In this document: positions 1 through 64,000 of the stretch, one piece after another
How the letters are laid out: every line of letters begins with the position of its first letter
Numbering within the stretch: the stretch's first letter is position 1
From: a virus
IMG/VR virus record: IMGVR_UViG_3300025812_000003
DNA length: 64,000 bases
Reading direction: 5' to 3' (one strand)
The notes under the pieces: model-generated
Database searches by the model: none
What the model saw: the letters and a program-made list of their open reading frames with translations, nothing else
What the model was told of the DNA's origin: nothing
Position numbers and translations under genes: made by a program

Positions 1-2493
1 CCGCCCGGCAACCTCGGGGGGTTCGCGGACGGCAACAAGCCCAGCTTCGCCAGGCAGGGCGACATCGGGAGGAAGTACCAGGAATGGTGCGAGCAGTGGG
101 CGGCGGTCCTCCTGCCCGAGCTCCATCCGGGAGCGGTATCGCTGTTCTTCGGCGGCACCCGCATGTGGCACCGGCTGGCGTGCGGCATCGAGGATGCCGG
201 GTTCGAGATGTGGGACACTATTATGTGGCTCTATGGCTGTTTAAGCGAGGATACGGAGATTCTCGTAAACGGGCTATGGGAGCCTTACCATAGAGCCATA
301 AAAGGTTCTCACGCACTTTGCTATGAGGTTGATTCCGGGAAATTCTCGTGGCAACCAATAGAAAACGTGCATATTTATGACTACTCGGATACCGCCTACA
401 GAATTCAATCAGATTATACAGACCAGATCGTCTCCAGAAATCATCGTTGCGTTGTTGAACGAGGCGGAAGAAGGCTATTTCAAGTCGCAGAGTGCGCCGC
501 AGAGGAAAAGGAGGTATGTGTTCCCGTATTGGAAGATGTGCAAGGGCTGCTCGACTCCCTTTCCTACGGTCAACCGCCACCAAGCACTAAGGAATGTCTT
601 TTGCTCGACGAAATGCGTCGTCAAAGCTCCCAAACCTCGAAAACGTCTCGAAGACCGCCAGGGGATGATCAAGATAACTTGCCAAGTGTGCGGGAGAGAG
701 AAGTGGAGACCACGTTGTTGGATGAAGCGAGTTCGGATTCCGACATGCTCGCGGAAATGCAATGGAAAGCTTCGCGGTCAAGAGTGGAAATTGCACGCCA
801 ACAAGGGCAGGGCCGCGTGGACGGAAAAGAGTCTGGAGTCTTATCGCATCAAGATGACGGGCCCAAGCAACCCGGCTTGGACGGGCGGGGTCACGTACCG
901 CCACAGCCACGGGAACTACAAGCCGGTAAAGTACGTGCGTTGCCCAAAGGGGTTTGTGGCGATGGCCGGGAAGGACGGATACGTTATGGAACATCGCCTG
1001 ATGGTCGCTCAGGCAATCGGCAGGTGTTTGACGAGGAAGGAAGTCGTCCATCACGAGAGCCACGATTCTCAGGACAACCGGATGAAGAACTTCAGCCTGT
1101 TTGCGTGCAACCGGGACCACAAGTTGTACGAAAGGTATGGAAAACCAGAACCGATTTGGCGAGGATCACTTCCATTCAATATGTAGGGAAAATGTGGTGC
1201 GTCAGCGTTCCTACTGGGGCTTTCGTAGTGAGGCGCAATGGGAAAGTCTTTATAACCGGCAATTCTGGGATGCCCAAGGCGCTGGACGTCTCCAAGCTCA
1301 TCGACAAGAGGAACAAGGACGAGCGCAGGGTCGTCGGGTACGACGCGTCCCGGGCACGCCCCAACAGGGTCGACAACACCGGGTACGACGACGCGGGCAA
1401 GGTGCCCAGCGACCGGTCCGACAACGGGGCCACCATCACCGCCCCGGCCTCCGCCGAGTCCGCCCCGTGGTCCGGGCACAAGACGTGCAGCCTCAAGCCC
1501 GCATGGGAGCCCGTCCTGTGCTTCAAGGCCCCGATGGGGAACAGGAACTACGCCGAGCTGGCGACCGAGCTCGGCAGCGGGGCGCTGAACGTGGACGGGG
1601 CGAGGGTCGCCGCGGACGGCGAGGCGCAGGGGGGAGGCGGCAGGGAGGGCGAGGCGTCGGCGGACAGGAGCTACGCGGAGGAGGGATCGACGGACTTTTC
1701 CGTCAGGCCGGGCCCCAGGGGCGGCGACGCCAGGGGGAGGTACCCCGCCAATCTCGTCCTGGGGTGCACGTGCAAGCACACGGAAATCGTGGACATGCCA
1801 GCGACGGGGCACTTCCCCTCCTCGCGGTTCAAGGAGACCCCGATCTTCGGCGGCGGAAAGGGCATGCCCATCGAAACGGGCCAGGAGGAGCGGTACGTCG
1901 GGGGCAAGGCTGCGATCCATACGGATCCCTCGTGCCCGTGCTATTTGCTCGACGAACAGGCCGGGGAGCGGGGCGCTTCCGCGCCGGTCCAAGGCAACGA
2001 GCCGAGCACCCGGATGGGCGAGCATGGCATATACTCGACGGCAAACAAGCGGCTGCCGGGCTCGTTCTTCGGCGATGCGGGAGGCCCCTCCCGCTTCTTC
2101 TACCAAGCCAAGGCGTCCCGCGGCGAGAGGGAGACGGGGCTCCTGGGCTTCGTCCCCTGCCACAAGTGCGGGGATCTCGGCAGCCAGAAGCACGTCGACC
2201 CCAAGACCGGGAAGGATGCGAAGTGCGTCAGGAACAACCATCCCACCGTCAAGCCCATAGCCCTGGCCAAATACCTGGCCACGCTCCTCCTGCCTCCGCC
2301 GAGCGCCAGCCCCAGGAGAATCCTGGTGCCCTTCTCCGGCAGCGGGAGCGAGGTCATAGGCTGCCTCCTGGCCGGGTGGGACGAGGTGGTGGGGGTGGAT
2401 GTCGATCCCCACTATTCGGAGATCGCCAGGCGGCGGTGCGAGGCGGCGCTCAGGGGCGAGTACGACAAGACCGTCGAGGAGGACGAAGGATGA
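1..2493 (+). CDS. DNA amino-methyltransferase (N4-C/N6-A, beta-type, phage family), 5' partial, intein-containing
   Basis: Frame open from the window edge. Contains FGGTRMWHRLACGIEDAGFE..WLYG|SGMPK, LKPAWEP, NNHPTVKP and the SAM motif VPFSGSGS. The catalytic PPY motif should lie upstream of the window. Confidence 0.9.
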   Translation, partial: PPGNLGGFADGNKPSFARQGDIGRKYQEWCEQWAAVLLPELHPGAVSLFFGGTRMWHRLACGIEDAGFEMWDTIMWLYGCLSEDTEILVNGLWEPYHRAIKGSHALCYEVDSGKFSWQPIENVHIYDYSDTAYRIQSDYTDQIVSRNHRCVVERGGRRLFQVAECAAEEKEVCVPVLEDVQGLLDSLSYGQPPPSTKECLLLDEMRRQSSQTSKTSRRPPGDDQDNLPSVREREVETTLLDEASSDSDMLAEMQWKASRSRVEIARQQGQGRVDGKESGVLSHQDDGPKQPGLDGRGHVPPQPRELQAGKVRALPKGVCGDGREGRIRYGTSPDGRSGNRQVFDEEGSRPSREPRFSGQPDEELQPVCVQPGPQVVRKVWKTRTDLARITSIQYVGKMWCVSVPTGAFVVRRNGKVFITGNSGMPKALDVSKLIDKRNKDERRVVGYDASRARPNRVDNTGYDDAGKVPSDRSDNGATITAPASAESAPWSGHKTCSLKPAWEPVLCFKAPMGNRNYAELATELGSGALNVDGARVAADGEAQGGGGREGEASADRSYAEEGSTDFSVRPGPRGGDARGRYPANLVLGCTCKHTEIVDMPATGHFPSSRFKETPIFGGGKGMPIETGQEERYVGGKAAIHTDPSCPCYLLDEQAGERGASAPVQGNEPSTRMGEHGIYSTANKRLPGSFFGDAGGPSRFFYQAKASRGERETGLLGFVPCHKCGDLGSQKHVDPKTGKDAKCVRNNHPTVKPIALAKYLATLLLPPPSASPRRILVPFSGSGSEVIGCLLAGWDEVVGVDVDPHYSEIARRRCEAALRGEYDKTVEEDEG
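238..1263 (+). mobile_element. Intein (342 aa) in the DNA methyltransferase
   Basis: Begins CLSEDTEIL (Cys1), has block B VSRNHR and block F/G MWCVSVPTGAFVVRRNGKVFITGN followed by Ser+1. Removing it restores WLYG-SGMPK. GC visibly lower than flanks. Confidence 0.92.
377..1186 (+). CDS. HNH homing endonuclease encoded in an alternate frame inside the intein
   Basis: CxxC / CS..C zinc motifs, GPSNPAWTGG, GYVMEHRL..AIGRCL..KEVVHH...DNRMKN. True start may be GTG 518 or ATG 536 (AAGGAGGT at 508-515). Confidence 0.85.
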   Translation: MTTRIPPTEFNQIIQTRSSPEIIVALLNEAEEGYFKSQSAPQRKRRYVFPYWKMCKGCSTPFPTVNRHQALRNVFCSTKCVVKAPKPRKRLEDRQGMIKITCQVCGREKWRPRCWMKRVRIPTCSRKCNGKLRGQEWKLHANKGRAAWTEKSLESYRIKMTGPSNPAWTGGVTYRHSHGNYKPVKYVRCPKGFVAMAGKDGYVMEHRLMVAQAIGRCLTRKEVVHHESHDSQDNRMKNFSLFACNRDHKLYERYGKPEPIWRGSLPFNM

Positions 2494-3098
2494 GCCAAGC
2501 ACCCGCATCGGTGGACCCGTTCGACATCTCCGGGCGGATGACCCGCCAGCAGCTCGAATGGTGGATACTGTTCGGCATATGCGTGGCGGGGAAGCGGGCC
2601 GACCAGACGGAGGCGAAGCTGGACGCGTTCCTGGCCGACATGCCGGTGCCGAGGGCCAGCGGGAACCAGTCCGTGCCCCTGTTTTCCACCCCGTTCGCTC
2701 GGGTCAGGTACCTGATGTCCGAGGGCAAGCTGCTCCAGAGGCTCAGGAAGCACCGGCTCGGCAAGTACTCCCTGCTGCGCAGGGCGTTCCCCGCCGCCGT
2801 GGGGCTGGACCTGGACGCCCTGTGGGTCGAGTCGCTGGAGCAAGTGCCGGGCATCGGCCCCAAGACCGCCAGGATGATCCTGCTCTACTCCAGGCCCGAC
2901 GCCTCCGTGGTGCCGCTGGACACCCATGTCCTGAAGTGGCTGCGGTCCCAGGGGTACGACGCCCCCAAGGCCACGCCCACGGGACGGCGGTACCTCGAAC
3001 TGGAGAAGGCGTTCGTCGACGAGGCCAGGCGGCGGGAAAAGACCGTGCGCCAGCTCGACACCGAGGTCTGGCAGCAGTATGCCAGGAAGGGGATGTAG
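2490..3098 (+). CDS. HhH-GPD DNA glycosylase/lyase (Ogg-like)
   Basis: HhH motif LEQVPGIGPKTARMIL and LDTHVLKW; ATGA overlap with the upstream stop. Confidence 0.8.
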   Translation: MSQAPASVDPFDISGRMTRQQLEWWILFGICVAGKRADQTEAKLDAFLADMPVPRASGNQSVPLFSTPFARVRYLMSEGKLLQRLRKHRLGKYSLLRRAFPAAVGLDLDALWVESLEQVPGIGPKTARMILLYSRPDASVVPLDTHVLKWLRSQGYDAPKATPTGRRYLELEKAFVDEARRREKTVRQLDTEVWQQYARKGM

Positions 3099-3099
3099 C

Positions 3100-3318
3100 A
3101 TGGGCCAGACGCCCAGCAGGAAGGACCACGAGGACGTCCTGGAGGGCCTCCGCTGGAGGGCCGACACGGTCGTCGAGAACTACGAGGGCGAGAGGGTGTG
3201 GCTCAGGCCCTGCCTCGACGGCCTCGGCAGGAGGATCGGCATCACCGACTGCTGCCGCGAGGACGACCCGTGCGGACGGCACGGGCGCATCCGGGCGGGC
3301 ACGGGAGGGGGAAAATGA
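3100..3318 (+). CDS. hypothetical protein
   Basis: ATG 2 nt after the previous stop, operon packing, GC3-biased codons. Confidence 0.6.
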   Translation: MGQTPSRKDHEDVLEGLRWRADTVVENYEGERVWLRPCLDGLGRRIGITDCCREDDPCGRHGRIRAGTGGGK

Positions 3319-3797
3319 ACCAGCGCCTCTCGGCCCGGGACCGCATCCCCTTCCGCCCCGCCAGCTCGTCGTCCCTGTTCAGGCATCCCCGCCATGCCCG
3401 ATGGTCCTGCATAGCCAAGGTTTCGTACAATTCCGGGGAAAGCGCCCTGGCCGCCATCAGGGCCCTGGAGGAAAGGCCGCTCTTCGGGCTTGAGGCGTAC
3501 GAATGCCCGTCCTGCGGGAAGGTCCACGTCGGGCATGGGGATGCCTACAAGGCCGCCATGATGTTCGCAAAGGACTGCGAGGCCCTGGTCGCCAGGTTCG
3601 CCGGGGCGAAGGGCGACGCGCTCGGTGCGGCCAGGCGGATGGTCGTCAGCGCGTACTTCGACGTGAGGTCCAGGCTCGGAAGGATGAGGGCGGGCGTCTC
3701 CGGGGACAGGGCGGAGAGGCTCGCCCGCAGCCTGGAGCACCTCGAAAGGGTGAAGGTGCAGGCCATGGTGAGGCTCGCCGCCGCCAAGGAGTATTAA
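3315..3797 (+). CDS. hypothetical protein with CxxC..H motif
   Basis: GGAGGGGG RBS, ATGA overlap, AYECPSCGKVHVGH. Confidence 0.65.
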   Translation: MNQRLSARDRIPFRPASSSSLFRHPRHARWSCIAKVSYNSGESALAAIRALEERPLFGLEAYECPSCGKVHVGHGDAYKAAMMFAKDCEALVARFAGAKGDALGAARRMVVSAYFDVRSRLGRMRAGVSGDRAERLARSLEHLERVKVQAMVRLAAAKEY

Positions 3798-3827
3798 GGA
3801 ATGACAGGCTAGCGAACGCTGGTCTGC

Positions 3828-4337
3828 ATGGAGGATGCGACGATGGCAAAGGAACTCCGCAAGAAGCTGGCTAAGGATGCGATGGAGGAGCTCAGCAGCG
3901 CCCTGGACGACTTCGTCAAGTACGTCAAGGTCCCCGGCCAGATAAGGTTCCCCATCGAGGTGTCCTCCGTGCGGACCCTCGAAGGCCAGAGGCCCGGGGC
4001 CCCCGCCGTCGGCTCCTGGTGCAGCGTCCGCCCGTGCCAGGACGACAAGACCTACCTCGGGGTATACCTCGGCGACCTGACCGTCTCCGTGGACCACTAC
4101 TACCACACCCGCGAGAAGGTGCTCACCATCGCCCCCCATGCCAACCCGGCGCTCTACGTGCCTGACCTGAAGCGCGTCGTGTGGGGCTGCGAGTCCTGGT
4201 GGGGGACCATCGAGGGCCCCGAGCATCTCCGCCAGATCACCGACGCCGACATCCAGGACCTGTGGTACGTGAAGGCGCTGAAGGACCTCGCCGGGAAGCC
4301 GGCCGAAGGAGGTGCCGAGTGCCCGAGAGAAGGCTGA
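3828..4337 (+). CDS. conserved phage hypothetical protein
   Basis: TYLGVYLGDL..NPALYVPDLKRVVWGCESWWG..ITDADI pattern familiar from phage hypothetical proteins; start may be 3843. Confidence 0.75.
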   Translation: MEDATMAKELRKKLAKDAMEELSSALDDFVKYVKVPGQIRFPIEVSSVRTLEGQRPGAPAVGSWCSVRPCQDDKTYLGVYLGDLTVSVDHYYHTREKVLTIAPHANPALYVPDLKRVVWGCESWWGTIEGPEHLRQITDADIQDLWYVKALKDLAGKPAEGGAECPREG

Positions 4338-5178
4338 GACATGGATCCCTTTTCTCGGGCATTCGACCGGGATGATCGACTACGGCCTGGAGATGGCGGG
4401 GTTCGAGACCGCCTTCCAGGTCGAGATAGACCCGTTCTGCCGCAAGGTGCTGGAGAAGTACTGGCCGGACGTGCCAAGATTCGAGGACGTGAGGAAATGT
4501 GGACGACACAACCTTGAGCCCGTCGACCTCCTCAGCGGAGGCTACCCCTGCCAGGACCACAGCATCGCTGGGAAGAAGCGGGGGCTTGGGACTCCGGACA
4601 ATCCCACCGAGCGGAGCGGCCTCTGGTTCGAGTACAGCCGCATCATCCGAGAGCTACGACCTCGCTGGATACTCGTTGAGAACGTTTCTCGTCTCCTGCG
4701 CACGGAGGACGGGGACAGGGTGCTCTCCGACCTGGAGGGAGCTGGCTACGCCTGCTGGCCGCTCGTATTGGACGTGGAAGTCCTCGACGCCCCGCACATC
4801 CGCGAAAGGACATGGCTCGTCTGCCGGGAATGGGCTTCCCCTGTTCCCGTTGGTCAGTACCCCGACGACGAAGGCGATCCTGGTCATGGAATGGTCGAGG
4901 GAGAACTTCATTCAGCAGCGGAACGGGCGCTGGCGGAAACGCGCAAACAGTGGCAAGACAGGAAGCATGAATTGGCTCCAGGAAATGGCGGTGAGGGCGG
5001 TGGTGCAGCGGAACCCGAGGCTTGTGCCTACGCCGGAGTTGTGCGAGCAGTATATGGCTATCCCCGTTGGATGGACCGATATCGAGCCTGCGGGAACAGC
5101 GTCAACTTCGTCGTCCCCGCCCTTGTCGGGCAGTGGATCGCACGGGTCGAGGGAAGGAGGGAACATGGGCAAGCATGA
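4319..5178 (+). pseudogene. C5 cytosine DNA methyltransferase alpha chain, frameshifted just after motif I
   Basis: GTG 4319 with AGGAGG RBS gives RHGSLFSGI (motif I), then a stop at 4375. GMIDYGLE, EID, GGYPCQ, ENV, RER and motif X (ACGNSV) continue in the 4312 frame. Confidence 0.75.
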
Positions 5179-5551
5179 CGGGGAGAGGATTCCGGTGGAG
5201 GCGGCGCTGAAGCTGGACGAGGAGACAAAGGCCCCTGGGGCCGAGGACGGGGGGACGATAAGCGAGGTCGACGCCGAGGTGCTGTTCTTCCTGGGCGACA
5301 GGGCCGACGAGGCGGCACGCGGCGTGGAGGAAGCGACCCGGCATGTCAAGGCGGCCGAGCAGGAGCTCGAAATAGCGAAGGAAGATGTCAAGGCCGCCGA
5401 GCGCAGGGTCCTGGAGGTCCAGAAGGTGACGGACGAGTTCACCAAGTCCGCCATCCGCAGGGCGGGGTTCGACCCGACTCTCTTCAAATTGTGTGAAAGG
5501 AAGATAGTTAAGAGAATCTTAAAATCCACTACACCGTCAGGTCCCTTGTGA
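4499..5551 (+). CDS. Overlapping-frame beta chain of the C5 methyltransferase (motif IX), running in frame into the next gene
   Basis: GAGGA..GTG start; RLVPTPELCEQYMAIPVGWTD matches C5-MTase motif IX, which is missing from the alpha frame. Confidence 0.6.
   Translation: MDDTTLSPSTSSAEATPARTTASLGRSGGLGLRTIPPSGAASGSSTAASSESYDLAGYSLRTFLVSCARRTGTGCSPTWRELATPAGRSYWTWKSSTPRTSAKGHGSSAGNGLPLFPLVSTPTTKAILVMEWSRENFIQQRNGRWRKRANSGKTGSMNWLQEMAVRAVVQRNPRLVPTPELCEQYMAIPVGWTDIEPAGTASTSSSPPLSGSGSHGSREGGNMGKHDGERIPVEAALKLDEETKAPGAEDGGTISEVDAEVLFFLGDRADEAARGVEEATRHVKAAEQELEIAKEDVKAAERRVLEVQKVTDEFTKSAIRRAGFDPTLFKLCERKIVKRILKSTTPSGPL
5165..5551 (+). CDS. hypothetical coiled-coil protein
   Basis: Own GGAGG RBS before ATG 5165; heptad-like E/K/A-rich segment. 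Confidence 0.65.
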   Translation: MGKHDGERIPVEAALKLDEETKAPGAEDGGTISEVDAEVLFFLGDRADEAARGVEEATRHVKAAEQELEIAKEDVKAAERRVLEVQKVTDEFTKSAIRRAGFDPTLFKLCERKIVKRILKSTTPSGPL

Positions 5552-5581
5552 GCGCCTGGAGTCCCCACCTCACCTTTGCTC

Positions 5582-6031
5582 TCATGTAGGAATGGAAGTG
5601 TGCTCGGACGGGCGCTGACCTGGTCGAATCTTGGAAAACGTCGAGTACATCGCCACCGCATCCTCTAAGCCCTCGTCCAGGAAGTCCGCGAACATGTCCG
5701 CCACTTCCTTCGCCCAAGCGTCCTTGCCCTTGGCCAGCGTGGCAAACCCTATATCTTTGTCGGCCTCGTCTACTGCCTCCCTGATTTCGTCCGGATACCT
5801 GGTCAAGTACTCGCCGAGGGTCTGGGGCAGGACGAACCCCGGTTCGGGGTCCTCGTCCCACACCACCTTGAGGTCCGCCAGCCAAGCATGGTCCTCGTCG
5901 ATCAGGGGCATCGTCTCCGGCGGTGCGACGGGCACCGGCCCGGGATGGGGGTCCTCCAGCACACAGGGTGCTATACCTACTTTCAAAAGGAATCCACTGT
6001 CGTCCAAGCCCATAGGCCATTTCCGTATCAT
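5582..6031 (-). CDS. hypothetical acidic protein downstream of the CRISPR array
   Basis: GGAGG RBS before ATG 6031 and a GGTATACT -10-like element at 6047-6054. Confidence 0.7.
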   Translation of the reverse strand: MIRKWPMGLDDSGFLLKVGIAPCVLEDPHPGPVPVAPPETMPLIDEDHAWLADLKVVWDEDPEPGFVLPQTLGEYLTRYPDEIREAVDEADKDIGFATLAKGKDAWAKEVADMFADFLDEGLEDAVAMYSTFSKIRPGQRPSEHTSIPT

Positions 6032-6135
6032 GCGTCCTCCAGTTGTAGTATACCTCGGTGTATTCTGATATTTCAAGGATTCTTGAAATTTCGTTCATCC
6101 CCTGTTTTACCCTTGTGCGAACGGGTGAGGTTAGT

Positions 6136-7694
6136 ATTTCATCTACCCAATGAACTAGCGTGGTCTTTTGCCACTCCCATGCTGACAAGGGTCTGCTTTC
6201 GATTTCATCTACCCGATGAACTAGATGGTCTTACCCATCCGGGAAGCTAAGGTTTCATCTGCCCGATGAACTGGAATGGTCTCCACATGGGCTGTCGGGC
6301 GCAGCCTTGCGGCTTCCGTTTCATCTATCCGATGAACTGGGATGGTCTCCGTCACTTTGGGGGCGACGCAGCCACTCAAACACGTTTCATCTACTCGATG
6401 AACTGAAGTGATTTCCACCAGCGTGTCACAGGCTGTTGCACGCCACGAAATTTCATCTACCCGATGAACTGGAATGACCTTTACCTTACCGCTAGCAGCA
6501 TTCGTTTCATCTACCCGATGAACTAGGGTGATCTTCACCGATTGGGGAACTCTGAACTATCCACCTGGAGTTTCATCTACCCGATGAACTGAGACGGTCC
6601 CCACCGAGTGAATCCTTCGCCAACAGCCCTCAACTGTTTCATCTATTCAATGAACTGAGGTGGTTTCCATTGGAGCAGGCGCAAGCATTCGTCAAATTTC
6701 ATCTATCCGATGAACTGGAGTGGTCCGTACTGAACAGCAAGGTCATGGTTTCATCTACCCGATGAACTGAGGTGATTTTTGCTGCAGCGTGAATTCTCTG
6801 GACTTTCATCTATTCAATGAACTGGGGTGGTTTTCGCCACAGCGTGAATCCCATGGACATGGACATGGTTTCATCTACTCGATGAACTGGGGTGGTCTTA
6901 TTAAATGGAGAAACGGTGCCACGAGCTTGAAGAGTTTCATCTGCCCGATGAACTGGGGTGGTCTCCACCACGATGGCGTGCTCGCATCGCCGGTACGTGG
7001 TTTCATCTACTCGATGAACTAGGGTGGTCTTCACCGATTGAGGAACTCTGGACTATCCACCTGGAGTTTCATCTACCCGATGAACTAGGGGAGTCTTCAC
7101 CGAGTCCGCTGTTCTAACCAACCGAGCTATGGTTTCACCTATCCGATGAACTAGGGTGGTCTTCACCTGCTCTTCGAGTTCTTCCCCCGGATGAGCTGTT
7201 TCACCTATTCGATGAACTAGGGTGGTCTTCACCAATCGGCAGGCAGTTGACATTTCCCAAGGAGTTTCATCTATCCGATGAACTAGGGTGGTCTTTACCT
7301 TTACACCATTGACCACTGGTCGATCTGCGTTTCACCTATCCGATGAACTAAGGTGGTCTTCACCTTGGCCCCGTGTATCCCGTGGGCCCTATCGGTTTCA
7401 CCTATCCGATGAACTAAGGTGGTCTTCACCTGCAGGCCATCCGGCTGGAACTCGGGCGGCGTTTCACCTATCCGATGAACTAAGGTGGTCTTCACCAGGG
7501 ACGTTGTCGAGGTTCTTGTTCGAGTGGTTTCACCTATCCGATGAACTAAGGTGGTCTTCACCATCCCGTGGTGTCGACGGCAATCGAGTTGTGTTTCACC
7601 TATCCGATGAACTAAGGTGGTCTTCACCGACGGTCGCCGCCGCCGTGGGCGTCGCCGTGTTTCATCTACCCGATGAACTAGGGTGGTCTTCACC
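6136..7694 (-). CRISPR. CRISPR array, 25 repeats / 24 spacers; repeat (RNA sense) GGTGAAGACCACC(C/T)TAGTTCATCGG(G/A)TAG(A/G)TGAAAC
   Basis: Repeat starts on + at 6136, 6202, 6252, 6318, 6384, 6450, 6504, 6570, 6636, 6696, 6748, 6803, 6868, 6934, 7000, 7066, 7132, 7198, 7264, 7329, 7395, 7461, 7527, 7593, 7659. Mostly a 66-nt period (36+30). Ends GAAAC on the minus strand; degenerate toward 6136. Confidence 0.97.
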
Positions 7695-7741
7695 CGATTC
7701 CTTTTAGCATAGTGTAGACGCTGGACTTAGCCTCGAACTTG

Positions 7742-7800
7742 CCTCAAAAAAACGACCATTGGAGGCCCCGCCGCAGGGCGGGACCTCCAATTTTTTGAGG
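7742..7800. terminator. Long hairpin between the cas operon and the array (possible bidirectional terminator or accessory RNA)
   Basis: Nested pairs cctcaaaaaa/ttttttgagg, ttggagg/cctccaa and cccgcc/ggcggg; T-runs on both strands. Confidence 0.6.
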
Positions 7801-7899
7801 AGGAGGACAAAGGCACAATTATGCGGCCTTTTCAAGTTGTCAAAGAACGCTTGACCGTCCACCGCCCTTTGGCGGCTGGCCCCACTTCCGAGAGTCGTT

Positions 7900-8208
7900 C
7901 TATGCAAAGGCTACGTCGCTTGCGTTGACGTGCCAATCGCCCTTTTTGAGCTTGCCGTCCGGGGTATTCCTGACCTGCCGGTATACCGTGGCCCCGCTTC
8001 CATCCTCGACCTTGAATTCGGAGAATACCCGGTGGCGGGCCTTTACCTCCACCAGCTTCTCCCCACCCTTGTGGCTTCTCGGGAAGACCAAGTACGTCCC
8101 GAACTTCGTTTCGACTATGCGGGGCTTCCCTTCGAACAGGATCGTCCCGGCGACCGTTTTGAGGAACTGAATGCCCTTCTTTACTTCAATGATGAATTTC
8201 GACTTCAT
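7900..8208 (-). CDS. small basic beta-rich protein, last gene of the cas operon
   Basis: GGAGG RBS, ATGA overlap with the helicase stop; no recognisable motif. Confidence 0.75.
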   Translation of the reverse strand: MKSKFIIEVKKGIQFLKTVAGTILFEGKPRIVETKFGTYLVFPRSHKGGEKLVEVKARHRVFSEFKVEDGSGATVYRQVRNTPDGKLKKGDWHVNASDVAFA

Positions 8209-11200
8209 TGGTGCCTCCTTTGAATTTTACTTCGTTTTTTACTGCCCGCTTCCAATTTCTTTCTTGCCACGATCTCCATCATTCCCGTCCCCGGCAGGGC
8301 CTGGGATTCCACGATCAGCCCGGCCTTTTCAAGCAGGGCGTCCAACCCCCTCACCCACCGCCTGCCGTGGGGCTCCCGGATCACCGCCATCCCCCCGGGG
8401 GCCAGTAGCCTCGCCATCTCCAATACCGAATTTCTCCGGTTCTTGGCGAACATGGAGAGGCAGCTCACGATCAAGTCAAACGAGCTGTCCCCGTATCCCG
8501 TGGCGTTCCTATCCCTCGCCTCCACCTCCGGGAACCTCTGGCATGCCTGCTTGGACAGGAAGGGATCGGCGAAGGAGATGCCGTCCAGTCCCAGCCTGTA
8601 GGCCTCGGCGGGGCCCGTGGTCCCGCAGCCGATGTCCAGGATGCGCCTGCCTGTGGTTGGCAGGACGTAGTTGAGGTACACGTCTCTGACGTTCCCGTTT
8701 CTCCCCTCGAATTCCTCGTTCTCCCGTTCGTAGTCAGGCAGGAATATCATTTCCTTCCCCCTTGCAAGGAAGTCTCCCTCCCTTCTGGCCAGAAGCTTGG
8801 CGGAATCGGAGTTCGAGTAGAGGTTGTGCGTCCTGTCCGTCAGGCGGTGCAGGAGGGCCCAGAATTTCTTGTCTTGGGGCTCGGCGCTTCCTGCCGGGGC
8901 ATCTTCAAGGGGAATGGACATCCCGGCCAGTTTCCTTTGGTTGTCCAGCATCTTCCTGACTTCCGCTTCCGGCACCTCCCTGCGCAGCTCTCGGGGAACG
9001 TCTGCGTTCATGACCAGGAAGTGCGTCTTCTTCCTGCCCAGCACCCTCCCGTTGCGGTTGTGGCTATACGGAATGTTGTCCGCCACGAAGTTGACTATCA
9101 GCACGCCGCCTTCCATGAACGCCGAGTCGGGGCGCACGATCCTCCGGGCGAACTGCTCCAGTTGGGCATAGTGCCAGGGCATCCCGAAGATGAACTCCAT
9201 GTCGGAAATTTTGTGGATTCCGTCTATCCCCGTCGTCATTGGGGCGCTCGCCACGATGACGCACTTCGGGTCCCTTTCCATCATGTCGAGCTGTTTGAGT
9301 TCCCCGGTATAGAGGTATGCCCTTCTTCCCAGCTTTTTCCTCGCCCATCCCGCCAGCAGCGCCACAGGACCGTCTACGAAATGGGTATAGAGGATGGGCC
9401 TCGACGCCTTCCGGAGGAGCCGCATCAGCAGTGGGCTGTCCTCTATTTCTTTGAGCGCCCCCTTGATGAGCACGCATTCCGCCTGCGGCGTCGGCTTGGT
9501 GGTCCTCGGGAGCGAGGACAGTAGGGATTCGCCCAGCAGGTAATGAGTGGTGGTGATTCTGGTCCCCACGGAGTCCGCACCATCCTCTTGCCCGTGCTGC
9601 TCGAATACCAGCGTTCCAGTGGGCTTCCAGTCGACGGCTTTCGGCGGGGGGAGGAGGGAGGGCCGGATGTAGAACCGCGATCCCCTGGACAGGGTTTCGT
9701 ACCGGAGCTTGAGGGCCGCCGAGGCATCGTCGTCCATGGATGTATACTTCTTTCCGGTGAATAGTTCCAGCATCCTATATGCCTCCCTCAGGCTTATCCT
9801 CATGAGAGTGGCGGTCATGAGATAGAACAGGCATTCGGGCGGCATGCTCTTACGCAGGAACGAGAGGTTCCTGAACCGGTTTCCTTCCTTCTTTCTCTCC
9901 GCAAGCAGGGCCTCGTCCAGGCCCTTGCTTCCCGTCCAGTTTTGGAGCTCGTCCACCACCATCATGTCCCATCCTATGGCGGCAAGCCGCTTCACCAGCC
10001 CATCCGGATTGTTCTGCACGTCATATTCGGACACGAACACGTAGTTCCTTTTCCCCTCTTCCATGCCCTCCAGATCGTCGCAGTCCGTGAACAGGAAATT
10101 GGCATCTCCCTCCCCGACGATTCTGGCGTGCGCCTCCCACTGCCTCGTCCTTTCCCTTCCCCTCTCCCTGTTCGTGAATTTGTCCAGCGTGGACTTGGTG
10201 GCCAGCACCAGGACGTTCCGGAATTCGTGTTCCATGGCCAGGGCGAACACGGTGCGGCTCTTTCCTATTCCTGGCTCCCCGAGGTTGAACAGGATGCGGT
10301 CCCGTTTCAGGGCCTCGAAGGATTTCCAGACGATGTGGGCTACCATCCAGTCCCCGTGGTATCTCCTCACGTATCTTTCGGCCCCCTCCCATTCTCTCAG
10401 AAAGCTGTCCCGGAACATTGGAACTGCTTCCTTCATCCCTTTCTTCAGGAGCTTCGTCCCCCCATGGCTCAGGGCCTTCCAGAGAAGGGAGATGTGGTCG
10501 ATCTCCGAGGCCCTGACGAATTCCTGGTTGGACCAGAACCCCTCCAGGGTTTCCGCTGCCTTCCTGAGTTCCCTCAGGCGTTCCAGGATGCACCCGTCCG
10601 TAGTGATCCCGGGGGCCTCGCAGCTCCTTGCCGTTCCCTTCCTCGGTCCCGATGGGTCGTTGACCAGCGCCGCTGCCTCCTCGGGGCTCATCGAGAGCAG
10701 GAGGTCCACGCATTCGTTCTTTCCCACCTTCCATCTCCTGCTCAGGGCCGCAAGGAACCCGTCGAGCGCCAGCAGCCTGATGAGGTCGGCCGGATTCTTT
10801 CCGTGCAACATGTGCCCCAGGGTAAGAATCTTTTCCGCCATCTCCTCCACCGACCAGCACGGCACCCCGAAAAGGTCGGTCCATCCTTCCCAGTTCGGGT
10901 ACGTTGTCGGGTCCTTGGGGGATCCTGGGGGCAGCATGCCCTTCTGCAGGAGCCATCCGTACCTCTCGGTCGGGAGTTCCGAGATTTCTTCGAGCCCCGC
11001 TGTCTGCCCGAGGCCCTTTGTCGCCTTCCTTAGCTCCTCCAGCGTGACGAGGTCCACCGACTGGAGGAGGCACCGGGAGGACAGGAAATTGGAGTCGTCG
11101 GAAAGGTAGCGATCCGTGGCGTCGGCGTCGTGCAGGCAATTCTTCTCCCCGCACGGGCACTGCACGCCGTAGAGCACCTCGACCCGCCCATCAGGAACGG

Positions 11201-11321
11201 GGATTGACCGGGGGCCGGTCGTGATGAGGAGAGTCCCCCGCCTGTCTCCCCCCTTGAAATGTCTCGGGGAGACGAACGAGTTTCCGACCAACCTTGGCAG
11301 CGGGGATATCGTCAGTCCCAT
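8205..11321 (-). CDS. SF2 helicase fused to a C-terminal class I SAM-dependent methyltransferase (CRISPR-associated)
   Basis: Walker A GEPGIGKS, Walker B MVVDELQ, motif III MTAT, motif V TTGIDG, motif VI QFARRIVR. MTase motifs ILDIGCG and DSSFDLIVSCLSM..EMARLLAPGG. N-terminal P..P..YPNWEGWTDLFG unit. Start uncertain (ATG 11321, TTG 11342 or downstream). Confidence 0.85.
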   Translation of the reverse strand: MGLTISPLPRLVGNSFVSPRHFKGGDRRGTLLITTGPRSIPVPDGRVEVLYGVQCPCGEKNCLHDADATDRYLSDDSNFLSSRCLLQSVDLVTLEELRKATKGLGQTAGLEEISELPTERYGWLLQKGMLPPGSPKDPTTYPNWEGWTDLFGVPCWSVEEMAEKILTLGHMLHGKNPADLIRLLALDGFLAALSRRWKVGKNECVDLLLSMSPEEAAALVNDPSGPRKGTARSCEAPGITTDGCILERLRELRKAAETLEGFWSNQEFVRASEIDHISLLWKALSHGGTKLLKKGMKEAVPMFRDSFLREWEGAERYVRRYHGDWMVAHIVWKSFEALKRDRILFNLGEPGIGKSRTVFALAMEHEFRNVLVLATKSTLDKFTNRERGRERTRQWEAHARIVGEGDANFLFTDCDDLEGMEEGKRNYVFVSEYDVQNNPDGLVKRLAAIGWDMMVVDELQNWTGSKGLDEALLAERKKEGNRFRNLSFLRKSMPPECLFYLMTATLMRISLREAYRMLELFTGKKYTSMDDDASAALKLRYETLSRGSRFYIRPSLLPPPKAVDWKPTGTLVFEQHGQEDGADSVGTRITTTHYLLGESLLSSLPRTTKPTPQAECVLIKGALKEIEDSPLLMRLLRKASRPILYTHFVDGPVALLAGWARKKLGRRAYLYTGELKQLDMMERDPKCVIVASAPMTTGIDGIHKISDMEFIFGMPWHYAQLEQFARRIVRPDSAFMEGGVLIVNFVADNIPYSHNRNGRVLGRKKTHFLVMNADVPRELRREVPEAEVRKMLDNQRKLAGMSIPLEDAPAGSAEPQDKKFWALLHRLTDRTHNLYSNSDSAKLLARREGDFLARGKEMIFLPDYERENEEFEGRNGNVRDVYLNYVLPTTGRRILDIGCGTTGPAEAYRLGLDGISFADPFLSKQACQRFPEVEARDRNATGYGDSSFDLIVSCLSMFAKNRRNSVLEMARLLAPGGMAVIREPHGRRWVRGLDALLEKAGLIVESQALPGTGMMEIVARKKLEAGSKKRSKIQRRHQ

Positions 11322-11368
11322 TAGTTTGTTTCGCCCATGCAACGAATCAGGCGACCCTTTGTCCGCCG

Positions 11369-13921
11369 TCAGGCGCTTGTGGCGGCGGCCAGATTCTTAG
11401 CTGCATTCTCCGTCTTCTTGAAGCGTGCGTGACAGTTGGGGCATTCGAGCCTGTTGTTCTTCGTGACGCCGAATGCGCCGAAGTAGCCGCAGGAGTTGCA
11501 CGTCTGTACGACTTCGAGCGACGCCGCTTTCGTGACTGCGACCTCCACCCCGTGATTCCGTCCGATGTTTCTGAGGATGGCGGTGAAGTCCCCCAGGGCC
11601 AGCCGCTGCCTGTATTCGTGGAACATTTCCGTCTTCTTGGACTTTTCCCGGCTTTCCCCGATCCCCTTGACGTCCATGTTCTTGATTACGACCTTCCCGT
11701 AACCATTGTCCGCCAGCGTCTGCATGATCAGCGTGCAGACCTTCTCGTACTCCTTCTCGCGGCGACCGGTAATGCGCCCGCTGATGAAGTTGAACAGCTC
11801 TCCGGCCTTGGCGTCCTCGGTCGCCCATTTCACGATTGCCGCCCTGGCCTCGGGATGCGCCGCCATGAGGATGTCGTCCTTGAGCAGGCTTTTGATGCCC
11901 GAGGAACGGCTTCTTTTGAGCCAGGGAGGAACATCGTCGCCCAGCTCCTCCATGAGGTGTTCTTTGAGGCGATCCTCGCAGAGGTCCCGCTCGGCCTGCA
12001 TCTCCTTCTTGTACTCGAACGTGTCGGTTTCCTTCTTGCCATGCTCCCGGTTCCGCCTGCCCCACCGAGTTTCGCCCAGTTCGGCCACGAAGGGCTCGGG
12101 GTCGAAGGAGAAGAGCCTGACGCCTGTTTCCTTCTCGGTCACGATGCGCATGTTTAGCATCTTCGAGGAGGCCGCGTCCAGGACGTCCATCTTGCTTTCG
12201 AAGTCAGAGGCGCTCTCGGTCCCCCCTTCCGGCAGGCCGCTGGAAGCAAGCCACTTGCCCGTCATGCCGCTCCATTCGGCAGCCGATAGGAAACTATGTC
12301 GCAGCTCGGGGCGCTCGCCGAGGACGCCCGCGACGGCGTATGCCAGCATCGGGGGCCTCGGGTTCATGTTTGCGAAGATCGCCATCGTCCTGCCTTCGGC
12401 GGGAAGGCTCAGGGTGCCGATCTGTGCCAGGTTCTCCCTGGTGCTCCATCGCAGGTCGAGGCCTGCGGTGCTCCCCTTCACGGGCGCAGGGGCGGGCAGC
12501 TCCAGCGATAGGGAGAGCGAAATCCTCCCCGTCCTTTCCTTGAAGGAAAGCCACCATTTCTTGATGTAATGGCTTCCGGCCTTCTCCCCGAGGTTCGACG
12601 TTATTAGGACCCCCACGGTAAAGGGCTTCAGGCCCTTTCCGCCGGAGAATGTCAGGGGACGTAGCTGCCGGTTTCTCCAGCGCTTTCCCCGGCCCTTGCC
12701 CGCCTCCTCGTGCCCGCTGTCCTGGGGGTCTACGGGAGGGCCCAGCGTCAGGCCTAGTACTTCCTGGCCCGCAAGGAAGCTTCGTATGGTGGTGGCCTCC
12801 GAGTTCCCTTGCTTGTTGCGGTTGGCAAGGGTGATGTTTCCGCTTTTCTCGTCCTCCTCGTAGCGCAGCTTCGGGAGCCCCTTCCATGGCTTCTCGTCGT
12901 TGGTTATGCGCTGCTTCAAGGTGCATTTGATGTTCTCGAACACGACGTCCCGCTCCGGCAGGGAGGAGAACATCTGCCGGACCCCGTCCAGGCTGGGGGC
13001 CTTGTTCGGCCGCTGCTTCCATCCTTCCTTGTCGTCGAACACCATCTCCCTGAGCGGATATTTCCCTGCGCGCACGTCCGGGTCGTTGCGCCAGCATTCG
13101 TCCCAGTGGTTGATCATGCGGAAGAGCGGGGTGAAGTCGGTGGGATATTGGGCGAGGAACTTGTCAATCTCCTCCAAGAGGCCTTCGGGCACGGGATGCT
13201 CGTGCTTCTTGTCGTGCCGCAGGTTGCTGGCAACCATCCGCAAGGAGACAGCGGACAAATCCGTCTTCGCCTTTTCGCTGAGCTCGTTCTTGTAGGAGAA
13301 CTTCCGGCCCTTGCCTTGACGCATGTTGAACTGGTCGAGGACCTCGACCACGTGAGTGGCGAATGTCCCGAGTTCCACGGCCGGGATGCTCTGCGTGCAT
13401 GCCCGAAGGGCTTCCTTGAACATGTACGCCATGTGCTGCCTTGCCTTTCTGACCCTCGTCTTGACGCCTTCTAGCCACGCTGGAATCTCACTGGTGGCTA
13501 TGCCCACATGGTGTAGGTAGATGGGCATCAGCCAACCCTTCGATATGGAGGTCGAATCTCTTTTTATCCCTGTGTTTCCGGAGATCACGAAGACGGTTTC
13601 GGGATGCTTCTTGGTCGCCACTCGCTGCTTGAAGGTCGCCAGGCGTTGGCACGCCTTTCCGTTGACCATGTAGGGCGTCTCGGAGGCATAGAGGACGATC
13701 TCGATCTGTTGCCCGGCTTCAACCATCCCGTCCATCGCCACGGGGGAGTCGAGCACGGCCCTGTTCCTCCCGCTACCGATGGACAATTTATGTGTTTTCG
13801 GGAAAAACGCAATGGTTCCCGATGAAAATTGTCTGGACTTCGACCTATCTATTCGGTCGGCATGCAGTCGGAGTTCCGTCCCGTCCCATGTCACCTTCGT
13901 CCATTCCGCCTTTTTGAGCAT
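11369..13921 (-). CDS. cas12: Type V (TnpB/Cas12-family) effector, ~850 aa, predicted nuclease-inactive RuvC
   Basis: RuvC-I AGLDLRW, bridge helix GRREKEYEKV, RuvC-II region VVIKNMD, zinc finger CNSC..CPNC, C-terminal TENAAKNL (cf. DxNAAxNI). GGGAGG RBS before ATG 13921. Co-oriented with the CRISPR array. Confidence 0.85.
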   Translation of the reverse strand: MLKKAEWTKVTWDGTELRLHADRIDRSKSRQFSSGTIAFFPKTHKLSIGSGRNRAVLDSPVAMDGMVEAGQQIEIVLYASETPYMVNGKACQRLATFKQRVATKKHPETVFVISGNTGIKRDSTSISKGWLMPIYLHHVGIATSEIPAWLEGVKTRVRKARQHMAYMFKEALRACTQSIPAVELGTFATHVVEVLDQFNMRQGKGRKFSYKNELSEKAKTDLSAVSLRMVASNLRHDKKHEHPVPEGLLEEIDKFLAQYPTDFTPLFRMINHWDECWRNDPDVRAGKYPLREMVFDDKEGWKQRPNKAPSLDGVRQMFSSLPERDVVFENIKCTLKQRITNDEKPWKGLPKLRYEEDEKSGNITLANRNKQGNSEATTIRSFLAGQEVLGLTLGPPVDPQDSGHEEAGKGRGKRWRNRQLRPLTFSGGKGLKPFTVGVLITSNLGEKAGSHYIKKWWLSFKERTGRISLSLSLELPAPAPVKGSTAGLDLRWSTRENLAQIGTLSLPAEGRTMAIFANMNPRPPMLAYAVAGVLGERPELRHSFLSAAEWSGMTGKWLASSGLPEGGTESASDFESKMDVLDAASSKMLNMRIVTEKETGVRLFSFDPEPFVAELGETRWGRRNREHGKKETDTFEYKKEMQAERDLCEDRLKEHLMEELGDDVPPWLKRSRSSGIKSLLKDDILMAAHPEARAAIVKWATEDAKAGELFNFISGRITGRREKEYEKVCTLIMQTLADNGYGKVVIKNMDVKGIGESREKSKKTEMFHEYRQRLALGDFTAILRNIGRNHGVEVAVTKAASLEVVQTCNSCGYFGAFGVTKNNRLECPNCHARFKKTENAAKNLAAATSA

Positions 13922-14018
13922 ATGTATCCTCCCGTCCTTACTATACACCGTTGGACGAGCAATTTTCGGGAATTTTTCAAGTTTTTCGGTATACTATCAT
14001 CTGGGGTAGGGAGGCGGC
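13922..14018. promoter_or_regulatory. Divergent AT-rich promoter region
   Basis: TATAGT on minus (13940-13945) toward cas12 and GGTATACT on plus (13988-13995) toward 14019; both genes have a GGAGG RBS. Confidence 0.55.
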
Positions 14019-14369
14019 ATGCCAATCAAGCCGAGGACTTGCAGGAAATGCACGAAGAACTTCGTACTGATGCCCGGGAAGCCCGGCAACGCCAACGACT
14101 GCCCATCGTGCTCCGGGGAGGACGTCCCCCTGGTGATGGCGAAGGTGAGCTGGGAGGGCAAGCACTGCATGATCCTGGAGATCACCGCCGACAGGGCGGA
14201 GGCGGAGCGGTTCAACCGTGCCCAGGCCAGGGGCGGCATGGGCCCGCTGTCGGCGATGTGCGGGAGCGGCGAGGACAAGGACGGCCAGGAGGCGTCGAAG
14301 CAGAGGACGGGGGCGGGGGTCGGGGACCTCTACCGGTCGAGGCTCAACGAAAAAAGAAGGGTCAAATAG
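14019..14369 (+). CDS. small zinc-ribbon protein
   Basis: CRKC..CPSC; GGGAGG RBS. Confidence 0.7.
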   Translation: MPIKPRTCRKCTKNFVLMPGKPGNANDCPSCSGEDVPLVMAKVSWEGKHCMILEITADRAEAERFNRAQARGGMGPLSAMCGSGEDKDGQEASKQRTGAGVGDLYRSRLNEKRRVK

Positions 14370-14402
14370 GCGAGGGTCGACTTCCGGAACAGTTTCAGAA
14401 GT

Positions 14403-14666
14403 TCAAATCAAGGAACGGATGCTGACCGCCCCGTAGGACGCCGACGTGGGGATGGCGGTCGCCGCCCGTGCGGCGGCATGGCGGACGAGGACGGGCCTAT
14501 GGGCGTCCGGGGAGGGCTCCCAGGCCGCCTCCTTGTCGTCCTCGGGCGCGTCCCGGAGCCAGTCGAGTAGGTCACCCTCCTCCTCCCGGTCCACGAGCGT
14601 GCGCTCGTCGAGGCCGTAGTCGTCCGCCAGCCCCGCCATGAACTCCTTCCACGGGAGGAAGGACAC
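14403..14666 (-). CDS. hypothetical acidic protein
   Basis: Coding-like GC3 bias; end of the minus-strand operon; start uncertain. Confidence 0.5.
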   Translation of the reverse strand: MSFLPWKEFMAGLADDYGLDERTLVDREEEGDLLDWLRDAPEDDKEAAWEPSPDAHRPVLVRHAAARAATAIPTSASYGAVSIRSLI

Positions 14667-14682
14667 CGCCTGCCCCGCCCTT

Positions 14683-15288
14683 TTAAGCTGTGGTCGCATT
14701 GAAAACCCTCACTGCTTTGTGCTCTCTCATGGTTCGGATGCACTTTCCGATTTCGACCCATTCGTCGTAAGAAAACAGGTTGGACTTTCCTCGATTACAG
14801 CGAGTACAACAGACAACCACATTGTCCTTGGTATAGCCTTTCAGGTTGTCTTTGCGATCAAGGTAGTAGGCTTGTCGATGTCCTGGGGATCTCAAATGGA
14901 TGTTGTGCTTAGTCCATATGATGGGCACATCGCAATAATGACACTTGTTTATCCTTGTGAACTCCAGAAAATCTTCGTAGGTTATGTCAGTTCCCTTTCC
15001 CGGAACCTTGCAGACATAGAGAAAGCTGCTGTAAAGGGACTCATATGGGCGTTTTCGTGTCAGTTTCGACACATTCTCCCTTCTATAGCATCCGCAACTG
15101 ATGGTATTTCTCCTGTGGTTTCCGTGAAGATTGCCAATGGGTACGGTCACTACATTCCCGCAATCGCATAGGCATTCCCAAGTTACGGGCTTGTAGGAAA
15201 CCACCTTTACGGGCCGCAACCTCCCGATCCTTTCCTTTGATAGATCAAGGATGGTTTTACGACCCTTCAAGTCCTTTAGTTTCTCCAT
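14683..15288 (-). CDS. free-standing HNH homing endonuclease
   Basis: WECLCDCGN..SCGC N-terminus, CHYC, LDRKDNLKGYTKDNVVVCCTRCNRGK; low GC. Confidence 0.88.
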   Translation of the reverse strand: MEKLKDLKGRKTILDLSKERIGRLRPVKVVSYKPVTWECLCDCGNVVTVPIGNLHGNHRRNTISCGCYRRENVSKLTRKRPYESLYSSFLYVCKVPGKGTDITYEDFLEFTRINKCHYCDVPIIWTKHNIHLRSPGHRQAYYLDRKDNLKGYTKDNVVVCCTRCNRGKSNLFSYDEWVEIGKCIRTMREHKAVRVFNATTA

Positions 15289-15289
15289 T

Positions 15290-17659
15290 TTATTTAATGT
15301 CAGAATCCCTGACTCCAGTAATGAAACGATACTTCAGGAGTAGAGATTCACTGTCCAAGCTCTCGGCCCTAACAAATACCTCATACACAAATCCTCCATT
15401 TAGGGTGCTATTCCAGACAGCACTTTGCGCCCACGAATCGTTGATGCAACTTTGAATTTCGCTGTCGTTCAGCTTGTCCACCAGGTGCTTTACCCGGCTG
15501 CCCATCCCCTCCTGGCCCATGAGCAGGCCCGACATGCCGGAGAAGTCCCGCTGCTCCACCTGGTCGAGCTGGAGGGAGCCGGTCCCCGGCACCTTGTCCA
15601 GCGGCGGCCGGCTGGTCACCTTCCATGCGCTGATGAACGTGGCCGCCACCTCCGCCATGACCTTCTTGAGGAACGCCCCGAACTGCTCCTTCTCGCCCCC
15701 GAACGCCGCCGCCTGCTTGGCGACCACGTTCATCGCCCCGCCCTCAGGGCCCATGTCGAAGTTCTGGTAGAATTCCTCCTGGAACATCGGGCCCCTGATC
15801 TCGTCCTCAGTCCGGAACGGCTTGCCTTCGAGCACCTGCGGCTTGAAGTCCCTGCCGAGGCCGACCGCCCCCGGGGAGGTGCTGACGTAGCCCAGCTTCT
15901 TCATCCCGTCAAAGGACGCCTCGATGGCGATGTCGAGCTCGGGGTCCTCGTGCGGGTCCCCGACGATCCCCCCTATCGTGGACTCGTTCGTCCCCTTGGC
16001 GACGTCCACCCCGGAATCTACCATGGGGGCGTTCGTGGCGTTGGGGGAGTCCACCAGCTCGTGCTGGAGGTCCGGATAGAATTCCCTGAGCGCCTGGCCG
16101 GGAAAAAAGAAGTTGAAGCCCGCCTCCTTCCCCGCCTTCCCGTCCTTGCGGACGTCCTTTTTCGACGCGACGACCCCGCCCTCCGTTGGCCCCATTTCCC
16201 TTTCCTTCGTCCCCCCGGAGTCGAACTGCACGGTCCCGCCCCTGGCCAGCGTCTCCACCGGGTCCTCGACCTGGTAGTTCTGGTGCCAGTAGACGTTCCC
16301 GTCCGGGTCGCTGATGATGGGGGCGTCGGTCAGCGCCCCGAGGTCCTCGGGGGCCTCCCATCTCCAGCCATTTTCCGTGGCCTCCGCCAGCAGGTGGTGC
16401 AGGGCGTCGACGGTCGCCTCGTTCGCGAGGGATGCCGCCAGCCTCTGACCCTCGTCCGTGGCGGACACCTGGAGGCGTCCGTAGCCGTCCGTGGACAGGG
16501 TCACCAGCCGCCCCGTGAACCCCATATCCTCGGGCAGGTGCTCTTTGACGTCGTCGAGCGCCCCGCCCTCGCCTTCGGGCCTCATGGCCCATTCCTCCAG
16601 CTTGTCCGTGTCCGCCGTCTTGAGCCCCTCGGGCTTCTCCCCGTCGATGTAGCTCTTGTCGGAGGTGACGGCGACGGAGCCCGGGGCGGAGAAGTCCGGC
16701 CCCCACTTCTCGGCCGCGGCCTTGATGAAAGCCTCCGCCGTCTCGGGGGACGAGAAGCTCGCCTCCCGCTTCTTGCCCTTGAGCACGAACTCGACCTTGT
16801 TGTCCTTTGCCATTTTCTTCTCCCTATTAGACTGATGGAAAGCGAAAAGCTCGTCTTCCTCCGCCCCGGCAAGAAGTTCCAATGCCCTCTGACGGGATAC
16901 CTTTTGCGGGGGCTCGTGCAGGCCGTCCCATATTTTTTCGTATTCCGTTTGATGCACTTTGCCTTTCATGAAATTACGAGGCAGGTTGTTGTTTATGACC
17001 AATGTTTTTACATCCACGATATCCTGGCCTCGTACCTGCAATTTGATTTCGGCACCCTTGTAGCTGCCCATAAAGCTCCCTATCTTCAAATCCAACAAGG
17101 TGGGCAAATCGCAAACTTTCGGTTCCGTGTTGATTTCCTGCGGTATGGGGTTGGGAACGTCAGTCCCTTTTATCTTCCATCCGCCTTGGATTATGTCTAT
17201 CTTCACGTTGTTTTCGGGGTCCGAAACTGCTATCGGATTGAGAATCTTATACCCATTCTGGATCAGGATGTACCTCGCTTGCCTGGCATTCGACACGGAC
17301 AAGTCGATGTCCTCGGTGTTGCGGGCATATCCGTGCTCTTGCACGGCAATTGCCCCCACGACCAGGGTGCCCACGCCGTTGGTTCCGAGGATTTTGACGA
17401 CCTTGTTCAAGGCATCTTCCTTGTTACCACTGAATTTCCGTATATGCACGGCCTCTTTGTGGTTGAATCCCGGCTGCGACACATTATCGGCCATGGAAGC
17501 CACTTGTTCCTTTTCGTCGTCCGCCAGCCGCATCCACGGACGGTCGAAGAAATCCACTGGGAACCTGTGGCTTTGCGTCCTCAGCCATCCGATACGAAGG
17601 TGGCCTAGCTTCAGGCCGTCCCATCGCCTTCCGACCTCCGTGTTGTCGATGGCATCCAT
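15290..17659 (-). CDS. Modular protein: N-terminal nucleotidyltransferase-like domain in frame with an acidic putative virion-associated protein (second start at 16813)
   Basis: VVGAIAVQEHGYARNTEDIDL NTase motif. GAGGA RBS before ATG 17659 and GGGAG RBS before ATG 16813, with no stop between them. Confidence 0.7.
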   Translation of the reverse strand: MDAIDNTEVGRRWDGLKLGHLRIGWLRTQSHRFPVDFFDRPWMRLADDEKEQVASMADNVSQPGFNHKEAVHIRKFSGNKEDALNKVVKILGTNGVGTLVVGAIAVQEHGYARNTEDIDLSVSNARQARYILIQNGYKILNPIAVSDPENNVKIDIIQGGWKIKGTDVPNPIPQEINTEPKVCDLPTLLDLKIGSFMGSYKGAEIKLQVRGQDIVDVKTLVINNNLPRNFMKGKVHQTEYEKIWDGLHEPPQKVSRQRALELLAGAEEDELFAFHQSNREKKMAKDNKVEFVLKGKKREASFSSPETAEAFIKAAAEKWGPDFSAPGSVAVTSDKSYIDGEKPEGLKTADTDKLEEWAMRPEGEGGALDDVKEHLPEDMGFTGRLVTLSTDGYGRLQVSATDEGQRLAASLANEATVDALHHLLAEATENGWRWEAPEDLGALTDAPIISDPDGNVYWHQNYQVEDPVETLARGGTVQFDSGGTKEREMGPTEGGVVASKKDVRKDGKAGKEAGFNFFFPGQALREFYPDLQHELVDSPNATNAPMVDSGVDVAKGTNESTIGGIVGDPHEDPELDIAIEASFDGMKKLGYVSTSPGAVGLGRDFKPQVLEGKPFRTEDEIRGPMFQEEFYQNFDMGPEGGAMNVVAKQAAAFGGEKEQFGAFLKKVMAEVAATFISAWKVTSRPPLDKVPGTGSLQLDQVEQRDFSGMSGLLMGQEGMGSRVKHLVDKLNDSEIQSCINDSWAQSAVWNSTLNGGFVYEVFVRAESLDSESLLLKYRFITGVRDSDIK

Positions 17660-17667
17660 CCGTTTCC

Positions 17668-18669
17668 TCAGGGCTCCGCCCCCTCGAAGTCCCTCAGCCT
17701 CGGGAACTCCTTCTGGAGGTCCTTCCATGCCAGCTCCGCCGCCTCGTCGTCGCTCTTCCCCTCGTCCACGTAGAACAAGGCGAAGTCCTATGCGTGCTCC
17801 TCCTCGGGGGTCAGCTTGACCAGCCTGCCGCCGGGGGCGCTTCCCGCCGCCCCGCCTTCGTCGGGCCCGATGGTCCCGAGGATCTTGACCTCCCCGGGGG
17901 CTCCCTTCCTCTTCGTGTCGGCGCATTCCTGGCAGAGCCTGGACTCGATGCCGAGCGCCTCCACCAGCACGGCGGCGGGATGCGGGCATTCCCCCGCGGC
18001 ATGCCGCAGGACGCACGCGCCCTCCTCGCAGCCGCATTTTTCCGGCCCGCCGGAAGCGGGTCGCGGGCCTCCGAAGTCGGCAAGGACCGACAAATAGGTC
18101 AGCCCGGTGCTGGCCTTGATGCCCATCTCCTTCATGAACCGCTTGTCGAAGCTGTTTTCCACCGGCATCCCCTCCCCCCTGGGCGCTTCCCTTTTTTCTT
18201 CCCTCACTGCCCTGTCCTGGGTTTCAGTCTCGTCCAACCAGTTCTCGGCTATCTCGGCCCAGTTCGGTTCCGTCCAGGGCTCCAGCCATCCCGACTGCCC
18301 GCCCATGTCGCTGCGGATGAGGTCCATCGCCTCGGCGAGGACGTCCCCCGCCCGGCTTCCCGTGCTCGGGGGCTTCTTTCCCTCGATCTGCCTGGCCTCG
18401 AACTCCCCGGACTCCGTCCGGGCCTCCAGGGCGTTCTCCTCGTATTCCCGCTTGGCCTGGTCCCTGATGCCCCTGAAGCGCTCGGCGAATTTCCTGGCGC
18501 AAAGGTTGACGATGCCCTGTTTCGGAAGGCCCCTCGACGCCCCCGACGCCATGGCGTGCCGGACGCCCAGCATGGCCGCGTCGTGGGTCGAGCGGCTGTT
18601 CCCGATCAGCAGGTTGACGTACCAGGTCTGCCAGTCCGTCCAGCCTTCAAAGTCGGCCTTCTTGAGCAT
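17668..18669 (-). CDS. hypothetical modular protein with an in-frame TAG at 17788-17790
   Basis: After the TAG the frame continues 39 coding-like codons (DFALFYVDEG..EFPRLRDFEGAEP) to TGA 17668, 8 nt before the next ATG. Confidence 0.65.
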
Positions 18670-18670
18670 C

Positions 18671-21600
18671 CTATCTCCAGCCCGCCTGGGTCGGCAAGTG
18701 CTCCTGGATGTCGTCGAGCGCCCCGCCCTCGCCTTCGGGCCTCATCGCATAATACTCCAGCACCTCGTCGTCGTCGAGGTCCGCCGCCACGGCCTCCAGG
18801 AACCACTTCATGTGCTTCACGTTGCCGACTATCTGGCCGACGTTGGCCGCCACGTCGTAGATGCGCTCGTCGTCGTTGTCGATGAGCTCCTGGGCGAGCC
18901 TGAGCCTCATTTCGCCCTCGGGCGTTAGCCCTCCCTCGCTTGCCCTCTTTCCCGGGGGGGCCACTATCCCCTTCTCGATCAGCTTCTGCTCGTCCTCCAT
19001 GCTCATGTTGCTTTCTTCCGGAATCACGTTCCTCGCCTCGGACTCCAGGCCCGGGCCGCCCACGACGTTCAGGCCGTCGTCCTTCATCCCTTCGATGATG
19101 GCGTCGGCATACCCGTGCTCGATTGCCGCCCCGCCCTCGTACCACTGCCAGTCTTCGAGCTGGAGGTTCTCGTCGATCCATTCCCTGGCGGCGTCGCTTT
19201 TCGGCCTCAGCAGGACGATTGAGCCCAGGTCCTCGACCTCGACGTCGGCCTCCCCCTCGGGGGCGGGCGCTCCTTGCCCGGCCTTCTTCTTGGCGGGGGG
19301 CTCGTTGTTCAGCCCGCCCTCACCGGCCTGCGGGGCCTTGGCGGGCTCCTCCCCCGTCACTTCCGGAAGGTTGGCCGCGAGGTCCGCCAGGTCGCCCAGC
19401 ATCGCCCCCATCCCCATCTCCTCGTCCAGGTCGTCGCCCGTGGCGGCGCATCCCACCTTCGCCGCGTCGATGGGGTCGACGGTGCCGGAGGCGTTCGGGT
19501 TGTCCACCGGTCCCGCCTCGGGCCCGGCATGCCCGACGTCGGACGACGTGCCCAGATCGGCCTGCTTGGCGGCAAGCCTGGCGGGGCCGCCCGGCCCAGC
19601 GGCGGGACCCAGTATGTTGGCATAGTCGAACTTGCCATCGGGGGCATCGGAGTGGAGCTCCGGAATCCTCGCCCTCCCGCTCCAGAATTGCACCCTGTCG
19701 CCTTCCTTGAGGGGAAAGTCCGCCGCATCCCATAGCGTGAAATACCTCGTGCCGTCGATGGTCACCCACGAGTATTCCGAGCCGTCCTCACTGCGTCCGG
19801 CTTCGATTTTCTCGACGGTCCCCTCCCGTTCCGGGGGCTCCTGGTCGCTCTCGCGCACCGACTGGCGCAGTTCGCCCGGCACGTCCGAGCCGGCCGGGAA
19901 GCCGTCCTCGTCCGTAGCTGCCAGCTTCGCCGGGTCGACCGTCTGGGTCGCGGCGGGGTTGTCGGCGAGGGACGACTTCGCCCCCTTGTCGGTCTCCGAC
20001 CTGGCCTTCGCAACGTCCGGGGCCACCCCGTCCGCCGCCTTGGCGAACTTCCCCGGGTCCTCCGTCCTCGTGGCGTCCGGGTTGTCGGCGATGGAGTCCT
20101 TCGCCCCGTGGTCGAGCCTGGACTTGGCCTCGGCGATGTCGGGCGACACGGACTGGTCGGCCTTCTTGGCGGCCAGCTTTTCCGCATCAACGGTCTGCGT
20201 GGAGACGGGGGTGTTCGCCAGCTCGGCCTTGGTCTTGCCCTCCAGCCCGGACTTCGCCTTAGCGACGTCCGGGGCGACGTCCTGGTCGGCCTTTTTGACC
20301 TTCGCCTTGCCGTCCCCCACCGAGATGGCGATGGCGACCTCCGGGTCGTCCTTGGCCTTCTCCGAGGCTCTGATCCCGGCGTGCTCCAACGCGTCGTCCC
20401 ATATGCTCCCGAAGGACTGCACCTGGATGGAGCGCTTCTTGTTCAGGGCCTTCTCCCTCCTGGCGGAGGCGGCCCTGGAGCGCTCGGAAACGGCGGCCTC
20501 GTCCCCGTCCAGCGGGCGGGCGATCTCCTCAGCCACCGCGTCGGCGGTGCCCTCCTCGCCCTTCCTGGCCTCCGCCCTCTGCTGCACCAGCTTGGAGTGC
20601 CCCGTCTCGGCCCTGCGGACCTCGGCATGCGACGCGGCCTTCGCCGTCTTGGGTTTCTCCTTGTCGGTCTTGGGGTCCATCGCCCCCTCGCCGCCCTTCT
20701 CGTTGGCGATGTTGTCCACAGTGTCGGCGGTCTTGCGGCCCTCCCCGACGACCCCGTAGTCCTTCGGGTCCACGGAGCCCGTCACCAGGGGATTGTCCTG
20801 CCATGCCGCCTCGGCGCTCTCGTATCCGAGCCGCCTGGCAAGGCCCCACGTGTCCGAGTATGCCTTGAACTCCTCGAACCCGCCATCGTAGACGTTCTGG
20901 AGGCGATCCTCCCACGTCGCCCGATGGCTGCTCGCCTCCTTCTTGTCATCCTTCTTCTCGTCATCCTTCGTGCCGGGCAGCTTCCCTTTGTTCTTGCAGA
21001 AGCCGCACTCGCAGCCCTTGGCATGGGCGGCCGCCTTTTTGAGCGATCCGCTGTGGGCGTGCATGTCCTGGAGGTGTGACTTGGCCGCCTCCTCGCTCTT
21101 GTGGCTGGAGAGTATCTTACCCGTCTCGTGGGACTTCACGCACCATTCCGCCAGCTCGCCCTTTGAGTTCTTGTGGCCCTTGCAGTGCTCGACGTAGGAG
21201 ACCTTGACGAACGCCGCCCTCTTCCTGGGGGGGAGGCCGATTGCCTTTCCGGCAAGCTCCCGCCAGGTCGGGGCGTAGAACTCGTCGTAGCTCAGGCTGG
21301 TCCTTCCCGGCGCGCCGTCGTTCGCCCACGGTCCCGCCGTCTTGGCGTCGCTGGCCTTCTTCGAGTCCCGGGCCGCCAGCGAGTTCGTGTAGCATGCCCG
21401 GCAGAGGCCCCACTTTTTCCCCTTGGAGTCCGTGTACTGCTCGGTCGCGTCGTTCGGGCAGGGCCTGCTGCCGTTCGGGTTCTGGCACTTTGCCGCCCCC
21501 GTCTTGGGGTTCGGGTCGGGGGCCTTCTCGGGCTCCGTCCCGCGGGTGTTGGCCTTCTCGGCGTCGGTCTTGGGATGGATGATGTTGGCTTCCCCGCCCG

Positions 21601-23176
21601 CCTCGTTCGCCGGGTTGTCCGCCGTGTCGGCGGTCTTGGACGTCCCTTCGTACTTCCGGGAGTCGATCCCGTAGCGCCTCAGGGTCTCCCTTGCCTCCTC
21701 CTTGGTCGGCGGCCCCATCACCCCCGCGATGGTGTCGGGCATGCGCAGGGTCTTTATGGCTATCCGAAGGCGGTGCCATTCGGGGGAGCCCTTCTCGGGA
21801 AGGCGGCCCCCGAACTTCTCGATGTCGAACCCGCCCCTGCTGAGGCCGATCCCGCTGGCCTGCTTGTCCAGGATCCACCCGATGCAGTCCTCCATCGAGG
21901 CGGGGCCCGCGGCCACCTTCCCGTCCTGCCTCACCACGTAGCTGCCCGAGGCCTCCTTCTCGTCGTGGCTGAAGTCCATGCCGCAGTTGCGGCAACGGAA
22001 GTGCTGCCGGGTGCCCAGGGCCCCCAGGTAGGTGCCTTCCCCGCCGCATGCCGGGCAGCTCCCGTGCGGGGCTGTCTCGTCGAGGTACTGGTCCTCCAGC
22101 GGCTCCTCGTCGTCGCTGGTGTCCGTTACCCATCCCTGGGAGCCCGGGTCCCACGCCTTGCCGCTGTTCGGGCATCCCGTCTCGTGGCAGTTCAGGCCGT
22201 TGATGTTCATCATCTCGCACTGGTTGCAGTGCAGGACGTTGGGGTCCTCCTCGTAGTCGGCGGCCTTGGCGACCGGGGAAGCCGACGCCTCCTTCGGCCC
22301 GGTGCCATCGTCGGCCCGGGGCACCTCGGCGTTGGCGTCCGGCTTCTTGTACTTGCTGTCCGCCGCCTCCTCGGGACTCTTCGTCTCGGGCCTCAGGGTG
22401 CCCTTGAGGGCGTCCCCGAGGGCGTCGAACACGTCCATCTCGGCCGGCTCCAGGACTTCCTTGGTTATGGCGTCCGCCGTCTTGGCGTCCAGAAACACCT
22501 TCTTCTTCGCCAGGCCCACCTTGCTCAGCTCCGGGTACGCCCTGAGGGGGTTCTCCGTGAGGGCCGGGTAGGTCAGCTTGGGCGTCACGTCGGTCACGTC
22601 GAGCTTCGTGGTGTCGACGTTGGTCATCAGGGCGTCGAAGCCGCTGGAGACCGCGGGGTTGAAGTAGCACCCGAACACCAGGTGGCGCAGGAGATCCGCC
22701 AGCTTCGCCTCGTCGTCCGTGAACTTGAAGCACACGTACTCCCGTATCCCGCTCCAGGAGGGGGCGAATAGGACCAGCGAGACGTTCTTTCCGTCGACGG
22801 TGAAGCACCTTTCCTTGAGGGCCTTGAGGTGCGCCTTGGCGTCCTCCGGCTCGTCGAACTCGCTCCCCGACTTGAGGGAGACGAGGTCGGCCATCTCCTC
22901 GCCCAGCCCGAGCTCCCTGAGCACCGTGCCGTAGAGCAGGGCGACCGGGAAGTCGTCCGGCTTGTCGCAGACGGACGCGGGGACGACGAAGATGCGCCCT
23001 ATGCAGACGTTCTGCCTGAAGCCGTGGTAGAAGACCTCGAAGCTCTTCACGTCGCCGGAGGAGCGGGCATCCTTCTCGCCCTTCTTGACCGCTTCCACGA
23101 TCTTCTGGAGCAACCCCTCGTTGACCACGAAGGCCTGGTAGCCCTTTCCCGAAATGCTGTTTCCGCTTACGGCCAT
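18671..23176 (-). CDS. ~1500-aa modular polyprotein with internal repeats and zinc-ribbon modules (putative virion/internal protein)
   Basis: Long ORF with consistent codon bias, repeated KxA[SADG] junctions, several CxxC modules and tandem ~42-aa repeats. Confidence 0.8.
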   Translation of the reverse strand: MAVSGNSISGKGYQAFVVNEGLLQKIVEAVKKGEKDARSSGDVKSFEVFYHGFRQNVCIGRIFVVPASVCDKPDDFPVALLYGTVLRELGLGEEMADLVSLKSGSEFDEPEDAKAHLKALKERCFTVDGKNVSLVLFAPSWSGIREYVCFKFTDDEAKLADLLRHLVFGCYFNPAVSSGFDALMTNVDTTKLDVTDVTPKLTYPALTENPLRAYPELSKVGLAKKKVFLDAKTADAITKEVLEPAEMDVFDALGDALKGTLRPETKSPEEAADSKYKKPDANAEVPRADDGTGPKEASASPVAKAADYEEDPNVLHCNQCEMMNINGLNCHETGCPNSGKAWDPGSQGWVTDTSDDEEPLEDQYLDETAPHGSCPACGGEGTYLGALGTRQHFRCRNCGMDFSHDEKEASGSYVVRQDGKVAAGPASMEDCIGWILDKQASGIGLSRGGFDIEKFGGRLPEKGSPEWHRLRIAIKTLRMPDTIAGVMGPPTKEEARETLRRYGIDSRKYEGTSKTADTADNPANEAGGEANIIHPKTDAEKANTRGTEPEKAPDPNPKTGAAKCQNPNGSRPCPNDATEQYTDSKGKKWGLCRACYTNSLAARDSKKASDAKTAGPWANDGAPGRTSLSYDEFYAPTWRELAGKAIGLPPRKRAAFVKVSYVEHCKGHKNSKGELAEWCVKSHETGKILSSHKSEEAAKSHLQDMHAHSGSLKKAAAHAKGCECGFCKNKGKLPGTKDDEKKDDKKEASSHRATWEDRLQNVYDGGFEEFKAYSDTWGLARRLGYESAEAAWQDNPLVTGSVDPKDYGVVGEGRKTADTVDNIANEKGGEGAMDPKTDKEKPKTAKAASHAEVRRAETGHSKLVQQRAEARKGEEGTADAVAEEIARPLDGDEAAVSERSRAASARREKALNKKRSIQVQSFGSIWDDALEHAGIRASEKAKDDPEVAIAISVGDGKAKVKKADQDVAPDVAKAKSGLEGKTKAELANTPVSTQTVDAEKLAAKKADQSVSPDIAEAKSRLDHGAKDSIADNPDATRTEDPGKFAKAADGVAPDVAKARSETDKGAKSSLADNPAATQTVDPAKLAATDEDGFPAGSDVPGELRQSVRESDQEPPEREGTVEKIEAGRSEDGSEYSWVTIDGTRYFTLWDAADFPLKEGDRVQFWSGRARIPELHSDAPDGKFDYANILGPAAGPGGPARLAAKQADLGTSSDVGHAGPEAGPVDNPNASGTVDPIDAAKVGCAATGDDLDEEMGMGAMLGDLADLAANLPEVTGEEPAKAPQAGEGGLNNEPPAKKKAGQGAPAPEGEADVEVEDLGSIVLLRPKSDAAREWIDENLQLEDWQWYEGGAAIEHGYADAIIEGMKDDGLNVVGGPGLESEARNVIPEESNMSMEDEQKLIEKGIVAPPGKRASEGGLTPEGEMRLRLAQELIDNDDERIYDVAANVGQIVGNVKHMKWFLEAVAADLDDDEVLEYYAMRPEGEGGALDDIQEHLPTQAGWR
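19915..20295 (-). repeat. Three tandem ~42-aa coding repeats (ADxxVAPDVAKAKS...ADNP..TQTVDPxKLA)
   Basis: Visible in the translation of the 1500-aa ORF; a diverged fourth copy lies near 19450-19570. Confidence 0.8.
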
Positions 23177-23254
23177 GTCACTTACCCCCTGCCGCACCCG
23201 GCCTCTTTGGTCCGACCGGATGCTTGTAGATTTCGACGATGCGTCTTCCGAGCC

Positions 23255-23818
23255 TCACAGCTTTCCCTTGCCGCCTATCTTGTCGGTTTCACGGCGAATC
23301 TGGGGCTCGGCAAGGGTCATCAAGTCCCTATAGTGCTTCATGATGCTCGTGCGCTGGTCCTCCAGGACCCCGGCCTCCCTCAGCGCCTTGTCGAACAGGG
23401 CAACGATCTGGCCGAGGGCGAACTTGAACTTCTCCCCGTCGAACCTCAGGATGTCCTTCTTGTTCAGGACCTCCGTGTCCATGAGCTGCTTGCCCATCTC
23501 GCGGAGCGCCTTGATGAGGTCGGAATACGCTTTTTGCTGGTACGCCTTCAGGTAGTCCCGCCGCTGCTCCGCCATCTCCTTCGTGATGCAGGCGAGCTCC
23601 GCCGATATCAGGCGACTTATCTCGGTGGGGTCGGCCTCGGTGTCCTGGATCAGCGTGTAGATGGCGTCCAGCCGCGTCGTGTCCGGGCGCACGAGCGGTG
23701 TCGTGGTGGTCTCCCCGTCCGGGCCTATCTGCGCGAACACGGGGCCGGAACGGGACACGTTCCCGTCCTCCCCTATCCTGATCTCCTGCTCCATCGCCAC
23801 GCCCGTCGCCTTGCTCAT
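23255..23818 (-). CDS. hypothetical helical protein
   Basis: ATG 23818 overlaps the upstream TGA; coding-like composition. Confidence 0.7.
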   Translation of the reverse strand: MSKATGVAMEQEIRIGEDGNVSRSGPVFAQIGPDGETTTTPLVRPDTTRLDAIYTLIQDTEADPTEISRLISAELACITKEMAEQRRDYLKAYQQKAYSDLIKALREMGKQLMDTEVLNKKDILRFDGEKFKFALGQIVALFDKALREAGVLEDQRTSIMKHYRDLMTLAEPQIRRETDKIGGKGKL

Positions 23819-25611
23819 AGGTCCCCTGCGCTGGGCTTGCTGCCCATCTCTATCCCTTCCCTGTCCTCGTTGAGGTCGATGTCGGCCTGTTCGGGCTTGT
23901 CGACCAGGTCGTATTCCCTGAGCGTCGTCGCGGCGTCCTCCGGGGGGGCCGACGCCGTCTTCCTGCCCGTCTTCTCCATCCCCGGGAATGCCAGGAGCGT
24001 GCCTCCCGTGAGCCCGCAGTGCATGTCGGAGCGGTAGGTGCAGTCGGCGCACTTCGTTGCCCCCATGATGGCGTTCCGTATGCCCAGCTTTCCCTTGAGG
24101 AACTTGCAGTCTATCTGGGACAGGGCGACCTTGGTGCCTTTCTCCTTAAGGGAGGCGACGAACGCCTTGACCGCCCGGCCCGCCTGCACGGACCCAACCT
24201 TGAGGCTTCCCTTCCTGTAGATTTCGTCCAGGGAAGCGCCGTCCTTGTGCATCGCCTCCACCGCCTCGGGATCGAACTCCGCCGAGGCCTCCTGGCGGAG
24301 CTCCCGGACGTTCTCGATGGTCCTTTGCGACGTCTTGGCGAAGGGGCGCGGGGCTGGCGTTGCCGCCACCGCCCGCTGCGGCTCGCGGTTGGCGATCTGG
24401 ATCAATGCCGCCCGCTTGGACTTTGCCGGGACGCCGGCCGTCATCCTGTTGACGATGGGGGCCAGCTCGGCGGCATTGGAGACCACCGGCAGGTGGTAGA
24501 GGTTGCACGTCTTGTCCCTGAAGAAGGCGCAGCCCTCGCAGGCGGCGACCTTCTTGACGCTCTGGGCGCGGGGGACGATGCCCGCCGCCTTCCAGGCATT
24601 GTGCTGGCGCACGCAGTCGGCGCTGGTGGCTACTGAACCAGTCTTCGGCTTGACGGTCAGGATTTTCTTGCACTCGGGGCAGTAGTGGTTCCCCTCCCGC
24701 TTCTCCGGCGTCACGTCCTTGTTGCAGTGCGGGCAGGGGTCCTTCTTGGACTCGGCGGTCTTGGAGGCCGTGCGGAACTTCGCGGCGCACTCGTTGCAGT
24801 AGTAGGCCTTGAACGGCTCGCCTTCCAGGTCGGCGAAGTCCCCGATGGCATTCCTTTGCTCTCCGGAAACACCTTCGATGCCTTCTCCAAACAGCTTAGT
24901 TTCGCCACATCCCATGCACTCGGCGTAGAACGGCGGCCCGGTGACGGGCTGGATGTTCATCGCCCGCTTCCCGATGCCACCCACTTTCTCCCGCTCGTAG
25001 GTCGGGCTTTGGTAGGGCATGTAGGCGTTGGGCTCCAGGTAGGCCAAACCCAGCAGCCCGGCGTTCTGGTTGAGGTAGCTCATGCCCATGTTGTCCTTCT
25101 TGTTGAGCAGCTCTATCTCCCCTATCTTCTTGAGCCGTTCCGCCACCTTGGCCGGGGGCGCGCCCTGGTTGAGCAGGTCGCGGACGTACCTCTTGACCTC
25201 CTCGTCCGTCACGTTCCTCTTCTCGACTGACGCCTCGCTCTCCGCCTTGCCGAGGGACATCGTCACTTCCTCGAACAGGGACTCGTCGCTCCCTCGCTCG
25301 TTCTCGTAGTCCTCGGGCCTTGCGGCCAGGCGGGTCCGCGCCCTCTGGCCAGCCCCCAGGCGGGGGGCGGCAGCGTCCTTCTCCGACAGCCGGTTCAGGA
25401 GCACAGCGCTCTTGCTGTTGCTGGGGAGCTGGGTATGGCGGCTGGACCCTTCCGCGATCTCGTCGAGGAAGCCCTCGTCGACGTACTGGTGCGTACGGTC
25501 TAGCTGCTCCTTCCCGGACTTCTCCGCATCGGCGAGCCCCGCGTCTTCCCACGAAGGATCCCTCTCGTCCAAGATGGCGTCGATGATCGAACTGTATTCT
25601 TTGTCAGCCAT
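23815..25611 (-). CDS. hypothetical multi-zinc-finger protein
   Basis: Several CxxC pairs (CMGC, CNEC, CPHC, CPEC, CEGC, CADC) and KTA motifs. Confidence 0.8.
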   Translation of the reverse strand: MADKEYSSIIDAILDERDPSWEDAGLADAEKSGKEQLDRTHQYVDEGFLDEIAEGSSRHTQLPSNSKSAVLLNRLSEKDAAAPRLGAGQRARTRLAARPEDYENERGSDESLFEEVTMSLGKAESEASVEKRNVTDEEVKRYVRDLLNQGAPPAKVAERLKKIGEIELLNKKDNMGMSYLNQNAGLLGLAYLEPNAYMPYQSPTYEREKVGGIGKRAMNIQPVTGPPFYAECMGCGETKLFGEGIEGVSGEQRNAIGDFADLEGEPFKAYYCNECAAKFRTASKTAESKKDPCPHCNKDVTPEKREGNHYCPECKKILTVKPKTGSVATSADCVRQHNAWKAAGIVPRAQSVKKVAACEGCAFFRDKTCNLYHLPVVSNAAELAPIVNRMTAGVPAKSKRAALIQIANREPQRAVAATPAPRPFAKTSQRTIENVRELRQEASAEFDPEAVEAMHKDGASLDEIYRKGSLKVGSVQAGRAVKAFVASLKEKGTKVALSQIDCKFLKGKLGIRNAIMGATKCADCTYRSDMHCGLTGGTLLAFPGMEKTGRKTASAPPEDAATTLREYDLVDKPEQADIDLNEDREGIEMGSKPSAGDL

Positions 25612-25629
25612 TTTAAGCCCCTTTTTCCC

Positions 25630-25938
25630 TCAGAACGTCAAGTCCCCCAGCAGCCCGTCCAGGAACTCGCCCGGATCGTCCTCCGGGGCGGCGGCCAGGC
25701 TGTCGCCGTTGTCCACCTCGTCCCCGACGAGCCTGACTATCCTGTTCCCCCGTATCTTCCAGAAGTCCTTCTTGGACTCGCATATGAAGGCGTTCCCCGC
25801 GACCCTCCAGAGCCCCATGGAGGCGGCCTTCCTCATGGCCTCCCCACCCAGCGGCTCGCCTGGCGCATGGGCGAAGGGCCACTGGGCCCCCATACCGAAC
25901 GGCTCCTGCATCCTCAGCCTGCCCATGCCCATCCTCAC
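25630..25938 (-). CDS. hypothetical protein, first gene of the minus-strand operon
   Basis: ORF with coding bias next to an AT-rich divergent promoter region. Confidence 0.65.
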   Translation of the reverse strand: MRMGMGRLRMQEPFGMGAQWPFAHAPGEPLGGEAMRKAASMGLWRVAGNAFICESKKDFWKIRGNRIVRLVGDEVDNGDSLAAAPEDDPGEFLDGLLGDLTF

Positions 25939-26032
25939 ATATACGATTGGCTAGTCGAATTTTTCGTTTCCAAACCCTATTTTCTGTGACGGGCGAAAGA
26001 AAAGCGCAACCATTCTCCGCATTCGCGGTATT

Positions 26033-26656
26033 ATGACAATGCAGAAAATCGCCACAGCATGGAGAAACCCGATGTTCGACCCGAAGATGCACGAGAAGTG
26101 CGACGCGTACGGCAAGGACCTGCTTGAGGAGTTCCTGCTGCAGCGGGGCGTGGAGATCGGATTCCGGGATCAGGAGGACTTCTACGAGCACGGCGACATG
26201 CTGGTCTACTTCGGGGAAAGGGGGCGCAAGCTCGGCCTCCTCTCCGCCGTCGCCACGATAGAGGCGGAGGTGAGGGGGGCGGAGGGCCCGTCCCCGTGGG
26301 TCGAGGACTCCGTTCCCGGGCACCCCTACAGGTTCTCGTTCCCCACCGTTTCGGTTGAGGAGCGCAAGGCCAGGGCCCCCCATGCGATACTCCAGGTCAG
26401 CTTCGACTTCCAGACCCCGAACGCGACCGTGGAGCTGATGAAGGACGCCAGCAACGAGGCATGGTGGGAGTACGTCGACACGGAGAAGAGGGGGCGGGAG
26501 AGGATGGCCCGCATCCCCCGGTACCGCTGCCTCCTCATCCATAAAACGAACGGTATTTGGCAGGTGTGCCCCCGATGCAACGCGGAGGGGGAAGGAAGGA
26601 GCGAGAGCCAGGAAATCCTGCTCCAGCTCCTGTGGCCGGAGGGCGTCGGCTGGTGA
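26033..26656 (+). CDS. hypothetical protein, possible PD-(D/E)XK-like nuclease
   Basis: HGDML..IEAEVR pattern; directly upstream of a DNA MTase; start may be 26039. Confidence 0.5.
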   Translation: MTMQKIATAWRNPMFDPKMHEKCDAYGKDLLEEFLLQRGVEIGFRDQEDFYEHGDMLVYFGERGRKLGLLSAVATIEAEVRGAEGPSPWVEDSVPGHPYRFSFPTVSVEERKARAPHAILQVSFDFQTPNATVELMKDASNEAWWEYVDTEKRGRERMARIPRYRCLLIHKTNGIWQVCPRCNAEGEGRSESQEILLQLLWPEGVGW

Positions 26657-27873
26657 TAGAACCCATAGTCCCGGACTTCGGATCAAGGCCCTACCAAATC
26701 TACGAGGGGGATGCCATGGAGACCCTGCGGCGGCTCGCGGCGGGCGGCGTCCTCTTCGACTGCGTGGTGACGAGCCCCCCGTACTACCAGCAGAGAAGGT
26801 ATGGGAAGGACCCGAGGGAGTCTGGCCAGGAGCCGGACGTTTCCTCCTTCGTGGCCTCCCTGGTCGGCCTTTTCGGCGAGGTGCCCCTGCGCCCGTGGGC
26901 GAACGTATGGGTGAACATCGGCGACAAGAGGAAGGACGGTGCCCTGCTCGCCGTTCCCGACCGGTTCTTCGTCGCCATGCGGGATGCGGGGTTCTTCCTC
27001 CTGGACGAGGTCGTATGGGCCAAGGAAGTGGTCCTGGCGGACGGGACGAGCGTCGGGAGGTGCATGACGGACCCTGCGGGCGGGAGGCTGAACGGCAACG
27101 GATGGGAGCCCCTGTTCCGCTTCGCCAGGCATCCCGGGAAGGCATGGTCGGACGTGAGCGCCGTGCGCATCCCGAGGGACGCCAAGAGGTTCTTCCACAA
27201 GGGCACCGAGGGCATGGTGGGCAAGGACCCGAAAGGGGGCGGGGGGACGGGCCTTCCCGTCGAGCAGCACCGGTACAGCGCCAGCATGAGGTGCGTCACC
27301 TCCCTGGAGGGCAGGGTGCCCTCGTCCGTGTGGCAGATAGGCACCTCCAGGAGCGGGAGGGGGCATTTTTCCTCATTCCCCAGGGAGCTCGTGGAGCGCC
27401 CCGTCGCCATGACGTGCCCGGAGTATCTTGTTGACGACGGGGGGGAGATCAGGCCCAGGGAACGAATCGTCGAGCAGACCGAGTACTACGAGGGGCCGGG
27501 CAAGGGAAAGAGGATATTCGGTCAGTACTCGCTCCTGAACGAGCACAGCGGGAGCCCTGCCCCAGCGGGCGAGGGGGCGGAGGAGAGGGACGCCGCCACG
27601 AGGGAGAAGGCCGGGAGGGCGGACTATGCCCGGCAGTACATACCGAGGTATCCCAAGACCCTGGGCTGGACGCACGCTGACAAGCCCCTGGCGGGTCCCG
27701 GCATCGTGCTCGACCCGTTCGTGGGCACCGGAACGACGGGCGAGGTCGCCATCCTGCTGGGCCGCAGGTTCGTGGGCATCGACCTGTACCCGGAGTCCGT
27801 CAGCCAGGCGACCGGAAGGTGCGAGAAGGCATTCGAGGAGTTCAGGTCGTGCATGGACGGCGGCAGGATGTGA
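26653..27873 (+). CDS. N4-cytosine DNA methyltransferase (beta class)
   Basis: VTSPPYY catalytic motif, VNIGD, HFSSFP.ELVERP, VLDPFVGTGTTG; GTGA overlap. Confidence 0.9.
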   Translation: MIEPIVPDFGSRPYQIYEGDAMETLRRLAAGGVLFDCVVTSPPYYQQRRYGKDPRESGQEPDVSSFVASLVGLFGEVPLRPWANVWVNIGDKRKDGALLAVPDRFFVAMRDAGFFLLDEVVWAKEVVLADGTSVGRCMTDPAGGRLNGNGWEPLFRFARHPGKAWSDVSAVRIPRDAKRFFHKGTEGMVGKDPKGGGGTGLPVEQHRYSASMRCVTSLEGRVPSSVWQIGTSRSGRGHFSSFPRELVERPVAMTCPEYLVDDGGEIRPRERIVEQTEYYEGPGKGKRIFGQYSLLNEHSGSPAPAGEGAEERDAATREKAGRADYARQYIPRYPKTLGWTHADKPLAGPGIVLDPFVGTGTTGEVAILLGRRFVGIDLYPESVSQATGRCEKAFEEFRSCMDGGRM

Positions 27874-27928
27874 TTGCTTGCTGCGGAAAACAATGGATTC
27901 ACATCCCTAGTTCTTTCAAGGGTTTGAG

Positions 27929-28339
27929 ATGAAAAATACGAAGCGGATCATCCAAACGACAGCAGCGGTTTTAACCCTGCTCTGGATACTGTTACCATAT
28001 AGCTATTGTACAAAACTACCGTGGCTTGTGTGGCTTCTTTTGATACCCAACGGCTATTGCCTAGCGATGTGGTCGCCCTGGCGGACCGGCTGGCGTCTTA
28101 CGATGCTCGGGGTAACCCTGAACATGGCTGTCTGCGCCCGCAATCATTGGCTGATGCCAGCCCTATCCAGCGTGCCGTTGGCCGATGGCCTGCACGTTCA
28201 GTTGAGCAGCAAGGCCCATCTGGTGTTCCTGGCGGACATCATCGGGAAGCCCAACGCATGCCTGAGCATCGGCGACGTGTTCATAGTGGTCGGATTATCC
28301 ACAGTCGGAGGACTGTGGCTCCGTAGCAAGATGAAATGA
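27929..28339 (+). CDS. membrane protein, DUF5317-like
   Basis: Hydrophobic segments; G..LN..V...N..MP, FLADII, SIGDVFI. Confidence 0.65.
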   Translation: MKNTKRIIQTTAAVLTLLWILLPYSYCTKLPWLVWLLLIPNGYCLAMWSPWRTGWRLTMLGVTLNMAVCARNHWLMPALSSVPLADGLHVQLSSKAHLVFLADIIGKPNACLSIGDVFIVVGLSTVGGLWLRSKMK

Positions 28340-28447
28340 CCACTGGGGGCTTTCTAAAATGGCGATTTTTCTGGTTTTGTGGTATTGTCCGTAGCCGGGA
28401 ACGGCAGGTTTCCCGGCACCTTTCATCAACCCACTGGAGGTCACACA

Positions 28448-29062
28448 ATGGACGACGTCCGTAGCAATGTCCCAGCATCCCTTCCGTCAATCCCCTCGAA
28501 GAAGGAGCCTGAAAAGGCCGAAGAAGCTCCAAACAAACCCAATCGTTTCTTGCAGATAGCTCCCGACAAGATGGAGCTGCTGGAAGACATCGTGAACGAG
28601 CTCAATGACCGCAGGGAGGCCCAGGAAAGGAGGATGGCCAGGAAGATAGCGGAGGCCCTCCTCGACATCCTGGCCGAGCAGCCCGAAAAGCTGAAGGCCA
28701 TACTGCTTTCCCTTGGGATCATTGGCGACAAGGAGGCCAAGCCCACGAGCTCGCCTCGCCCAATCCCCGAGTCGGTCCCCGAGCTGGTCCCCGAGCCGGT
28801 GGCGGAGAACCCCAGCCACGAGATCGCCCCGCCCGAGGACAAGCCCGCTCCGTCCGCCGCTCCCGAGAAGGAGGAAAGGCCTCCCCAGGCTAAGAGGGGC
28901 TCCCCGGAGTACAAGGCCAGAAAGAAGTTCGACCAGAAGAACTACGAGCGCAGGAAGAAGGGGCTTCCCCCCCTTCCCAGGCCCGCCTCCTGGACCATCC
29001 CGGGGACGGCGTCCCCGGAAAACGAGGAAGGCTCGGCCCAGGATGTTCCGGAGGATGGCTAA
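28448..29062 (+). CDS. hypothetical Pro/Glu-rich protein
   Basis: GGAGG RBS before ATG 28448. Confidence 0.7.
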   Translation: MDDVRSNVPASLPSIPSKKEPEKAEEAPNKPNRFLQIAPDKMELLEDIVNELNDRREAQERRMARKIAEALLDILAEQPEKLKAILLSLGIIGDKEAKPTSSPRPIPESVPELVPEPVAENPSHEIAPPEDKPAPSAAPEKEERPPQAKRGSPEYKARKKFDQKNYERRKKGLPPLPRPASWTIPGTASPENEEGSAQDVPEDG

Positions 29063-29169
29063 CTACTTTATTTATAAGCATTTAAGGTAAATCTTCATTT
29101 TGCGGGAAAACTCGGGGCGGACCGCTGAAAATAGCGTTCGCCCCCGTCCGTCCCCCTCCCAAGGGGGCC

Positions 29170-29973
29170 GTGGCGGCGGCCAAGGAAGGATACTCGGGGG
29201 ATGCGTTCTACGTGTCCGGGGATGGGCACTTCGTCGGGGACGACGGGTTTACGGTGCCGTGCGACTTCGGGGAGTTCTACGAGCGCTTCCCCAACTACGT
29301 CCGCAACTGGGTGAAAAAAAGGCTGTATTCCCATGCCTCGGACGAGGACATCGAGGACTGGGCCCAGGACCTCCTCATCCACCTCCAGTTCCTTCCCTCG
29401 GAGTCCAAGCACCGCGAGGCCGGGAAGAAGGACGTGATCCAGACCTTCGACCCGTTCAAGCAGTACGGGGCCTCCGAAAGGAGGTTCAGGAACTACATCA
29501 ACTTTTGCCTCGGTAACAAGTTCCGCACGGTCGGGAGCAAGTTCTCCAGGAACCCGCTGAGCCATAGGGACAACATGTCCTTTACATGCGAGGACGAGGG
29601 GGAGAACGACATGCAGGGCCCGAACGCCTCCAGCGAGTACGTCTACAAGCATTCGGCGTGGCTCTCGAAGGGCAGTCAGAGGCTGTTCAAGAAGCAGGAG
29701 GATCGCATCCTGGCCTCGGAGTTCATCGACTTCGTGGCCGGAAGGGAGCCCTCGGTCGCCCCCTTCCTGCACGCCGTGGAGGAGGCCGGGGGGAGCTTCG
29801 CCGACGCCCGGCGTTTCTGGTGCATGACCTGCCAGGGCCTCGCCAACACCGTGGCGATCAGGTCCGGGCTGCACGAGGGGCACGCCATCGGGATCGACCA
29901 GAAGCTGTTCAACCGGTTCAGGAACAAAGTCAGGGAACTGGCTGCGAGGTTTGCGGAAAGGAAGGGAAGCTGA
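29170..29973 (+). CDS. putative phage sigma-factor-like protein
   Basis: EDIEDWAQDLL..TFDP....FRNYINFCLGNK resembles sigma70/ECF region 2; basic C-terminal helix. Confidence 0.45.
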   Translation: MAAAKEGYSGDAFYVSGDGHFVGDDGFTVPCDFGEFYERFPNYVRNWVKKRLYSHASDEDIEDWAQDLLIHLQFLPSESKHREAGKKDVIQTFDPFKQYGASERRFRNYINFCLGNKFRTVGSKFSRNPLSHRDNMSFTCEDEGENDMQGPNASSEYVYKHSAWLSKGSQRLFKKQEDRILASEFIDFVAGREPSVAPFLHAVEEAGGSFADARRFWCMTCQGLANTVAIRSGLHEGHAIGIDQKLFNRFRNKVRELAARFAERKGS

Positions 29974-29975
29974 GC

Positions 29976-30302
29976 ATGCCGGACAGGCCGAAGTGCGGGC
30001 ATTGCGGGGAGCCGCTGGGCGGGAGGTACGGAGGCAGAGGGGAATACGCCTACATAAGGTGCGGATGCGAGGGGCAGGTGATCGAGTTGGCGAAGGACAT
30101 CTGCCAGACCGACTACGGGAGGCGGACCCTCTGGTCCGCCTTTGCGGGCGACCAGAGTGAGTATACGCCGGTGTACCCCTGCATCGTGGGCGGCAGGAGG
30201 GTCCGGGACGTGTTCCGCTACTTGGTCGGAACGTTGGACGACGACATCAACTGGAAGAGGGTGTTCGAGGCCGTATTCGGGAAGCACGAGGGGAGGCTGT
30301 GA
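29976..30302 (+). CDS. hypothetical protein (CxxC)
   Basis: ATG 3 nt after the previous stop; KCGHCG. Confidence 0.6.
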   Translation: MPDRPKCGHCGEPLGGRYGGRGEYAYIRCGCEGQVIELAKDICQTDYGRRTLWSAFAGDQSEYTPVYPCIVGGRRVRDVFRYLVGTLDDDINWKRVFEAVFGKHEGRL

Positions 30303-30381
30303 CGGTATGAAATGCTATGTGACCTCAAAAAACCCCCGAAAACCGACCTCCTTCGCGGTATAGTATAAGCGGAGGACGAAC

Positions 30382-30843
30382 GTGGACCACATGATAACGC
30401 TTGTCTACCTGAAAATCCAGCCTGCCAGCAAGCCGCTGACTCTGGTCTATTCCGGGATTCTTGTCTACGATGGGCACTTCAAGAAAAAGAGTGCCGCATG
30501 CCACCTCTCCGTATACGATGGCTCCGACCTGCGCGTGCTGGTCGCCACGGAAATTCCCGAGAACGAGGGGCTCAGCATCACCAACGGTATAGAGTACGTC
30601 GCCGTGGCGGCGGAGGAACTGCTCAAGCTTTCCCACGTCTTCGGCAAGCGCGGGGCCGACAAGCCGTCCGTCCTGATCGAGCACTACACACCCGAAAGCT
30701 ACGAGGGAAGGGGCCGCGGGGAGGACTTCTCCGTGATCGGGTTCGGGGCGGAGAAATGCCGCATGCGGTACTACGGGGAACCGGAATGGACGCCCATCGG
30801 CAGGGCGGAGGTCGAACGCCTGATCGGGAGGGGCCTTGCCTAA
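30382..30843 (+). CDS. hypothetical protein
   Basis: GGAGG RBS with GTG start, upstream GGTATAGT; VATEIPENEGLSITNGIE. Confidence 0.7.
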   Translation: MDHMITLVYLKIQPASKPLTLVYSGILVYDGHFKKKSAACHLSVYDGSDLRVLVATEIPENEGLSITNGIEYVAVAAEELLKLSHVFGKRGADKPSVLIEHYTPESYEGRGRGEDFSVIGFGAEKCRMRYYGEPEWTPIGRAEVERLIGRGLA

Positions 30844-31414
30844 GGAACCCAAGGAAACGTTCTCCGTCCCCGGCCCGTCCTTCGGGCCGCTGTCCATCGT
30901 CCTGTGGGACGACCCCATCCTGTCCACGCCCTGCCCTCCGGTCTACCCGGAGGAGTTCGGGGAGGGCCTGAAAGACCTCGGAGAGAGGATGCTAAAAAGT
31001 TTGGGGTCAAACGGGATAGGGCTATCTGGTCCGCAGGTCGGCATATCCAAGAAAATATTCGTGATGGACCTTAAAAAGATTGAAAGCAAAGGCAAGGGAG
31101 TTATCATAGCGGTCAATCCAATGGTGGCTCCTTTTGGGAAGTACGAGATGCAAAACGAACAATGCCTTTCCCTACCGGGAATCAACGTGCCAGTGAATAG
31201 GCAAAACCAATGTACACTGACGTACCACGACCCATTAACAGGTGAAATGAAAATCCTGGAGCTATCCGGATTGGTCGCACGATGCGCGCAACATGAAAAC
31301 GATCATCTTTTGGGCAAGCTGATTATTGACAGAACCACCCGCCAATGCAAGCGAGCGGCGCTTAGGCGACTAAAGAGTCAGAATGCTCGGCGACTGCCTT
31401 GCAAAGCCCAATGA
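30836..31414 (+). CDS. def: peptide deformylase
   Basis: GIGLSGPQVG, EQCLS and QHENDHLLG motifs. Confidence 0.93.
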   Translation: MPKEPKETFSVPGPSFGPLSIVLWDDPILSTPCPPVYPEEFGEGLKDLGERMLKSLGSNGIGLSGPQVGISKKIFVMDLKKIESKGKGVIIAVNPMVAPFGKYEMQNEQCLSLPGINVPVNRQNQCTLTYHDPLTGEMKILELSGLVARCAQHENDHLLGKLIIDRTTRQCKRAALRRLKSQNARRLPCKAQ

Positions 31415-31460
31415 AAGCGGTTCACGGTGGTATGCGAGAAGGGTCCGAAAAAGGAGAAAA

Positions 31461-31748
31461 ATGAAGCCCCAAAAAGCGAAGGCGAAGCCCAAGCCTAAGC
31501 TGTACCTCCTGGTCTACATCGGGCCGCTGGGCCTGAGCTGGACCGAGATAAGGGTACTGGCCAAGCCGCCGGAGAGCCTCTATTCCATCGGTCGCGGCGA
31601 GGGGCAGGCGCTCCTGTTCAAGCTGGACAAGTTCGACTGCTCCACCGAGTTCTTCGAGGCGCTCATGAATGGCCAAGTGGCTGCGGACCTTGCCAATTTC
31701 CACTTCAGGGTTAACGTCGAGAATGCGATAAAGGCATCAAAAGACTAG
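31461..31748 (+). CDS. hypothetical protein
   Basis: AAGGAG RBS before ATG 31461. Confidence 0.65.
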   Translation: MKPQKAKAKPKPKLYLLVYIGPLGLSWTEIRVLAKPPESLYSIGRGEGQALLFKLDKFDCSTEFFEALMNGQVAADLANFHFRVNVENAIKASKD

Positions 31749-31760
31749 CTGGGGGAAAAC

Positions 31761-31931
31761 ATGACCACGATCACGAAGTAAATCGGCACCAACAAGGTGG
31801 AGGCCAACAGGCGCACCGTTGACGAATCCGTATACGTCCGCATTACCTCCAAGGACAACGACAACGTTTACCTGGAATTGGACGAGCTCAGGCAGGTCGT
31901 CGCCCTGGCAAAGGCTGTGGAGAAGGCGTAG
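31761..31931 (+). pseudogene. small gene with an in-frame TAA at codon 7
   Basis: GGGGG RBS and ATG; reads MTTITK*IGTNKVEAN..AVEKA* and fills the gap up to the PNK start. Confidence 0.5.
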
Positions 31932-31934
31932 AAA

Positions 31935-33017
31935 ATGAGCAAGGAATCGTTCTCGCATCAGTTCGTCGACTACGCGGCGGGGAGGAAGAACCCCCCGCAG
32001 CTCACCGTGATGGTGGGGCCCGCCGGGTCGGGAAAGTCCACTGTGGCGAAGGCATGGGTCAACTGGGGGCAGGGCAAGGTCATACGGTTCAACCGGGACT
32101 CCCTCCGCTCCATGCTGTTCGGCGACTCCCCGTGGAACCACAGGAACGAGGACTTCGTTCGCAAGTACGAGGAGAATGGCGTGCGGCTGGCCCTGAGCAG
32201 GGGGCTCAGCGCCATCGTGGACGACACCAACTGCACCGCCCGCCGCCGCCTCAGATGGGAGCGGATGGCCAGGGCGTCCAGGGCGGCGTTCGACCTCGTC
32301 CTGATGAACGCATCCGAGAAGGAATGCATCGAGAGGAACAAGGGGAGGACGGGAAAGGAGTGCGTCCCCGAGGAGGCCATAAGGCGGCAGTTCCAGAGGC
32401 TGCGGGAAGCGCCCGTGGTGCCCGCCGGATACGAGATCGTGGAGTTCAACCGGGCCGTGTGCGACTGGCAGGCCCTCCTGGCGACCGGGACCGGAGACGG
32501 GCTCGTCCTGCGGCTCCCCGAGGCCCAGGTCGTGTTCTGCGACGTGGACGGGACGCTTGCCGACCACGAGGGCGTGAGGGACCAGTACGACGAGAGCAAG
32601 GTCCTGCTGGACAGGTGCCGGGAGCCCGTGGCGGCATGGCTCAGGGCGCTCTACCCGACCCACAACATCATCATCGTAAGCGGGCGGCACGACACCTGCT
32701 GCGCCGACACCTGCGATTGGCTGGAGGCCAGCCGGGCCCCCTTCGACTTCATCTTCATGCGGCCTGCGGGATCGGACGTCTCGGACCACATCGTCAAGCA
32801 GAACATCCTGGATGCCGTCCTGGCCTGGATTCCGAAGGATCGCATAGCCTTCGCCATCGACGACCGCCCCAAGGTCGTCGAGCAGGTATGGAGGGCGAAC
32901 GGCATCAAGGCCTACCCCGTGGGCGGGACCATCGAGCATTCCGCGACGTGCCCGTTCGAGGCGGACGGCAAGGGCTGGCGTCGCTGCCCCGGATGCGGGG
33001 CGCTGGAGGATTTTTAG
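31935..33017 (+). CDS. pseT: polynucleotide 5'-kinase / 3'-phosphatase (T4 PseT-like)
   Basis: GPAGSGKST, NRDSLR and DDTN kinase motifs; HAD motifs CDVDGTLA, VSGR, IDDRP. Confidence 0.9.
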   Translation: MSKESFSHQFVDYAAGRKNPPQLTVMVGPAGSGKSTVAKAWVNWGQGKVIRFNRDSLRSMLFGDSPWNHRNEDFVRKYEENGVRLALSRGLSAIVDDTNCTARRRLRWERMARASRAAFDLVLMNASEKECIERNKGRTGKECVPEEAIRRQFQRLREAPVVPAGYEIVEFNRAVCDWQALLATGTGDGLVLRLPEAQVVFCDVDGTLADHEGVRDQYDESKVLLDRCREPVAAWLRALYPTHNIIIVSGRHDTCCADTCDWLEASRAPFDFIFMRPAGSDVSDHIVKQNILDAVLAWIPKDRIAFAIDDRPKVVEQVWRANGIKAYPVGGTIEHSATCPFEADGKGWRRCPGCGALEDF

Positions 33018-33162
33018 GAATTTTCGAGGAACTCTCGATGATTATCAATGGCAAGTCGTACCCGATGAACACTTGGCTGTACATACGCAGCCGGTTCCTA
33101 TTTCAGTACCTCTGGATGAAGCACAACTTTCCGACACTCGCCAGATACTACTGGGAGGCTTG

Positions 33163-33342
33163 ATGGCAGGAAACGAATTGCACATCTCGGAAAGCGAGCC
33201 ACCATCTTCTTCCCCCGAGACCGTCCTCGTCAGGGCGGTCAACGGGGCCACGGGAAGGGTGGTGTACTTGCGGCTGTCAAGGAAGTGGTACGAGGAAATC
33301 CTATTCTTTTCGGGAGGATACAATGAAGAACCAGAAGCATGA
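33163..33342 (+). CDS. hypothetical protein
   Basis: GGGAGG RBS, TGATG coupling. Confidence 0.5.
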   Translation: MAGNELHISESEPPSSSPETVLVRAVNGATGRVVYLRLSRKWYEEILFFSGGYNEEPEA

Positions 33343-33613
33343 CAGGATCGCCGCCGAGGCGTTGGTCGAGGTCGTAAAGCTCACCGAAGCGGTGGAGTGT
33401 GCGGCATGCCACAACAAGGGCGGCCTGTTCCTGCGCCTCTCCCAGGAGGTGCCGAACTGCGCCGGGACGAAGCCGATACCGGTCGTGGCCTATGTCCACC
33501 TCGACTGCATCATCGCGGAGGTCAACATGGGCAGCGGCCGGGTCGTCCGGGCGTCGCGGGCGGGGGACCGGATAGTGTGCCTCCTGGGCGAGCCGCCGGA
33601 CTACGATTCCTGA
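33323..33613 (+). CDS. hypothetical protein
   Basis: GGGAGG RBS; CAAC. Confidence 0.6.
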   Translation: MKNQKHDRIAAEALVEVVKLTEAVECAACHNKGGLFLRLSQEVPNCAGTKPIPVVAYVHLDCIIAEVNMGSGRVVRASRAGDRIVCLLGEPPDYDS

Positions 33614-33626
33614 AAGGTGGCCTCCG

Positions 33627-33830
33627 ATGAAAAGCCACACGCTTAGCACCCTGAGGCGGGCCCTGGCCAGGGGCAACAAGGTGGCCGTGGGATGGTTCCT
33701 CGCTCCGGATGGCGGGACGATAAGCGAGGGGAAGACATTCTCCGATTATCCGTCATTAAAAGCCTATGTTAAAGTCAACGGCTTCCATGGCGACTGCTTT
33801 GTAATTAGAAACGAGAAGAAGGGGCAATGA
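33627..33830 (+). CDS. hypothetical protein
   Basis: Operon packing. Confidence 0.55.
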   Translation: MKSHTLSTLRRALARGNKVAVGWFLAPDGGTISEGKTFSDYPSLKAYVKVNGFHGDCFVIRNEKKGQ

Positions 33831-34606
33831 CCAATCTCCAGGACAAGGAATACGAGGACGAGCATGGAAAGCCCGTACCGGCAGAGAAGGTAACCTGCCT
33901 CGGCTCCTATACCCATCACTGCGACGGGTTCTTTCAATGGACCTGCGGAAAATGCGGGGTGCAGCACAACAATCGCTGGTGTCATATAAGCGGCATCGTG
34001 TGGTACTGCGGAACGCCCCGGACAATCTACCTTGTCGGCACCAACGCAGATGGGCTCGCAAACACCAAGATCGTCTATGACGATGGCTGCGGGGCGCTCA
34101 ACCTGCTGGTCCGCACCAACTGCAAGGAAATCACCGAGTCCTTGGTCAAGAAATGGGAGGAGACGGAGCGCTGGAAGGAGAACGAGAAGCTCAGAGGTAT
34201 CGTCCATTTCAACGAGGAAAAGCTCAACGAAATCAGGAGGGAAGTCGTCAATGCCGTATCCCAGGCCCTGAACTCTGCTATCTATCTGACGGAGAAAAAA
34301 ATGAAAGACAACAGGGAAACCCCGAAGGAGTTCGCCCAGTGGGTGCGAAACTGGCAGGCGGGCCTGACGCAGGCATTCCACGGGAACTTGAGGATGGCGC
34401 TGGATGCCCAGAACTGCCTCGAACACCTGACGGGAGACAAGAAATCCATATTGGACAGGATGAATGCCCTGTTCGACAAGGAGACCGTCAAGGTAGCGTA
34501 CAAGCTGTACTATGGGAAAGTTCCCGAGGCGTATGCCGACCTGTGGGCGACCGTGAGGCCGCACGGCAAGGACGAGAGGTTCTACGAGGACGGAAAGGGG
34601 GAGTGA
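33827..34606 (+). CDS. hypothetical protein with an N-terminal Cys cluster
   Basis: ATGA overlap; WTCGKCG. Confidence 0.75.
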   Translation: MTNLQDKEYEDEHGKPVPAEKVTCLGSYTHHCDGFFQWTCGKCGVQHNNRWCHISGIVWYCGTPRTIYLVGTNADGLANTKIVYDDGCGALNLLVRTNCKEITESLVKKWEETERWKENEKLRGIVHFNEEKLNEIRREVVNAVSQALNSAIYLTEKKMKDNRETPKEFAQWVRNWQAGLTQAFHGNLRMALDAQNCLEHLTGDKKSILDRMNALFDKETVKVAYKLYYGKVPEAYADLWATVRPHGKDERFYEDGKGE

Positions 34607-34977
34607 TGGACAGCGACGGCGAATTCAGGATGTGCTTCCCGTCCTTCGAGGAACTGGGGATGTCCGGCGACGCGTCCCTGTTCAGGATCGTCCGCATGGG
34701 GCAGCGCCAGGGATGGGACGAGTGCGCCAAGCGGATGGAGGACAGGCTCAGGGAGGCCGAGACGGAGCGGGACCTCGCCCTCCGGGCTGGCAACGAGGTA
34801 TTGTTCCAGATGCGCAGCATCCTCGCGTCGCTCGGGGCTGACGGACGGGGCTTCGAGCGGAAATACGTGCTGAAGTGCGAGGCCATCGCCGAGAAGGCGG
34901 CGAAGGACGTCCTGCTCACGACAAGGAAGCCCAAAGGGGGCTGCCATGCGCCGATCCTGGTCATGGGGGAGGGATAG
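34606..34977 (+). CDS. hypothetical protein
   Basis: TGATG coupling. Confidence 0.65.
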   Translation: MDSDGEFRMCFPSFEELGMSGDASLFRIVRMGQRQGWDECAKRMEDRLREAETERDLALRAGNEVLFQMRSILASLGADGRGFERKYVLKCEAIAEKAAKDVLLTTRKPKGGCHAPILVMGEG

Positions 34978-34980
34978 AAA

Positions 34981-35862
34981 ATGCTGGGCTCGCTCTTGAA
35001 GGCTGGAGACTCCGTAACGATCACCATCGAGAAGGAAAGCCGGGAATGGGGATACAACCCCTGTCCGGACGGGACCACCGCCACCGTCGTCGGATTCGAA
35101 GAAACCTACCATGGCCGCCTCCTTGGGCGGGCACCAGGAGTGTACGTCAACGAATTCTGGGTCAGGCTCCGCTTCGCTGACGGGAAGGAGCACACCGAGT
35201 TCGCCGGGCGCATCGAGCTGGCCGACAAGGAGGAGTCCGAAAGGCGGATTGCCGCCTACCGGGAGGCGCTGCGGCTCGACCCCGACTATTGGAAAGGCAC
35301 CCAGCAGCGTCTACGGGACCTTCCGGAGACGCCGTTCTGGGAGATGGACTGGGTCAGGGCAGCCAGGACGTCGGGGGTGGTGAGCATCTACGAGCACATG
35401 CCCCCCAGTTGCAGGCCCGAAATACTCCAGGTCGTGGGCATCGACTACCACCACCTTGCCACGAAATGCCTGGACGGCTCCAAGTTCCCAGCCTACCGGA
35501 TTTCGAGCAAGGTCGGGGCGGGATGGGACACCTCGGCCAAGGATGACGACCTCGTCCTGGAGGAAAGGGGGCCGGTCTGGAAGTACTACCACAAGGAGCC
35601 CCTCAGCTTTTCCTCCCTCAAGGAGGAGGGCAACTTCTTCGACTGGGTCGGAGAGGCCGAGGAGGTCCGGAACCCGACCACCGGCCAGTACGCATGGACG
35701 AAGGAAGAGGCGCTGGAGGCCATACGAAAGGGCGTCGCCCACGGGTTTTCCGCCTCGAACGGTCTTTTTGGGGACGGTCCCTACATCAGCGTCAAGCGGT
35801 TCAAGGACCCCGGGCTGGGCGCGAGGATCGCAATCGCCACGCTGGAGGGCTTCAGGGAATAA
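34981..35862 (+). CDS. hypothetical protein
   Basis: GGAGG RBS; 293-aa ORF with coding bias. Confidence 0.8.
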   Translation: MLGSLLKAGDSVTITIEKESREWGYNPCPDGTTATVVGFEETYHGRLLGRAPGVYVNEFWVRLRFADGKEHTEFAGRIELADKEESERRIAAYREALRLDPDYWKGTQQRLRDLPETPFWEMDWVRAARTSGVVSIYEHMPPSCRPEILQVVGIDYHHLATKCLDGSKFPAYRISSKVGAGWDTSAKDDDLVLEERGPVWKYYHKEPLSFSSLKEEGNFFDWVGEAEEVRNPTTGQYAWTKEEALEAIRKGVAHGFSASNGLFGDGPYISVKRFKDPGLGARIAIATLEGFRE

Positions 35863-36075
35863 AGAATCGGGAGCATACACCAAAATGACAATTGGAATGA
35901 ACAATGCCAAGAGTTCCGCTCCGGCGAACCTAGTGCTTCCAAAAGCAACCAAGGCCCCCAAAGCCATTGGTAAATCTGTGTCCGTAACCTTAAATGTTGA
36001 ACTGCGGATACTTATTTTGACTACGGGTTCATGCCCAACGGGCTTTCAGAAGTCCAGATAAGGTAGGGATAAGCC

Positions 36076-36228
36076 ATGTGCCAGCTTTGACCGCAGGCGG
36101 CAGCGGCGGTCGCCGCAGGGACGGGGATGGCGATGGTCTGGTGGAAGCACTGGGCATACAAGGCGCTGGGCCTCCTGAGGCTGGCCAGGTCGTGGGCGAG
36201 GGGACTGCATGGGACAAAGCAAAGTTAG
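36076..36228 (+). CDS. possible 50-aa membrane peptide with CxxU (in-frame TGA at 36088)
   Basis: AGGGA RBS; MCQL-TGA-PQAAAAVAAG..; hairpin gcggc-GGTC-gccgc whose loop lies 17 nt after the TGA. Confidence 0.4.
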
Positions 36229-36466
36229 CTTGCGGAAGCTGACCATAGTCGAACGGCTATGGATATGGGTCTTTTTGTGCAGGAGCCATGCTTGGGGGAA
36301 ACCGAAAACCCTCGGATGTGTGCCCTACCCGGCCCCGTTCGATTCCCAACAGTCATGCGAAAAGTGCGCATCTATGCGCCTTTACGATTTCAAGTCCATG
36401 CGACCCGGACCGTGTTTTGACCTTTCCTACAACGCAGAGGGATGGGATGGACTATGGCTCAAATAA
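36209..36466 (+). CDS. hypothetical protein
   Basis: GAGGGG RBS; C.SHAW..CEKC. Confidence 0.5.
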   Translation: MGQSKVSLRKLTIVERLWIWVFLCRSHAWGKPKTLGCVPYPAPFDSQQSCEKCASMRLYDFKSMRPGPCFDLSYNAEGWDGLWLK

Positions 36467-37053
36467 AGGACTCTAGCACAAACCGCAGCCGGTTCGTTAT
36501 GCATTACCTGCTCAACGACTTCCAGGATTCGTCAGCGGAGTTCACGGTGAAGCTCGCCGGAATCCTGAAGGAGCACTTTCCCAGGGACCTGTTCTTCCAA
36601 GGGGGGATTCCCTACCCTGCGGGCTTCGTTCCGGGAAAATGGCCCTTCCCGCCCGCCTCGATAGCCATGCCCCCGGGCGTCGCCCCCCATTCTTTGCTGA
36701 TCGGGATCGGGACCGGCGGGAACGTGGCATGCGAGATGCAGGACGATTCGAGGTTCTCGGGTGTCTCCGTGTTCGCCGTTTCCATGCCTTCCGGGATCGA
36801 CACCCATCCAGGAAAGGGTTCCCGCGTCGACCTGAAGGGCTCCCGCGACGGGACGTACGGCCCTTCCGTGCTGCTGCGGCACCACAGAACCCCCAACCCC
36901 AATTCCATCCAGATATACCTCCTGCCGTGCCTGGCCCACGGGCCCGGGCTTGCTGCATACGCCATAGCCTACCTGATCGGGGAGTACCTGATGCGGGAGG
37001 ACATATGCGACTCCGTCATGGCGATAAGCGGCGTCTCCCCTTCCTCTCCATAA
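36454..37053 (+). CDS. hypothetical protein (possible alpha/beta-hydrolase-like fold)
   Basis: LLIGIGTGGNVA resembles a nucleophile-elbow segment; uncertain. Confidence 0.55.
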   Translation: MAQIKDSSTNRSRFVMHYLLNDFQDSSAEFTVKLAGILKEHFPRDLFFQGGIPYPAGFVPGKWPFPPASIAMPPGVAPHSLLIGIGTGGNVACEMQDDSRFSGVSVFAVSMPSGIDTHPGKGSRVDLKGSRDGTYGPSVLLRHHRTPNPNSIQIYLLPCLAHGPGLAAYAIAYLIGEYLMREDICDSVMAISGVSPSSP

Positions 37054-37086
37054 TCCCTTGCCAAAGGCATCCGAGAAAGGTATAAT

Positions 37087-37608
37087 ATGGGCATGGAAAC
37101 CCATCCAAGACTGGCCACCCTGACCTACAAAGGCCGGTGCTACGACGCCGGGGAGGGGGGAGGGGTTTGGTGCGGGCTCTGCGGCAGGCCTTCCGGTAGG
37201 CTCGTCTTCATACTCAAGGGTCCCTTCGGGAATGCGCCCATAGGGAAGTGCTGCTTCGAAATCTTCAAGGCCGCCAATCCGGGAATCCATTCCGCCCTCA
37301 AGGCGAGCCAAGCCTTCCTGGAAGGGGTGGCATGGGCCTCCCACAGGGACGCCAGAAGGCAGGAAGCCATCGCCAGGACATGGGGCAAGGAGGCGGCGTG
37401 GAAGGCGCTTAAAAAGGCCGCCAGGAAGCGCATAGGGGAATACAGGAAGTTCTCCGGGGACCTGAAGTGGCTTCCCAAGCCGCTATTTGACCTTCAGGTG
37501 GAGCTGGGACGGAGGCCCCGCAAGGACTACAAGAGCCCCTCCTCCCTCTCCAGGTGGTACGACCGCCGCAATTCCGCCCTCCGGGCGATATTGTTCCCGC
37601 CCGCCTGA
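37087..37608 (+). CDS. hypothetical protein (CxxC..GxCC)
   Basis: GGTATAAT immediately upstream; likely start 37093. Confidence 0.65.
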   Translation: MGMETHPRLATLTYKGRCYDAGEGGGVWCGLCGRPSGRLVFILKGPFGNAPIGKCCFEIFKAANPGIHSALKASQAFLEGVAWASHRDARRQEAIARTWGKEAAWKALKKAARKRIGEYRKFSGDLKWLPKPLFDLQVELGRRPRKDYKSPSSLSRWYDRRNSALRAILFPPA

Positions 37609-37657
37609 CCAAAACCTGCGATATTAGTATCTTTAGCTAGAGGAAGGGAGACGGACA

Positions 37658-37957
37658 ATGGCCCTGAAGATGTACCTGCGGGTCAATGGGATGGAGATAT
37701 CCAAGGCGTGGGTGCGCAACAAGCTTGAGGACGGCTGCCCCTTCGGGAGGCCCGAAGTGGTCATCGAAGTGCCGCCGACCGAGAGCATCCCGTCCCTGGG
37801 GGAGATAGCCCTCGACGAGAACCTCGTCCCGGGGATGCCCCGGTTCAGGGTGGAGGTGAGGTACGGGGATTATGGGGACTGGAAGCTCGTGACCCTCCAG
37901 GAACTGGTCGTCATCCTGGCTTCCGGCGAGTCCCCGGGCCAAGAAGTAATGGCGTGA
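37658..37957 (+). CDS. hypothetical protein
   Basis: GGGAG RBS. Confidence 0.65.
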   Translation: MALKMYLRVNGMEISKAWVRNKLEDGCPFGRPEVVIEVPPTESIPSLGEIALDENLVPGMPRFRVEVRYGDYGDWKLVTLQELVVILASGESPGQEVMA

Positions 37958-38265
37958 ACTTCGAAGCCATCATGTTCCGCGACGACCAGGTCCCCGAGGA
38001 CTACGACCTGGGCGAGCCGCCATCAGAACTATTGGCTCCTTTGGAAGGGGGATGGGACGGGGGTTGCGACGTGGGCATCTTTGACTTCCTGGAGGACGAG
38101 GAAGAACTGGACGACTCGGAGCCGACGGGCCACGAGGAGAGGGACGACGACTACCTCCTGGAGGAACTCGAAGTCGGCGAGGACGGGCACATCGTAGGGC
38201 ACCGGAAGCGGAAGAAGAAAGAGGAAGAGGCGGAAGACTCGGTATTTTGTTGGTGGGATGAATGA
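37954..38265 (+). CDS. highly acidic hypothetical protein
   Basis: GTGA overlap; D/E-rich. Confidence 0.6.
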   Translation: MNFEAIMFRDDQVPEDYDLGEPPSELLAPLEGGWDGGCDVGIFDFLEDEEELDDSEPTGHEERDDDYLLEELEVGEDGHIVGHRKRKKKEEEAEDSVFCWWDE

Positions 38266-40231
38266 CGAACGGACAGCCTGCCCCCTCGTAACGGAATACA
38301 CCAGCCAGCTTGGGATAGACCCCAAAACCCTTGAAAAACTATACCTTGTCCGCAAGTGGGACGTCCGCGACGACAATCCCATCCCGTTCAAATGGCCCTC
38401 CCTGCTCCGCACGAAAATCCTCAACCTCGACACCGAGAAGGAGGAGGAGCCCCTCGTCCTGAGGCAATACCAACTACAGGCGATCCACCACCTCGTCAGG
38501 ATGAACCGGTTCCTGGTGGGCGACAGCGTGGGCCTCAGGAAGACCAGCGACGCCATCGCCGCCGCTTGCTGGCTGAAGGACAGAATCCAGGAACTCAAGG
38601 TGCTGGTGGTGACGACAAAGTCGACGACGTACCAATGGTTCGACGAGGTGCGCCGGTTCAGCCTCCTCCGCCCGTTCGTCATGCGCGACCGCTACCGGGG
38701 GCTGAAGGGCTCCGAGGCGAGGTACCAGCAGCTCCGCGATTTCCTGGCCGGCGTCAAGAAGGACGTGCTCATCGCCAAGTACTCCTCCATGATCGGCACC
38801 CGCAAGAGGATAGAGGGAAAGTTCGACGAGGACGGGATGCCGGTAAGGAACAAAAGGGAGGCGGTCTCCAGGGAGATCAGGACGTTCGCCGAGATACTCA
38901 AGGCGGACGGGCACCGGGTCGCCCTGATATTCGACGAGGCCCACCGGTTCAAGACGCCCGGCACGCAGACTCGCGCCCTGGTGATATACCTCAACAGACC
39001 ATGCCGCTGGGCATGGGGGCTCACCGGCACCGCCATGAAGAACTCCCTGGACGAGTTCTACGCGGCGATAAGCGCCCTCGGCGTCAGGCCGTTCGGGAAC
39101 ATGTGGGAGTTCGGGGAGGAGTTCTGCATATTCCACAAGCAGTACGTCGGCAACGGCATCAACAAGCGGGTCCTGGACGGGTACAAGAACGTCGACAAGT
39201 TCAAGAGGGGGATACGCCCGTTCTACCTCGGCCGGAGCCAGGCGCAGGTCAAGGAGCCGCTGCCGGTCCTCGACACCACCTACCATCCCGTGGACCTGGA
39301 CGACAGGCAGGCAAAGTTGCTCCTGGAGGACATACCCTCCGGGGCATACGTCCTCCCGCCCTCCCTGATTAGGGTGCACGGAGAGGTGTTCGAGAAGGAG
39401 CGGAATCCCAGCAACGCGATGACGATGCTGAGCGTCCAGCAGCTCATCGCCAACCATTGGGCGCTCATAGACCCGTCCGACGAAAAGCGGTTCTTCTCCC
39501 CCGTGCTCTCGCCCAAGGAGGAGGCGCTGCTCGACCTCCTGGATGGTGACCTGAAGGGGGAGAAGGTAATCGTCTTCACGAAGTTCCTGAGGCACATCAA
39601 CCGCCTGGATCGCCTTACCCAGGCTGGCAAGTTCACCTCCCGCAGGTTCCTCCGCATAACGGGCCCCGAGGGCGAAAAGCGGAGGAACGCGGCCAAGCGC
39701 CTCTTCCAGGAGAGCCCGGATCACGACCTGATATTCATCAATGCGGCCGGCATCGAGGGCCTCAACCTCCAGCAGGCGGCCCACATGGTGTGCCTGGACC
39801 TGCCGTGGTCGTGGGGGGACCTCCTCCAACTCGTGGGCAGGATGGTGAGGTCCGCCTCCCCCCACACCACCTGCACCCTCCACATCCTCGTGGCCAGGGG
39901 CACGGTGGACGAGTACACGATAGACGTCCTGAAGGGCAAGAAGGGCGTGTTCGACGTGATCCTCGGGGAGAGCCACAGCGGGGGGCTGCTCGGGGAGGGC
40001 GGGGAGCTGGACCTCGAAAGCGGCATGGAATGCGGGACCGACGAGGAGTTCAAGCTGGAGATGCTGCGCAAGGCACACAAGCGCACCACCTCGATGAAGC
40101 GGTTCCTGGAGGGGGACCTCATCCTGGAGGCCAGGTCCGGGGACCAATACCTCATGGGGTTCGAGAAAAAAGGACGGGAAGACGGTAATAAGGCAGCATG
40201 GGCAGCCGTGGAGGAGGATGGCGAGCTATGA
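38258..40231 (+). CDS. SNF2-family helicase
   Basis: LRQYQ, GDSVGLRKT, FDEAH, LTGT, EGLNLQQA, QLVGRMVR. Confidence 0.92.
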   Translation: MNDERTACPLVTEYTSQLGIDPKTLEKLYLVRKWDVRDDNPIPFKWPSLLRTKILNLDTEKEEEPLVLRQYQLQAIHHLVRMNRFLVGDSVGLRKTSDAIAAACWLKDRIQELKVLVVTTKSTTYQWFDEVRRFSLLRPFVMRDRYRGLKGSEARYQQLRDFLAGVKKDVLIAKYSSMIGTRKRIEGKFDEDGMPVRNKREAVSREIRTFAEILKADGHRVALIFDEAHRFKTPGTQTRALVIYLNRPCRWAWGLTGTAMKNSLDEFYAAISALGVRPFGNMWEFGEEFCIFHKQYVGNGINKRVLDGYKNVDKFKRGIRPFYLGRSQAQVKEPLPVLDTTYHPVDLDDRQAKLLLEDIPSGAYVLPPSLIRVHGEVFEKERNPSNAMTMLSVQQLIANHWALIDPSDEKRFFSPVLSPKEEALLDLLDGDLKGEKVIVFTKFLRHINRLDRLTQAGKFTSRRFLRITGPEGEKRRNAAKRLFQESPDHDLIFINAAGIEGLNLQQAAHMVCLDLPWSWGDLLQLVGRMVRSASPHTTCTLHILVARGTVDEYTIDVLKGKKGVFDVILGESHSGGLLGEGGELDLESGMECGTDEEFKLEMLRKAHKRTTSMKRFLEGDLILEARSGDQYLMGFEKKGREDGNKAAWAAVEEDGEL

Positions 40232-40601
40232 GCATGCGAAACGTGCCGGACACAGCCCCAAGGCAGTCCCGAAGGAGAGGAACGACATGGGAAACCTGAT
40301 CATCCAGTCGGTGACGATAAGCATCGAACTAGCGGACAAGGAGTACGGGAACGGGATTGGCAGGTTCCTGAACCTGAAGGGCTCCTACCAGGACGGCGTG
40401 ACGCTGGAGGGCGTCGGCTCCGTTATCGAGGACTCCCTCGACATGTTTCTGGCCGCATGGAAATCCTTGCTGTGCAGCAAGTTCGCCCATGGATGCATGG
40501 GCGGAAAAGACCTCAAGGCAAAGTTCGAGGATGCCGTTGCAAAGACGGAAAAGGTAAAGAGCTACCTGAGGAGGGTGGATGGACAGCAACCCGGTGCTTG
40601 A
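40218..40601 (+). CDS. hypothetical protein
   Basis: Operon packing; start may be 40288 (GGAGAGG RBS). Confidence 0.65.
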   Translation: MASYEHAKRAGHSPKAVPKERNDMGNLIIQSVTISIELADKEYGNGIGRFLNLKGSYQDGVTLEGVGSVIEDSLDMFLAAWKSLLCSKFAHGCMGGKDLKAKFEDAVAKTEKVKSYLRRVDGQQPGA

Positions 40602-41400
40602 GGCGCTCAAGGCGGAGTCCCTTCTGGAGGGCTCCCACGTCCTCGGGCAGATCGCAAAGATAAGGTGGGAGCTTTCCTACACGTCTAACGGGGACGCGGT
40701 GTCGTACGACGACCTGTATGCCCGGCTGGCGGCCGAGGTGGACGCCCTGCCCAGGCTCGGCCTGGACCTCAGCGTTGCCCCGGGGACTGAGGGTCAATAC
40801 ACCGTCCAGCTCACCATGGCGATGGAGAAGGTTGCGGACGACTGCGAGCGGGTGTCCCAGCTCATAAGCAACTTTGAGTCCAGAGTGTGTGATGCCGCAG
40901 GAAAGCTGAAAAGGCTCCACGGGGAGTTCGAGGCGTGGTATGCGCTTGCCGCCAACCAGGTCGTCAACGACCTAGCCCAGCCCAGGGCCCGCCTGTCCTC
41001 GCTTCAGGTCAACCGCCTTGCGGACTCCGAGTTCTCCCGCCTGATAGGCGGCCTCGACGTGACGCTGGGCAGCATGCTCAGCGCCGTGAAGCTCCTCAAG
41101 ATGGAGATCAAGGAGCACAAGAAGACGCAGATGGAAAAGTACTCCCTGGGCAAGGACCAAGTGAACGCCGCATGGACCAGCCAGATGCCCCTGTTCAACG
41201 ACGGGGACGACATCTCCAGGGACGACCCGGGCAGGCTCCTGGACAGGAAGGCGCTCGAAACGGAGGAGGAAGTGCCGGACGACCTACCGGCCTACGTGTC
41301 GTCACCCGCGGCGTCGCCCCCCGTCGAGGTCAAGGGGACGTTCTTCAAGGCCGGGACCCCCAGGCCAACGCATCTCATAGAGGAGGATGTCCATGCCTAA
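40579..41400 (+). CDS. hypothetical helical protein
   Basis: GGAGG RBS; 273 aa. Confidence 0.75.
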   Translation: MDSNPVLEALKAESLLEGSHVLGQIAKIRWELSYTSNGDAVSYDDLYARLAAEVDALPRLGLDLSVAPGTEGQYTVQLTMAMEKVADDCERVSQLISNFESRVCDAAGKLKRLHGEFEAWYALAANQVVNDLAQPRARLSSLQVNRLADSEFSRLIGGLDVTLGSMLSAVKLLKMEIKEHKKTQMEKYSLGKDQVNAAWTSQMPLFNDGDDISRDDPGRLLDRKALETEEEVPDDLPAYVSSPAASPPVEVKGTFFKAGTPRPTHLIEEDVHA

Positions 41401-41632
41401 GGCAAAGTTGGGCAAGAAAGCAATGCCCAGTCGCCGTCCCTTCCAGGACGACCCCGGGAAATGGAGAAGGACCCGGCCCTACTTGGAGATGTGGAGCTGC
41501 CCGGAGGGCATACCGGCACGACTGATGCATCGGGAACTCAAAACCCTGACTTCGGGCCTTTCCGACGACCAAGCAGTGACCTTCCACTTCGTGGTCTGCC
41601 AGATGCCCCCGTTTTTGGGTGTCGTGCGATAG
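41387..41632 (+). CDS. hypothetical protein
   Basis: GGAGG RBS. Confidence 0.5.
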   Translation: MSMPKAKLGKKAMPSRRPFQDDPGKWRRTRPYLEMWSCPEGIPARLMHRELKTLTSGLSDDQAVTFHFVVCQMPPFLGVVR

Positions 41633-41655
41633 GAAGAATCCGAAAGGAGCGGGCG

Positions 41656-41904
41656 ATGTACTGCGAAAACTGCAAAAGCATAGTAGTGTGGAATTTCTGC
41701 TCCACGTGCGGGAGGAAGGGCCCGAAACCATGGGACGTCCGCTGCCCACGCTGTGGGATAGGATGGAGCGCTTTGCCTTCAAAGGTCTACTGCGCAAACT
41801 GCGGCTGGAAGCTCGACGAGCCATACACCCCCCCTCCGTCCGGGCTCAGGTCGCTGATGGACCGGCTGATCAAGTCCTTCAACCCAGACTATGGTAAAGA
41901 TTGA
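41656..41904 (+). CDS. double zinc-ribbon protein
   Basis: CENC..CSTC..CPRC..CANC; AAGGAG RBS. Confidence 0.7.
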   Translation: MYCENCKSIVVWNFCSTCGRKGPKPWDVRCPRCGIGWSALPSKVYCANCGWKLDEPYTPPPSGLRSLMDRLIKSFNPDYGKD

Positions 41905-42379
41905 GGTAGACCCCGGTTTCCGGGGGCCCACGATTGCCGAGCTTGAGCCCGTCGTCCAGGACATACCGGACGATCCCCTCAGGGTGAGATGGGGAGGGAC
42001 GAGGGAGGAAACCAAGCTCCTGGAGTCCCACGGGAACAGGAACTTCGTGCTGTGCGTGGCGGGGATGGAGGAGATGGGCGCGGCGGCGGGGATGCTCGGT
42101 GCCGCCCTCCAGATGGAGGGAAGGATCCTGGGCGGAGGCGGGAACGCCCTGGCCAGCAAGAAGGCGTACAACTGGAAGACGTTCTCCGAAGGCATAGGCC
42201 CCTCGGCGACCAGGAGCTTGGTGGTCAAGCTCGCCGCGGACTCCGTGCGGCAGGGGAAGCAGCCCGTGCTGGCGAGGGTGGCGGCGGACGTGCTCCTCGG
42301 GAAGGCGAGCCCGATGGACGCCGACGTCCTGATCCGCCTGCGCCCGGCAAGGCAAAGGCTGACCGGGGAGCCTGCATAG
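41891..42379 (+). CDS. hypothetical protein
   Basis: Operon packing, coding bias. Confidence 0.6.
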   Translation: MVKIEVDPGFRGPTIAELEPVVQDIPDDPLRVRWGGTREETKLLESHGNRNFVLCVAGMEEMGAAAGMLGAALQMEGRILGGGGNALASKKAYNWKTFSEGIGPSATRSLVVKLAADSVRQGKQPVLARVAADVLLGKASPMDADVLIRLRPARQRLTGEPA

Positions 42380-42380
42380 C

Positions 42381-43166
42381 ATGCGCAGGAAGATGGGCAA
42401 GAAACCCGAGGTGGGCTGGACGGAAAGGGACGTGGTGATCGCCCTGGCCAAGCGCTATCCCGACCCGGAATGGGCGTTCTTCCCCCAGGCCCGAAGCGGT
42501 ACGGGATACATCAGTTCCCTGAGGACGGCGGATGCCATTGCAATGAACCTCTGGCCATCGAGGGGGATGGAGGTGCATGGCTTCGAGGTTAAGGTTAACC
42601 GCAGCGACTTCCTCAACGAATTGAGGAATCCCGAGAAGGCGGACTCCATAGCCCGCTATTGCGACCGTTGGTGGCTGGTCATAGCGGGAGGATATGGAGA
42701 CGAGGAAGCTAATATCGTCCGTTCCGGGGAGCTTCCCCCCGCATGGGGCCTGCTGGTGATGCACGGGAACGTGCTGAAGTGCGACGTGGAGGCCCCCAAG
42801 CTGGAGGCCCTGCCGCTCGACCGGCACTTCGTGGCCTCCCTGCTCCGTAACCAGGCCCAGTGCCCGAACAAGGAATTGCGGGAAAAGTACGAAGAGGGAC
42901 TGAAACAGGGCGAGGAGATGGCCAGGAGGGAATCCCGGAGGCTGCGGGAGGACGTGGAGAAGTTCGAGGCGGCATCGGGGATAAAGATGGCGGATTCGTG
43001 GAGTATTGGCAACGTAGGCAGGGCGGTGAAGGTCCTCACGGGGATGCGCTACGACGTGGCGCACATCCGGGATTCAGCCGCCAGGGCGCAGACCATCGCC
43101 GACATGCTGAGGTCGATGGTGGATGACTCGGGGCTCGGGCCCCTCGCGGACAAGACGGAGGAATGA
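42381..43166 (+). CDS. PD-(D/E)XK nuclease, MmcB-like
   Basis: RTADAIAMNLWPSRG..HGFEVKVNRSDFLNEL..PEK; ELP..WGL. Confidence 0.8.
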   Translation: MRRKMGKKPEVGWTERDVVIALAKRYPDPEWAFFPQARSGTGYISSLRTADAIAMNLWPSRGMEVHGFEVKVNRSDFLNELRNPEKADSIARYCDRWWLVIAGGYGDEEANIVRSGELPPAWGLLVMHGNVLKCDVEAPKLEALPLDRHFVASLLRNQAQCPNKELREKYEEGLKQGEEMARRESRRLREDVEKFEAASGIKMADSWSIGNVGRAVKVLTGMRYDVAHIRDSAARAQTIADMLRSMVDDSGLGPLADKTEE

Positions 43167-43170
43167 TGCC

Positions 43171-43545
43171 ATGAACATCGGCTACGAAAGAAACGCCAAG
43201 AAAAGGGCTTCGGAGATGGTCGCCAAGCATGGCGTGCCGGTGTATTCGGAGCTGTCGCCGAACGAGCAAGTGCAGCAGGCGGGCTGCAAGCACGACAGTT
43301 GGCCGACCATCGTGGGCCCCGACCAGGAGTGCTGGGTCAAGGCCCGGGTTAGGACGGCCATGCGCGCCGCGCTGCTGATAAACAAATCGGCCAGCGTGAG
43401 GGCGGACGAGGACATCGTCCTCTGCGCCCTGGAGGGGGTGGCCAACGGGGCGGCAGTCGAGATAATCAGGACGCTCGGCATGGAACCGGGGTTCGTGAAC
43501 CTGCGCCGCCCGCCGGGCAGGTCAAGCCGAAGAATGGTTGGTTAA
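43171..43545 (+). CDS. hypothetical protein
   Basis: GGAGG RBS. Confidence 0.6.
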   Translation: MNIGYERNAKKRASEMVAKHGVPVYSELSPNEQVQQAGCKHDSWPTIVGPDQECWVKARVRTAMRAALLINKSASVRADEDIVLCALEGVANGAAVEIIRTLGMEPGFVNLRRPPGRSSRRMVG

Positions 43546-43651
43546 GCCGGATCGCCAGCGCGACGCTGGCGGTAACCGCAGAAGGAAGGCTGGGCGACGG
43601 TGCTCCCGGAGGGCTTCGGCCAGCCATCTCAACATCGAAGGCATGTAACTT

Positions 43652-44128
43652 ATGTCAGAAAGAACCATAGTAAGCATGAACGACCAGATGAACCTCGACT
43701 TCATCGAGGGCATGACCAACCGCATGGAGACGGCCCTCTACTCCTATGGGGAGTACAAGGCGAACTACCTTGGCCGGTACAACAAGGAGTTCCTGAGGGA
43801 CGTCAAGGCGGCCCTCGGCGGGATCGTCAAGAAATACAAGCGGGACAACCCGAGCACGACCGCCAACTGCAATTCCGTGGTGGCCGCCATCGAGCGCCTG
43901 CTCCTCTACCTGGTCGGGGGCGACACCCGGAAGGGAACGGTGAAGGCCGGGAACACCGAATACCTCATGGACTCCGCGAACCAGCTCATGATCGAGTTCT
44001 CGTTCCCGCAGGTCCCGAAGGCCGGGTTCGAGGCTGGCGATTCTTCGTCTTCCCCCGGGCTCGTGGGCCACCCCGAGAGGGAGGCCGAGGTGGCGGCCGG
44101 TCAGGTGTATCAAAGGCAGGGGGATTAG
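43652..44128 (+). CDS. hypothetical phage protein
   Basis: M.NRM....YSYG..GNTEYLMD.AN..MIEF pattern. Confidence 0.7.
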   Translation: MSERTIVSMNDQMNLDFIEGMTNRMETALYSYGEYKANYLGRYNKEFLRDVKAALGGIVKKYKRDNPSTTANCNSVVAAIERLLLYLVGGDTRKGTVKAGNTEYLMDSANQLMIEFSFPQVPKAGFEAGDSSSSPGLVGHPEREAEVAAGQVYQRQGD

Positions 44129-44134
44129 CGATTT

Positions 44135-44818
44135 ATGGAAAAGTTCAAAACGCTCATCATTGATCCTCCCTGGCCATACGAAAGGGCATCGGGAAACAGC
44201 AAACTTTCGGGGTATGTAATCCAGGAAGGAAACTCCAAGTATAAGACCCTCACCATCAGTGACTTAAAAAAACTTCCTATCAACGATGTCATGCACCCAG
44301 ATGAGGCATACGTATTCCTCTGGACGACCGGCTCCTTTACCGAGGATGCCTACGGGTTGATGAGGGCGTGGGGATTTATCCCGAAAACCCAGTTGTGCTG
44401 GTGCAAGAGCGACAAAGGATTGGGGGTCGGGTATTGGTTCCGGGGCAACCATGAGCTAGTGCTGGTGGGCAAGAGGGCCGCCGCTCCGTCCATTCGAACT
44501 GGAGAAAGTTCCCTCATCATCCATCCGAGGATAGGGCACTCCACAAAGCCCGCCACCCTCCATGAAATAATTGAAAAAAGGCGGGAACCCTATACCAGGA
44601 AGGACAAGAACGGGGACATCCTTGGCGTCGTTCCTACCAGCTTTCCCGGTCCTTTTTTGGAGATATTTGCTAGGGAGAAACGGGACGGTTGGACCGTTCT
44701 TGGCAACGAGGCACCAGGGGACCTTGGGGACATCAGGGACACGTTGCCCGAACTGATAACTAGAATCAACAGCAAGCCTGCGGACACTCCCGTAATCACG
44801 AATGAAGTGGCCCCATGA
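44135..44818 (+). CDS. MT-A70 family adenine methyltransferase
   Basis: IIDPPW, FLWTT, AWGF, GVGYWFRGNHE, HSTKP, LEIFAR. Confidence 0.92.
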   Translation: MEKFKTLIIDPPWPYERASGNSKLSGYVIQEGNSKYKTLTISDLKKLPINDVMHPDEAYVFLWTTGSFTEDAYGLMRAWGFIPKTQLCWCKSDKGLGVGYWFRGNHELVLVGKRAAAPSIRTGESSLIIHPRIGHSTKPATLHEIIEKRREPYTRKDKNGDILGVVPTSFPGPFLEIFAREKRDGWTVLGNEAPGDLGDIRDTLPELITRINSKPADTPVITNEVAP

Positions 44819-45402
44819 CCGACGACACTGACAATACGGGCAAGCTTGGGGTGAGGCTGGTCATGGAGTACCTTGGTCAGGACAAGAACGCGCAGATTGA
44901 ATTGGTTGATTTCGACCCAGCCCAAGATTTTGAAAGTCAATTCCAGTTGCGATGCGGGGATGTGAGACTTACCACCAAACGGGGGACATACAACATCGAA
45001 ATTAAGACCGAGTGTTCCGACAAGTTCGGGAATCTATTCATCGAAACGTGGAGCGACAGGAGGAACAAACGGCGCGGCTGGCTCCATAACCTCACGGAGT
45101 GCCATGGGCTGTTTTACGTTTTTCTCAAGCAAAGGATAGTCTATGTCATGAACTTCGAGAAACTTCGGCATTTCGACCTGACCCCCTATGACGAGAAACT
45201 CCAAATGACGCATCCGCAAGACAACGAAACATGGGGCCATCCAATTCCCATCAAGGACCTTCTTGCTGCTGGCGTCATCGTCTTGGTCATAAAGAAGACA
45301 TCCCCCGAGGATGCGCCCGTTCCGGTATTCGAGAGCACGCATAACTACGGCGATCCGGAATACACCCCCAGGGATTGCTCCTGGAGAGAGCTGGACGGCT
45401 AG
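44815..45402 (+). CDS. PD-(D/E)XK nuclease-like protein
   Basis: Q..GDV...NIEIKTE..GNLFIETWS..GWL; ATGA overlap with MT-A70. Confidence 0.7.
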   Translation: MTDDTDNTGKLGVRLVMEYLGQDKNAQIELVDFDPAQDFESQFQLRCGDVRLTTKRGTYNIEIKTECSDKFGNLFIETWSDRRNKRRGWLHNLTECHGLFYVFLKQRIVYVMNFEKLRHFDLTPYDEKLQMTHPQDNETWGHPIPIKDLLAAGVIVLVIKKTSPEDAPVPVFESTHNYGDPEYTPRDCSWRELDG

Positions 45403-45483
45403 GCAACCCCAAGAAGGCTGCGTATCCGTTTGAATCAAATCAAGCGGTATTAACCATCCGATGGGTTTTGTCAGTGACCATAT

Positions 45484-46488
45484 ATGAAAACCGTGAAACT
45501 GGGACATGACCGGGTGAACCTGGTATGGTCGACGGACTGGCACTTGAGCGCCGTCCCCCCGGGCCGCCGCGGCGACGACTACGAGGCCGCCATCCTCGGG
45601 AAGCTGGGGTTCGTAAGGAGGATAGCGGACAAGGTATGCGGCGTGGCATTATGCGGGGGGGACGCCTTCCACATCAAGAACCCGAGGCACCCGGCGAACT
45701 CCCTCGGCATGCTCATCAGGGTCCTGCACGTCCTGCGCACCTTCCCCACGGGGATGGTATACGGGACGGTCGGGAACCACGACCTCGGGTATGGGGAGCG
45801 CATGGACTCCCTGCCCGGGCAGCCGCTCGGCGTGCTGATTGCCGCAGGGGCGTACTTCGACCTGTCGGACGAGCCGGTGATGTTCGTAAGCTCCGACGAC
45901 ACCATCATACGGGTGACGGTCGAGTCCTTTCCCTACGACCATGCGGAGGGGACGCTGGCAAGAATCCTGGCGTCCAAGCCCCATCCCGACGCCACCAACA
46001 GGGTGGCGATAGTCCATGCCTACGGGGAGCCGGGCAGAGGCGGGATGTCGTGGGCCGAGAAGACCATCGGGTACGACCAAGTAGCGGAGGCGGGGTTCGA
46101 CTTCATGCTCTGGGGCCATGACCACAGCCGCAAGGAAACGGTGAAGGTCGGGAACACGACGCATATCCACCTTGGCTCCTTGGCCAGGGCGGCCCTCGAT
46201 ACCGACCAAGTGGACAGGCCGGTATCCTTGGCCATACTGTCGTTTTCAACGTCCGGGACGCTGTGCAAGGAGATGCCGGTCCCCCTCAAGCCGCTGGAGG
46301 AGGCCTTCGCGGCGGCCGACAAGGGGGTCAGGACGGTGGGGAAGTCCCAGGAGGTCAAGGACTTCTTTGCCAGGATGGACGAGGCCGTGGAGGGAGTGGA
46401 GACCTCGGATCCTGCGGAGGCGCTGAGGATGCTCTGCCCCGACGACCCGAAGCTGCTGGGGCTGGCAAAGGAGCTCTGCGGGCTGTAA
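45484..46488 (+). CDS. Mre11/SbcD-like metallophosphoesterase nuclease
   Basis: TDWH, GGDAFH, GNHD, WGHDH, GSLAR. Confidence 0.85.
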   Translation: MKTVKLGHDRVNLVWSTDWHLSAVPPGRRGDDYEAAILGKLGFVRRIADKVCGVALCGGDAFHIKNPRHPANSLGMLIRVLHVLRTFPTGMVYGTVGNHDLGYGERMDSLPGQPLGVLIAAGAYFDLSDEPVMFVSSDDTIIRVTVESFPYDHAEGTLARILASKPHPDATNRVAIVHAYGEPGRGGMSWAEKTIGYDQVAEAGFDFMLWGHDHSRKETVKVGNTTHIHLGSLARAALDTDQVDRPVSLAILSFSTSGTLCKEMPVPLKPLEEAFAAADKGVRTVGKSQEVKDFFARMDEAVEGVETSDPAEALRMLCPDDPKLLGLAKELCGL

Positions 46489-46504
46489 TGCGAAAAGAGA
46501 ACTC

Positions 46505-47119
46505 ATGAAATGCCTTACGCAATCCAGCATGACAGAACTCAGTCTATGCCCGAATTGCATAAAGAAGGTAAACAGAGCAGAAGGCGGGTGGATAGAAACA
46601 TACGAAGTAATCTGTAAAAAACATGAGCCGCTAGTATATCCTACAAGCGAGGCAACCATGAGCGACGCATTGACGGACCTGGCACGGGACGAACGAAGGG
46701 CGAGTGCGGTCAACTGGTATTGCATCAAGCTGCTCGAATGGCTGAAGGCGAAAGCATTGCCCGAGGCTAAGGAAGCATACGATGCCGTCGCCAAGGCCGC
46801 CGAGGATGCCGACTCCATCCATGGGGGGTACTGGGGAAGCGGGTCGACCCACCTGAGCAAGGACCTCGAAAGCCGTCTTCGCTTGTTGGCCGCAAATGAT
46901 GAACGGGAATGGATCAAGCTCGTCGCAAGCCTGGATCCCGACTGTTGCGGGCCCTTCATGGACGTTTCTCCTTTCAAGGGAATGACCCTGATGTTCTACA
47001 GGCACGGAAGGGTGGACGGGGTCGTTAGGGGCGGGAGGGAATGCCGCATCTTCGACTGGGTATGGAACGATCCAAAATATCAAATCGGGGACAACGGCAG
47101 GTGGGAGGCCAAGAACTAG
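46505..47119 (+). CDS. hypothetical protein
   Basis: 204-aa ORF in operon. Confidence 0.6.
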   Translation: MKCLTQSSMTELSLCPNCIKKVNRAEGGWIETYEVICKKHEPLVYPTSEATMSDALTDLARDERRASAVNWYCIKLLEWLKAKALPEAKEAYDAVAKAAEDADSIHGGYWGSGSTHLSKDLESRLRLLAANDEREWIKLVASLDPDCCGPFMDVSPFKGMTLMFYRHGRVDGVVRGGRECRIFDWVWNDPKYQIGDNGRWEAKN

Positions 47120-47144
47120 GAGTGGCGAAGGAACCCTAAGAATC

Positions 47145-47417
47145 ATGAGCAACCAAGTCGACCACCGGCAGACCCCGAACGACCGGAACCGACGTCGCAA
47201 GGAGCGGCGAGGGGCCCATAGTTGCGGGGGCGAGGGACACAACGGGGCCATCGGCAGGACGAGATGGAAGGTCCTCAGCCGGAGGTCGGAGCGTCGCGCG
47301 GCGGGCACCCGCATCCCGAAGGTCGGGAAAAGGTATGCCAAAAGGAGGCCCATATTGACCGACTCGGGCGTGGGAAACGAAGTCGATCCTCGGCAAACGG
47401 GAGAAGAACAAGGATAG
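47145..47417 (+). CDS. Arg-rich hypothetical protein
   Basis: ORF filling the gap; weak support. Confidence 0.45.
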   Translation: MSNQVDHRQTPNDRNRRRKERRGAHSCGGEGHNGAIGRTRWKVLSRRSERRAAGTRIPKVGKRYAKRRPILTDSGVGNEVDPRQTGEEQG

Positions 47418-47424
47418 GAGGCAC

Positions 47425-47841
47425 ATGACAACGATATACCTCTCCGGGGGGATAGCAGGGCTTACGGACGAAGAGGCCTACGGATGGAGGAAAAAGGTGA
47501 GGGCGCGTTACCACCGCATAGGCTCCACGGTCATCACCGTCATCCCCACGAGGCTCCAATACCGTCCCGACATGGACCTTCGGGATGCCGCCAAATGGCT
47601 GGTCAAGCGCGACAAGTTCGACATACTCAGGTCGGACATCATCCTGGCATACTGCCCCCGCCCGAGCTGGGGCACCGCCATGGAGATCATCCATGCCTAC
47701 AAAAATGACAAATGGGTCGTGGTGGTATGCGACGACCCCGAGCCCAGCCCATGGCTCCTGGCGCATTCGGACGTGCTCGTAAAGACGTTCGAGGAAGCCT
47801 ACACGGAGATAGAGAAAATCGTGAAGAACATGCTGCGATGA
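47425..47841 (+). CDS. nucleoside 2-deoxyribosyltransferase-like protein
   Basis: IYLSGGI, D..DILRSDIIL, SWGTAMEI. Confidence 0.8.
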   Translation: MTTIYLSGGIAGLTDEEAYGWRKKVRARYHRIGSTVITVIPTRLQYRPDMDLRDAAKWLVKRDKFDILRSDIILAYCPRPSWGTAMEIIHAYKNDKWVVVVCDDPEPSPWLLAHSDVLVKTFEEAYTEIEKIVKNMLR

Positions 47842-48059
47842 GGACCTTCTACTTGTTTAGGAAAGAGGACCCAAGCGGGGTCAGCGGGACCGGCTACGTC
47901 GCCGAGGGCTGCGAGTTCTCGGATGGTGGCGTCGTCGTCCGGTGGACGGGCGGGAGGCCAAGCTTCGATATACACCGGACCATGGAGGACGCCATCGCCA
48001 TCCACGGGCACGACGGGAAGACGGTCGTCGAATGGGCGGAAGACGAACAATGGAAATAA
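47838..48059 (+). CDS. conserved phage hypothetical protein
   Basis: F.L.RKEDPSGVSGTGYVAEG..FSDG..IHGHDGKT. Confidence 0.75.
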   Translation: MRTFYLFRKEDPSGVSGTGYVAEGCEFSDGGVVVRWTGGRPSFDIHRTMEDAIAIHGHDGKTVVEWAEDEQWK

Positions 48060-48664
48060 TGAAGGGATGCCCCAACCTGTTCTTCACCGCCGACCAGCAT
48101 TTCGGGCACGACCACCTCATCAAGAAGCAGATCAGGAAGTTCGCCACCGTCGAGGACATGGACGAGGCGATCATCGCCCGGCACAACGCGGTGGTCAGGA
48201 GGGGGGACCTGGTATACTCCCTCGGGGACATGTTCCTGAAGATCGAGGTGGACCGGGCCAGGGAGATACGGAGGCGACTCGTCGGAAACTTCTACTTCAT
48301 CGAGGGGAACCACGACCAGGTGGCAAGGAAGCTTGCCAAGGAAGGGGCGTTCGTCTGGTTCAGGCAGCTAGAGAGCATCAGGATAGGCCCGCCGTGGCTG
48401 GGCGAGAAGCAGACGGTCGTGCTGTGCCACTACGCCATGAGGACGTGGCAGAGCTCGCACAAGGGAAGCTGGCAGCTCTACGGGCACTCGCACAACAACC
48501 TCCCGGAGGAGCCGCACCTCCTGTCCTTCGACGTGGGCGTGGACGTCCCGGAATGGTGCATGCATCCCGTGTCGGCGGAGCAGGTCATCCAGAGGATGAG
48601 AAGGAAGATTCCCGCCTGGCTGGCGTACAAGGAGTCCCTGAAGGGGACGGACCGGGTGGAATAG
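48050..48664 (+). CDS. calcineurin-like metallophosphoesterase
   Basis: FTADQHFGH, LGDM, GNHD, CHYAM, LYGHSH. Confidence 0.88.
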   Translation: MEIMKGCPNLFFTADQHFGHDHLIKKQIRKFATVEDMDEAIIARHNAVVRRGDLVYSLGDMFLKIEVDRAREIRRRLVGNFYFIEGNHDQVARKLAKEGAFVWFRQLESIRIGPPWLGEKQTVVLCHYAMRTWQSSHKGSWQLYGHSHNNLPEEPHLLSFDVGVDVPEWCMHPVSAEQVIQRMRRKIPAWLAYKESLKGTDRVE

Positions 48665-48704
48665 CAGTATTGGGAAACGAGGAACCATAAGGACGAGAAG
48701 GCTG

Positions 48705-48905
48705 GTGAACAACCCGCTCATAAGGATCGTCCACCACAACCTGTGGTCCTCCGTGAAGTGTCCCTGCGGCTTCGCCGGAAGCTACCATAGCTACTTCCGC
48801 AACATGCGGGGGTCCTATGCGTCCAGCAAGGCGGCGGTGGCGGCCATGCGCCACGGAGGCACGGAGCACGACGGAAGGTTCAGGACGAAGGAAGAGACAA
48901 GATGA
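48705..48905 (+). CDS. hypothetical protein
   Basis: GTG start, ATGA overlap with the next gene. Confidence 0.45.
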   Translation: MNNPLIRIVHHNLWSSVKCPCGFAGSYHSYFRNMRGSYASSKAAVAAMRHGGTEHDGRFRTKEETR

Positions 48906-49261
48906 TCGACGCCGCACAGATGCAGGGGATGCCCACGCCTCCGGAGGAGGGCAAGGACCAGCAGGACGTGGGGAAGTTCGTCGTGGCGAAGCTCGCCCAA
49001 TGGGGGATGCCATGGACCGCCAGGGACCACGAGAAGCGGATAGACTTCGGGGAAAAGAAATATGGCCAGCGGCTCAGGACGAACAACGGGCGGAACGCCC
49101 TCCTCGACTGCTACCAGGAATGCCTCGACGCCATCTCCTACAGCGCCCAGCATTGCCTGGAGGGAGGGGGGGACGATTTGATGAAGGCATTCGCCACCCT
49201 GGCCGAGGAGATAGGAACGAAGCTGGACGAGAGGAGCGACGATGGTAGTCGGCGGGCTTGA
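48902..49261 (+). CDS. conserved phage hypothetical protein
   Basis: R..FGEKKYG..LRTNNGRNALLD.YQE.LD...Y. Confidence 0.7.
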   Translation: MIDAAQMQGMPTPPEEGKDQQDVGKFVVAKLAQWGMPWTARDHEKRIDFGEKKYGQRLRTNNGRNALLDCYQECLDAISYSAQHCLEGGGDDLMKAFATLAEEIGTKLDERSDDGSRRA

Positions 49262-49970
49262 CTTCGAGACGTCGGGCCGGGATCCCAAGGTGCACTCCGT
49301 CGTCGAGGCGGGGCTGGTGCTGTGGGACACCGAGCTGCGCCGACCCGTCAGGTCGGAGGGATTCCTCGTATACGACCCCGAGGCGGTATGGGAAGAAGGC
49401 GCTGCGGCGGTCAACGGCATCACGCAGGAGCGATGCAACCTGTACGGGCTTCCCGCCAAGGATGCCCTCGGGCGGGTCGTCGGGTTCTACCAGCAGGCCG
49501 ACGTGCTCTGCGCCCACAACGGCACCGCCTTCGACAGGCCCTTCTACGAGAACTGGGGCGAGCGCATGGGCCGCGCCGAGCCCGGGGATCAGGGCAAGGT
49601 GTGGATCGACACCATGGTCGACATACCCTACCCCAAGGAATGGTCGGTCAAGCTAAAGTACCTGGCCGCCGAGCACGGCATCCTCCACTACCGGGCCCAT
49701 GGGGCTCTGTCCGACGCGATGGTAATGCTGGAGATACTGGATCGCTGGCTGCTGGAGCAGGTCCTGGAGTCCGCCAGGTCCCCCACCATCACGGTCAGGG
49801 CGCTCGTCTCCTACGACGACAGGGACAAGGCCAAGGCGCTGGGCTACCATTGGCGTCCCATCGAAAGGTGGTGGGTGAAGCCCGTCAAGGCCTTCCGCCT
49901 GGAGGACGAGGAGGCCGAGGCGGTCAAGGCCGGGTTCGCCATCAGGCAGGTCAACATAGAAGGCGGATAG
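49242..49970 (+). CDS. DnaQ-like (DEDDh) 3'-5' exonuclease
   Basis: LDFETSG, AHNGTAFD, IDT, HGALSD. Confidence 0.88.
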   Translation: MVVGGLDFETSGRDPKVHSVVEAGLVLWDTELRRPVRSEGFLVYDPEAVWEEGAAAVNGITQERCNLYGLPAKDALGRVVGFYQQADVLCAHNGTAFDRPFYENWGERMGRAEPGDQGKVWIDTMVDIPYPKEWSVKLKYLAAEHGILHYRAHGALSDAMVMLEILDRWLLEQVLESARSPTITVRALVSYDDRDKAKALGYHWRPIERWWVKPVKAFRLEDEEAEAVKAGFAIRQVNIEGG

Positions 49971-50045
49971 CATGGGCGAAGTCATGATGCTGCATGGCTG
50001 CGCCTTCGCGATGGAGGATCGCAGCGACGCAAGGCGGGAGGACTG

Positions 50046-51020
50046 ATGGAATTGGATGAGATGTACGACAGGGTGACCATTGCCTTCGCCAAACGGACAA
50101 ATTCCGTTTTTGAGTCGGAAGAGTCACTCAAAGAGTGGTTCTTAAAATACTTTTCCCAATTACCTTTTGACAGGACAAATCATTGGGGAGGCTTAATCTA
50201 CCTTCTTTTTCGTGATGCGTGGCTGGAGGCGGGCCCGGAGGTCAAGGGGGAGCCGACCGGGCACGACAGGAACGTCGTCCTCAGGAAGCTCTGCCCCCTC
50301 CTGGACTACAGCCTCTTCACGCAGGTGATGCTGAACCTCCAGTCCTGCGCTGGCATGGCCTACCAGGCAAGGGACGCCGAGGCCGACATCGAGAAGCTCA
50401 GGAAGGACTGGCCGGAGGCCTCCAAGCTCAAGCCGTTCGAACCCAAGGCCAAGATGGTCAAGGAAGCGTCCACCGAGGAGGAGGACAGGTACAACCTGGT
50501 CCTCAGCACCCTGCGGTCGCTGAGGATCATCGCCGCCTTCACCCCGCAGATATCCTTCAGGGTCAGCCCCAAGGGCAGTACGCCCGCCCTGGCCGACAGC
50601 AACAACCTGAGCAACCTCGGGATCGGGTCGGACAGGTACCTAAAGGTCCTCCCGGGCCTGAGGGCGTTCTACGTGCATTGGACGCCCGGCACCAGTCCCA
50701 CCATGACGATGCAGCTCATGGATTACTCCGAGACGACGAACCCCGAGAAGGGCATGGCGTTCGTGGCCGCGGGCATCCCCTACGTGTTCCGTTCCAAGTC
50801 GGGAGGGGAAATCCTCAACCAAGTCCTGTTCTCAAGGAAGGTCGCACGGGAAATCTTCGCCGCCCACGACCCGACCGTGGAGACCTGCATCATCCTCCCG
50901 AGGATGAGCTCGGTGCTGGCGGTGGCGGACGAGAGGGGAGAGAACCTGAAAAAAGCGTTCGAGGCCCTGAAAGGGGTGTATAATATGCTTGAGCTTTCGG
51001 AAGGAGCGAGAAATGCATAG
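50046..51020 (+). CDS. hypothetical protein
   Basis: GGAGG RBS; 324 aa. Confidence 0.75.
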   Translation: MELDEMYDRVTIAFAKRTNSVFESEESLKEWFLKYFSQLPFDRTNHWGGLIYLLFRDAWLEAGPEVKGEPTGHDRNVVLRKLCPLLDYSLFTQVMLNLQSCAGMAYQARDAEADIEKLRKDWPEASKLKPFEPKAKMVKEASTEEEDRYNLVLSTLRSLRIIAAFTPQISFRVSPKGSTPALADSNNLSNLGIGSDRYLKVLPGLRAFYVHWTPGTSPTMTMQLMDYSETTNPEKGMAFVAAGIPYVFRSKSGGEILNQVLFSRKVAREIFAAHDPTVETCIILPRMSSVLAVADERGENLKKAFEALKGVYNMLELSEGARNA

Positions 51021-51444
51021 CTTTGCGTTCTATCCCTACGCCATATTCATCCTGGTATTGTCGGGGCTCGTCGCTTGGCTCATGGTGAGGTTATGCCGCC
51101 TGGAGAATCGCGTGAGCTTGCTGAAGGCCCCCGAGAATCCGACGAAGTGCCTGCTGGTCATCGCCCCGGACGTCGACCAAGGACAGGACTTGCTGGATGA
51201 CTGGCTCTCCCAGGATAAGCAGGAAGAAGAGGACGTCATACGCCGTTTCAACAAGACTGTAGGCGCGAACCCCTCCGCACAGTCGGATGCCGACCCGGAG
51301 TACGACATGGTGATCGAATTCGAGATCCCCAAGCCCACCAGCCACGCCGGTTGCACGGGGCCCGACAAGATCTCGCCCATCGACCAATTGCTGCACGAGC
51401 CCACCAGCCACGCCGGTTGCACGGGGCCCGACAAGGAGGCCTGA
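51013..51444 (+). CDS. membrane-anchored hypothetical protein
   Basis: N-terminal hydrophobic helix; AAGGAG RBS. Confidence 0.7.
   Translation: MHSFAFYPYAIFILVLSGLVAWLMVRLCRLENRVSLLKAPENPTKCLLVIAPDVDQGQDLLDDWLSQDKQEEEDVIRRFNKTVGANPSAQSDADPEYDMVIEFEIPKPTSHAGCTGPDKISPIDQLLHEPTSHAGCTGPDKEA
51332..51435 (+). repeat. 38-nt perfect direct repeat (two copies, 66 nt apart) encoding PTSHAGCTGPDK
   Basis: agcccaccagccacgccggttgcacggggcccgacaag at 51332-51369 and 51398-51435. Confidence 0.9.
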
Positions 51445-51445
51445 C

Positions 51446-51775
51446 ATGAAAAGGCCGATTTTCTGGTATGTTGCCATCGTCCTGTTCCTCGCCCTTTTCC
51501 CGATGCCAGCAAACACCAAGGACGACATGCGCATGTTTAGCTGGAAGGGCGAGAGGACCCCGAATGGGGTGATGCTCATCGAGCCCATGATGCCGGTCAA
51601 GCTCCGGGTGGCACCGACGTCCGCCAAGGACATACTCCCCAAAGCCACATACAAGTGCGTGCCGGTGACGCTGCCTCTCGAATACAAGGAGGACTCGAAG
51701 GACAAGGTCGTCCAGCAATTGCACCTTGACTGCGGAAACACGACGTTCGTGGTCCTGGGGATAGAGTTCCAATGA
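51446..51775 (+). CDS. putative secreted protein
   Basis: AAGGAGG RBS; signal-peptide-like N-terminus. Confidence 0.7.
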   Translation: MKRPIFWYVAIVLFLALFPMPANTKDDMRMFSWKGERTPNGVMLIEPMMPVKLRVAPTSAKDILPKATYKCVPVTLPLEYKEDSKDKVVQQLHLDCGNTTFVVLGIEFQ

Positions 51776-52047
51776 GCTTCCTGGTCATAGCGGGCTCGTG
51801 CTTGTTCCTGATTCTTGCGGGATGGATCATCCACGAGATGCTGGGAAGGCCGGTCGCCCCGGACGGGGTGTTCAAGGAAGTCCTGAGGATGCTCCTGTTC
51901 TATCCCTCCATGATCTTCGGCAACGGCGAGTTCGTGGCAAAGAGCGGGACGCTCAAGTTCCGGTTCCTGGAATGGCTGTACGGGCCAGGGGAGCCCGAGT
52001 TCGACGTAATATGGCCAGACGATGACAAAGAGGACGGGAATCCATGA
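51772..52047 (+). CDS. small membrane protein
   Basis: ATGA overlap; hydrophobic N-terminus. Confidence 0.6.
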   Translation: MSFLVIAGSCLFLILAGWIIHEMLGRPVAPDGVFKEVLRMLLFYPSMIFGNGEFVAKSGTLKFRFLEWLYGPGEPEFDVIWPDDDKEDGNP

Positions 52048-52191
52048 AGAAGCTTTCGAAATCCAAGGTCAACTACCGGAAGCACGAGCGCAAGATGTTC
52101 GCCCGGCAGGACAGGCGAGAGGCCGCCAGGCAGGCATCGAAGGCCATGAGGCAGCCCGAAAGGAAAGCGGAAGGTTGAGGAGGTCGGGCAG

Positions 52192-52395
52192 ATGAGCGAT
52201 CACCTCAGCACCAATGAATGGATGGTCATATTCGCTTTGAAGAAGGACCCTCGTTGCAAAATCATCGGGGACCAAGCGGAGACGGCGGAGAAAATGGTCG
52301 GGGATGGACTACTCCTGCGCAGCGCCAAGAACAAAGGAGAATATAGCGTAACATCCCAAGGATGGAGGCAGTACTACCACGTGGTAACGGGATAG
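52192..52395 (+). CDS. small hypothetical (winged-helix-like) protein
   Basis: GGAGG RBS; GLL..YSVTSQG. Confidence 0.55.
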   Translation: MSDHLSTNEWMVIFALKKDPRCKIIGDQAETAEKMVGDGLLLRSAKNKGEYSVTSQGWRQYYHVVTG

Positions 52396-52413
52396 CACAA
52401 CGGAGGAAAACAA

Positions 52414-52608
52414 ATGAGGAACCCATCGGTGTACACGGCGTCGGAACTGGCCGCCTGGCGGACAGCCAAGCAGTGCGCGCCCGGAAGGTGGCAGCCGTCG
52501 AGGCCGCTGCCGTTCTACGGCCTGAGGCTGATCCGCAGCTTCCGGCTCGCCTGGCGGGTCTTGGTCGGGCGCTATGACGCCCTGGACTGGGAAGACGGGG
52601 CGGCCTGA
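52414..52608 (+). CDS. conserved phage hypothetical protein
   Basis: GGAGG RBS; W.P.RPL..RLAWRVLVGRYDAL.W. Confidence 0.7.
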   Translation: MRNPSVYTASELAAWRTAKQCAPGRWQPSRPLPFYGLRLIRSFRLAWRVLVGRYDALDWEDGAA

Positions 52609-52618
52609 AAAGATTTCC

Positions 52619-52647
52619 TTGAAATTTTTGACTACGGAAGGTATTAT
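52619..52647 (+). promoter_or_regulatory. sigma70-type promoter for the tRNA operon
   Basis: TTGAAA (52619-52624), 17-nt spacer, TATTAT (52642-52647). Confidence 0.7.
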
Positions 52648-52798
52648 ATGGACGAACGAAGTTTGGCATTCGAAGCAGTTTGGCGTAGGGGCTGGTCAGC
52701 AGCCCCTACGCCTTAGGAAAGCGTCCCGTGCGGGCAGTTGGCTCTAGGCACCATTGAATTCCGGACGACGTTCCGGCCACGGGGCATGAGGTTTGGAA

Positions 52799-52891
52799 AT
52801 GAAGAACCTGTCGAGCAACCCGTCATCGTCGCTAAGCTATCCGTCCTTGCTTAGTAGCGTGCCTGTGTCGCTCGAAGAAGGCGACTCCTAG
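52799..52891 (+). CDS. Ser/Leu/Tyr-rich leader peptide (30 aa) MKNLSSNPSSSLSYPSLLSSVPVSLEEGDS
   Basis: GAGG RBS; 11 Ser, 5 Leu and 1 Tyr codons; lies directly upstream of the terminator and the tRNA cluster. Confidence 0.7.
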   Translation: MKNLSSNPSSSLSYPSLLSSVPVSLEEGDS

Positions 52892-52952
52892 AGGGAGCGC
52901 AATTCGAGTTTAAGACCCAGGCCGCCAGAGAGTTTGGCGGCCTTTTTGTTTT
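52857..52952 (+). terminator. Attenuator: intrinsic terminator (52919-52952) with a competing antiterminator (52857-52876 : 52903-52925)
   Basis: aggccgcca/tggcggcct stem followed by TTTTGTTTT. gcctgtgtc/gacccaggc and gctcgaa/ttcgagt pairings would sequester the 5' arm. Confidence 0.75.
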
Positions 52953-52954
52953 GT

Positions 52955-53043
52955 GTCAGGGTGGGCGAGCGGCTAATGCCAGCAGACTGTAAATCTGCCG
53001 CCCCTTGCGGGCTCCGCAGGTTCGAATCCTGCCCCTGGCACCA
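52955..53043 (+). tRNA. tRNA-Tyr (GTA)
   Basis: Cloverleaf, CTGTAAA loop, long variable arm, TTCGAAT, encoded CCA. Confidence 0.95.
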
Positions 53044-53048
53044 GATTT

Positions 53049-53134
53049 GCGGTCGTGGCGGAATTGGCAGACGCACAAGGTCGAGGGCCTTGCGGTTAAC
53101 AGCCATGGGGGTCCGACTCCCCCCGACCGCACCA
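53049..53134 (+). tRNA. tRNA-Leu (GAG)
   Basis: caagg-TCGAGGG-ccttg; GGCAGAC D-loop; atypical T-loop TCCGACT; CCA. Confidence 0.85.
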
Positions 53135-53139
53135 GGATC

Positions 53140-53245
53140 GTTCGGCTAATTCTATGAAACGGAAGCTGGCAGACCCCCCAGTGACCGGCGAAAGCTGTGG
53201 CAGGCGAGATCACGCCAAGGCGCTTGAGTAGCTGGTCGTCGAACA
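53140..53245 (+). ncRNA. unidentified structured RNA within the tRNA cluster
   Basis: gttcggc/gtcgaac closing stem, cggc-GAAA-gctg tetraloop, Leu-like ggaa..ggcagac segment; no clear cloverleaf or CCA. Confidence 0.35.
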
Positions 53246-53253
53246 TAGGATTT

Positions 53254-53331
53254 GCGCAGGTGAAGGGAACCGGCAGACCTCCCTGGCTTAGAACCAGGGG
53301 CTTGGGGGTTCGACTCCCCCTCTGCGCACCA
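53254..53331 (+). tRNA. tRNA-Leu (TAG), short variable loop
   Basis: cctgg-CTTAGAA-ccagg; only ~5 nt of variable region; CCA. Confidence 0.85.
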
Positions 53332-53337
53332 AGGTTT

Positions 53338-53424
53338 GCGGCTGTGCTGAAATAGGCAGACAGGCCAGGCTCAGAACCTGGTGGTGGAAACACCGTGGAG
53401 GTTCAATTCCTCTCAGCCGCACCA
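53338..53424 (+). tRNA. tRNA-Leu (CAG)
   Basis: ccagg-CTCAGAA-cctgg; long variable arm; CCA. Confidence 0.93.
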
Positions 53425-53429
53425 AGTTT

Positions 53430-53516
53430 GCCCTCGTGTCGGAATCGGCAGACGAGCACGGCCCAAACCCGTGTGGCCGAAAGGCCATGGAGGTTCAAGT
53501 CCTCTCGGGGGCACCA
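53430..53516 (+). tRNA. tRNA-Leu (CAA)
   Basis: cacgg-CCCAAAC-ccgtg; long variable arm; CCA. Confidence 0.88.
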
Positions 53517-53522
53517 GGATTT

Positions 53523-53607
53523 GCCGGGCTGGCGGAAACGGCAAACGCGGGGCACCTAAAACGCCCTGGCGAAAGCCTTGAGGGTTCGAGTCCCTCGCCC
53601 GGCACCA
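53523..53607 (+). tRNA. tRNA-Leu (TAA)
   Basis: gggca-CCTAAAA-cgccc (31:39 mismatch); long variable arm; CCA. Confidence 0.85.
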
Positions 53608-53613
53608 ATTTTC

Positions 53614-53701
53614 GGAGGGGTGGTCGAGCGGTCTATGGCACTCGACTGCTAATCGAGTAGGGGTAACACCCTCGCGGGTTCGAATCCCGCCCCCTCCGCC
53701 A
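53614..53701 (+). tRNA. tRNA-Ser (GCT)
   Basis: ctcga-CTGCTAA-tcgag; G73; CCA. Confidence 0.95.
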
Positions 53702-53708
53702 AAGCTTA

Positions 53709-53794
53709 GGAGGGCACCGCCGAATGGTCGGCAACTGGCTTTGAACACCAGGGCCGGGTAGCACCGGGGCGTTCGATTCGTCTGCTCTCCGCCA
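53709..53794 (+). tRNA. tRNA-Ser (TGA), atypical 8/4 fold
   Basis: GGAGGGCA/TGCTCTCC 8-bp acceptor, ggcg/cgtc 4-bp T-stem, TTTGAAC loop; CCA. Confidence 0.85.
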
Positions 53795-53852
53795 TTGCTA
53801 AAGCGGATTTGCTCATTAAACCAGATTGGTTTAGAGAGCAATCCCAATTTAC

Positions 53853-53940
53853 GGAGAGGTGGCCGAGCGGCCTAAGGCGCACGCCTGGAAAGCGTGTAGC
53901 CCGCAAGGGCTCGTGGGTTCGAATCCCACCCTCTCCGCCA
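53853..53940 (+). tRNA. tRNA-Ser (GGA)
   Basis: cacgc-CTGGAAA-gcgtg; G73; CCA. Confidence 0.95.
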
Positions 53941-54097
53941 TTTTGCCGTGTTCACGGCTCCATGAACACGGCTCAGATCGTGAACACAAGATGGAAATAT
54001 CTTACGAGCAGTTCATTAACGAGATTTCGACCTCCATCGCAACGGGCCACAAAGTGACACTGGAATGCGGTGGCAAGACTTACGCCTACAAGTTCAC

Positions 54098-54183
54098 GGA
54101 GGACGCCGCCGAACGGCCGGCAACCGGCCTCGAAAGCCGGGGCAGGGCAAAACCTGGGGGTTCGATTCCCACGTCCTCCTCCA
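54098..54183 (+). tRNA. tRNA-Ser (CGA), atypical 8-bp acceptor, U73
   Basis: GGAGGACG/CGTCCTCC acceptor, ccggc-CTCGAAA-gccgg, TTCGATT; ends TCCA. Confidence 0.85.
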
Positions 54184-54234
54184 ACTCCCTTCCCTAGAAT
54201 CCCTGCTTTCCATACCTAAACAGAGGGCGAAAAC

Positions 54235-54417
54235 GTGAAGAGGGCCATCCGGCTGTCCGTGGAATGGCAGATGCTCAGCAAGACGGTGGAGTTCGGCATC
54301 ATATTCCTGGTGCTGGGGCGGCTGTCCCTCAGCCTCCTCATCACGGGGATCACCACGGCGGTGCAGGTCGCCCTGCTCGCCCTCTGGATCAGGTTCCGCC
54401 TCAAGGAACGGGGGTAA
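54235..54417 (+). CDS. small membrane protein
   Basis: GAGGG RBS with GTG start; hydrophobic. Confidence 0.55.
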   Translation: MKRAIRLSVEWQMLSKTVEFGIIFLVLGRLSLSLLITGITTAVQVALLALWIRFRLKERG

Positions 54418-54419
54418 AC

Positions 54420-54887
54420 ATGGCCAAGGAAGTACTGGCCCCGAACAAGTACGGCCCCGAGGGCTACAAGGTGTTCCTGGGCGGTGCCATAGACCAGGGG
54501 ACCGCCGAGGACTGGCAGTCTCGGGTGGTCGATGCGCTGGCGGACGTGGACGTCGTCGTCCTCAACCCCCGCCGCGAGGACTGGGATTCTTCATAGGAGC
54601 AGTCCGCCGACAACCCCGAGTTCAGGCGGCAGGTGGAATGGGAGCTCAAGGCCCAGGAGGATGCCGATCTGTGCGTCTACGTGCTTCTCAAGGACAGCAA
54701 GGGCCCCGTCACCATGCTGGAAATCGGCCTGTTCGCCCCGAAGAAGGACGCCGTCCTGTGCATCGAGGACGGGTTCCACAGGCAGGGCAACCTCCAAATC
54801 GTGGCCAGACGCTACGAGATTCCGTTCTACCACGGCCTCGACGAGATGCTGGCGGACCTCAAGGAAGTCTTGAAGGGACGTGCCTGA
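54420..54887 (+). pseudogene. nucleoside 2-deoxyribosyltransferase-like protein with an in-frame TAG at 54594-54596
   Basis: VFLGGAID..DWQ..LNPRREDWDSS*EQ...F..QVEWEL..SKGPVTMLEIGL; the family normally has W at the stop position. Confidence 0.75.
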
Positions 54888-55324
54888 TGGACGGCAGGCT
54901 GGGCTGGCAGGAACTCGGATCGACCTACCTATACCACGGCACCACGCAGGACCGCCTGTCCGGAATCCTGAGGGAGGGCATCAGGGGGCCTAGCTGGTGG
55001 GGCACGGAGCGCGTCGCCGAATACTACTCCGAGGACAGGGAGGCATCCAGGAACGACGACGAGCTGGTGGACCTGGACTACATCGAGGAACCCCCAGCGG
55101 AGCCGCTCGTCGTCCGCGTCCCGCTGTCGAGGTTCGACAAGGGGTCGCTTGCGGCGGACGAGAACTCCATCGCCGAGCCGCTCACCAACGTCCTCGGGCG
55201 GGACGAGGAACGTCTGTATCACCAGTGGATGCTATCCAGGCGCACTTGGCAGGACTGCCTGAGGATATACGAGTCGGTGTGGTACAACGCACCCATGGAA
55301 GTCACCGAGGCCGACATCCTATGA
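54887..55324 (+). CDS. ADP-ribosyltransferase-fold-like protein
   Basis: YLYHGTT....ILREGI N-terminal motif. Confidence 0.5.
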   Translation: MDGRLGWQELGSTYLYHGTTQDRLSGILREGIRGPSWWGTERVAEYYSEDREASRNDDELVDLDYIEEPPAEPLVVRVPLSRFDKGSLAADENSIAEPLTNVLGRDEERLYHQWMLSRRTWQDCLRIYESVWYNAPMEVTEADIL

Positions 55325-55355
55325 CGCGGAAGGAAATCCCGGGGAAGGAGGCCCG

Positions 55356-55907
55356 ATGCTGAAGCTCGCGGCGGAGTTCCTCGTCAGGGCGAGGCTCCCC
55401 AGGCGTCCGGGGATGGTCGGGCCGGTCTACCACGGCACCTCGCAGGAATTCGAGGACTTCAGCCTGCCCGAGGACGTCGCCGATGAGGACTTCGAGGGGA
55501 TCGGCGTCCACTTCGGCACCGTGGGGCAGGCGGAGACCGCCGCCAGGCGGTCCCCGGGCATCATCCGCGACGAGGGTTCGCCGGGGGAGGGGGCCAACAT
55601 ACGCCCGGCATACCTGAAGATTGGGAAGCCCCTGCGCATGCCGGACATGAACGAATGGGACCCCGAGGAGGTCGCCTACTGGCTCCTGGGGCACGGGGTC
55701 GTCGACCGGGGGCAGCTCTCCCGCATGCTGGCCATAAGCCGGGCCCCGGGGGGCATCGACTACACGGCGGGATACAGGCTCATCCGGGAATGGCTGGACG
55801 CCAAGGGATACGATGCCATCGTGTACAGGAACAAGAAGGAGGGCAAGGGCGACAGCTACGTCGTGTGGCACCTGGGGCAGATAGTGCCCGCCCTGAGGGA
55901 GGAATAG
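55356..55907 (+). CDS. ADP-ribosyltransferase-like (ART-PolyVal-type) protein
   Basis: VYHGTS..F..F, GVHFGT, IRPAYL.I.KPL, GYDAIVYRN..EG..SYVV....QI. Confidence 0.7.
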   Translation: MLKLAAEFLVRARLPRRPGMVGPVYHGTSQEFEDFSLPEDVADEDFEGIGVHFGTVGQAETAARRSPGIIRDEGSPGEGANIRPAYLKIGKPLRMPDMNEWDPEEVAYWLLGHGVVDRGQLSRMLAISRAPGGIDYTAGYRLIREWLDAKGYDAIVYRNKKEGKGDSYVVWHLGQIVPALREE

Positions 55908-55908
55908 C

Positions 55909-56238
55909 ATGAACATCACCAAAGCGGCGTTCTTACCCGTCATACTCCTGCTCGCCGTGGGCACCATGGCCCAGCAGCAGGCCGAGCAAACGTTCCCGCA
56001 GGACAAGGTCAAGGCGGTGGCCGCCTCCACCGCCACTTCCACCGCCTCGTCCGCAGAGACGAAGCCAACGGTACCCGCAAAGACGCATGAGAAGGCATCC
56101 GTGGCGTTCCAACGGCACGTCGACAACGCCAAGCTGCACCTCCAGCACGCCAAGCAGCACCTCAAGGACGCCAAGCAGCGCCTCAAGGACGCCAATGCGC
56201 CCGCCAAGAAGCCCGCTCCCACGGAGGAGGACAAATGA
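55909..56238 (+). CDS. putative secreted protein
   Basis: GGAGG RBS; signal-like N-terminus; short HAKQHLKD repeats. Confidence 0.65.
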   Translation: MNITKAAFLPVILLLAVGTMAQQQAEQTFPQDKVKAVAASTATSTASSAETKPTVPAKTHEKASVAFQRHVDNAKLHLQHAKQHLKDAKQRLKDANAPAKKPAPTEEDK

Positions 56239-56723
56239 GCCAGCTACCGTTCCGAGAAAGGGCGAAGGGATGGCTGGACCTGCTCCAGGTCGCCCTGACC
56301 ATCGCCGCCATCCTGACGGCGGGATGGTGGTTCCACAGGCAGGGGCAGAACCGCCCCCACCTCAAGGTGGAGCACCGCGTCACCAGCCGCAGGCTGTCCC
56401 CCGACCGGCAGCTCCTCGTCGTGGACGTGAGGATGTCCAACGTGGGGAGCATCCCCCTCAGCCTTGGCGAGGTCAAAATCAAGGTGTACGAAATCCTCCC
56501 CGAGGGAAGGGTGCTCGCCTACAGCGAGCAGAGGGGGAAGACCCTGGAGCCGGGCGAGGAGACTCACGTGTACGAGGAGTTCGACCAAATAGAAGGGGAC
56601 GTGTCCGTCGTGAGGGTCTACTCGTTCTTTGAGAACTCGGTCACCAGAGGACGGGGATGGGACCTGGCCACCATCTACGACATGGGGGAGTCAGGAACGG
56701 AAACCGTTGGGAAGGAGCATTGA
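56235..56723 (+). CDS. membrane-anchored hypothetical protein
   Basis: GGAGG RBS; N-terminal TM helix. Confidence 0.7.
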   Translation: MSQLPFRERAKGWLDLLQVALTIAAILTAGWWFHRQGQNRPHLKVEHRVTSRRLSPDRQLLVVDVRMSNVGSIPLSLGEVKIKVYEILPEGRVLAYSEQRGKTLEPGEETHVYEEFDQIEGDVSVVRVYSFFENSVTRGRGWDLATIYDMGESGTETVGKEH

Positions 56724-57101
56724 ATGGCGGAGGACTGGGGCATCGACGTGGGGGTACCGGACATCGGCGACAAGGTGGAGTACAAAGACAGGACCTTCAA
56801 TGTCACCGGCTGGCTCCGGGAGCGCAAGAAGGTAAAGCCTCGTTGGGACTACGAGGTCGGCGACGTCAGGGACCCGGACTTCTTTGACGAGGTCATCTTC
56901 GAGGCTCAGCGGCCAATCCATGGCAAGAAGCTGGAGTGGTGCTACCGGGACGAGGCGGAGTTTCTCTCAGCCACCCCCTACGGCTGCATCCCCGTCATAG
57001 AGGCAAGGATTGTGGGGAGGGCCCCCTGGGCGGAGAGCATCCTGCAGGAGTTCAGGAATTCGGCAAAACGCTTTGCCGACACCCATCAAATCGTGTTCTA
57101 A
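56724..57101 (+). CDS. hypothetical protein
   Basis: AAGGAG RBS. Confidence 0.7.
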   Translation: MAEDWGIDVGVPDIGDKVEYKDRTFNVTGWLRERKKVKPRWDYEVGDVRDPDFFDEVIFEAQRPIHGKKLEWCYRDEAEFLSATPYGCIPVIEARIVGRAPWAESILQEFRNSAKRFADTHQIVF

Positions 57102-57230
57102 GATCAAGTCCCACGACTATCAGTATTATGGTTGGGGGCGAAAAGCAATCCCCCAGTCAGCCGCCAGGCTGGCCATCCAGCCGACTTTAAGCATACAAGC
57201 CCTCAGTCGGCGGGCTTAGAGGTGACTTAA

Positions 57231-58139
57231 ATGCATTCCCATTCGTTCGTAACAGCGATCAAGGTGGACGGGAACGTGCTCCGCGAGGACCGGGGGGTGG
57301 TGTCGGTGCCGTTCGGGTCCGAGTACAGCATATTCCTGAAGAACCTGGGGACCGTGAGGGCCCTGGCCAAGGTGTCCATCGACGGCGAGGACGCCACCGA
57401 CGACACTTGGCTGATCGTCAACCCCAACCAGTCGCTGGACTTGGAGAGGTTCATCCGCAACGGGAACATGGACCGGGGCAACCGGTTCAAGTTCATCAAG
57501 AGGAGTGCCAAGGTCGAGGAGCACCGAGGCATAAAGGCCGAGGATGGCCTCGTCAGGGTGGAGTACAAGTTCGAGAAGGTGTACGAGCCCCCGAAGGTCG
57601 TCGAGCACCACTACCACCATCACCACGACTGGGATTACTACTATCCCTATTATCCTTATCCCTACCCGTACCCCTATTTGCCCCATTACCCATATACGAC
57701 CTACTACACCACCAGCGGAGGACAGGGAGAGGCGTGGGACAACAGCGTCCAAGGAAATGCCTGTAACAGCGACAACGTGAGCGATGCCTCCGCCAACCAT
57801 GCCTTCACCCACACCAGCGGTTCCCTCCATTCCAAGGGGGCCGTCGCGGCAAACTTCTGCTCCACCAGCCATGCTGAGGGACTCCTCAGGCAGGCGGAGG
57901 ACCCCGGCATCACCGTGCCGGGCAGCCTCAGCGAGCAGAAGTTCGTGGACGGGGAATGGTTCGACACCGAGGCGAAGTCCCATGTCATCGTCCTCAGGCT
58001 GGTCGGGGCGGTAAGGGGCAAGGAAGTCAGGCGGCCCATCACCGTCAAGACCAAGACGAAGTGCCCCACGTGCGGCACCACGAACAAGAGCGGGGTCAAG
58101 TTCTGCAAGGAATGCGGGACCGGCCTCGAACTTATCTAG
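57231..58139 (+). CDS. conserved phage hypothetical protein with a His/Tyr/Pro tract and C-terminal zinc ribbon
   Basis: IKVDGNVLRE..PFGSEYSIFLKNL..LERF..GITVPGS..CPTCG..FCKECG. Confidence 0.8.
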   Translation: MHSHSFVTAIKVDGNVLREDRGVVSVPFGSEYSIFLKNLGTVRALAKVSIDGEDATDDTWLIVNPNQSLDLERFIRNGNMDRGNRFKFIKRSAKVEEHRGIKAEDGLVRVEYKFEKVYEPPKVVEHHYHHHHDWDYYYPYYPYPYPYPYLPHYPYTTYYTTSGGQGEAWDNSVQGNACNSDNVSDASANHAFTHTSGSLHSKGAVAANFCSTSHAEGLLRQAEDPGITVPGSLSEQKFVDGEWFDTEAKSHVIVLRLVGAVRGKEVRRPITVKTKTKCPTCGTTNKSGVKFCKECGTGLELI

Positions 58140-58150
58140 TAGTACAGCCG

Positions 58151-58178
58151 CCCCGGCCCCCGGAGACGGGGGCCGGGG
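58151..58178 (+). terminator. GC-rich 12-bp hairpin with a GAGA loop after the 302-aa gene
   Basis: ccccggcccccg-gaga-cgggggccgggg; weak U-tract. Confidence 0.5.
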
Positions 58179-58199
58179 GCTTGTCCGAGGAGGAACGAC

Positions 58200-58397
58200 A
58201 TGAAGGACTTTCCGATGTGCGGCCATCCGGAATGGCCGGTATTCCCTCCCCCAGCGCCGGTGCGCACGGTGGGTACCTGCCCCGAGCACGACTACGTCTG
58301 CCCCCTGTGCGGGTTCGGACGAGGCCAAGCGCCCCCGTGCGGGTGCGGGACGTCCGTCCTCGGGACCGACCCGCTCGTGATCGCCCAGTCCAATTAA
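58200..58397 (+). CDS. small Cys-rich protein
   Basis: GGAGG RBS; CPEH..CPLC. Confidence 0.55.
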   Translation: MKDFPMCGHPEWPVFPPPAPVRTVGTCPEHDYVCPLCGFGRGQAPPCGCGTSVLGTDPLVIAQSN

Positions 58398-58685
58398 GGA
58401 GAATGCCATGGTTACCCCGTTCATCCAGCCAGTCATCACGGTCATCCCATCGAGGAGGCCCGTCCCGATGTTCCCCCGGCGATGCCCCCGGCCCCGCCCC
58501 GTCCCGGTCCCCTTTCGCGACCCATAGGTCGAGTCCCAGTGCATCCTCAACAAGCCCCTGCTGATGGTCATACCCCCAGGGGGGATCGTCCTGCCGTGCC
58601 CCGTTCATCCCGGGAGACATTTCGTCCACGGATCGCCCGTCATGTGGTAAGGCGCGGAATCCCCGCCCATGCGGTATTGTAGGGC

Positions 58686-59144
58686 ATGGAAGAATGGGAC
58701 TTGGCCCCGGATGGTCGCAAGCGATACTGCGTGGGCTACGTGCTTAGCCCCGACCTCTCCGACGTCGTGCTCATCCGCAAGAATCGGCCGGAATGGCAGA
58801 AAGGCCTCCTCAACGGCGTGGGCGGAAGGCTGCAAGACGGGGAGGATTCCCTCCATGGCATGGCAAGGGAATGCCGCGAGGAGGCAGGACTGGACATCGC
58901 GATATGGCGTCGCCTCGCCCGGCTGGAGTTCCCGTTGGCAGTCGTATGGTTCTTCTGGACGATAGACCCCCATTATCGCCTTGCCAGGACCATGACGGAC
59001 GAAAAGATAGAGATCGTGGACGTAGCCAGAGTCATGTCGATGACGGATGGCACCGTCCCCAATTCCGCCTGGCTCATCCAGATGGCCATATCCCACGTCC
59101 GAGGAGAGCGGGCGGAATGGTTTATCGTGCGGGAGGTATACTGA
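58686..59144 (+). CDS. NUDIX hydrolase
   Basis: Nudix box GVGGRLQDGEDSLHGMARECREEAGL. Confidence 0.88.
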   Translation: MEEWDLAPDGRKRYCVGYVLSPDLSDVVLIRKNRPEWQKGLLNGVGGRLQDGEDSLHGMARECREEAGLDIAIWRRLARLEFPLAVVWFFWTIDPHYRLARTMTDEKIEIVDVARVMSMTDGTVPNSAWLIQMAISHVRGERAEWFIVREVY

Positions 59145-59905
59145 TGGACAAGAAAGGCTTTTCCTACGCCCAGGCCAAGTTCCTGCCCAGGAATTACGAG
59201 TTCGCCCCGGTGACCCTGTCAAACCGCAGGGTCGTCTCGGACAGGGAGGCCCAGGAGCTGGCCGGAATGCCCCAGCTTAAAAACACCCTGCAACTCCTGC
59301 AACGCTACGACTACATCATTCGCGGCATGGTCCTGGAGCTCACGGGATGGATCCTGAGGGACAAGTACGAGCACGAGCTCGTGACGAAGACCGTTGAACT
59401 CCCGTTGACTTGGTGGGACATGTTCAGGGATAAATATTTCCCCCTATGGTGGTTGAAGTGGCGACCGTCCAGGACGGCGACGAAGACCTTCACCTTCGAG
59501 CAGCAAATAAGGGTGTGCCCGCACGCCAATGTCGCCTGGCCGGACAAGAGGCACCTGGATTTCCTGACGTTTGAAAACGAGAACCCCTTCGTCACTATCA
59601 ACCAAACCACCCCGGAATGCTTGGTGCACCACGTTCCCATGGTTTTGTGTTTCTACAGCCGGGGTCCCGGGGACCCCCCGGGAAACGGATGGACATGCCG
59701 GGAATGCACCAAGGAGCGGGAAGGGGAGGCGACGGGGAAGAACGGGACGGACACCAATGGCGATGGCGACTGCATGTATTGTGGTCCCAGTCTTCGGCAT
59801 CCGCCGAAAGAATCCAAAGAACAAGAGAAACTATGCCCGACGTGCGGGGTGAAGGAATCCGAGCCCCATGCTGACCCAAGGTGCTACGTGAGAGAAAGAA
59901 GATGA
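59144..59905 (+). CDS. hypothetical protein with C-terminal Cys modules
   Basis: GGGAGG RBS, TGATG coupling. Confidence 0.7.
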   Translation: MDKKGFSYAQAKFLPRNYEFAPVTLSNRRVVSDREAQELAGMPQLKNTLQLLQRYDYIIRGMVLELTGWILRDKYEHELVTKTVELPLTWWDMFRDKYFPLWWLKWRPSRTATKTFTFEQQIRVCPHANVAWPDKRHLDFLTFENENPFVTINQTTPECLVHHVPMVLCFYSRGPGDPPGNGWTCRECTKEREGEATGKNGTDTNGDGDCMYCGPSLRHPPKESKEQEKLCPTCGVKESEPHADPRCYVRERR

Positions 59906-60312
59906 ACGAGACAATCATCGGCTGGAAGGCCTTCCGGGGCCCGGACGAGGAAGGCCGATGGGACTGTAGGAACTTGGGCTTTCTTTACCACGGGCTCGGC
60001 GGGAGCAGGCATGTGCCCGTGGGTACGTGGATGGTCGCCAAGGCCGGGATTGTGAGGGACGGCGTGGGGCAGCGATACAGGTCGGGCTTCCACTTCGTTA
60101 GGAGCCTCGACGACGCCAGGGCCTTCGACCGACTGACGAAGGGAAAGTACGTTTTCTTCCGAGTGCAAGCCTACGGGATCAGGCCCAAGCCGGGCAGCCG
60201 TACCGGCATATGGCTGGCCAAGAAGATGCGGGTAATCCCGCATTCCTGGACGGACCTGAGAACGGGCGAAACAATGGCAGTAGTGGCCAATCTGAGCAGG
60301 AGCAGCCTATGA
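59902..60312 (+). CDS. hypothetical protein
   Basis: ATGA overlap; GWKAFR..YRSGFH. Confidence 0.65.
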   Translation: MNETIIGWKAFRGPDEEGRWDCRNLGFLYHGLGGSRHVPVGTWMVAKAGIVRDGVGQRYRSGFHFVRSLDDARAFDRLTKGKYVFFRVQAYGIRPKPGSRTGIWLAKKMRVIPHSWTDLRTGETMAVVANLSRSSL

Positions 60313-61019
60313 TTGATCTAAAATGGGATTTGCATTTTCTGGACATGGCGAAGCTCGTGTCCTCGTGGTCCAAGGACCCCTCCACCCGGACCGGGGCCGT
60401 CATAACGAGGCCCGACAGGACGGTGGTGTCGGTGGGGTTCAACGGCTTTCCCATGTCCATGCCCGACGATCCCGCCTTCCTCGGGGACAGGGAGGAGAAA
60501 TACAGCAGGGTCATCCATTGCGAAATCAACGCCCTGCTCTTCAGCCGGGAGCCGCTGAGCGGATACAGCCTCTACACCTACCCCTTCCTGTCGTGCGAGA
60601 GGTGCGCCGTGACGATGATACAGGCGGGCATAAAGCGCCTCGTCGCCCCCGTGGCGGCACCCGACAAGCTGGAACGGTGGGGGAAGTCGTTCGAGAAGAC
60701 GAGGCATTACTGCGGGGAATGCCACGTAGAAGTGGTGGAGATAGAGTACGAAACGAAGCCGAACGACGCCCCAAAGCCGGGGGACGAGAAGGCCACGAAG
60801 GCGACGATCATAGAGATAGACGACAAGCTCATGGAAAGGCTGGCCTCCGGCAAGAAGGCCGAATTCAAGACGTCTGAGCCCGTCACCAGGGTCATCGTCT
60901 CCCTGAAGGAAGGGACGGACCTTCCTGCCACGGCAAGGACGAAGAGCCTGTTCTTCAACACCTTCGGCCCAGGGGGCTTGTTCGACCAGGTGTTCGGTCG
61001 GCGCGGGCGCTACCTGTAA
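60309..61019 (+). CDS. dCMP deaminase
   Basis: WSKDPSTRTGAVI, GFNGFP, IHCEINAL, SCERC. Confidence 0.9.
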   Translation: MIDLKWDLHFLDMAKLVSSWSKDPSTRTGAVITRPDRTVVSVGFNGFPMSMPDDPAFLGDREEKYSRVIHCEINALLFSREPLSGYSLYTYPFLSCERCAVTMIQAGIKRLVAPVAAPDKLERWGKSFEKTRHYCGECHVEVVEIEYETKPNDAPKPGDEKATKATIIEIDDKLMERLASGKKAEFKTSEPVTRVIVSLKEGTDLPATARTKSLFFNTFGPGGLFDQVFGRRGRYL

Positions 61020-61050
61020 TTCGTCTTTTCGCCTCCTTAATGAGGGAAAG

Positions 61051-61680
61051 ATGAGATACTTCACGATAGACGAGAAGGGCCTTGCCTCCCTGATGCGGGG
61101 GCTGGAGCTGATCGAGCGCCTGGATGCCGAGAAGGTAAGCGAGCTGCGCCTGCACCTCTACGGGATGACCTCCGAGCAGGGCGTGATATACGAGGCCAAG
61201 GCGTACCTGATGGACAATCTGGACGAGTACATGGACGAGGACGGGCAGACCACCCTGGAGGAAGATGACATCTCCCTCCCCGAGGTCGCCATCGCCATCC
61301 CCCTGTCGGCCGACACAATCTATGCCCTTACCGGATCGGGGATAGACATGCATCGCATGGAGTTCGCCTATCTGTCTGGGGAGGGGGAGGGGGTAAAGAC
61401 CGGGACCTTCTACAACGAAAGCGCGAAGAGGACCAGGGTGACGATGGGCAGCCTCTCCCGCATGGCCCTGGCCAGCGACGACATATGGCTCAGGGACTTC
61501 CTGCTGGAGAGAAGGACGAACCAATCCATGTCGATCAGGAAGAAGGAAAGAAGGACCGAGCCCGCAATCCCCGTCGAAGGGGAAGAAATGCCGCCCGAAG
61601 CACCCGTTGGAGGCGAGCCGACGCCCAGGATAAGCAGCCTCGGGCAGCTAATGGAGGAATTCCTTGACCGGAAGCAATAG
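61051..61680 (+). CDS. hypothetical acidic protein
   Basis: GAGGG RBS; 209 aa. Confidence 0.7.
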   Translation: MRYFTIDEKGLASLMRGLELIERLDAEKVSELRLHLYGMTSEQGVIYEAKAYLMDNLDEYMDEDGQTTLEEDDISLPEVAIAIPLSADTIYALTGSGIDMHRMEFAYLSGEGEGVKTGTFYNESAKRTRVTMGSLSRMALASDDIWLRDFLLERRTNQSMSIRKKERRTEPAIPVEGEEMPPEAPVGGEPTPRISSLGQLMEEFLDRKQ

Positions 61681-61996
61681 GCGGGTCATCAAGCCCCGGG
61701 CCGCAAAGGCGGGAATCGCCCCCTCCCTTCCGGGGCACGTCAAGGTGAGGCTCCAGTACCTCACCCAAGAGCCAGCGCACCTAAGGAGCATGATCCTGGC
61801 GCAGCAGGGGGCCGAGCCGCCGTTCGTCGAGGAGGTATGCGTCCTCCTCCCCCACATGAAGGTATACCCCATGCTGGAATGCTTCCTTCCAACCTTCGAG
61901 ACTCTGCGCAAGGACGGAATAGTGCCGGAGAAGTCCGAGCTCCAGGACTTCCGCATCCTCGACAGGGATGCCCTCACTCTCTCCTACGTAATCTAA
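61664..61996 (+). CDS. hypothetical protein
   Basis: GGAGG RBS with TTG start. Confidence 0.6.
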   Translation: MTGSNRRVIKPRAAKAGIAPSLPGHVKVRLQYLTQEPAHLRSMILAQQGAEPPFVEEVCVLLPHMKVYPMLECFLPTFETLRKDGIVPEKSELQDFRILDRDALTLSYVI

Positions 61997-62036
61997 TTTT
62001 TCCGACAAATCCCCAAAAATCCGGTATAGTGTATCC

Positions 62037-62300
62037 ATGGGAACAAAACGGAAGCCCGTGTCGATAGAAAGGCTGCTCGACTGCGCCGAGGTCCTGCAGG
62101 CATGGCGCGACAGCCTTAGGAGGGATTTGGACCGCGCCCGTGCCAACTGGGAACAGACGCCGCTGGTGGACCTGCCGGACGTCCAAAGGAAGGACATCCA
62201 GACGATGAGCCTGATACGGGCGCTGCAGGTGGAGCTGCTGGACATGGTGGAAATGCATTACTTGGCCAGAAGGGCACGCAAAAAGCCGCAACAGGGGTAA
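62037..62300 (+). CDS. hypothetical protein (possibly leaderless)
   Basis: GGTATAGT 6 nt upstream of the ATG. Confidence 0.6.
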   Translation: MGTKRKPVSIERLLDCAEVLQAWRDSLRRDLDRARANWEQTPLVDLPDVQRKDIQTMSLIRALQVELLDMVEMHYLARRARKKPQQG

Positions 62301-62409
62301 AGCAATGAAACTGAGCAGAGAAACGAAGGTGTCCATAGGCCTCGTGGCCCCGTACCTCGCCTACCTGCTGTACGCCGTCTGGTCCATCTCCATGAAGGGA
62401 GGAAGGTAG

Positions 62410-62874
62410 ATGGACTTCACGCTGGAATTCGCCGACGACGGCAGCCCGAAATGCCTGTCGGAAATCGAGTGCTCCTATCCCTCCACTCCCATGCACCACA
62501 CATGCCTGCGAAAGGCCGGGCACGCAGGGCCGCATGCCACGCACGTCTTCTGGCAGCAGGAAGCAACCTTCAAAGGCACGACATTCAACGTCCAGTCGGG
62601 CGGGATCGTGACGTGGGAGCCCAAGGGAAGGAAGCCAAGGTGCGAATGGAACCCCGCGAAGAAAAGGGCCGCATACCCGACGGACCGGGGCGGGCACGAG
62701 GCCAACGGAATCGCATACAGCCCCGTAAGCATCTGGGGGCCCTACCAGAATGACATCTTTATATGCAGGGAATGCTGGAGCACCCCGGTGGCACGGGCAA
62801 AGTTTGCCGGGTGGAGGTGGGTGGAGACAAAGCCGGACGATCACGGCTGCATGCACGTTTCGCTCGGAGGGTAA
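62410..62874 (+). CDS. hypothetical protein
   Basis: GGAGG RBS; C....GHAGPH motif. Confidence 0.6.
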   Translation: MDFTLEFADDGSPKCLSEIECSYPSTPMHHTCLRKAGHAGPHATHVFWQQEATFKGTTFNVQSGGIVTWEPKGRKPRCEWNPAKKRAAYPTDRGGHEANGIAYSPVSIWGPYQNDIFICRECWSTPVARAKFAGWRWVETKPDDHGCMHVSLGG

Positions 62875-62881
62875 GGCAGGC

Positions 62882-63670
62882 ATGAAAAGGGAAAAGAACG
62901 CCCTGACGGCCAGGATGAAGGACAGCTACGAGCTGCGGTGCAGGCGCTACTTCCCGCGGCGGACGCACGTCATCGTCCGCGTGGACGGAAGGGCGTTCCA
63001 CACCTGGACCAGGGGCCTCCGGAAGCCCTACGACCCGGACTTCATGGCATGCATGGACGCCGCCGCCCTGGCGCTATGCAAGGAGGTCTCGGGATGCAAG
63101 CTCGGGTACGTCCAGTCGGACGAGGTGAGCCTGCTCCTGACGGACTTCGACTCCGTGGAGACCCAGGCGTGGTTCGACAACTGCCAGGACAAGATCGAGA
63201 GCATCACGGCCAGCATCGCCACCATGGCGTTCAACCGGCACGTGGGGTGGTTCCGCCAGGACTTCGTCCTCGGCATCAACCCCGAGGGCGTCAAGGCCCA
63301 CCCCATGGCGGGCAAAAAGCCCGACGCCACGTTCGACTCCCGGGCCTTCGTCATCCCGGACTACGTCGAAGTGGAGAACTACTTCATCGACCGGCAGAAG
63401 GACGCCATCAGGAACTCCATAACGATGCTGGCCAGCGCCCATGCCAGCCCCAAGCAGCTTTTCGGGAAAAAATCCGCAGACAGGCTCGCGCTCGTAGGCG
63501 AGGCGGGCCTCGAATGGAAGGCGCAGCCGGTGCGGTTCAGGCGGGGGGCGGCGGTATGGAAGGCCGAGGACGGATGGGTGGCGGACCCCTGCACGCCCGA
63601 GTTCACGAAGCACAGGGATTTCCTGAGGAACTCCATTCCGCGCCATTGGCAGGAGGACGAAAATGTCTGA
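62882..63670 (+). CDS. thg1: tRNA(His) guanylyltransferase Thg1-like protein
   Basis: VRVDGRAFH, GYVQSDEVSLL, FDSRAF, YFIDRQKDAIRNS. Confidence 0.93.
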   Translation: MKREKNALTARMKDSYELRCRRYFPRRTHVIVRVDGRAFHTWTRGLRKPYDPDFMACMDAAALALCKEVSGCKLGYVQSDEVSLLLTDFDSVETQAWFDNCQDKIESITASIATMAFNRHVGWFRQDFVLGINPEGVKAHPMAGKKPDATFDSRAFVIPDYVEVENYFIDRQKDAIRNSITMLASAHASPKQLFGKKSADRLALVGEAGLEWKAQPVRFRRGAAVWKAEDGWVADPCTPEFTKHRDFLRNSIPRHWQEDENV

Positions 63671-63941
63671 AAAGGTGACGGTAGAACGGGCCGTGGAGCT
63701 GGCCGGGGAGAAAGATGCGGACGGCATCCTGAGGGACATCTTCTGGGAGTTCCAGGACTCCCCGTTGGTCTCCGGGACGGAGCAGAGCCTCCTGTCCATA
63801 GCAAAGCACTTCGGGTGGCCCGCCGAGCGCACCCTGGCGGCCCTGGCGCTCGTGATGTGCGTCCGTGCAAGGAGCCTGGAAAAGGCCCTCGTCGACGTCG
63901 TCATGACGACCCCCACACGACCCTTGATGCTCCCCCTCTGA
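63663..63941 (+). CDS. hypothetical protein
   Basis: GGAGG RBS. Confidence 0.6.
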   Translation: MSEKVTVERAVELAGEKDADGILRDIFWEFQDSPLVSGTEQSLLSIAKHFGWPAERTLAALALVMCVRARSLEKALVDVVMTTPTRPLMLPL

Positions 63942-64000
63942 AAACCGCCTAAGGTTTAGTATTTGCCCGTCATGGACGCATTGAAGGAACGAGAGAAGGA

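Follow-up and report, generated by a model that had tools for sequence, protein, structure and literature searches.

A phage-borne type V CRISPR-Cas locus of the Cas12m-like kind was found in the 64,000-nt stretch of viral DNA analysed here (hereafter, the window). Because its effector has lost two of the three RuvC catalytic residues, the locus probably acts by crRNA-guided binding, not by cutting, a reading that we hold with moderate confidence. A helicase-methyltransferase module lies between the effector and the array, and its coupling to the effector is suggested, tentatively, by its position.

Organization of the locus

The array, a 102-aa gene, the helicase-methyltransferase gene and the effector gene form one minus-strand block on the phage, with the following features:

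6136..7694, minus strand: CRISPR array with a 36-nt repeat (GGTGAAGACCACCTTAGTTCATCGGATAGGTGAAAC) in 25 copies and 24 spacers
7695..7757, minus strand: array leader, with GTTCGAG ~43 nt and TATGCT ~15 nt before the first repeat
7758..7791, minus strand: terminator-like element, a 15-pair GC-rich hairpin followed by a T-run, located between the 102-aa gene and the array and closing the three-gene unit
7900..8208, minus strand: 102-aa all-beta protein P0003, overlapping the helicase-methyltransferase gene by ATGA and translationally coupled to it
8205..11321, minus strand: SF2 helicase/SAM-methyltransferase fusion P0005, 1038 aa (a TTG at 11342 would give 1045 aa)
11369..13921, minus strand: Cas12m-like type V effector P0004, 850 aa, with an ATG behind a GGGAGG ribosome site (longest ORF to 13948)
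13922..14018, no strand assigned: AT-rich intergenic region between the effector and the divergent zinc-ribbon ORF, with the ribosome site and probably the promoter of the effector
14025-13996, minus strand: promoter-like site upstream of the effector
14019-14369, opposite direction to the effector: zinc-ribbon ORF

These coordinates bear out the co-oriented unit of the initial annotation, which ran from the effector through the helicase-methyltransferase and the ATGA-overlapping 102-aa gene to a hairpin and a 25-repeat array. The gap between the effector stop and the helicase start is 26-47 nt and contains no terminator-like or promoter-like site, and a strong terminator follows the 102-aa gene. 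The array is located 3.7 kb downstream of the effector on the same strand. A virus record overlapping window positions 23763-64000 at 100% identity carries tail-fibre and RIIA genes, and approximately 70 contigs, the longest of 250,145 bp, encode the same proteins. The carrier is a large phage from peat soil, with Acidobacteriaceae as its likely hosts. The unit of three genes and array was identical in all four runs, dating from 2014-2020. As had been noted initially, neither adaptation genes nor a transposition module were seen: tblastn searches for cas1, cas2 and cas4 gave no homologue, either in the window or in a further 55 kb of this virus, and when 59 larger ORFs from the window and the extended virus record were scanned with Pfam and PHROGs, no transposase was returned apart from a weak TnpB-type match of the effector itself.

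A divergent Cas12m-like effector with a degenerate RuvC site

Effectors of subtype V-M have about 600 aa, a non-canonical RuvC site and a 5'-TTN-type PAM, and bind DNA without cleaving it. The initial annotation had proposed a candidate new CRISPR system; by sequence comparison, P0004 is a divergent member of a deep Cas12m-like family with 29 aligned relatives and not an entirely novel kind of type V effector. PADLOC matched it to Cas12u1 (1.7e-11) and Cas12f (6.6e-11), and Pfam to Cas12f1-like_TNB (4.6e-4). An HMMER search of 1.84 billion proteins with the effector returned 53 rows with E-values up to 1e-3, one of them the query itself, and a best non-self value of 1.5e-37. When a family profile of 19 members was compared with the PDB, the best matches were Cas12m structures at 1.4e-33, 9.4e-27 and 2.8e-17, spanning the RuvC half and little of the N-terminal half; type V-M Cas12m (Cas12m2, 8hio/8hhl; 23vw, 'DNA-binding protein Cas12m') is thus the best relative in the structural database. 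The three RuvC segments (I, II, III) and the CxxC...CxxC ribbon could be aligned both with the 29 relatives and with the structures of Cas12m and TnpB, as expected of one large effector whose RuvC domain is split, TnpB-derived and interrupted by a zinc ribbon (TNB). Its identity to its own family is only ~21-27%, and in the family tree its terminal branch, at 1.72, is longer than any other. The AF2 model has a mean pLDDT of 71.6 and contains an ~85-residue low-confidence insertion after RuvC I.

In the alignment with the 29 relatives, the RuvC I aspartate is kept (D489), the RuvC II glutamate is replaced by K747 and the RuvC III aspartate by T837, in place of the D-E-D triad of type V. The glutamate is kept in 25 of the 29 relatives and the RuvC III aspartate in 28, and the window effector alone in the family has lost both. 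With two of the three catalytic residues gone, the effector is likely nuclease-dead, as the initial annotation had held. This D-K-T departure is of the same kind as those of the accepted subtypes V-K and V-M and is therefore compatible with type V membership. Catalytic residues were lost several times independently in the family, namely in the window effector, in P0051 together with P0058, and in P0049. Since D489 is kept and the array is still long, the effector may have a residual or different activity.

The array and its crRNA hairpin

Most spacers are 30 nt long; seven shorter ones (14-24 nt) lie in the decayed leader-distal part, where the 5' half of the repeats has degenerated and the 3' 21 nt, the crRNA-handle half, are kept. 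The 3' hairpin of the repeat, followed by AC, is common to the arrays of five relatives, with all seven sequences 100% paired and compensatory changes at three of the six pairs, so that the adjacent array has a repeat fitting the effector family. Relative to the other repeats, a G:C pair of the stem is changed to U:A and the 5' half also differs. In the leaders of four relative loci (L129, L131, L132 and L135), GGTTCGCG or GGTTAGCG is found about as far from the array, a weak resemblance noted by eye and unscored. That the phage carries a genuine CRISPR-Cas locus, as the initial annotation had it, is supported.

For spacer 5, a match at 22 of 23 nt was found in a collagen-like tail-fibre gene of the phage's own genome, as would be expected if the spacer came from the homologue of a related phage. 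No full-match protospacer was found: searches of GenBank phages gave only chance-level matches at E>=2, and one pattern scan of IMG/VR gave none. The locus was present in none of the RNA runs. A variant array with different spacers is present on contig L048.

That the locus is a decaying remnant, with a dead effector and a frozen array no longer under selection, is improbable. The two missing catalytic residues, the lack of an adaptation module, the degenerate and shortened distal repeats and spacers, the identity of the array in four runs over six years and the split helicase gene on three contigs would all fit such decay. However, all three ORFs are uninterrupted along their 850, 1038 and 102 codons, and the full-length effector cluster members from the ~70 contigs show one to three substitutions and zero frame breaks. 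The effector has retained its zinc-ribbon cysteines and RuvC fold elements, the handle half persists even in degenerate repeats, and the different spacer set on L048 shows turnover.

Arrays and adaptation genes in relative loci

Fifteen loci encoding effector relatives were compared, seven viral and eight in Acidobacteriaceae genome bins (two partial). The array lies directly downstream of the effector relative in five of the seven distinct viral loci, or six of seven when L130, a near-copy of L129, is counted. It follows the effector immediately in L129, L130, L132 and L133 (4/7 viral loci), and is separated from it by cas4 and cas1 in L131 and by cas4, cas1 and cas2 in L135. The downstream arrays, the adaptation genes in L131 and L135 and the covarying repeat hairpin together indicate a real CRISPR effector family. 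In the window, the helicase-methyltransferase module occupies the slot that the adaptation genes fill in L131 and L135.

Effector relatives with similar repeats also occur on chromosomes of Acidobacteriaceae and Terracidiphilus bins, the likely hosts. These would suit an effector serving as a decoy or anti-CRISPR that soaks up the crRNAs of a host Cas12m-like system and does no targeting by itself. The phage II-C2 Cas9, a RuvC-dead protein beside an SNF2 helicase and thus likewise a phage-encoded, partly inactivated RNA-guided effector with a helicase neighbour (PMC10910872, PMC12669027), has been interpreted in this way (PMC10910872). That Cas9 has no array, whereas the window locus has 25 repeats, a leader and a type V effector. 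Moreover, the window repeat departs from those of the relatives in the stem and the 5' half, and a metagenome scan for host arrays with this repeat gave only the phage-array contigs L048 and L119. We regard the decoy explanation as very improbable.

A conserved helicase-methyltransferase module

P0005 consists of a Cys-bearing N-terminal region (aa 1-330), an SF2 core (~331-790) and a class I SAM-methyltransferase domain (~881-1038). It matched Pfam Methyltransf_8 and Methyltransf_11 as well as PHROG 62 DNA helicase (aa 349-532), and its motifs comprise Walker A at 348, DExQ at 455, TAT at 502, motif VI at 723 and GCGT at 895. All five are kept in P0082, a relative with 35% identity. Residues 1031-1126 of P0082 are homologous to P0003 (52% identity, E 2e-30) and are fused there to the helicase-methyltransferase. 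Since P0082 thus holds both parts in one chain, the helicase-methyltransferase and the 102-aa protein constitute, on homology grounds, one conserved module, which is new. P0003 matched no family in Pfam, PHROGs or PADLOC; its AF2 model (pLDDT 84.9) has ten strands and was confident in only two of five models.

The methyltransferase domain matched Methyltransf_8, 11 and 25 and small-molecule MTase families, and P0005 showed neither a DPPY/NPPY or C5 motif nor a match to a DNA-methylase family (N6A/N4C/C5). That the translocating methyltransferase envisaged in the initial annotation acts on DNA is accordingly only conjecture, the Methyltransf_8/11 domain being of the small-molecule/RNA type and not of the N6-adenine or C5-cytosine DNA type. 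Its sole defence-related match was the MTase domain of MADS mad2 (5e-6, PADLOC), and the sole PADLOC DinG match of the helicase had an E-value of 0.0077. The nearest Atlas cluster (ResIII, Helicase_C and Methyltransf_8) has 1498 members in bacteria and phages, and tblastn of P0005 against 50,697 GenBank phage records gave zero matches. On three contigs of the same phage the gene was called as two ORFs, reflecting either decay or assembly error.

Is the module coupled to the effector?

The case for coupling is positional: the genes are closely spaced on one strand, the effector is not followed by a terminator, and the module sits in the adaptation-gene slot of the relatives. The array's retention of its own leader, the conservation of helicase and methyltransferase motifs at 35% identity and the identity of the unit in 4/4 runs were also counted on this side. 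On the other side, neither a helicase-methyltransferase nor a 102-aa homologue was found in any of the 15 relative loci, and no helicase-methyltransferase in five whole virus records of effector relatives; P0082 itself exists elsewhere, and the two-ORF calls were likewise counted here. A helicase conserved beside the effector across the family, as helicase-assisted interference would predict, was thus not seen, and conservation of gene neighbourhood lends the proposed effector-helicase link no support. The refuting condition named in the initial annotation, effector homologues that never neighbour the helicase-methyltransferase, agrees with what these 15 loci show. The large helicase and Methyltransf_8 cluster further suggests a job of its own. 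Overall, we consider coupling of the module to the effector possible, at somewhat below even chance.

A nearly even chance is given to the alternative that the helicase-methyltransferase and the 102-aa protein are an independent phage cassette that landed between effector and array, for example modifying or protecting phage nucleic acid or countering host defence, with the CRISPR part alone serving as a Cas12m-like silencer. The missing module in the relative loci and virus records, the array right after the effector in 4/7 viral loci, the 1498-member cluster, which points to a widespread stand-alone function, and the module's own strong terminator beside an array with its own leader all fit this arrangement, as does the ability of Cas12m to work without a partner (PMC10442227). 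The 26-47 nt gap lacking a promoter-like site or terminator argues against it, as do the position exactly in the cas-gene slot and the coincidence that the sole double-loss effector of the family is the sole one adjoining a helicase. Furthermore, the fusion had no match in the GenBank phage records, so that in recognisable form it is not widespread among phages.

For the favoured reading, a Cas12m-like locus acting by binding, pre-crRNA would be made from the array's own leader, and the hairpin at the 3' end of every repeat would be bound by the effector as a 5' handle, in the manner of type V systems that use no tracrRNA. Protospacers of rival phages may then be bound by the complex, which would form a roadblock to transcription or replication, as experiments have demonstrated for Cas12m. 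More speculatively, the presumably co-transcribed module could be loaded at the R-loop and extend the effect through ATP-driven translocation and methylation, akin to the service of CasDinG or Cas3 to surveillance complexes that lack a nuclease.

A stronger version, in which the effector traded cutting for a recruited motor-methyltransferase and the locus represents a new type V subtype of RNA-guided, non-nucleolytic modification or silencing, is unlikely. Here a crRNA-guided R-loop formed in the DNA of a rival phage would allow the SF2 helicase to load, by way of its fused or coupled 102-aa beta domain, onto the displaced strand; as this motor advances, the nucleic acid that it unwinds would be marked by the Rrp8-like methyltransferase.

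If the coupling is true, the natural pairing of a non-cutting binder with a motor-methyltransferase would be the first RNA-guided methylation system known from nature, and would newly explain how CRISPR systems without a nuclease interfere. Even without coupling, three points are new: the Cas12m-like lineage now includes members in large phages of peat soil, residue loss occurred repeatedly and independently in a family that mostly keeps its catalytic residues, and the locus provides a clean natural example of other genes replacing the adaptation module. Natural RNA-guided proteins that bind but do not cut also supply the starting points from which programmable repressors, base editors and epigenome editors are built.

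Comparison with known systems

In agreement with the initial annotation, which knew of no such subtype, literature searches turned up no description of a helicase-methyltransferase as partner of a type V effector. Cas12k and TldR are nuclease-dead TnpB/Cas12 proteins that act as recruiters or repressors. TldR proteins lost the RuvC site through catalytic point replacements and have been redeployed as RNA-guided binders. Searches of the effector and its family with PADLOC and by profile against the PDB gave no sequence affinity to Cas12k or TldR. The closest published pairings, described in PMC10910872, are Cas12m with Cas3, Cas12a2 with UvrD, and a phage dCas9 with an SNF2 helicase.

Cas12m acts by binding without a helicase, and Cas12m2, whose triad is a non-canonical HDD, achieves silencing through tight binding, a precedent for interference without cutting (PMC10442227, PMC11013384). 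Like Cas12m, the window locus has a single effector, a tracrRNA-free array and a non-canonical RuvC site. Binding in place of cutting, described for Cas12m (PMC10442227), is predicted for the window effector, and both are located on mobile elements (PMC11656645). Unlike Cas12m, the effector has 850 aa against about 600, a D-K-T triad against H-D-D and the ~85-residue insertion after RuvC I; it is carried by a large phage, with the helicase-methyltransferase module inside the locus.

The locus also resembles Cas12m and Cas3 hybrids and type IV-A with CasDinG, where a non-cutting surveillance module stands beside an SF2 helicase as putative downstream actor (PMC10910872, PMC11656645). The helicase here is unrelated to Cas3 and DinG and carries a SAM-methyltransferase in place of an HD or HNH nuclease, and the helicase association has been observed in a single lineage. 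As in Cas12k, the RuvC site was lost by point replacement and the protein probably reused as an RNA-guided binder (for Cas12k, PMC11656645). Unlike Cas12k and TldR, the window effector has no Tn7-like genes nearby, and its guides come from an array and not from a single fixed guide.

Organization of the CRISPR locus

The CRISPR locus consists of three genes arranged head to tail and an array. Re-derivation of the ORFs, hairpin and array confirmed the coordinates of the initial annotation, and its 25-repeat array was recovered identically by the consensus script, Tandem Repeats Finder and repeat finding.

Features of the CRISPR locus, in window coordinates
13922-14018, AT-rich region of 97 nt, upstream of the effector
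13948/13921-11369, minus strand, effector ORF (ORF call), head to tail with the next two
11342/11321-8205, minus strand, helicase-methyltransferase ORF
8208-7900, minus strand, 102-aa gene, ATGA overlap with the helicase-methyltransferase gene
7791-7758, minus strand, 15-pair hairpin and T-run, between the 102-aa gene and the array
After the hairpin, array leader of about 63 nt
7694 down to 6136, minus strand, CRISPR array of 25 repeats of 36 nt and 24 spacers (repeat-consensus script)

The AT-rich region contains a GGGAGG ribosome site seven bases 5' of the effector ATG at 13921, and a zinc-ribbon ORF leaves it in the opposite direction to the effector. The CRISPR block is thus bounded at both ends. 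Most spacers were 30 nt long, and seven leader-distal ones measured 14-24 nt. Repeats 2-6, nearest the genes, were mutually identical and distal repeats carried up to 13 mismatches, a decay located almost wholly in the 5' 15 nt, with AGTTCATCGGRTAGRTGAAAC nearly invariant. Spacers 10 and 18 (window 6540-6569 and 7036-7065), with the repeats on either side, are copies of each other at 90% identity (6504-6609 versus 7000-7105), which represents an old duplication inside the array. No repeat complement (anti-repeat or tracrRNA-like) was present elsewhere in the window, consistent with a tracrRNA-free crRNA carrying a 5' handle. The repeat pattern gave no match in IMG/VR. A looser pattern matched at least 121 loci in the 37 of 64 metagenome parts covered; among the matches listed, each locus other than L048, L119 and L050 was an isolated chance match, and L050 is a chance locus with two.

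The effector is a divergent member of the Cas12m-like lineage

Family searches with the 850-aa effector yielded only a sub-threshold Cas12f1-like TNB match in Pfam, and PADLOC models of Cas12u1 (1.7e-11) and Cas12f (6.6e-11) matched residues 633-846. A word-indexed protein search returned only the effector itself, and tblastn against GenBank phages returned no match. Exhaustive HMMER searching retrieved 53 proteins at E<=1e-3 (query included), 29 of them at E<=1e-10; full-length relatives had 692-854 aa and 27-30% identity within the matched regions, and the strongest non-self hit had an E of 1.5e-37. The best matches of a profile built from the effector and 18 relatives were Cas12m structures (23vw_A, 1.4e-33; UnCas12m4a, 9.4e-27; Cas12m2, 2.8e-17), followed by TnpB and Cas12f.

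The catalytic residues were compared in an alignment of 29 relatives, 17 found by HMMER and 12 translated from fetched loci. RuvC I was D or E in 26 of the 29, RuvC II was E in 25 and RuvC III was D in 28. The corresponding effector motifs read AGLD(489)LRW, VVIK(747)NMD and KKT(837)ENAAKN, making it the sole aligned member with both the RuvC II and RuvC III residues replaced. The initial description of a nuclease-dead Cas12-like protein agrees with the replacement of two metal ligands by K747 and T837 in this alignment; D489 is kept. Because Lys and Thr occupy the positions of two metal ligands, canonical two-metal cleavage would not be expected. Other relatives have independently lost residues too: P0051 and P0058 read H..Q..D, P0049 reads N..P/K..D, P0033 has S at RuvC II and the genome-bin relative L139 has N at RuvC III.

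In a midpoint-rooted FastTree phylogeny (729 trimmed columns), the effector occupied the longest terminal branch (1.72). Its AF2 model, built on the 29-relative alignment, had a mean pLDDT of 71.6 and a pTM of 0.54 with a confident C-terminal RuvC half; residues 524-608 form an insertion that is absent from the relatives and modelled with low confidence. The effector represents a new member of a Cas12m-like lineage, highly divergent and with two catalytic positions inactivated. Identity with MvCas12m of a myxophage preprint was rejected: MvCas12m has 610 aa and an intact triad (10.64898/2026.09.14.751636), whereas the window effector has 850 aa and carries K747/T837.

Relative loci share a repeat hairpin

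Alignment of seven effector relatives retrieved seven viral loci from IMG/VR. The array begins 60-330 nt past the effector in L129, its near-copy L130, L132 and L133. In L131, cas4 and then cas1 separate the effector from the array, and in L135 cas4, cas1 and cas2 do so in this order, with Pfam E values of 1e-23 to 1e-95 for these cas genes; k-mer detection found no array in L134. L132 has a second short array upstream of the effector (L132:1753-2070), with the same repeat and two mutually near-identical first spacers. The H-Q-D relatives P0051 and P0058 retrieved no loci from IMG/VR, and the locus search with the relatives P0029 and P0038 gave nothing new.

The repeats of the viral relatives are 37 nt long with the 3' end AGTGCAYN...RTGCAAC. 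When they were aligned with two window repeats (seven related sequences), the 6-bp stem preceding the terminal AC was paired in all 42 cells, with compensatory changes in three of the six pairs. The observed covariation score was reached by 1 of 500 shuffles, and slid controls paired at 21-48%. With seven related sequences, this covariation is supportive of a conserved hairpin and is not proof. By its loci, the family is a genuine family of CRISPR effectors.

Eight further relative loci, two of them partial, came from Terracidiphilus/Acidobacteriaceae genome bins. These loci (L136-L141 and L143 among them) lie amid ordinary chromosomal genes such as those for AcrB, CcmF and GGDEF proteins, and L136, L137 and L139 show, right after the effector, a short array or else one to two hairpin motifs resembling the repeat. 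In L136, an IS91-type transposase adjoins the effector relative. The bins provide a lead to the host of the window's phage.

The helicase-methyltransferase and the 102-aa protein form a module

In the 1038-aa helicase-methyltransferase (P0005), the SF2 core carries the Walker A motif GEPGIGKS at 348, VVDELQ at 455, TAT at 502, TTGIDG at 696 and QFARRIVR at 723, and residues 349-532 of the protein match PHROG 62 'DNA helicase'. Residues ~881-1038 form a class I SAM-methyltransferase domain matching Methyltransf_8, 11 and 25; the solved structures and NCBIfam families closest to it are those of small-molecule methyltransferases, and no match to DNA N6 or C5 families was obtained. The full-length word-indexed search found only P0005 itself, tblastn found no match in GenBank phages, and the locus search found no helicase module in IMG/VR and GTDB genomes. 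A word search limited to residues 330-1038 found P0082, a protein of 1128 aa on a 141,335-bp contig, which shares 35% identity with P0005 from end to end; the Cys-bearing domain at the N-terminus and all the motifs listed above are present in it. In the ESM Atlas, P0005 was nearest to a 1498-member cluster of ResIII + Helicase_C + Methyltransf_8 proteins from bacteria and Uroviricota (score 0.95, 218 shared features), a placement that is a lead and not an alignment.

The last 96 residues of P0082 are homologous to the 102-aa protein (52% identity, E 2e-30). Since the two parts overlap by ATGA in the window and form a single polypeptide in P0082, the helicase-methyltransferase and the 102-aa protein constitute one functional module. 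Of the new results on the accessory genes, this one is the firmest. The 102-aa protein had no family match beyond a weak NCBIfam lead to an archaeal-type ssDNA-binding protein (E 0.006, aa 5-38). Its AF2 model was all-beta; two of the five models reached a pLDDT of 84.9, and the remaining three only ~31. Two readings were rejected because no similarity was seen: that the 102-aa protein is a degenerate Cas2, and that the P0005 N-terminus is Cas1 or Cas4. On three same-phage contigs, the P0005 gene was called as two ORFs (1-214 + 302-1038; 1-813 + 858-1038; 49-946 + 950-1038), which reflects a broken reading frame in some strains or else faulty assembly.

Possible coupling of the module to the effector

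In the proposed mechanism, the array would most likely be transcribed from its own leader, and the 3' hairpin of the repeat would act as the crRNA handle bound by the effector. The effector-crRNA complex would then bind matching DNA of competitors and block transcription or replication without cutting. Cas12m2 has an HDD site with one metal ion and does not cleave (PMC10442227, PMC11013384), and its interference by non-cleaving binding is the behaviour proposed here. In a bolder version, the R-loop would load the helicase-methyltransferase, by analogy with CasDinG, with Cas3 and with loci reported to combine Cas12m and Cas3 (PMC10910872, PMC11656645).

Functional coupling of the module to the effector is a tentative proposal that we rate somewhat below even. 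In its favour, the module lies on the effector's strand, 26-47 nt past the effector stop; a scan for terminator- and promoter-like sites was empty between them, and a strong terminator follows the module. Furthermore, the module occupies the slot between effector and leader that is held by cas4 and cas1 in L131, plus cas2 in L135, and the sole family member that lost two catalytic residues is the sole member with an adjoining helicase. The catalytic motifs of the module are also conserved between P0005 and P0082.

Nevertheless, the co-occurrence of effector homologs and helicase-methyltransferase, which the initial annotation proposed as a check, was seen in none of the 15 relative loci (tblastn with P0005, P0082 and the 102-aa protein P0003). 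Six-frame translations of five whole virus records from relatives, including one at 99% completeness, did not contain the module either. The association is thus confined to a single lineage. Effector homologs never lying beside a helicase-methyltransferase was the annotation's own refuting condition, and on these loci it points the wrong way for coupling. None of 20 family representatives was on a contig of 141,335 bp like that of P0082, a weak argument as representatives may stem from other contigs; the split P0005 ORFs also count against coupling.

The locus architecture is new. In agreement with the initial annotation, no pairing of a type V effector with a helicase-methyltransferase was found by full-text literature searches or in the main text passages of PMC10910872, PMC11656645 and PMC12669027; the supplementary locus catalogues of these papers could contain one. 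If coupling were shown, the locus would represent a categorically new subtype; otherwise it would not.

Spacer origin and turnover

No spacer fully matched the window or the overlapping virus record G001, and the best match in GenBank phages had an E of only 2. Spacer 5 matched 22 of 23 nt within one of the phage's own collagen-like tail-fibre genes (G001 20903-25), with unlike flanks and fainter echoes in the neighbouring collagen repeats; its core pattern had no match in IMG/VR. In the simplest reading, spacer 5 would have been acquired from a homologous gene of a related phage. This origin, for one spacer only, points to competition between phages. The 1027-bp metagenome contig L048 carries a sister array with spacers 7, 8 and 12 in common with the window and 13 others. 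Spacer content thus turns over between strains even though tblastn found no adaptation genes in the window or in 55 kb more of the same virus; recombination or host Cas1-Cas2 acting in trans could account for this.

Distribution and further genes of the phage

The record G001 (95,171 bp; 53% complete by CheckV) matches window 23763-64000 without a difference, ends there, and adds two collagen-like tail-fibre genes, a RIIA homologue and a 3880-aa ORF. All three locus proteins occur at >99% identity on ~64-76 contigs from four sources, the longest of 250,145 bp. Twenty DNA runs of 2014-2020, from peat, wetland and soil samples, each contained 98% or more of the words sampled from the locus, and contigs of four runs showed zero differences over 5900-14100. 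Among the 24 sequencing runs listed, no RNA run contained the locus. In run X16, one contig matches only window 12577-13918 in the effector gene, with 255 unlike letters beyond both ends, and may be a recombinant or a related element carrying the effector's N-terminal half.

The 3880-aa ORF lies beyond the window (G001 121-11763, plus strand), and its PHROG matches are patchy, one weakly RNA 2'-phosphotransferase-like; it encodes a giant phage protein, to which these matches assign no role. Just upstream of the divergent promoter region, an HNH endonuclease gene (14683-15288, minus; PHROG 374, 1.7e-15) lies on the strand of the CRISPR unit beside a gene for a 915-aa protein without family match (15290-18037, minus), also on this strand. 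Elsewhere in the window are genes for a separate SNF2-family helicase (38258-40231, plus; PF00176, 3.8e-20), a DNA methyltransferase (44135-44818, plus; PHROG 359, 3.7e-42) and a 776-aa protein whose C-terminus is type II MTase-like (163-2493, plus), so that the phage has further helicases and methylases encoded outside the CRISPR locus.

Follow-up and report, generated by a model that had tools for sequence, protein, structure and literature searches.

The locus described here raises the question of what a Cas12-type protein with an altered nuclease site does in a large peat-soil phage, in which two further genes lie between the effector gene and a CRISPR array on the same strand. It was analysed within the window, i.e. 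the whole 64,000-nt stretch of DNA of the viral record IMGVR_UViG_3300025812_000003, and its features are listed in Table 1.

Table 1. Positions in the window of the effector gene, its RuvC residues, the adjoining genes and the CRISPR array.
Feature	Position	Strand	Description
Sigma-70-like promoter match	13996..14025	-	TTGGCA / 18 nt / GATGAT, 9/12; upstream of effector; consensus match only
Cas12m-related type V effector ORF	11369..13948	-	859 aa from GTG; 850 aa from M10 (codon 13919-13921)
RuvC-I D498	12455-12457	-	codon GAC, in GLDLRW
RuvC-II K756	11681-11683	-	codon AAG, in VVIKNM
RuvC-III T846	11411-11413	-	codon ACG, in KKTENAA
Zinc finger C817-x2-C820 ... C836-x2-C839	11432-11500	-	CxxC...CxxC complete
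SF2 helicase fused to class I SAM-dependent methyltransferase	8205..11342	-	1045 aa from TTG; 1038 aa from ATG at 11321 (database copy P0059)
102-aa protein	7900..8208	-	co-conserved with helicase-methyltransferase
Intrinsic-terminator-like hairpin	7758..7791	-	15 pairs then T run; separates the three genes from the array
CRISPR array	6136..7694	-	25 repeats of 36 nt, spacers mostly 30 nt; downstream of effector

RuvC site of the effector

The first-pass annotation had read the RuvC triad of this open reading frame (ORF) as Asp/Lys/Thr, naming the codons, and this was exact, the residues being D498, K756 and T846. The zinc finger, described there as intact, indeed possessed all four of its cysteines. 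M10 is the start codon used in the database copies of the effector, and the GC3 of the gene (0.80) was like that of the adjoining genes. The effector lacks the D-E-D triad, which marks nuclease-active type V subtypes only. In a MAFFT alignment of 52 homologues (A2), with counts based on the rows filled at each column, the RuvC-I column contained D in 33 of 43 rows, the RuvC-II column E in 36 of 46 rows and K in only two, and the RuvC-III column D in 42 of 44 rows and T in none, while D-E-D was found in 29 of the 38 rows having all three columns filled. Sequence comparison thus indicates that two of the three RuvC cutting residues are lost in the effector.

The AlphaFold2 model of the effector had a pLDDT of 80.6, exceeding 90 across most of residues 620-859, with a low-confidence insert at residues 535-617. 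D498 was located inside a strand (493-504), K756 at the end of another (750-756), and T846 at the N-terminus of the final helix (845-858), so that in the predicted structure all three residues occupy the canonical places of the RNase H fold.

Acidic residues (D759, E812 and E847) lie close to the lost RuvC positions. The effector could in principle be a rewired nuclease, in which D498 would act with a relocated acid (E812 after strand 5 as in Fanzor2, D759 or E847) and allow residual cleavage or nicking. Mimivirus Fanzor2, whose catalytic triad is Asp324/Glu467/Asp501, is described as active with a rearranged RuvC-II in which the glutamate (Glu467) has moved past strand 5 (PMC11832414), and rearranged RuvC-II sites have been predicted for large TnpB clades (PMC10691335). 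Fanzor2 was moreover the top single-sequence match of the effector among solved chains, and E812 sits six residues past strand 802-806 of the effector model. However, Glu467 aligned with S810 of the effector and not with E812, and it stands two residues past its own strand, a place taken in the effector by K808. E847 has its counterpart in E502 of Fanzor2, beside the catalytic D501 but outside the triad, and D759 matches an extra Asp of the short clade described below, which is additional to the catalytic Glu of that clade (ENLD, EKLD). The phmmer alignment with solved chains placed K756 opposite G416 and T846 opposite D501 of Fanzor2, and the RuvC-III aspartate kept by almost all relatives is gone too. 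Although its canonical Glu is replaced (K756), the effector falls outside the Fanzor2/TnpB class with a rearranged RuvC-II (RIIr), with S810 at the position of Glu467 and T846 at RuvC-III. Finally, the entire zinc finger and RuvC-III segment is missing from two sister proteins (P0044 and P0060), and a rewired site is considered very improbable.

These two effectors, encoded in loci L005 and L006, stop short of the zinc finger and possess K at RuvC-II and K or T at RuvC-I. A clade uniting them with the effector of the window was not rejected (p-AU 0.289) and all three share the E-to-K substitution at RuvC-II; RuvC loss may therefore represent a single event in a small lineage.

Relationship to Cas12m proteins

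The likeness to V-U1/Cas12m proteins noted in the first-pass annotation was borne out by profile and structure searches. The PADLOC profiles matched were Cas12u1 (E 1.8e-11 over residues 643-855) and Cas12f (E 6.7e-11); NCBIfam IS607_TnpB (E 3.6e-05) and, under its family cut-off, Pfam Cas12f1-like_TNB (E 4.6e-4) were matched as well. Among solved chains, a profile of the effector family (A1), which took in seven short-clade rows, retrieved Cas12m (6.3e-72), UnCas12m4a (2.4e-48) and Cas12m2 (4.1e-33). The best four Foldseek matches of the effector were Cas12m2/Cas12m (E 1.2e-16 to 8.6e-13), and of 66 matches at E <=0.001, all 43 listed (to E 1.8e-04) were Cas12, TnpB or Fanzor. The profiles and Foldseek both revealed, at the C-terminus, a split RuvC fold into which a zinc-ribbon (TNB) is inserted. 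In sequence (PADLOC, profile A1) as in structure (Foldseek), the closest kin of the effector were characterised Cas12m proteins.

In a quick, midpoint-rooted tree built without named Cas12m sequences, the effector belonged to a 24-row 'long' clade (mostly 650-860 aa) apart from a 12-row short clade, taken to be Cas12m from the profile A1 matches, each with an SH-aLRT of 100. On this phylogenetic evidence, the clade of the effector and the compact Cas12m (type V-M) proteins are sister groups. The effector itself lies outside the Cas12m clade and its compact size range (~500-620 aa), on a very long branch (1.9). It had been noted as larger than Cas12m, and so it is (850-859 aa versus about 520-615 aa). 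The N-terminal region remarked on as unassigned is present; it aligns throughout the long clade and is not special to this protein.

Most long-clade members kept D-E-D. The triads listed for Cas12m clades comprise HEK, HQK, HDD, DED, NED and DND (PMC10442227), and since the effector belongs to a separate clade in which D-E-D predominates, its inactivation is independent of the HDD, HQK and HEK triads. The earlier suggestion of an independently inactivated lineage therefore stands with respect to Cas12m, but not with respect to P0044 and P0060, with which the E-to-K substitution is shared.

Genes and CRISPR array adjoining the effector

Of the genes lying between the effector and the array, the larger encodes an SF2 helicase whose C-terminus is a class I SAM-dependent methyltransferase. 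The helicase Walker A (G351-x-G353-K354), motif II (D457-E458-x-Q460), SAT-like motif III (A504-T505) and motif VI with its arginines (Q723..R726-R727) were all present, as were the Gly-rich motif I (G898-C899-G900) and the acidic motif II residue (D919) of the methyltransferase, and each was invariant in the three homologues. The C-terminus matched Pfam Methyltransf_8 (29.3 bits; cut-off 27) and Methyltransf_11 (29.6 bits; cut-off 21.2) and was weakly similar to small-molecule, lipid and rRNA methyltransferases (best E 1.8e-07), and the PADLOC typeIV_DinG match of the helicase was sub-significant (E 0.0078). The Pfam, NCBIfam and PADLOC profiles detected no nuclease domain in the fusion protein. 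A word-index protein search returned only the protein itself, and as a single query it had no match in viral contigs.

The 102-aa protein formed six 90% clusters among 5.8 billion proteins and had no match to solved chains or known families. Its Atlas model resembled beta-tent folds (cereblon/Yippee, GFA, DUF427) with TM 0.5-0.6, which provides a lead only. The complex prediction for the effector and the 102-aa protein scored 0.24, against a mark of 0.32.

Both genes also adjoin two other RuvC-dead relatives, one on a metagenome contig and one on a 98-kb viral contig. This is a new observation: the helicase-methyltransferase and the 102-aa protein travel with dead effectors, in an association that comprises three loci only. 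Neither these partner genes nor the array had been remarked on in the first-pass annotation. The helicase-methyltransferase of the window shared 31% identity with that of L005 (951 columns, E 2e-101) and 35% with that of L006 (E 3e-106), and the 102-aa protein 47-49% with the copies in these loci. Among window ORFs of at least 80 aa, only these two matched L005 or L006 at E 1e-5. The order in L005 and L006 is helicase-methyltransferase, small protein, effector and array. Neither gene turned up less than 10 kb from the D-E-D relatives of L002, L003 and L004, which count as two independent loci because L002 and L003 are near-identical; L004 has Cas4 and Cas1 instead. A pattern scan of 185,579 species genomes revealed no relative of either protein.

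These observations bear on a plain roadblock of the Cas12m type, in which silencing would occur by binding alone and the partners would serve an unrelated phage function (anti-restriction or replication) and merely travel alongside. Cas12m is described as silencing through binding, without cleavage and without partners, with pre-crRNA processing that is independent of RuvC (PMC10442227, PMC11013384). The helicase part falls in the common phage family phrog_62 (DNA helicase, E 4.5e-12), large helicase-methyltransferase fusions are common in phages, and the window has, elsewhere, genes for a second SNF2 helicase and for an MT-A70 methyltransferase. Yet the same two genes stand by dead effectors in three loci with otherwise non-matching genes, the set is retained while the gene order is shuffled, both genes are missing near D-E-D relatives, and sequence conservation is higher for the partners (31-49% identity) than for the effectors, which together make the plain roadblock rather unlikely.

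The repeat of the array, read on the - strand, is GGTGAAGACCACCTTAGTTCATCGGATAGGTGAAAC. On this strand it formed a 3' hairpin (6 pairs, 5-nt loop, 2-nt tail, -9.8 kcal/mol), and the + strand folded otherwise. Five identical repeats were located at 7329-7628, the leader end of the array, and toward 6136 the repeats were degenerate and the spacers truncated (16-24 nt) or duplicated. In L003, L004 and L006, the array likewise followed the effector gene on its strand, and its repeat formed the same 3' hairpin. Transcription of the array on the + strand, an idea suggested by a terminator after the array there, was ruled out by the repeat fold, the arrays of the relatives and the decay gradient. The terminator-like hairpin upstream of the array is strong, and transcription of the array would call for either read-through or a separate promoter in 7695-7757; L005 likewise has a terminator-like hairpin between effector and array, with TATAAT after it. 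No anti-repeat longer than 9 nt was detected elsewhere in the window, and positions 5000-16000 had no Rfam match. The exact repeat was absent from the metagenome contigs searched, a set that may leave out near-identical records, and the degenerate repeat pattern had no match in viral contigs. For two spacers, the seed-side 24 nt were searched in viral contigs with no exact hit, and spacers matched the window itself at chance level only.

Starting from M10, the effector is identical to P0055, found on 70 contigs of up to 250 kb with variants differing by 1-3 residues. Twenty peat, wetland and soil DNA runs (2014-2020) contained 99-100% of the sampled words of positions 5900-14100, with no RNA run among the runs listed, and the four of these runs examined in detail showed no other letters, indels or joints across the locus. 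The word-index protein search with the effector returned only itself, the effector as a single query had no match in viral contigs, and GenBank phages had no DNA or protein match. The overlap of the nearest genome record (G001) with the window is confined to positions from about 23763 onward, and this record is without the effector locus.

A decaying relic, in which the nuclease and adaptation genes are gone and the remaining system drifts without a current function, might be suspected from several of these features: a Pfam scan of 33 window ORFs found no Cas1, Cas2 or Cas4, one end of the array is degenerate with truncated and duplicated spacers, the four runs, dated 2014 to 2020, agreed fully in spacer content (no turnover), and the effector branch is very long. 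It is nonetheless improbable given that the 850-aa frame was unbroken on all 70 contigs with at most three substitutions among variants, that the five leader-end repeats are identical, that the zinc finger and fold are kept with high model confidence, and that the same gene set, with invariant enzyme motifs, recurs in three deeply diverged lineages.

Proposed function and comparison with known systems

Overall, the ORF probably encodes a Cas12m-related D498/K756/T846 effector that is predicted to bind, and not to cut, DNA matching the crRNAs of the array, and that likely works with the helicase-methyltransferase and the 102-aa protein. The array adjoins the effector on the same strand, as in the relatives, and functional dependence on it is predicted. 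We read the locus as a rare, undescribed type V variant, a crRNA-guided DNA binder working with a helicase-methyltransferase, and infer the following mechanism. The effector would mature and carry a single crRNA (repeat 3' hairpin and spacer) without a RuvC site, as Cas12m does, would form an R-loop on PAM-flanked DNA and would remain bound. The bound complex, perhaps via the 102-aa protein, would load the SF2 helicase-methyltransferase, which would translocate or unwind from the R-loop and methylate nearby nucleic acid or protein. The array would represent a fixed guide set that is not growing, and a gene of a competing phage, a plasmid or the host would as a result be silenced more strongly or for longer than by a bare roadblock.

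It is possible, though somewhat doubtful, that the locus constitutes a natural RNA-guided methylation or remodelling machine, in which a dead Cas12 and fixed crRNAs would deliver the helicase-methyltransferase and a small adaptor to DNA sites, leaving a methyl mark or stripping proteins with no cutting. In that case the locus would define a type V subtype of its own and would be the first CRISPR 'epigenome editor' known from nature. We know of no natural CRISPR effector that works with a methyltransferase, and in the main texts of the literature covered, to which supplements may add an earlier mention, no Cas12 was described together with a fusion of SF2 helicase and SAM methyltransferase. Should the link prove functional, methylation or ATP-driven remodelling, and not cleavage, would be a new RNA-guided output, having arisen in phages very abundant in peat and wetland metagenomes. 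Such a link would also explain the loss of RuvC (and, in two relatives, of the zinc finger and RuvC-III as well) with retention of the gene, and would offer a compact, naturally paired binder-plus-enzyme system testable as a tool. Even the modest reading would add to the Cas12m-like binders a larger clade, carried by phages, in which a new D/K/T triad occurs.

Among known systems, Cas12m/type V-M (formerly V-U1; Cas12m2 of Mycolicibacterium mucogenicum, GoCas12m) provided the best profile and structural match of the effector, with which it has in common an altered RuvC triad, an array with a single-crRNA-type repeat, no anti-repeat and carriage by a mobile element. The D/K/T triad is outside those listed for Cas12m clades (PMC10442227). 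Unlike Cas12m, the effector also possesses an extra N-terminal beta-rich region (~130 aa) common to the long clade, is co-conserved with the helicase-methyltransferase and the 102-aa protein, and is carried by a large phage.

Nuclease-poor CRISPR systems have recruited helicases repeatedly (Cas3, CasDinG, RecD and the Cas12m-Cas3 hybrid). In Cas12m-Cas3 hybrid loci (Altae-Tran et al. 2023, Science; PMC10910872), the partner of a cleavage-deficient Cas12m-type effector contains a helicase and has been proposed to contribute a step of interference beyond binding. Both systems pair a cleavage-deficient (here predicted) Cas12m-type effector with a helicase partner. In the hybrid loci this partner is a Cas3 resembling that of type I-C and bearing an HD nuclease, whereas here it is an unrelated SF2 helicase-SAM methyltransferase, accompanied by the 102-aa protein. 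In type IV-A systems with CasDinG, a nuclease-free crRNA-guided complex on mobile elements is described as silencing with a helicase, and adaptation genes are often missing (PMC11656645). Type IV-A is, however, a class 1 multi-subunit system with a DinG-family helicase and no methyltransferase, whereas the present locus has a single Cas12-type effector. RuvC-inactivated TnpB/Cas12 scaffolds have also been put to new use in RNA-guided DNA binding, by which other machinery is recruited or blocked, as in Cas12k (type V-K CAST) and the TnpB-derived TldR. The effector has the inactivated scaffold in common with these proteins but differs from them in its context, with no transposase genes and no sigma-factor or flagellin context among the scanned window ORFs, and in its sequence kinship, which profile A1 places with Cas12m and not with Cas12k.

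RuvC triad of the effector

The effector, a Cas12m-related type V protein, was encoded by a frame of 859 codons. In database copies it starts at M10, and the copy P0055, carried by 70 contigs (the longest of 250 kb), was 100% identical to the window effector from that residue on. Searched exhaustively with HMMER, 1.84 billion cluster representatives yielded 53 proteins with an E-value of 0.001 or better, one being the effector's own copy and the other 52 sharing approximately 16-29% identity with the effector. The triad columns were scored in an alignment of the query with all 52 homologues, and D-E-D was found in 29 of the 38 homologue rows in which all triad columns were filled.

Features of the window, with the state of each triad column among the homologues
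Feature	Position	Strand	Description
CRISPR array	6136-7694		25 repeats of 36 nt, spacers mostly 30 nt
Small protein	7900-8208	-	102 aa; no family match
Helicase-methyltransferase	8205-11342	-	1038 aa; SF2 helicase core and C-terminal class I SAM methyltransferase
Effector	11369-13948	-	Cas12m-related
RuvC-III codon	11411-11413	-	T846 (ACG), KKTENAA; column D in 42/44 filled rows, T in 0/44
RuvC-II codon	11681-11683	-	K756 (AAG), VVIKNM; column E in 36/46 filled rows, K in 2/46
RuvC-I codon	12455-12457	-	D498 (GAC), GLDLRW; column D in 33/43 filled rows, the effector's D being the usual residue
Cys-rich ORF	14683-15288	-	201 aa, just upstream of the effector operon; weak PADLOC PtuB-type HNH matches (E = 1.5e-4)
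Large ORF	18671-23197	-	1508 aa, GC3 0.91; no Pfam family; marginal PHROG match of unknown function (phrog_33891, E = 1.7e-4)
SNF2-related helicase	38258-40231		Second helicase (phrog_62, E = 7.6e-73), distinct from the fused helicase-methyltransferase
MT-A70 methyltransferase	44135-44818		Distinct from the fused helicase-methyltransferase
Direct repeat	51332-51369, 51398-51435		Exact, 38 nt, 66-nt spacing; same period as the CRISPR array, unrelated sequence
Nine clustered tRNA genes	52955-54183	+	1 Tyr, 5 Leu, 3 Ser; such clusters are typical of large phages

The first-pass annotation had read the triad as D/K/T, and this reading was confirmed: the three codons were exact, and the alignment columns, a Fanzor2 match and the predicted structure agreed. 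The zinc finger (CxxC...CxxC, C817-C839) was likewise unbroken. Mimivirus Fanzor2, the sole single-sequence match to the effector among solved chains, placed K756 opposite G416 and T846 opposite D501, a member of its catalytic triad Asp324/Glu467/Asp501 as described in the cited excerpt (PMC11832414). In the AlphaFold2 model, built on a 53-row alignment (mean pLDDT 80.6; >90 over most of residues 620-859), D498 lay within strand 493-504, K756 ended strand 750-756 and T846 began the last helix. The three residues are thus modelled in the canonical triad places.

An active site rewired through D759, E812 or E847 is highly improbable. D759 and E847 had been named in the first-pass annotation as nearby acids, and E812 was added because Fanzor2-type enzymes are described as placing a glutamate after strand 5 (PMC10691335, PMC11832414). 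None of the three gained support for such a role. D759 is the counterpart of the D three residues past the catalytic E (ENLD, EKLD) in the short clade, one of two groups of homologues, and E847 corresponds to Fanzor2 E502, which adjoins the catalytic D501 outside the triad. E812 lay at a helix position six residues past strand 802-806 in the model, whereas Fanzor2 Glu467 lies two residues past its strand and aligns with S810 of the effector.

Placement among Cas12m-related proteins

The likeness to V-U1/Cas12m pointed out in the first-pass annotation was borne out by three approaches. The PADLOC Cas12u1 model matched residues 643-855 (E = 1.8e-11), a family profile of 31 members, seven of them short-clade rows, matched solved Cas12m chains over nearly their whole length (6.3e-72, 2.4e-48 and 4.1e-33), and the top four Foldseek hits of the effector model were Cas12m2/Cas12m (E = 1.2e-16 to 8.6e-13), with Cas12f behind. 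A quick maximum-likelihood search (36 rows, long branches) recovered two clades, each with an SH-aLRT of 100: the short clade (517-599 aa) and a long clade. The latter had 24 rows, mostly of 650-860 aa with two shorter members (564 and 573 aa). The effector fell within the long clade on a branch of length 1.9. Its N-terminal region, previously called unassigned, comprised approximately 130 residues and aligned across the long clade.

Altered triads also occurred elsewhere in the long clade (HQD, HQD, HQE, NPD, ESD, EED and A/K/-), and gradual inactivation in V-M is noted in the part of a survey consulted (PMC10691335). Three H-Q-D or H-Q-E proteins (P0025, P0032, P0051) formed one clade, which recalls the HQK of Cas12m clade 1. 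Another protein, P0028 (A/K), stopped before the zinc finger and grouped with D-E-D and E-E-D rows. The triads recorded for Cas12m clades in the excerpt of PMC10442227 are HEK, HQK, HDD, DED, NED and DND; D/K/T is absent from that record.

Partner genes, array and phage population

Two genes, the helicase-methyltransferase and the small protein, separated the effector from the array in the window. Both recurred at two other loci, in the order helicase-methyltransferase, small protein, effector relative, array. The first, L005, a 7.6-kb metagenome contig, was reached as the locus of P0044, one of the two homologues with K at RuvC-II; its helicase-methyltransferase was 31% identical to that of the window over 951 columns (E = 2e-101) and its small protein 48% identical (E = 5e-29). 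The second, L006, a 98-kb viral contig encoding P0060 (856 aa, 52% identical to P0044), came from a scan of viral contigs in which the helicase alignment served as query. At RuvC-II both P0044 and P0060 carried K, and at RuvC-I the residue was K or T; each protein stopped ahead of the zinc finger and RuvC-III. Grouping the three dead effectors in one clade was not rejected (p-AU = 0.289).

Among all window ORFs of at least 80 aa, only the partner genes matched L005 or L006 at an E-value of 1e-5, the effector matching its relatives there at 3e-4. The three loci are thus not syntenic phage backbones; gene order also differed, the effector coming first in the window and the partner genes first in L005 and L006. 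On three viral contigs with D-E-D relatives (L002-L004), both partner genes were absent from the 10 kb around the effector gene. A scan of 185,579 species genomes found neither of them, and in a set of 5.8 billion proteins the small protein's 90% clusters numbered just six. The Walker A, motif II, motif VI and SAM-binding motifs were invariant in 3/3 helicase-methyltransferases. The linkage between effector and partners is drawn from three loci (window, L005 and L006). That the effector is a plain roadblock and the partner genes unrelated neighbours is unlikely.

Five repeats were identical at the 7329-7628 end of the array; toward 6136 the repeats degenerated and spacers shortened to 16-24 nt. 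In the old end (6136-7100), a segmental duplication carried spacer 6540-6569 again at 7036-7065 (28/30 identical), and one repeat near 6202 had an indel. On the minus strand, the repeat folded at its 3' end into a six-pair hairpin that closes a 5-nt loop and leaves a 2-nt tail. The repeats of L003, L004 and L006 shared this fold, and their last bases were ...CAAC. Arrays lay 3' of the effector and on its strand in L002, L003 and L004, and likewise in L006. Because of the repeat fold and the arrays of these relatives, the array is predicted to be transcribed together with the effector gene, and in the crRNA the spacer would come after the repeat hairpin. An anti-repeat longer than 9 nt was absent elsewhere in the window, as were Cas1, Cas2 and Cas4 among the 33 window ORFs scanned. 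On L004 (78 kb), positions 10001-15146 carried a 753-aa D-E-D relative, then Cas4, Cas1 and an array of approximately 10 repeats, so the long clade includes complete adaptive systems on phages. On L005, the interval from the effector stop to the first repeat held a TATAAT box and a hairpin resembling a terminator (7354-7455), a layout matching that of the terminator preceding the window's array.

G001, a 95-kb IMG/VR record judged 53% complete, overlaps the window from approximately window position 23763 on with 100% identity. Spacer 7365-7394 resembled a motif repeated many times in G001, in a part of this phage's genome that lies outside the window (loci L009, L010): the best match was at G001 20901-20930 (24/30), with 21-23/30 at eight more places (19526-20642). 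These matches were on one strand only, with mismatches clustering at the repeat-proximal end. The motif could belong to a repetitive coding region. The resemblance gives a hint, no more, that guides are aimed at one and the same gene of related phages. The 24-nt seed-side parts of two spacers had no exact match among viral contigs.

Twenty DNA runs from peat, wetland or soil (2014-2020) contained 99-100% of the sampled words of 5900-14100, and any of these runs may be the source sample. In 4/4 runs examined, contigs showed no variant letters, indels or joints across the locus, and every spacer piece was found (depth 115-1300). Locus and spacers are therefore fixed within an abundant phage population. 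That the system is a relic is very unlikely.

Proposed action and known systems

The best-supported reading is a guided binder whose partners would act where it is bound. Given its kinship and lost residues, the effector loaded with crRNAs would, like Cas12m, bind the DNA they match and leave it uncut. Pre-crRNA processing by Cas12m is described as independent of RuvC (PMC11013384, PMC10442227), so loss of RuvC need not impair guide maturation. Gene linkage and intact motifs suggest that the site of binding is the most likely place of action of the conserved partners: starting from the R-loop, the helicase may translocate or unwind, the methyltransferase may modify a nearby substrate, and the small protein may bridge proteins or bind the displaced strand.

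In the literature searched and read, an SF2 helicase-SAM methyltransferase was not mentioned as a Cas12 partner. Multi-component Cas12 systems on record in the sections consulted (PMC10910872; PMC12669027; PMC11656645) combine Cas12m with Cas3, Cas12 with IscB and an HTH protein, or Cas12a2 with TPR-DUF3800 and UvrD, and include transposon-linked forms. A phage Cas12m presented as the first in the excerpt of a 2026 preprint has 610 aa and a D-E-D triad.

Follow-up and report, generated by a model that had tools for sequence, protein, structure and literature searches.

A cassette of promoter, leader ORF, antiterminator and terminator that precedes the Tyr-Leu-Ser tRNA operon of this giant phage from peat is likely to be a ribosome-mediated attenuator of the phage's own tRNA genes. 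The window on which this is based is a stretch of 64,000 nt from the IMG/VR virus record IMGVR_UViG_3300025812_000003. Sequence comparison establishes the predicted anatomy of the cassette and its conservation in 26 distinct relatives, and it likewise establishes that other arrays, in the same phage and in seven relatives, have leaders of their own whose predicted amino-acid make-up mirrors the array. Given this match between leaders and arrays, each tRNA block is probably transcribed more when the matching codons are decoded slowly. We read these elements as a family of ribosome-mediated attenuators that would feed decoding capacity back onto tRNA transcription. To our knowledge, the control of large tRNA sets by phages is essentially not understood, and we know of no leader-peptide attenuation of tRNA genes in general.

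In the window, the ORF nearest to the cassette on its upstream side ends at 52608. The promoter that follows is the sole promoter-like site within 51500-55500 (Table 1). Its extended -10 sequence, GGTATTATRT (52640-52649), occurs once in the 64-kb window, where 0.01 occurrences would be expected, and recurs upstream of a second tRNA array of the same phage, in a viral record of 95 kb (G001) that also contains the window DNA; this type of promoter looks reserved for tRNA operons. A 5' untranslated leader of ~150 nt lies between promoter and ORF. It contains a perfect hairpin, which may contribute to stability or to pausing, and a hairpin resembling it is found in one relative (L003).

The leader peptide, MKNLSSNPSSSLSYPSLLSSVPVSLEEGDS, contains 11 Ser (TCG four times, AGC three times, TCC twice, TCA and AGT), five Leu (CTG, CTA, TTG, CTT and CTC, each once) and one Tyr (TAT). 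The original prediction, made from the letters of the DNA, had described a 30-codon uORF with 17 Ser, Leu or Tyr codons, and our recount returned 17/30 and the same list of codons. As Ser, Leu and Tyr together make up 17.5% of the residues of long ORFs in these phages, the binomial probability of 17/30 is 1.6e-6. A content of 57% is reached by 0.6% of 841 small ORFs (20–35 codons) from the same loci, a comparison set that itself includes leaders. Clustering of the putative regulatory codons extends to the whole family of leaders that precede a first tRNA-Tyr, in which Ser, Leu and Tyr account for 32–70% of residues.

An intrinsic terminator separates the leader ORF from the tRNA genes, and it stands directly before the first of them, as had been proposed: the stem (52919-52943) consists of 11 pairs, 7 of them G-C, is followed by TTTTGTTTTG, and the tail ends 1 nt 5' of the start of tRNA-Tyr. 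The ten Tyr, Leu and Ser tRNAs announced for the downstream region were also recovered. ARAGORN reports nine of them; the tenth (53708-53791) scores under the Rfam cut-off and was assigned by alignment to a relative's tRNA-Ser(TGA), with 70/90 columns aligned and an identical anticodon loop. The ten tRNAs can together read all Tyr, Leu and Ser codons. In bacteria, the acceptors of these three amino acids are the class-II tRNAs, which carry a long variable arm.

Table 1. Features of the leader and tRNA operon in the window (positions are those of the 64,000-nt stretch).
Feature	Position	Strand	Description and basis
Sigma-70-like promoter of the leader/tRNA operon	52619-52647	+	TTGAAA-17-TATTAT; 10/12 matches
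Perfect hairpin in the 5' untranslated leader	52682-52712	+	13 bp, 5-nt loop; MFE and centroid folds
Shine-Dalgarno-like GAGG	52788-52791	+	7 nt 5' of the ATG; from sequence
Leader ORF	52799-52891	+	ATG at 52799; 30 sense codons and TAG; MKNLSSNPSSSLSYPSLLSSVPVSLEEGDS
Control-codon stretch	52808-52858	+	Codons 4-20, L S S N P S S S L S Y P S L L S S
Putative antiterminator, 5' strand	52856-52874	+	In the 3' half of the leader ORF; RNAduplex, co-variation
Putative antiterminator, 3' strand	52906-52926	+	13 nt before the terminator and the first 8 nt of its 5' arm
Intrinsic terminator	52919-52953	+	11-bp stem, 3-nt loop, T tract; -17.2 kcal/mol
Ten class-II tRNA genes	52955-54183	+	Tyr(GTA); Leu(GAG, TAG, CAG, CAA, TAA); Ser(GCT, TGA, GGA, CGA)

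Two unusually long spacers (53135-53253 and 53941-54097) lie within the array, the second of which contains an ATG-initiated ORF (from 53991) that extends into tRNA-Ser(CGA). In relatives, entire ORFs stand between tRNA genes; one of them, in L089, resembles a GIY-YIG homing endonuclease. Pfam searches with 11 neighbouring ORFs of the window gave no link to tRNA metabolism. Among these surroundings are a nucleoside 2-deoxyribosyltransferase-like gene that is seemingly split over two frames (54416-54596 and 54633-54887), with the 54633-54887 piece alone matching Pfam PF15891 (profile positions 58-105), and a 183-residue ORF (55356-55907) with a sub-threshold match to ART-PolyVal (PF18760; 29.4 bits vs a cut-off of 31.2).

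Relatives were fetched with the 324-residue protein encoded next to the cassette (50046-51020) and its alignment, in three rounds that yielded 4, 31 and 61 loci on contigs of viral and metagenome origin, most of which belong to giant phages (100–455 kb) of peat, wetland and soil. Among GenBank phages no close relative was found, with matches at the level of the tRNAs only, and an exact search of viral contigs for the leader motif returned just two relatives, both already known. From the fetched loci we took 26 distinct regions located 5' of a first tRNA-Tyr. A homologous leader ORF of 23–31 codons, with the core L-S-L-x-Y-(Y/S)-L-L-S-G, is present in every one of them, which answers the question, raised with the original prediction, of whether the uORF is conserved. 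Start, stop and frame are maintained in 26/26, with lengths that differ by whole codons. The ORF is always followed by a hairpin (-12.1 to -21.7 kcal/mol) and a T tract, and in 24/26 the tRNA starts 55–72 nt past the leader stop codon; in the two others, L089 has a 53-codon ORF and L096 ~100 nt inserted 3' of the terminator. Leaders that end in TAG number 4/24, that of the window included.

Some of these genomes also encode tRNAs with stop-codon anticodons. The relatives G002, G003, G005 and G007 encode amber-suppressor-type tRNAs (anticodon CTA; loci L107, L110, L118 and L128), and G006 carries an ochre-type tRNA (TTA, L120) together with a UCA anticodon (TCA, L125). Such suppressor-type anticodons hint at stop-codon reassignment in these giant phages.

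Codon changes among related leaders point to what is under selection. Codons 1-20 can be aligned without gaps in eight leaders; in these the Leu of codon 4 is written CTG, CTA, CTC or TTA, that of codon 10 CTG, TTA, CTC or CTT, and the Ser of codon 11 TCG, TCC, TCA or AGC. These Leu and Ser switches, including those between TCN and AGY, alter up to three bases and leave the amino acid unchanged. Each of the four Leu isoacceptors common to all arrays is represented by its codon (CTA, CTG, CTT or TTG) in 24/24 distinct leaders; with the Leu codon usage of these phages (CTA 7%, TTG 12%), 2.9/24 leaders would be expected to contain all four. As the leaders are related, these are not 24 independent events. 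For Tyr, TAT is used in 27/40 leader codons, compared with 526 TAT to 1100 TAC in long ORFs. Taken together, the substitutions demonstrate, as far as comparison of aligned leaders goes, selection on the identity of Ser, Leu and Tyr codons. The correspondence with the array is inexact in places: leaders of arrays with at least three Ser tRNAs have 9–13 Ser codons, and the more distant leader of G006, whose array has two Ser tRNAs, has 8, but the leaders of arrays that have no Ser tRNA still hold 2–8. Nor did leader TTA codons track the presence of tRNA-Leu(TAA) across relatives.

Leaders of different composition are found in front of other tRNA arrays. The second array of the same phage (L113; G001:38000-44300, reverse strand, ~11 kb past the end of the window) encodes Arg x3, Asn, Lys, Phe, Met x2, Pro x3, Gln, Trp and Arg x3, and is preceded by a 91%-identical copy of the promoter. 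Its leader reads MRNRKPNPMQWQPKRNHFRP..., with the C-terminal end ...MRNRKPNPMQWQPKRNHFRPGYGGPPFAGSA, and its terminator is formed by GGCCCGCCG..CGGCGGGCC followed by TTTT. Past the conserved ATG, 18 of 19 codons specify amino acids of that array, rare Trp included, and none of the 19 specifies Ser, Leu or Tyr. Between this terminator and the first tRNA lies ~470 nt of structured-looking RNA with no match to tRNA models.

All tRNA clusters of seven relatives (G002–G008) were scanned as well, giving, with G001, 23 sets of leader, terminator and array in eight genomes. The codon-matched uORFs that the original prediction would have us look for before other tRNA clusters were therefore found both in the same phage and in the seven relatives. 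Five or six classes of leader can be told apart: Tyr/Leu, with or without Ser; Val/Gly/Ala/Cys/Asp/Glu (e.g. MNFNFTNAGWQTGAVGAVAAVCEAEGIVAAGAADSVPSEGWDD); Ile/Thr/Gln (e.g. MKQTQTTRTTTTQRIITGV...); His/Arg/Asn/Lys (e.g. ..AKSSRKHQRRNNRW..), merged with Phe/Met/Pro/Gln/Trp in G001 and G004; and Ser alone, in G003 (MVRIHALSSSSSSSRSG...). In this last genome a separate leader with a run of seven Ser codons precedes the Ser array, and the leader of the Tyr/Leu array contains just 3 Ser. The arrays of G002–G008 are themselves sorted into class-II tRNAs, those for GNN-codon amino acids plus Cys, those for Ile, Thr and Gln, and those for basic and amide residues, and the order is largely the same from phage to phage.

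Since each array has its specialist leader, an internal test by permutation is possible. The score of a leader against a given array was the share of leader residues for which that array encodes a tRNA. The true assignment of leaders to arrays was the single best permutation in 7/7 genomes with at least two sets (2, 6, 120, 24, 6, 6 and 2 permutations per genome), and 0/200000 joint random assignments reached the true score. A 39-codon ORF at L018 was omitted from this test; its terminator lies 339 nt 5' of the array, with the true leader between them. Individually, the own array scores highest for 20/22 leaders, and the two exceptions are Tyr/Leu leaders, whose antiterminator half is rich in Gly and Val and so inflates the score for Val/Gly/Ala. 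Because of the homology among leaders of one class, genomes cannot be counted as independent cases; independent evidence comes from the five or six classes and from the rearrangements, in which Ser is either inside or outside the Tyr/Leu array and arrays that have merged are preceded by merged leaders.

A further group of loci shows a different arrangement. A conserved small ORF (MRPTPMFRPCTP.. and variants) stands before Pro(/Met/Phe) arrays in L026 (~13744-13816), L031 (~14258-14333), L034 (~13474-13552), L021, L029, L035 and L037; in L037, where the array is Pro-Phe-Pro-Pro, it reads ..RPTFRFRPQP... No canonical terminator of hairpin and T tract was found before the Pro/Met/Phe arrays, at which a conserved pairing between GTGCGCGGGGG and CCCCGCGC may serve as a substitute.

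An attenuator would further need an antiterminator whose formation excludes the terminator. A pairing of 52857-52876 with 52903-52925 had been put forward, and RNAduplex essentially recovers it as 52856-52874 with 52906-52926 (-21.7 kcal/mol; z -1.9 vs shuffles). It would join the 3' part of the leader ORF to the 5' arm of the terminator, so that the two structures are mutually exclusive. The inputs were the ORF past its last Tyr codon on one side, and the 14 nt upstream of the terminator with its 5' arm on the other. In the Tyr-first relatives the predicted helices comprise ~15–22 pairs with energies of -9.7 to -35.1 kcal/mol and a mean z of -3.8 against shuffled strands; the weakest value, that of L026, is artefactual, as a third Tyr codon placed late in the ORF left a shortened stretch for analysis. 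Over all array classes, the duplex between ORF and terminator arm has z < -2 in 23/23 sets (mean z -3.9).

The two strands have changed together. Cognate duplexes average -24.7 kcal/mol and non-cognate ones -17.0 kcal/mol, and 0/10000 permutations were as good. In a clade with a flipped terminator stem (GGCGGCT..AGCCGCC in L018, L045, L051 and L053), the ORF strand carries ..GCCTCGT.., complementary to ACGAGGC, and in the clade with terminator CACGAAGCC it is GGCTTCGTG. RNAalifold, run on MAFFT alignments of the antiterminator region, returned just 7 and 4 consensus pairs with near-zero energy, one of which reflects this exchange between clades, being C-G in 6 sequences and U-A in 4. These few pairs are explained by a helix register that varies between clades. 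The case was therefore built on duplexes of single sequences, controlled by cognate/non-cognate comparison and by shuffles, with RNAalifold and the fold models as weaker support; a position-anchored table of duplex pairs is descriptive only, its entries being predicted pairs by construction. Folding of the two alternatives, as the original prediction advised, returned both structures, and the per-strand comparison demonstrates that the predicted pairing of the 3' half of the leader ORF with the 5' arm of the terminator co-varies. No conserved anti-antiterminator was found among the leaders. In the centroid fold of the window a hairpin (52827-52859) forms within the control codons, a candidate for the pause or anti-antiterminator (1:2) hairpin that would synchronise ribosome and polymerase, but as a structure it is not kept in all clades.

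The layout of leader, antiterminator and terminator is the classical one of the trp, his and leu attenuators, in agreement with what had been claimed. A ribosome covers ~15 nt behind and 12 nt ahead of its A site, the footprint assumed here. The last Tyr codon lies ~13 nt 5' of the antiterminator strand, and a ribosome stalled anywhere up to there should therefore leave the strand free. The loop between the antiterminator strands is ~23–30 nt and includes the stop codon, so that a ribosome at the stop codon would sit between the strands and keep them apart. Direct melting of the terminator by a ribosome at the stop codon was considered and rejected, as the stop lies 27 nt before the stem.

Ribosome positions were modelled with ribosome-sized masks and equilibrium partition functions. 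For the window, the outcome agrees with the proposed switch: the modelled probability of the terminator is 0.0–0.1 when codons 8-11 or codon 16 occupy the A site, 0.3–0.7 for codons 12-15, 0.8–1.0 from codon 17, 0.7 at the last sense codon and 0.58 without a ribosome. Across the family the outcome was mixed, the equilibrium models backing the switch in about half of the leaders only: in 12/24 the mean terminator probability is at least 0.6 even with a ribosome on the control codons. In a second model, in which transcripts were cut before the 3' arm of the terminator, the 5' arm is, as expected, more sequestered at control codons than later in 22/24 leaders (0.78 vs 0.54), and the window itself is nearly flat (0.67 vs 0.62). 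Attenuation is a kinetic process, and equilibrium models therefore test it weakly whichever way they come out. The modelled thermodynamic support for the switch in the window is modest, and the comparative evidence carries the case.

On this anatomy, the attenuator would work as follows. Host RNA polymerase would start at the promoter and a ribosome would translate the leader, transcription and translation being assumed to be coupled. When Ser, Leu and Tyr codons are decoded fast, the ribosome would pass the 5' antiterminator strand and reach the stop codon; standing between the strands, it would allow the terminator stem to form, and transcription would end 1–10 nt before tRNA-Tyr. When any cognate aminoacyl-tRNA is scarce, the ribosome would stall in codons 4-16. 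Such a stall within the control-codon stretch would leave the 5' strand free to pair with the 3' strand, sequester the 5' arm of the terminator and permit readthrough into the ten tRNA genes. RNase P presumably removes the leader from the readthrough RNA. The tRNA products would then relieve the stall, a negative feedback specific to each array, and the loop should be self-limiting because its products speed the decoding of the leader. As no conserved anti-antiterminator accompanies the leaders, an untranslated leader should also read through. The natural trigger may be codon demand of the phage, host shut-off, limitation of an amino acid or a tRNA-cleaving defence.

Two simpler accounts of the same sequences appear very improbable. 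According to one, the ORF simply encodes a micro-protein and has a terminator of its own, constitutive leak-through supplies the tRNAs and the match in composition is incidental. The peptide is indeed conserved and terminators 3' of short genes are common, but the terminator arm and the 3' half of the ORF have changed together, each of the five or six unrelated classes of peptide mirrors its own array, and there is no promoter between terminator and tRNA nor any other promoter-like site in 51500-55500 from which the tRNAs could be transcribed. These peptides of 23–31 residues are also rich in Ser and Leu, lack conserved fold features and gave no signal of Pfam or any other family. A micro-protein gene with an unrelated terminator was rejected by the co-variation of the strands and the array-matched composition. 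The other account, to which we give equally little credence, makes the open frame a by-product of an RNA element, either a T-box-like riboswitch that binds tRNA or a processing or stability structure. It would fit the stability of the 300-nt leader region, which exceeds that of shuffles (z -3.8). However, Rfam searches of 52300-54600 at E values up to 1 returned tRNA-type models and a few sub-threshold, unrelated families, with no leader or T-box match, and at gathering score the loci of ten relatives gave tRNA families only; a T-box or other known RNA family was rejected for want of a covariance-model match. An RNA element would also sit poorly with the start, stop and frame kept in 26/26 despite whole-codon indels, and with synonymous and TCN/AGY switches that preserve the amino acid and not the bases.

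The third alternative accepts the cassette and differs on its task. Host anticodon or tRNA nucleases would cleave particular classes of tRNA upon infection, and each leader would sense this and switch on exactly the replacement array, the trigger supposed in the original prediction, which we consider possible and rather unlikely. The array-specific leaders and the presence of one codon per Leu isoacceptor in 24/24 would fit a sensor of individual tRNA species more than one of an amino acid, and the array of the window consists of exactly the class-II tRNAs. In the available text of PMC13462974, mammalian SLFN11 is reported to prefer type II tRNAs and bacterial Schlafen nucleases to cut host and phage tRNAs; the bacterial Schlafen studied there, however, acts broadly and beyond class II (PMC13462974). 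Moreover, nothing in the window or the loci links the cassette to a nuclease, and every class of array has a leader, which general supply-and-demand control fits at least as well. We are similarly hesitant about the widest version of our own proposal, a modular, isoacceptor-resolved tRNA thermostat of giant phages with one leader per array, in which each leader would sample just the codons read by its tRNAs, decoding capacity would be gauged one class at a time and the missing classes only would be re-supplied; its boldest form is a sensor of tRNA-cleaving host immunity that would call up the matching replacement tRNAs. The reading that we prefer remains the attenuator of the phage's own tRNA operon.

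If this reading is true, the operon produces the molecule that its leader senses, and supply and demand for translation capacity would be linked in a direct loop. It would bear on why phages carry tRNAs at all, be it codon demand, host shut-off or escape from tRNA nucleases, and synthetic biology would gain compact sensors with codon specificity. With several specialist leaders in one genome, the idea lends itself unusually well to testing.

Among known systems, T-box riboswitches bind uncharged tRNA directly, without translation, and couple the supply of one tRNA to terminator readthrough. The phage cassette resembles them in coupling tRNA supply to readthrough of a terminator; unlike them, it has a conserved ORF that is predicted to be translated, and no T-box match. 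The attenuators of enterobacteria (trp, his, leu, thr, ilv, pheA and pheST) combine a short translated leader with clustered codons, a terminator and an antiterminator. A listing of pheL is found in PMC3082878. The phage cassette shares with these systems the short leader with clustered codons, an intrinsic terminator ahead of the genes under control and an antiterminator overlapping both the 3' part of the leader and the 5' arm of the terminator, and it resembles the thr and ilv type in having a leader for several amino acids. It differs from them in four respects. The genes downstream are ten tRNAs and not biosynthetic or synthetase genes that make or charge the sensed amino acid, and the operon product is therefore the very molecule sensed. 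The system is phage-borne, with several differently composed leaders per genome, one per array. Its leaders span the codons of all isoacceptors, whereas enterobacterial leaders repeat one codon. Finally, there is no relationship in sequence or in Rfam.

In searches of openly available full-text literature we found no account of tRNA genes, phage or cellular, under leader-peptide control. In its logic, the closest analogue with experimental data is the whiB7/wblC uORF of Actinobacteria (PMC10274678). Like the phage cassette, whiB7 is described there as combining a uORF with a Rho-independent terminator and an antiterminator; in experiments, the shortage that triggers readthrough was set by the amino acids of the uORF, and readthrough was also induced when tRNA and synthetase genes were knocked down (PMC10274678). 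Unlike the phage leaders, the whiB7 attenuator, as presented in that text, controls a transcription factor and acts as one Ala-rich general sensor per genome, and its uORF is not matched to downstream tRNA genes.
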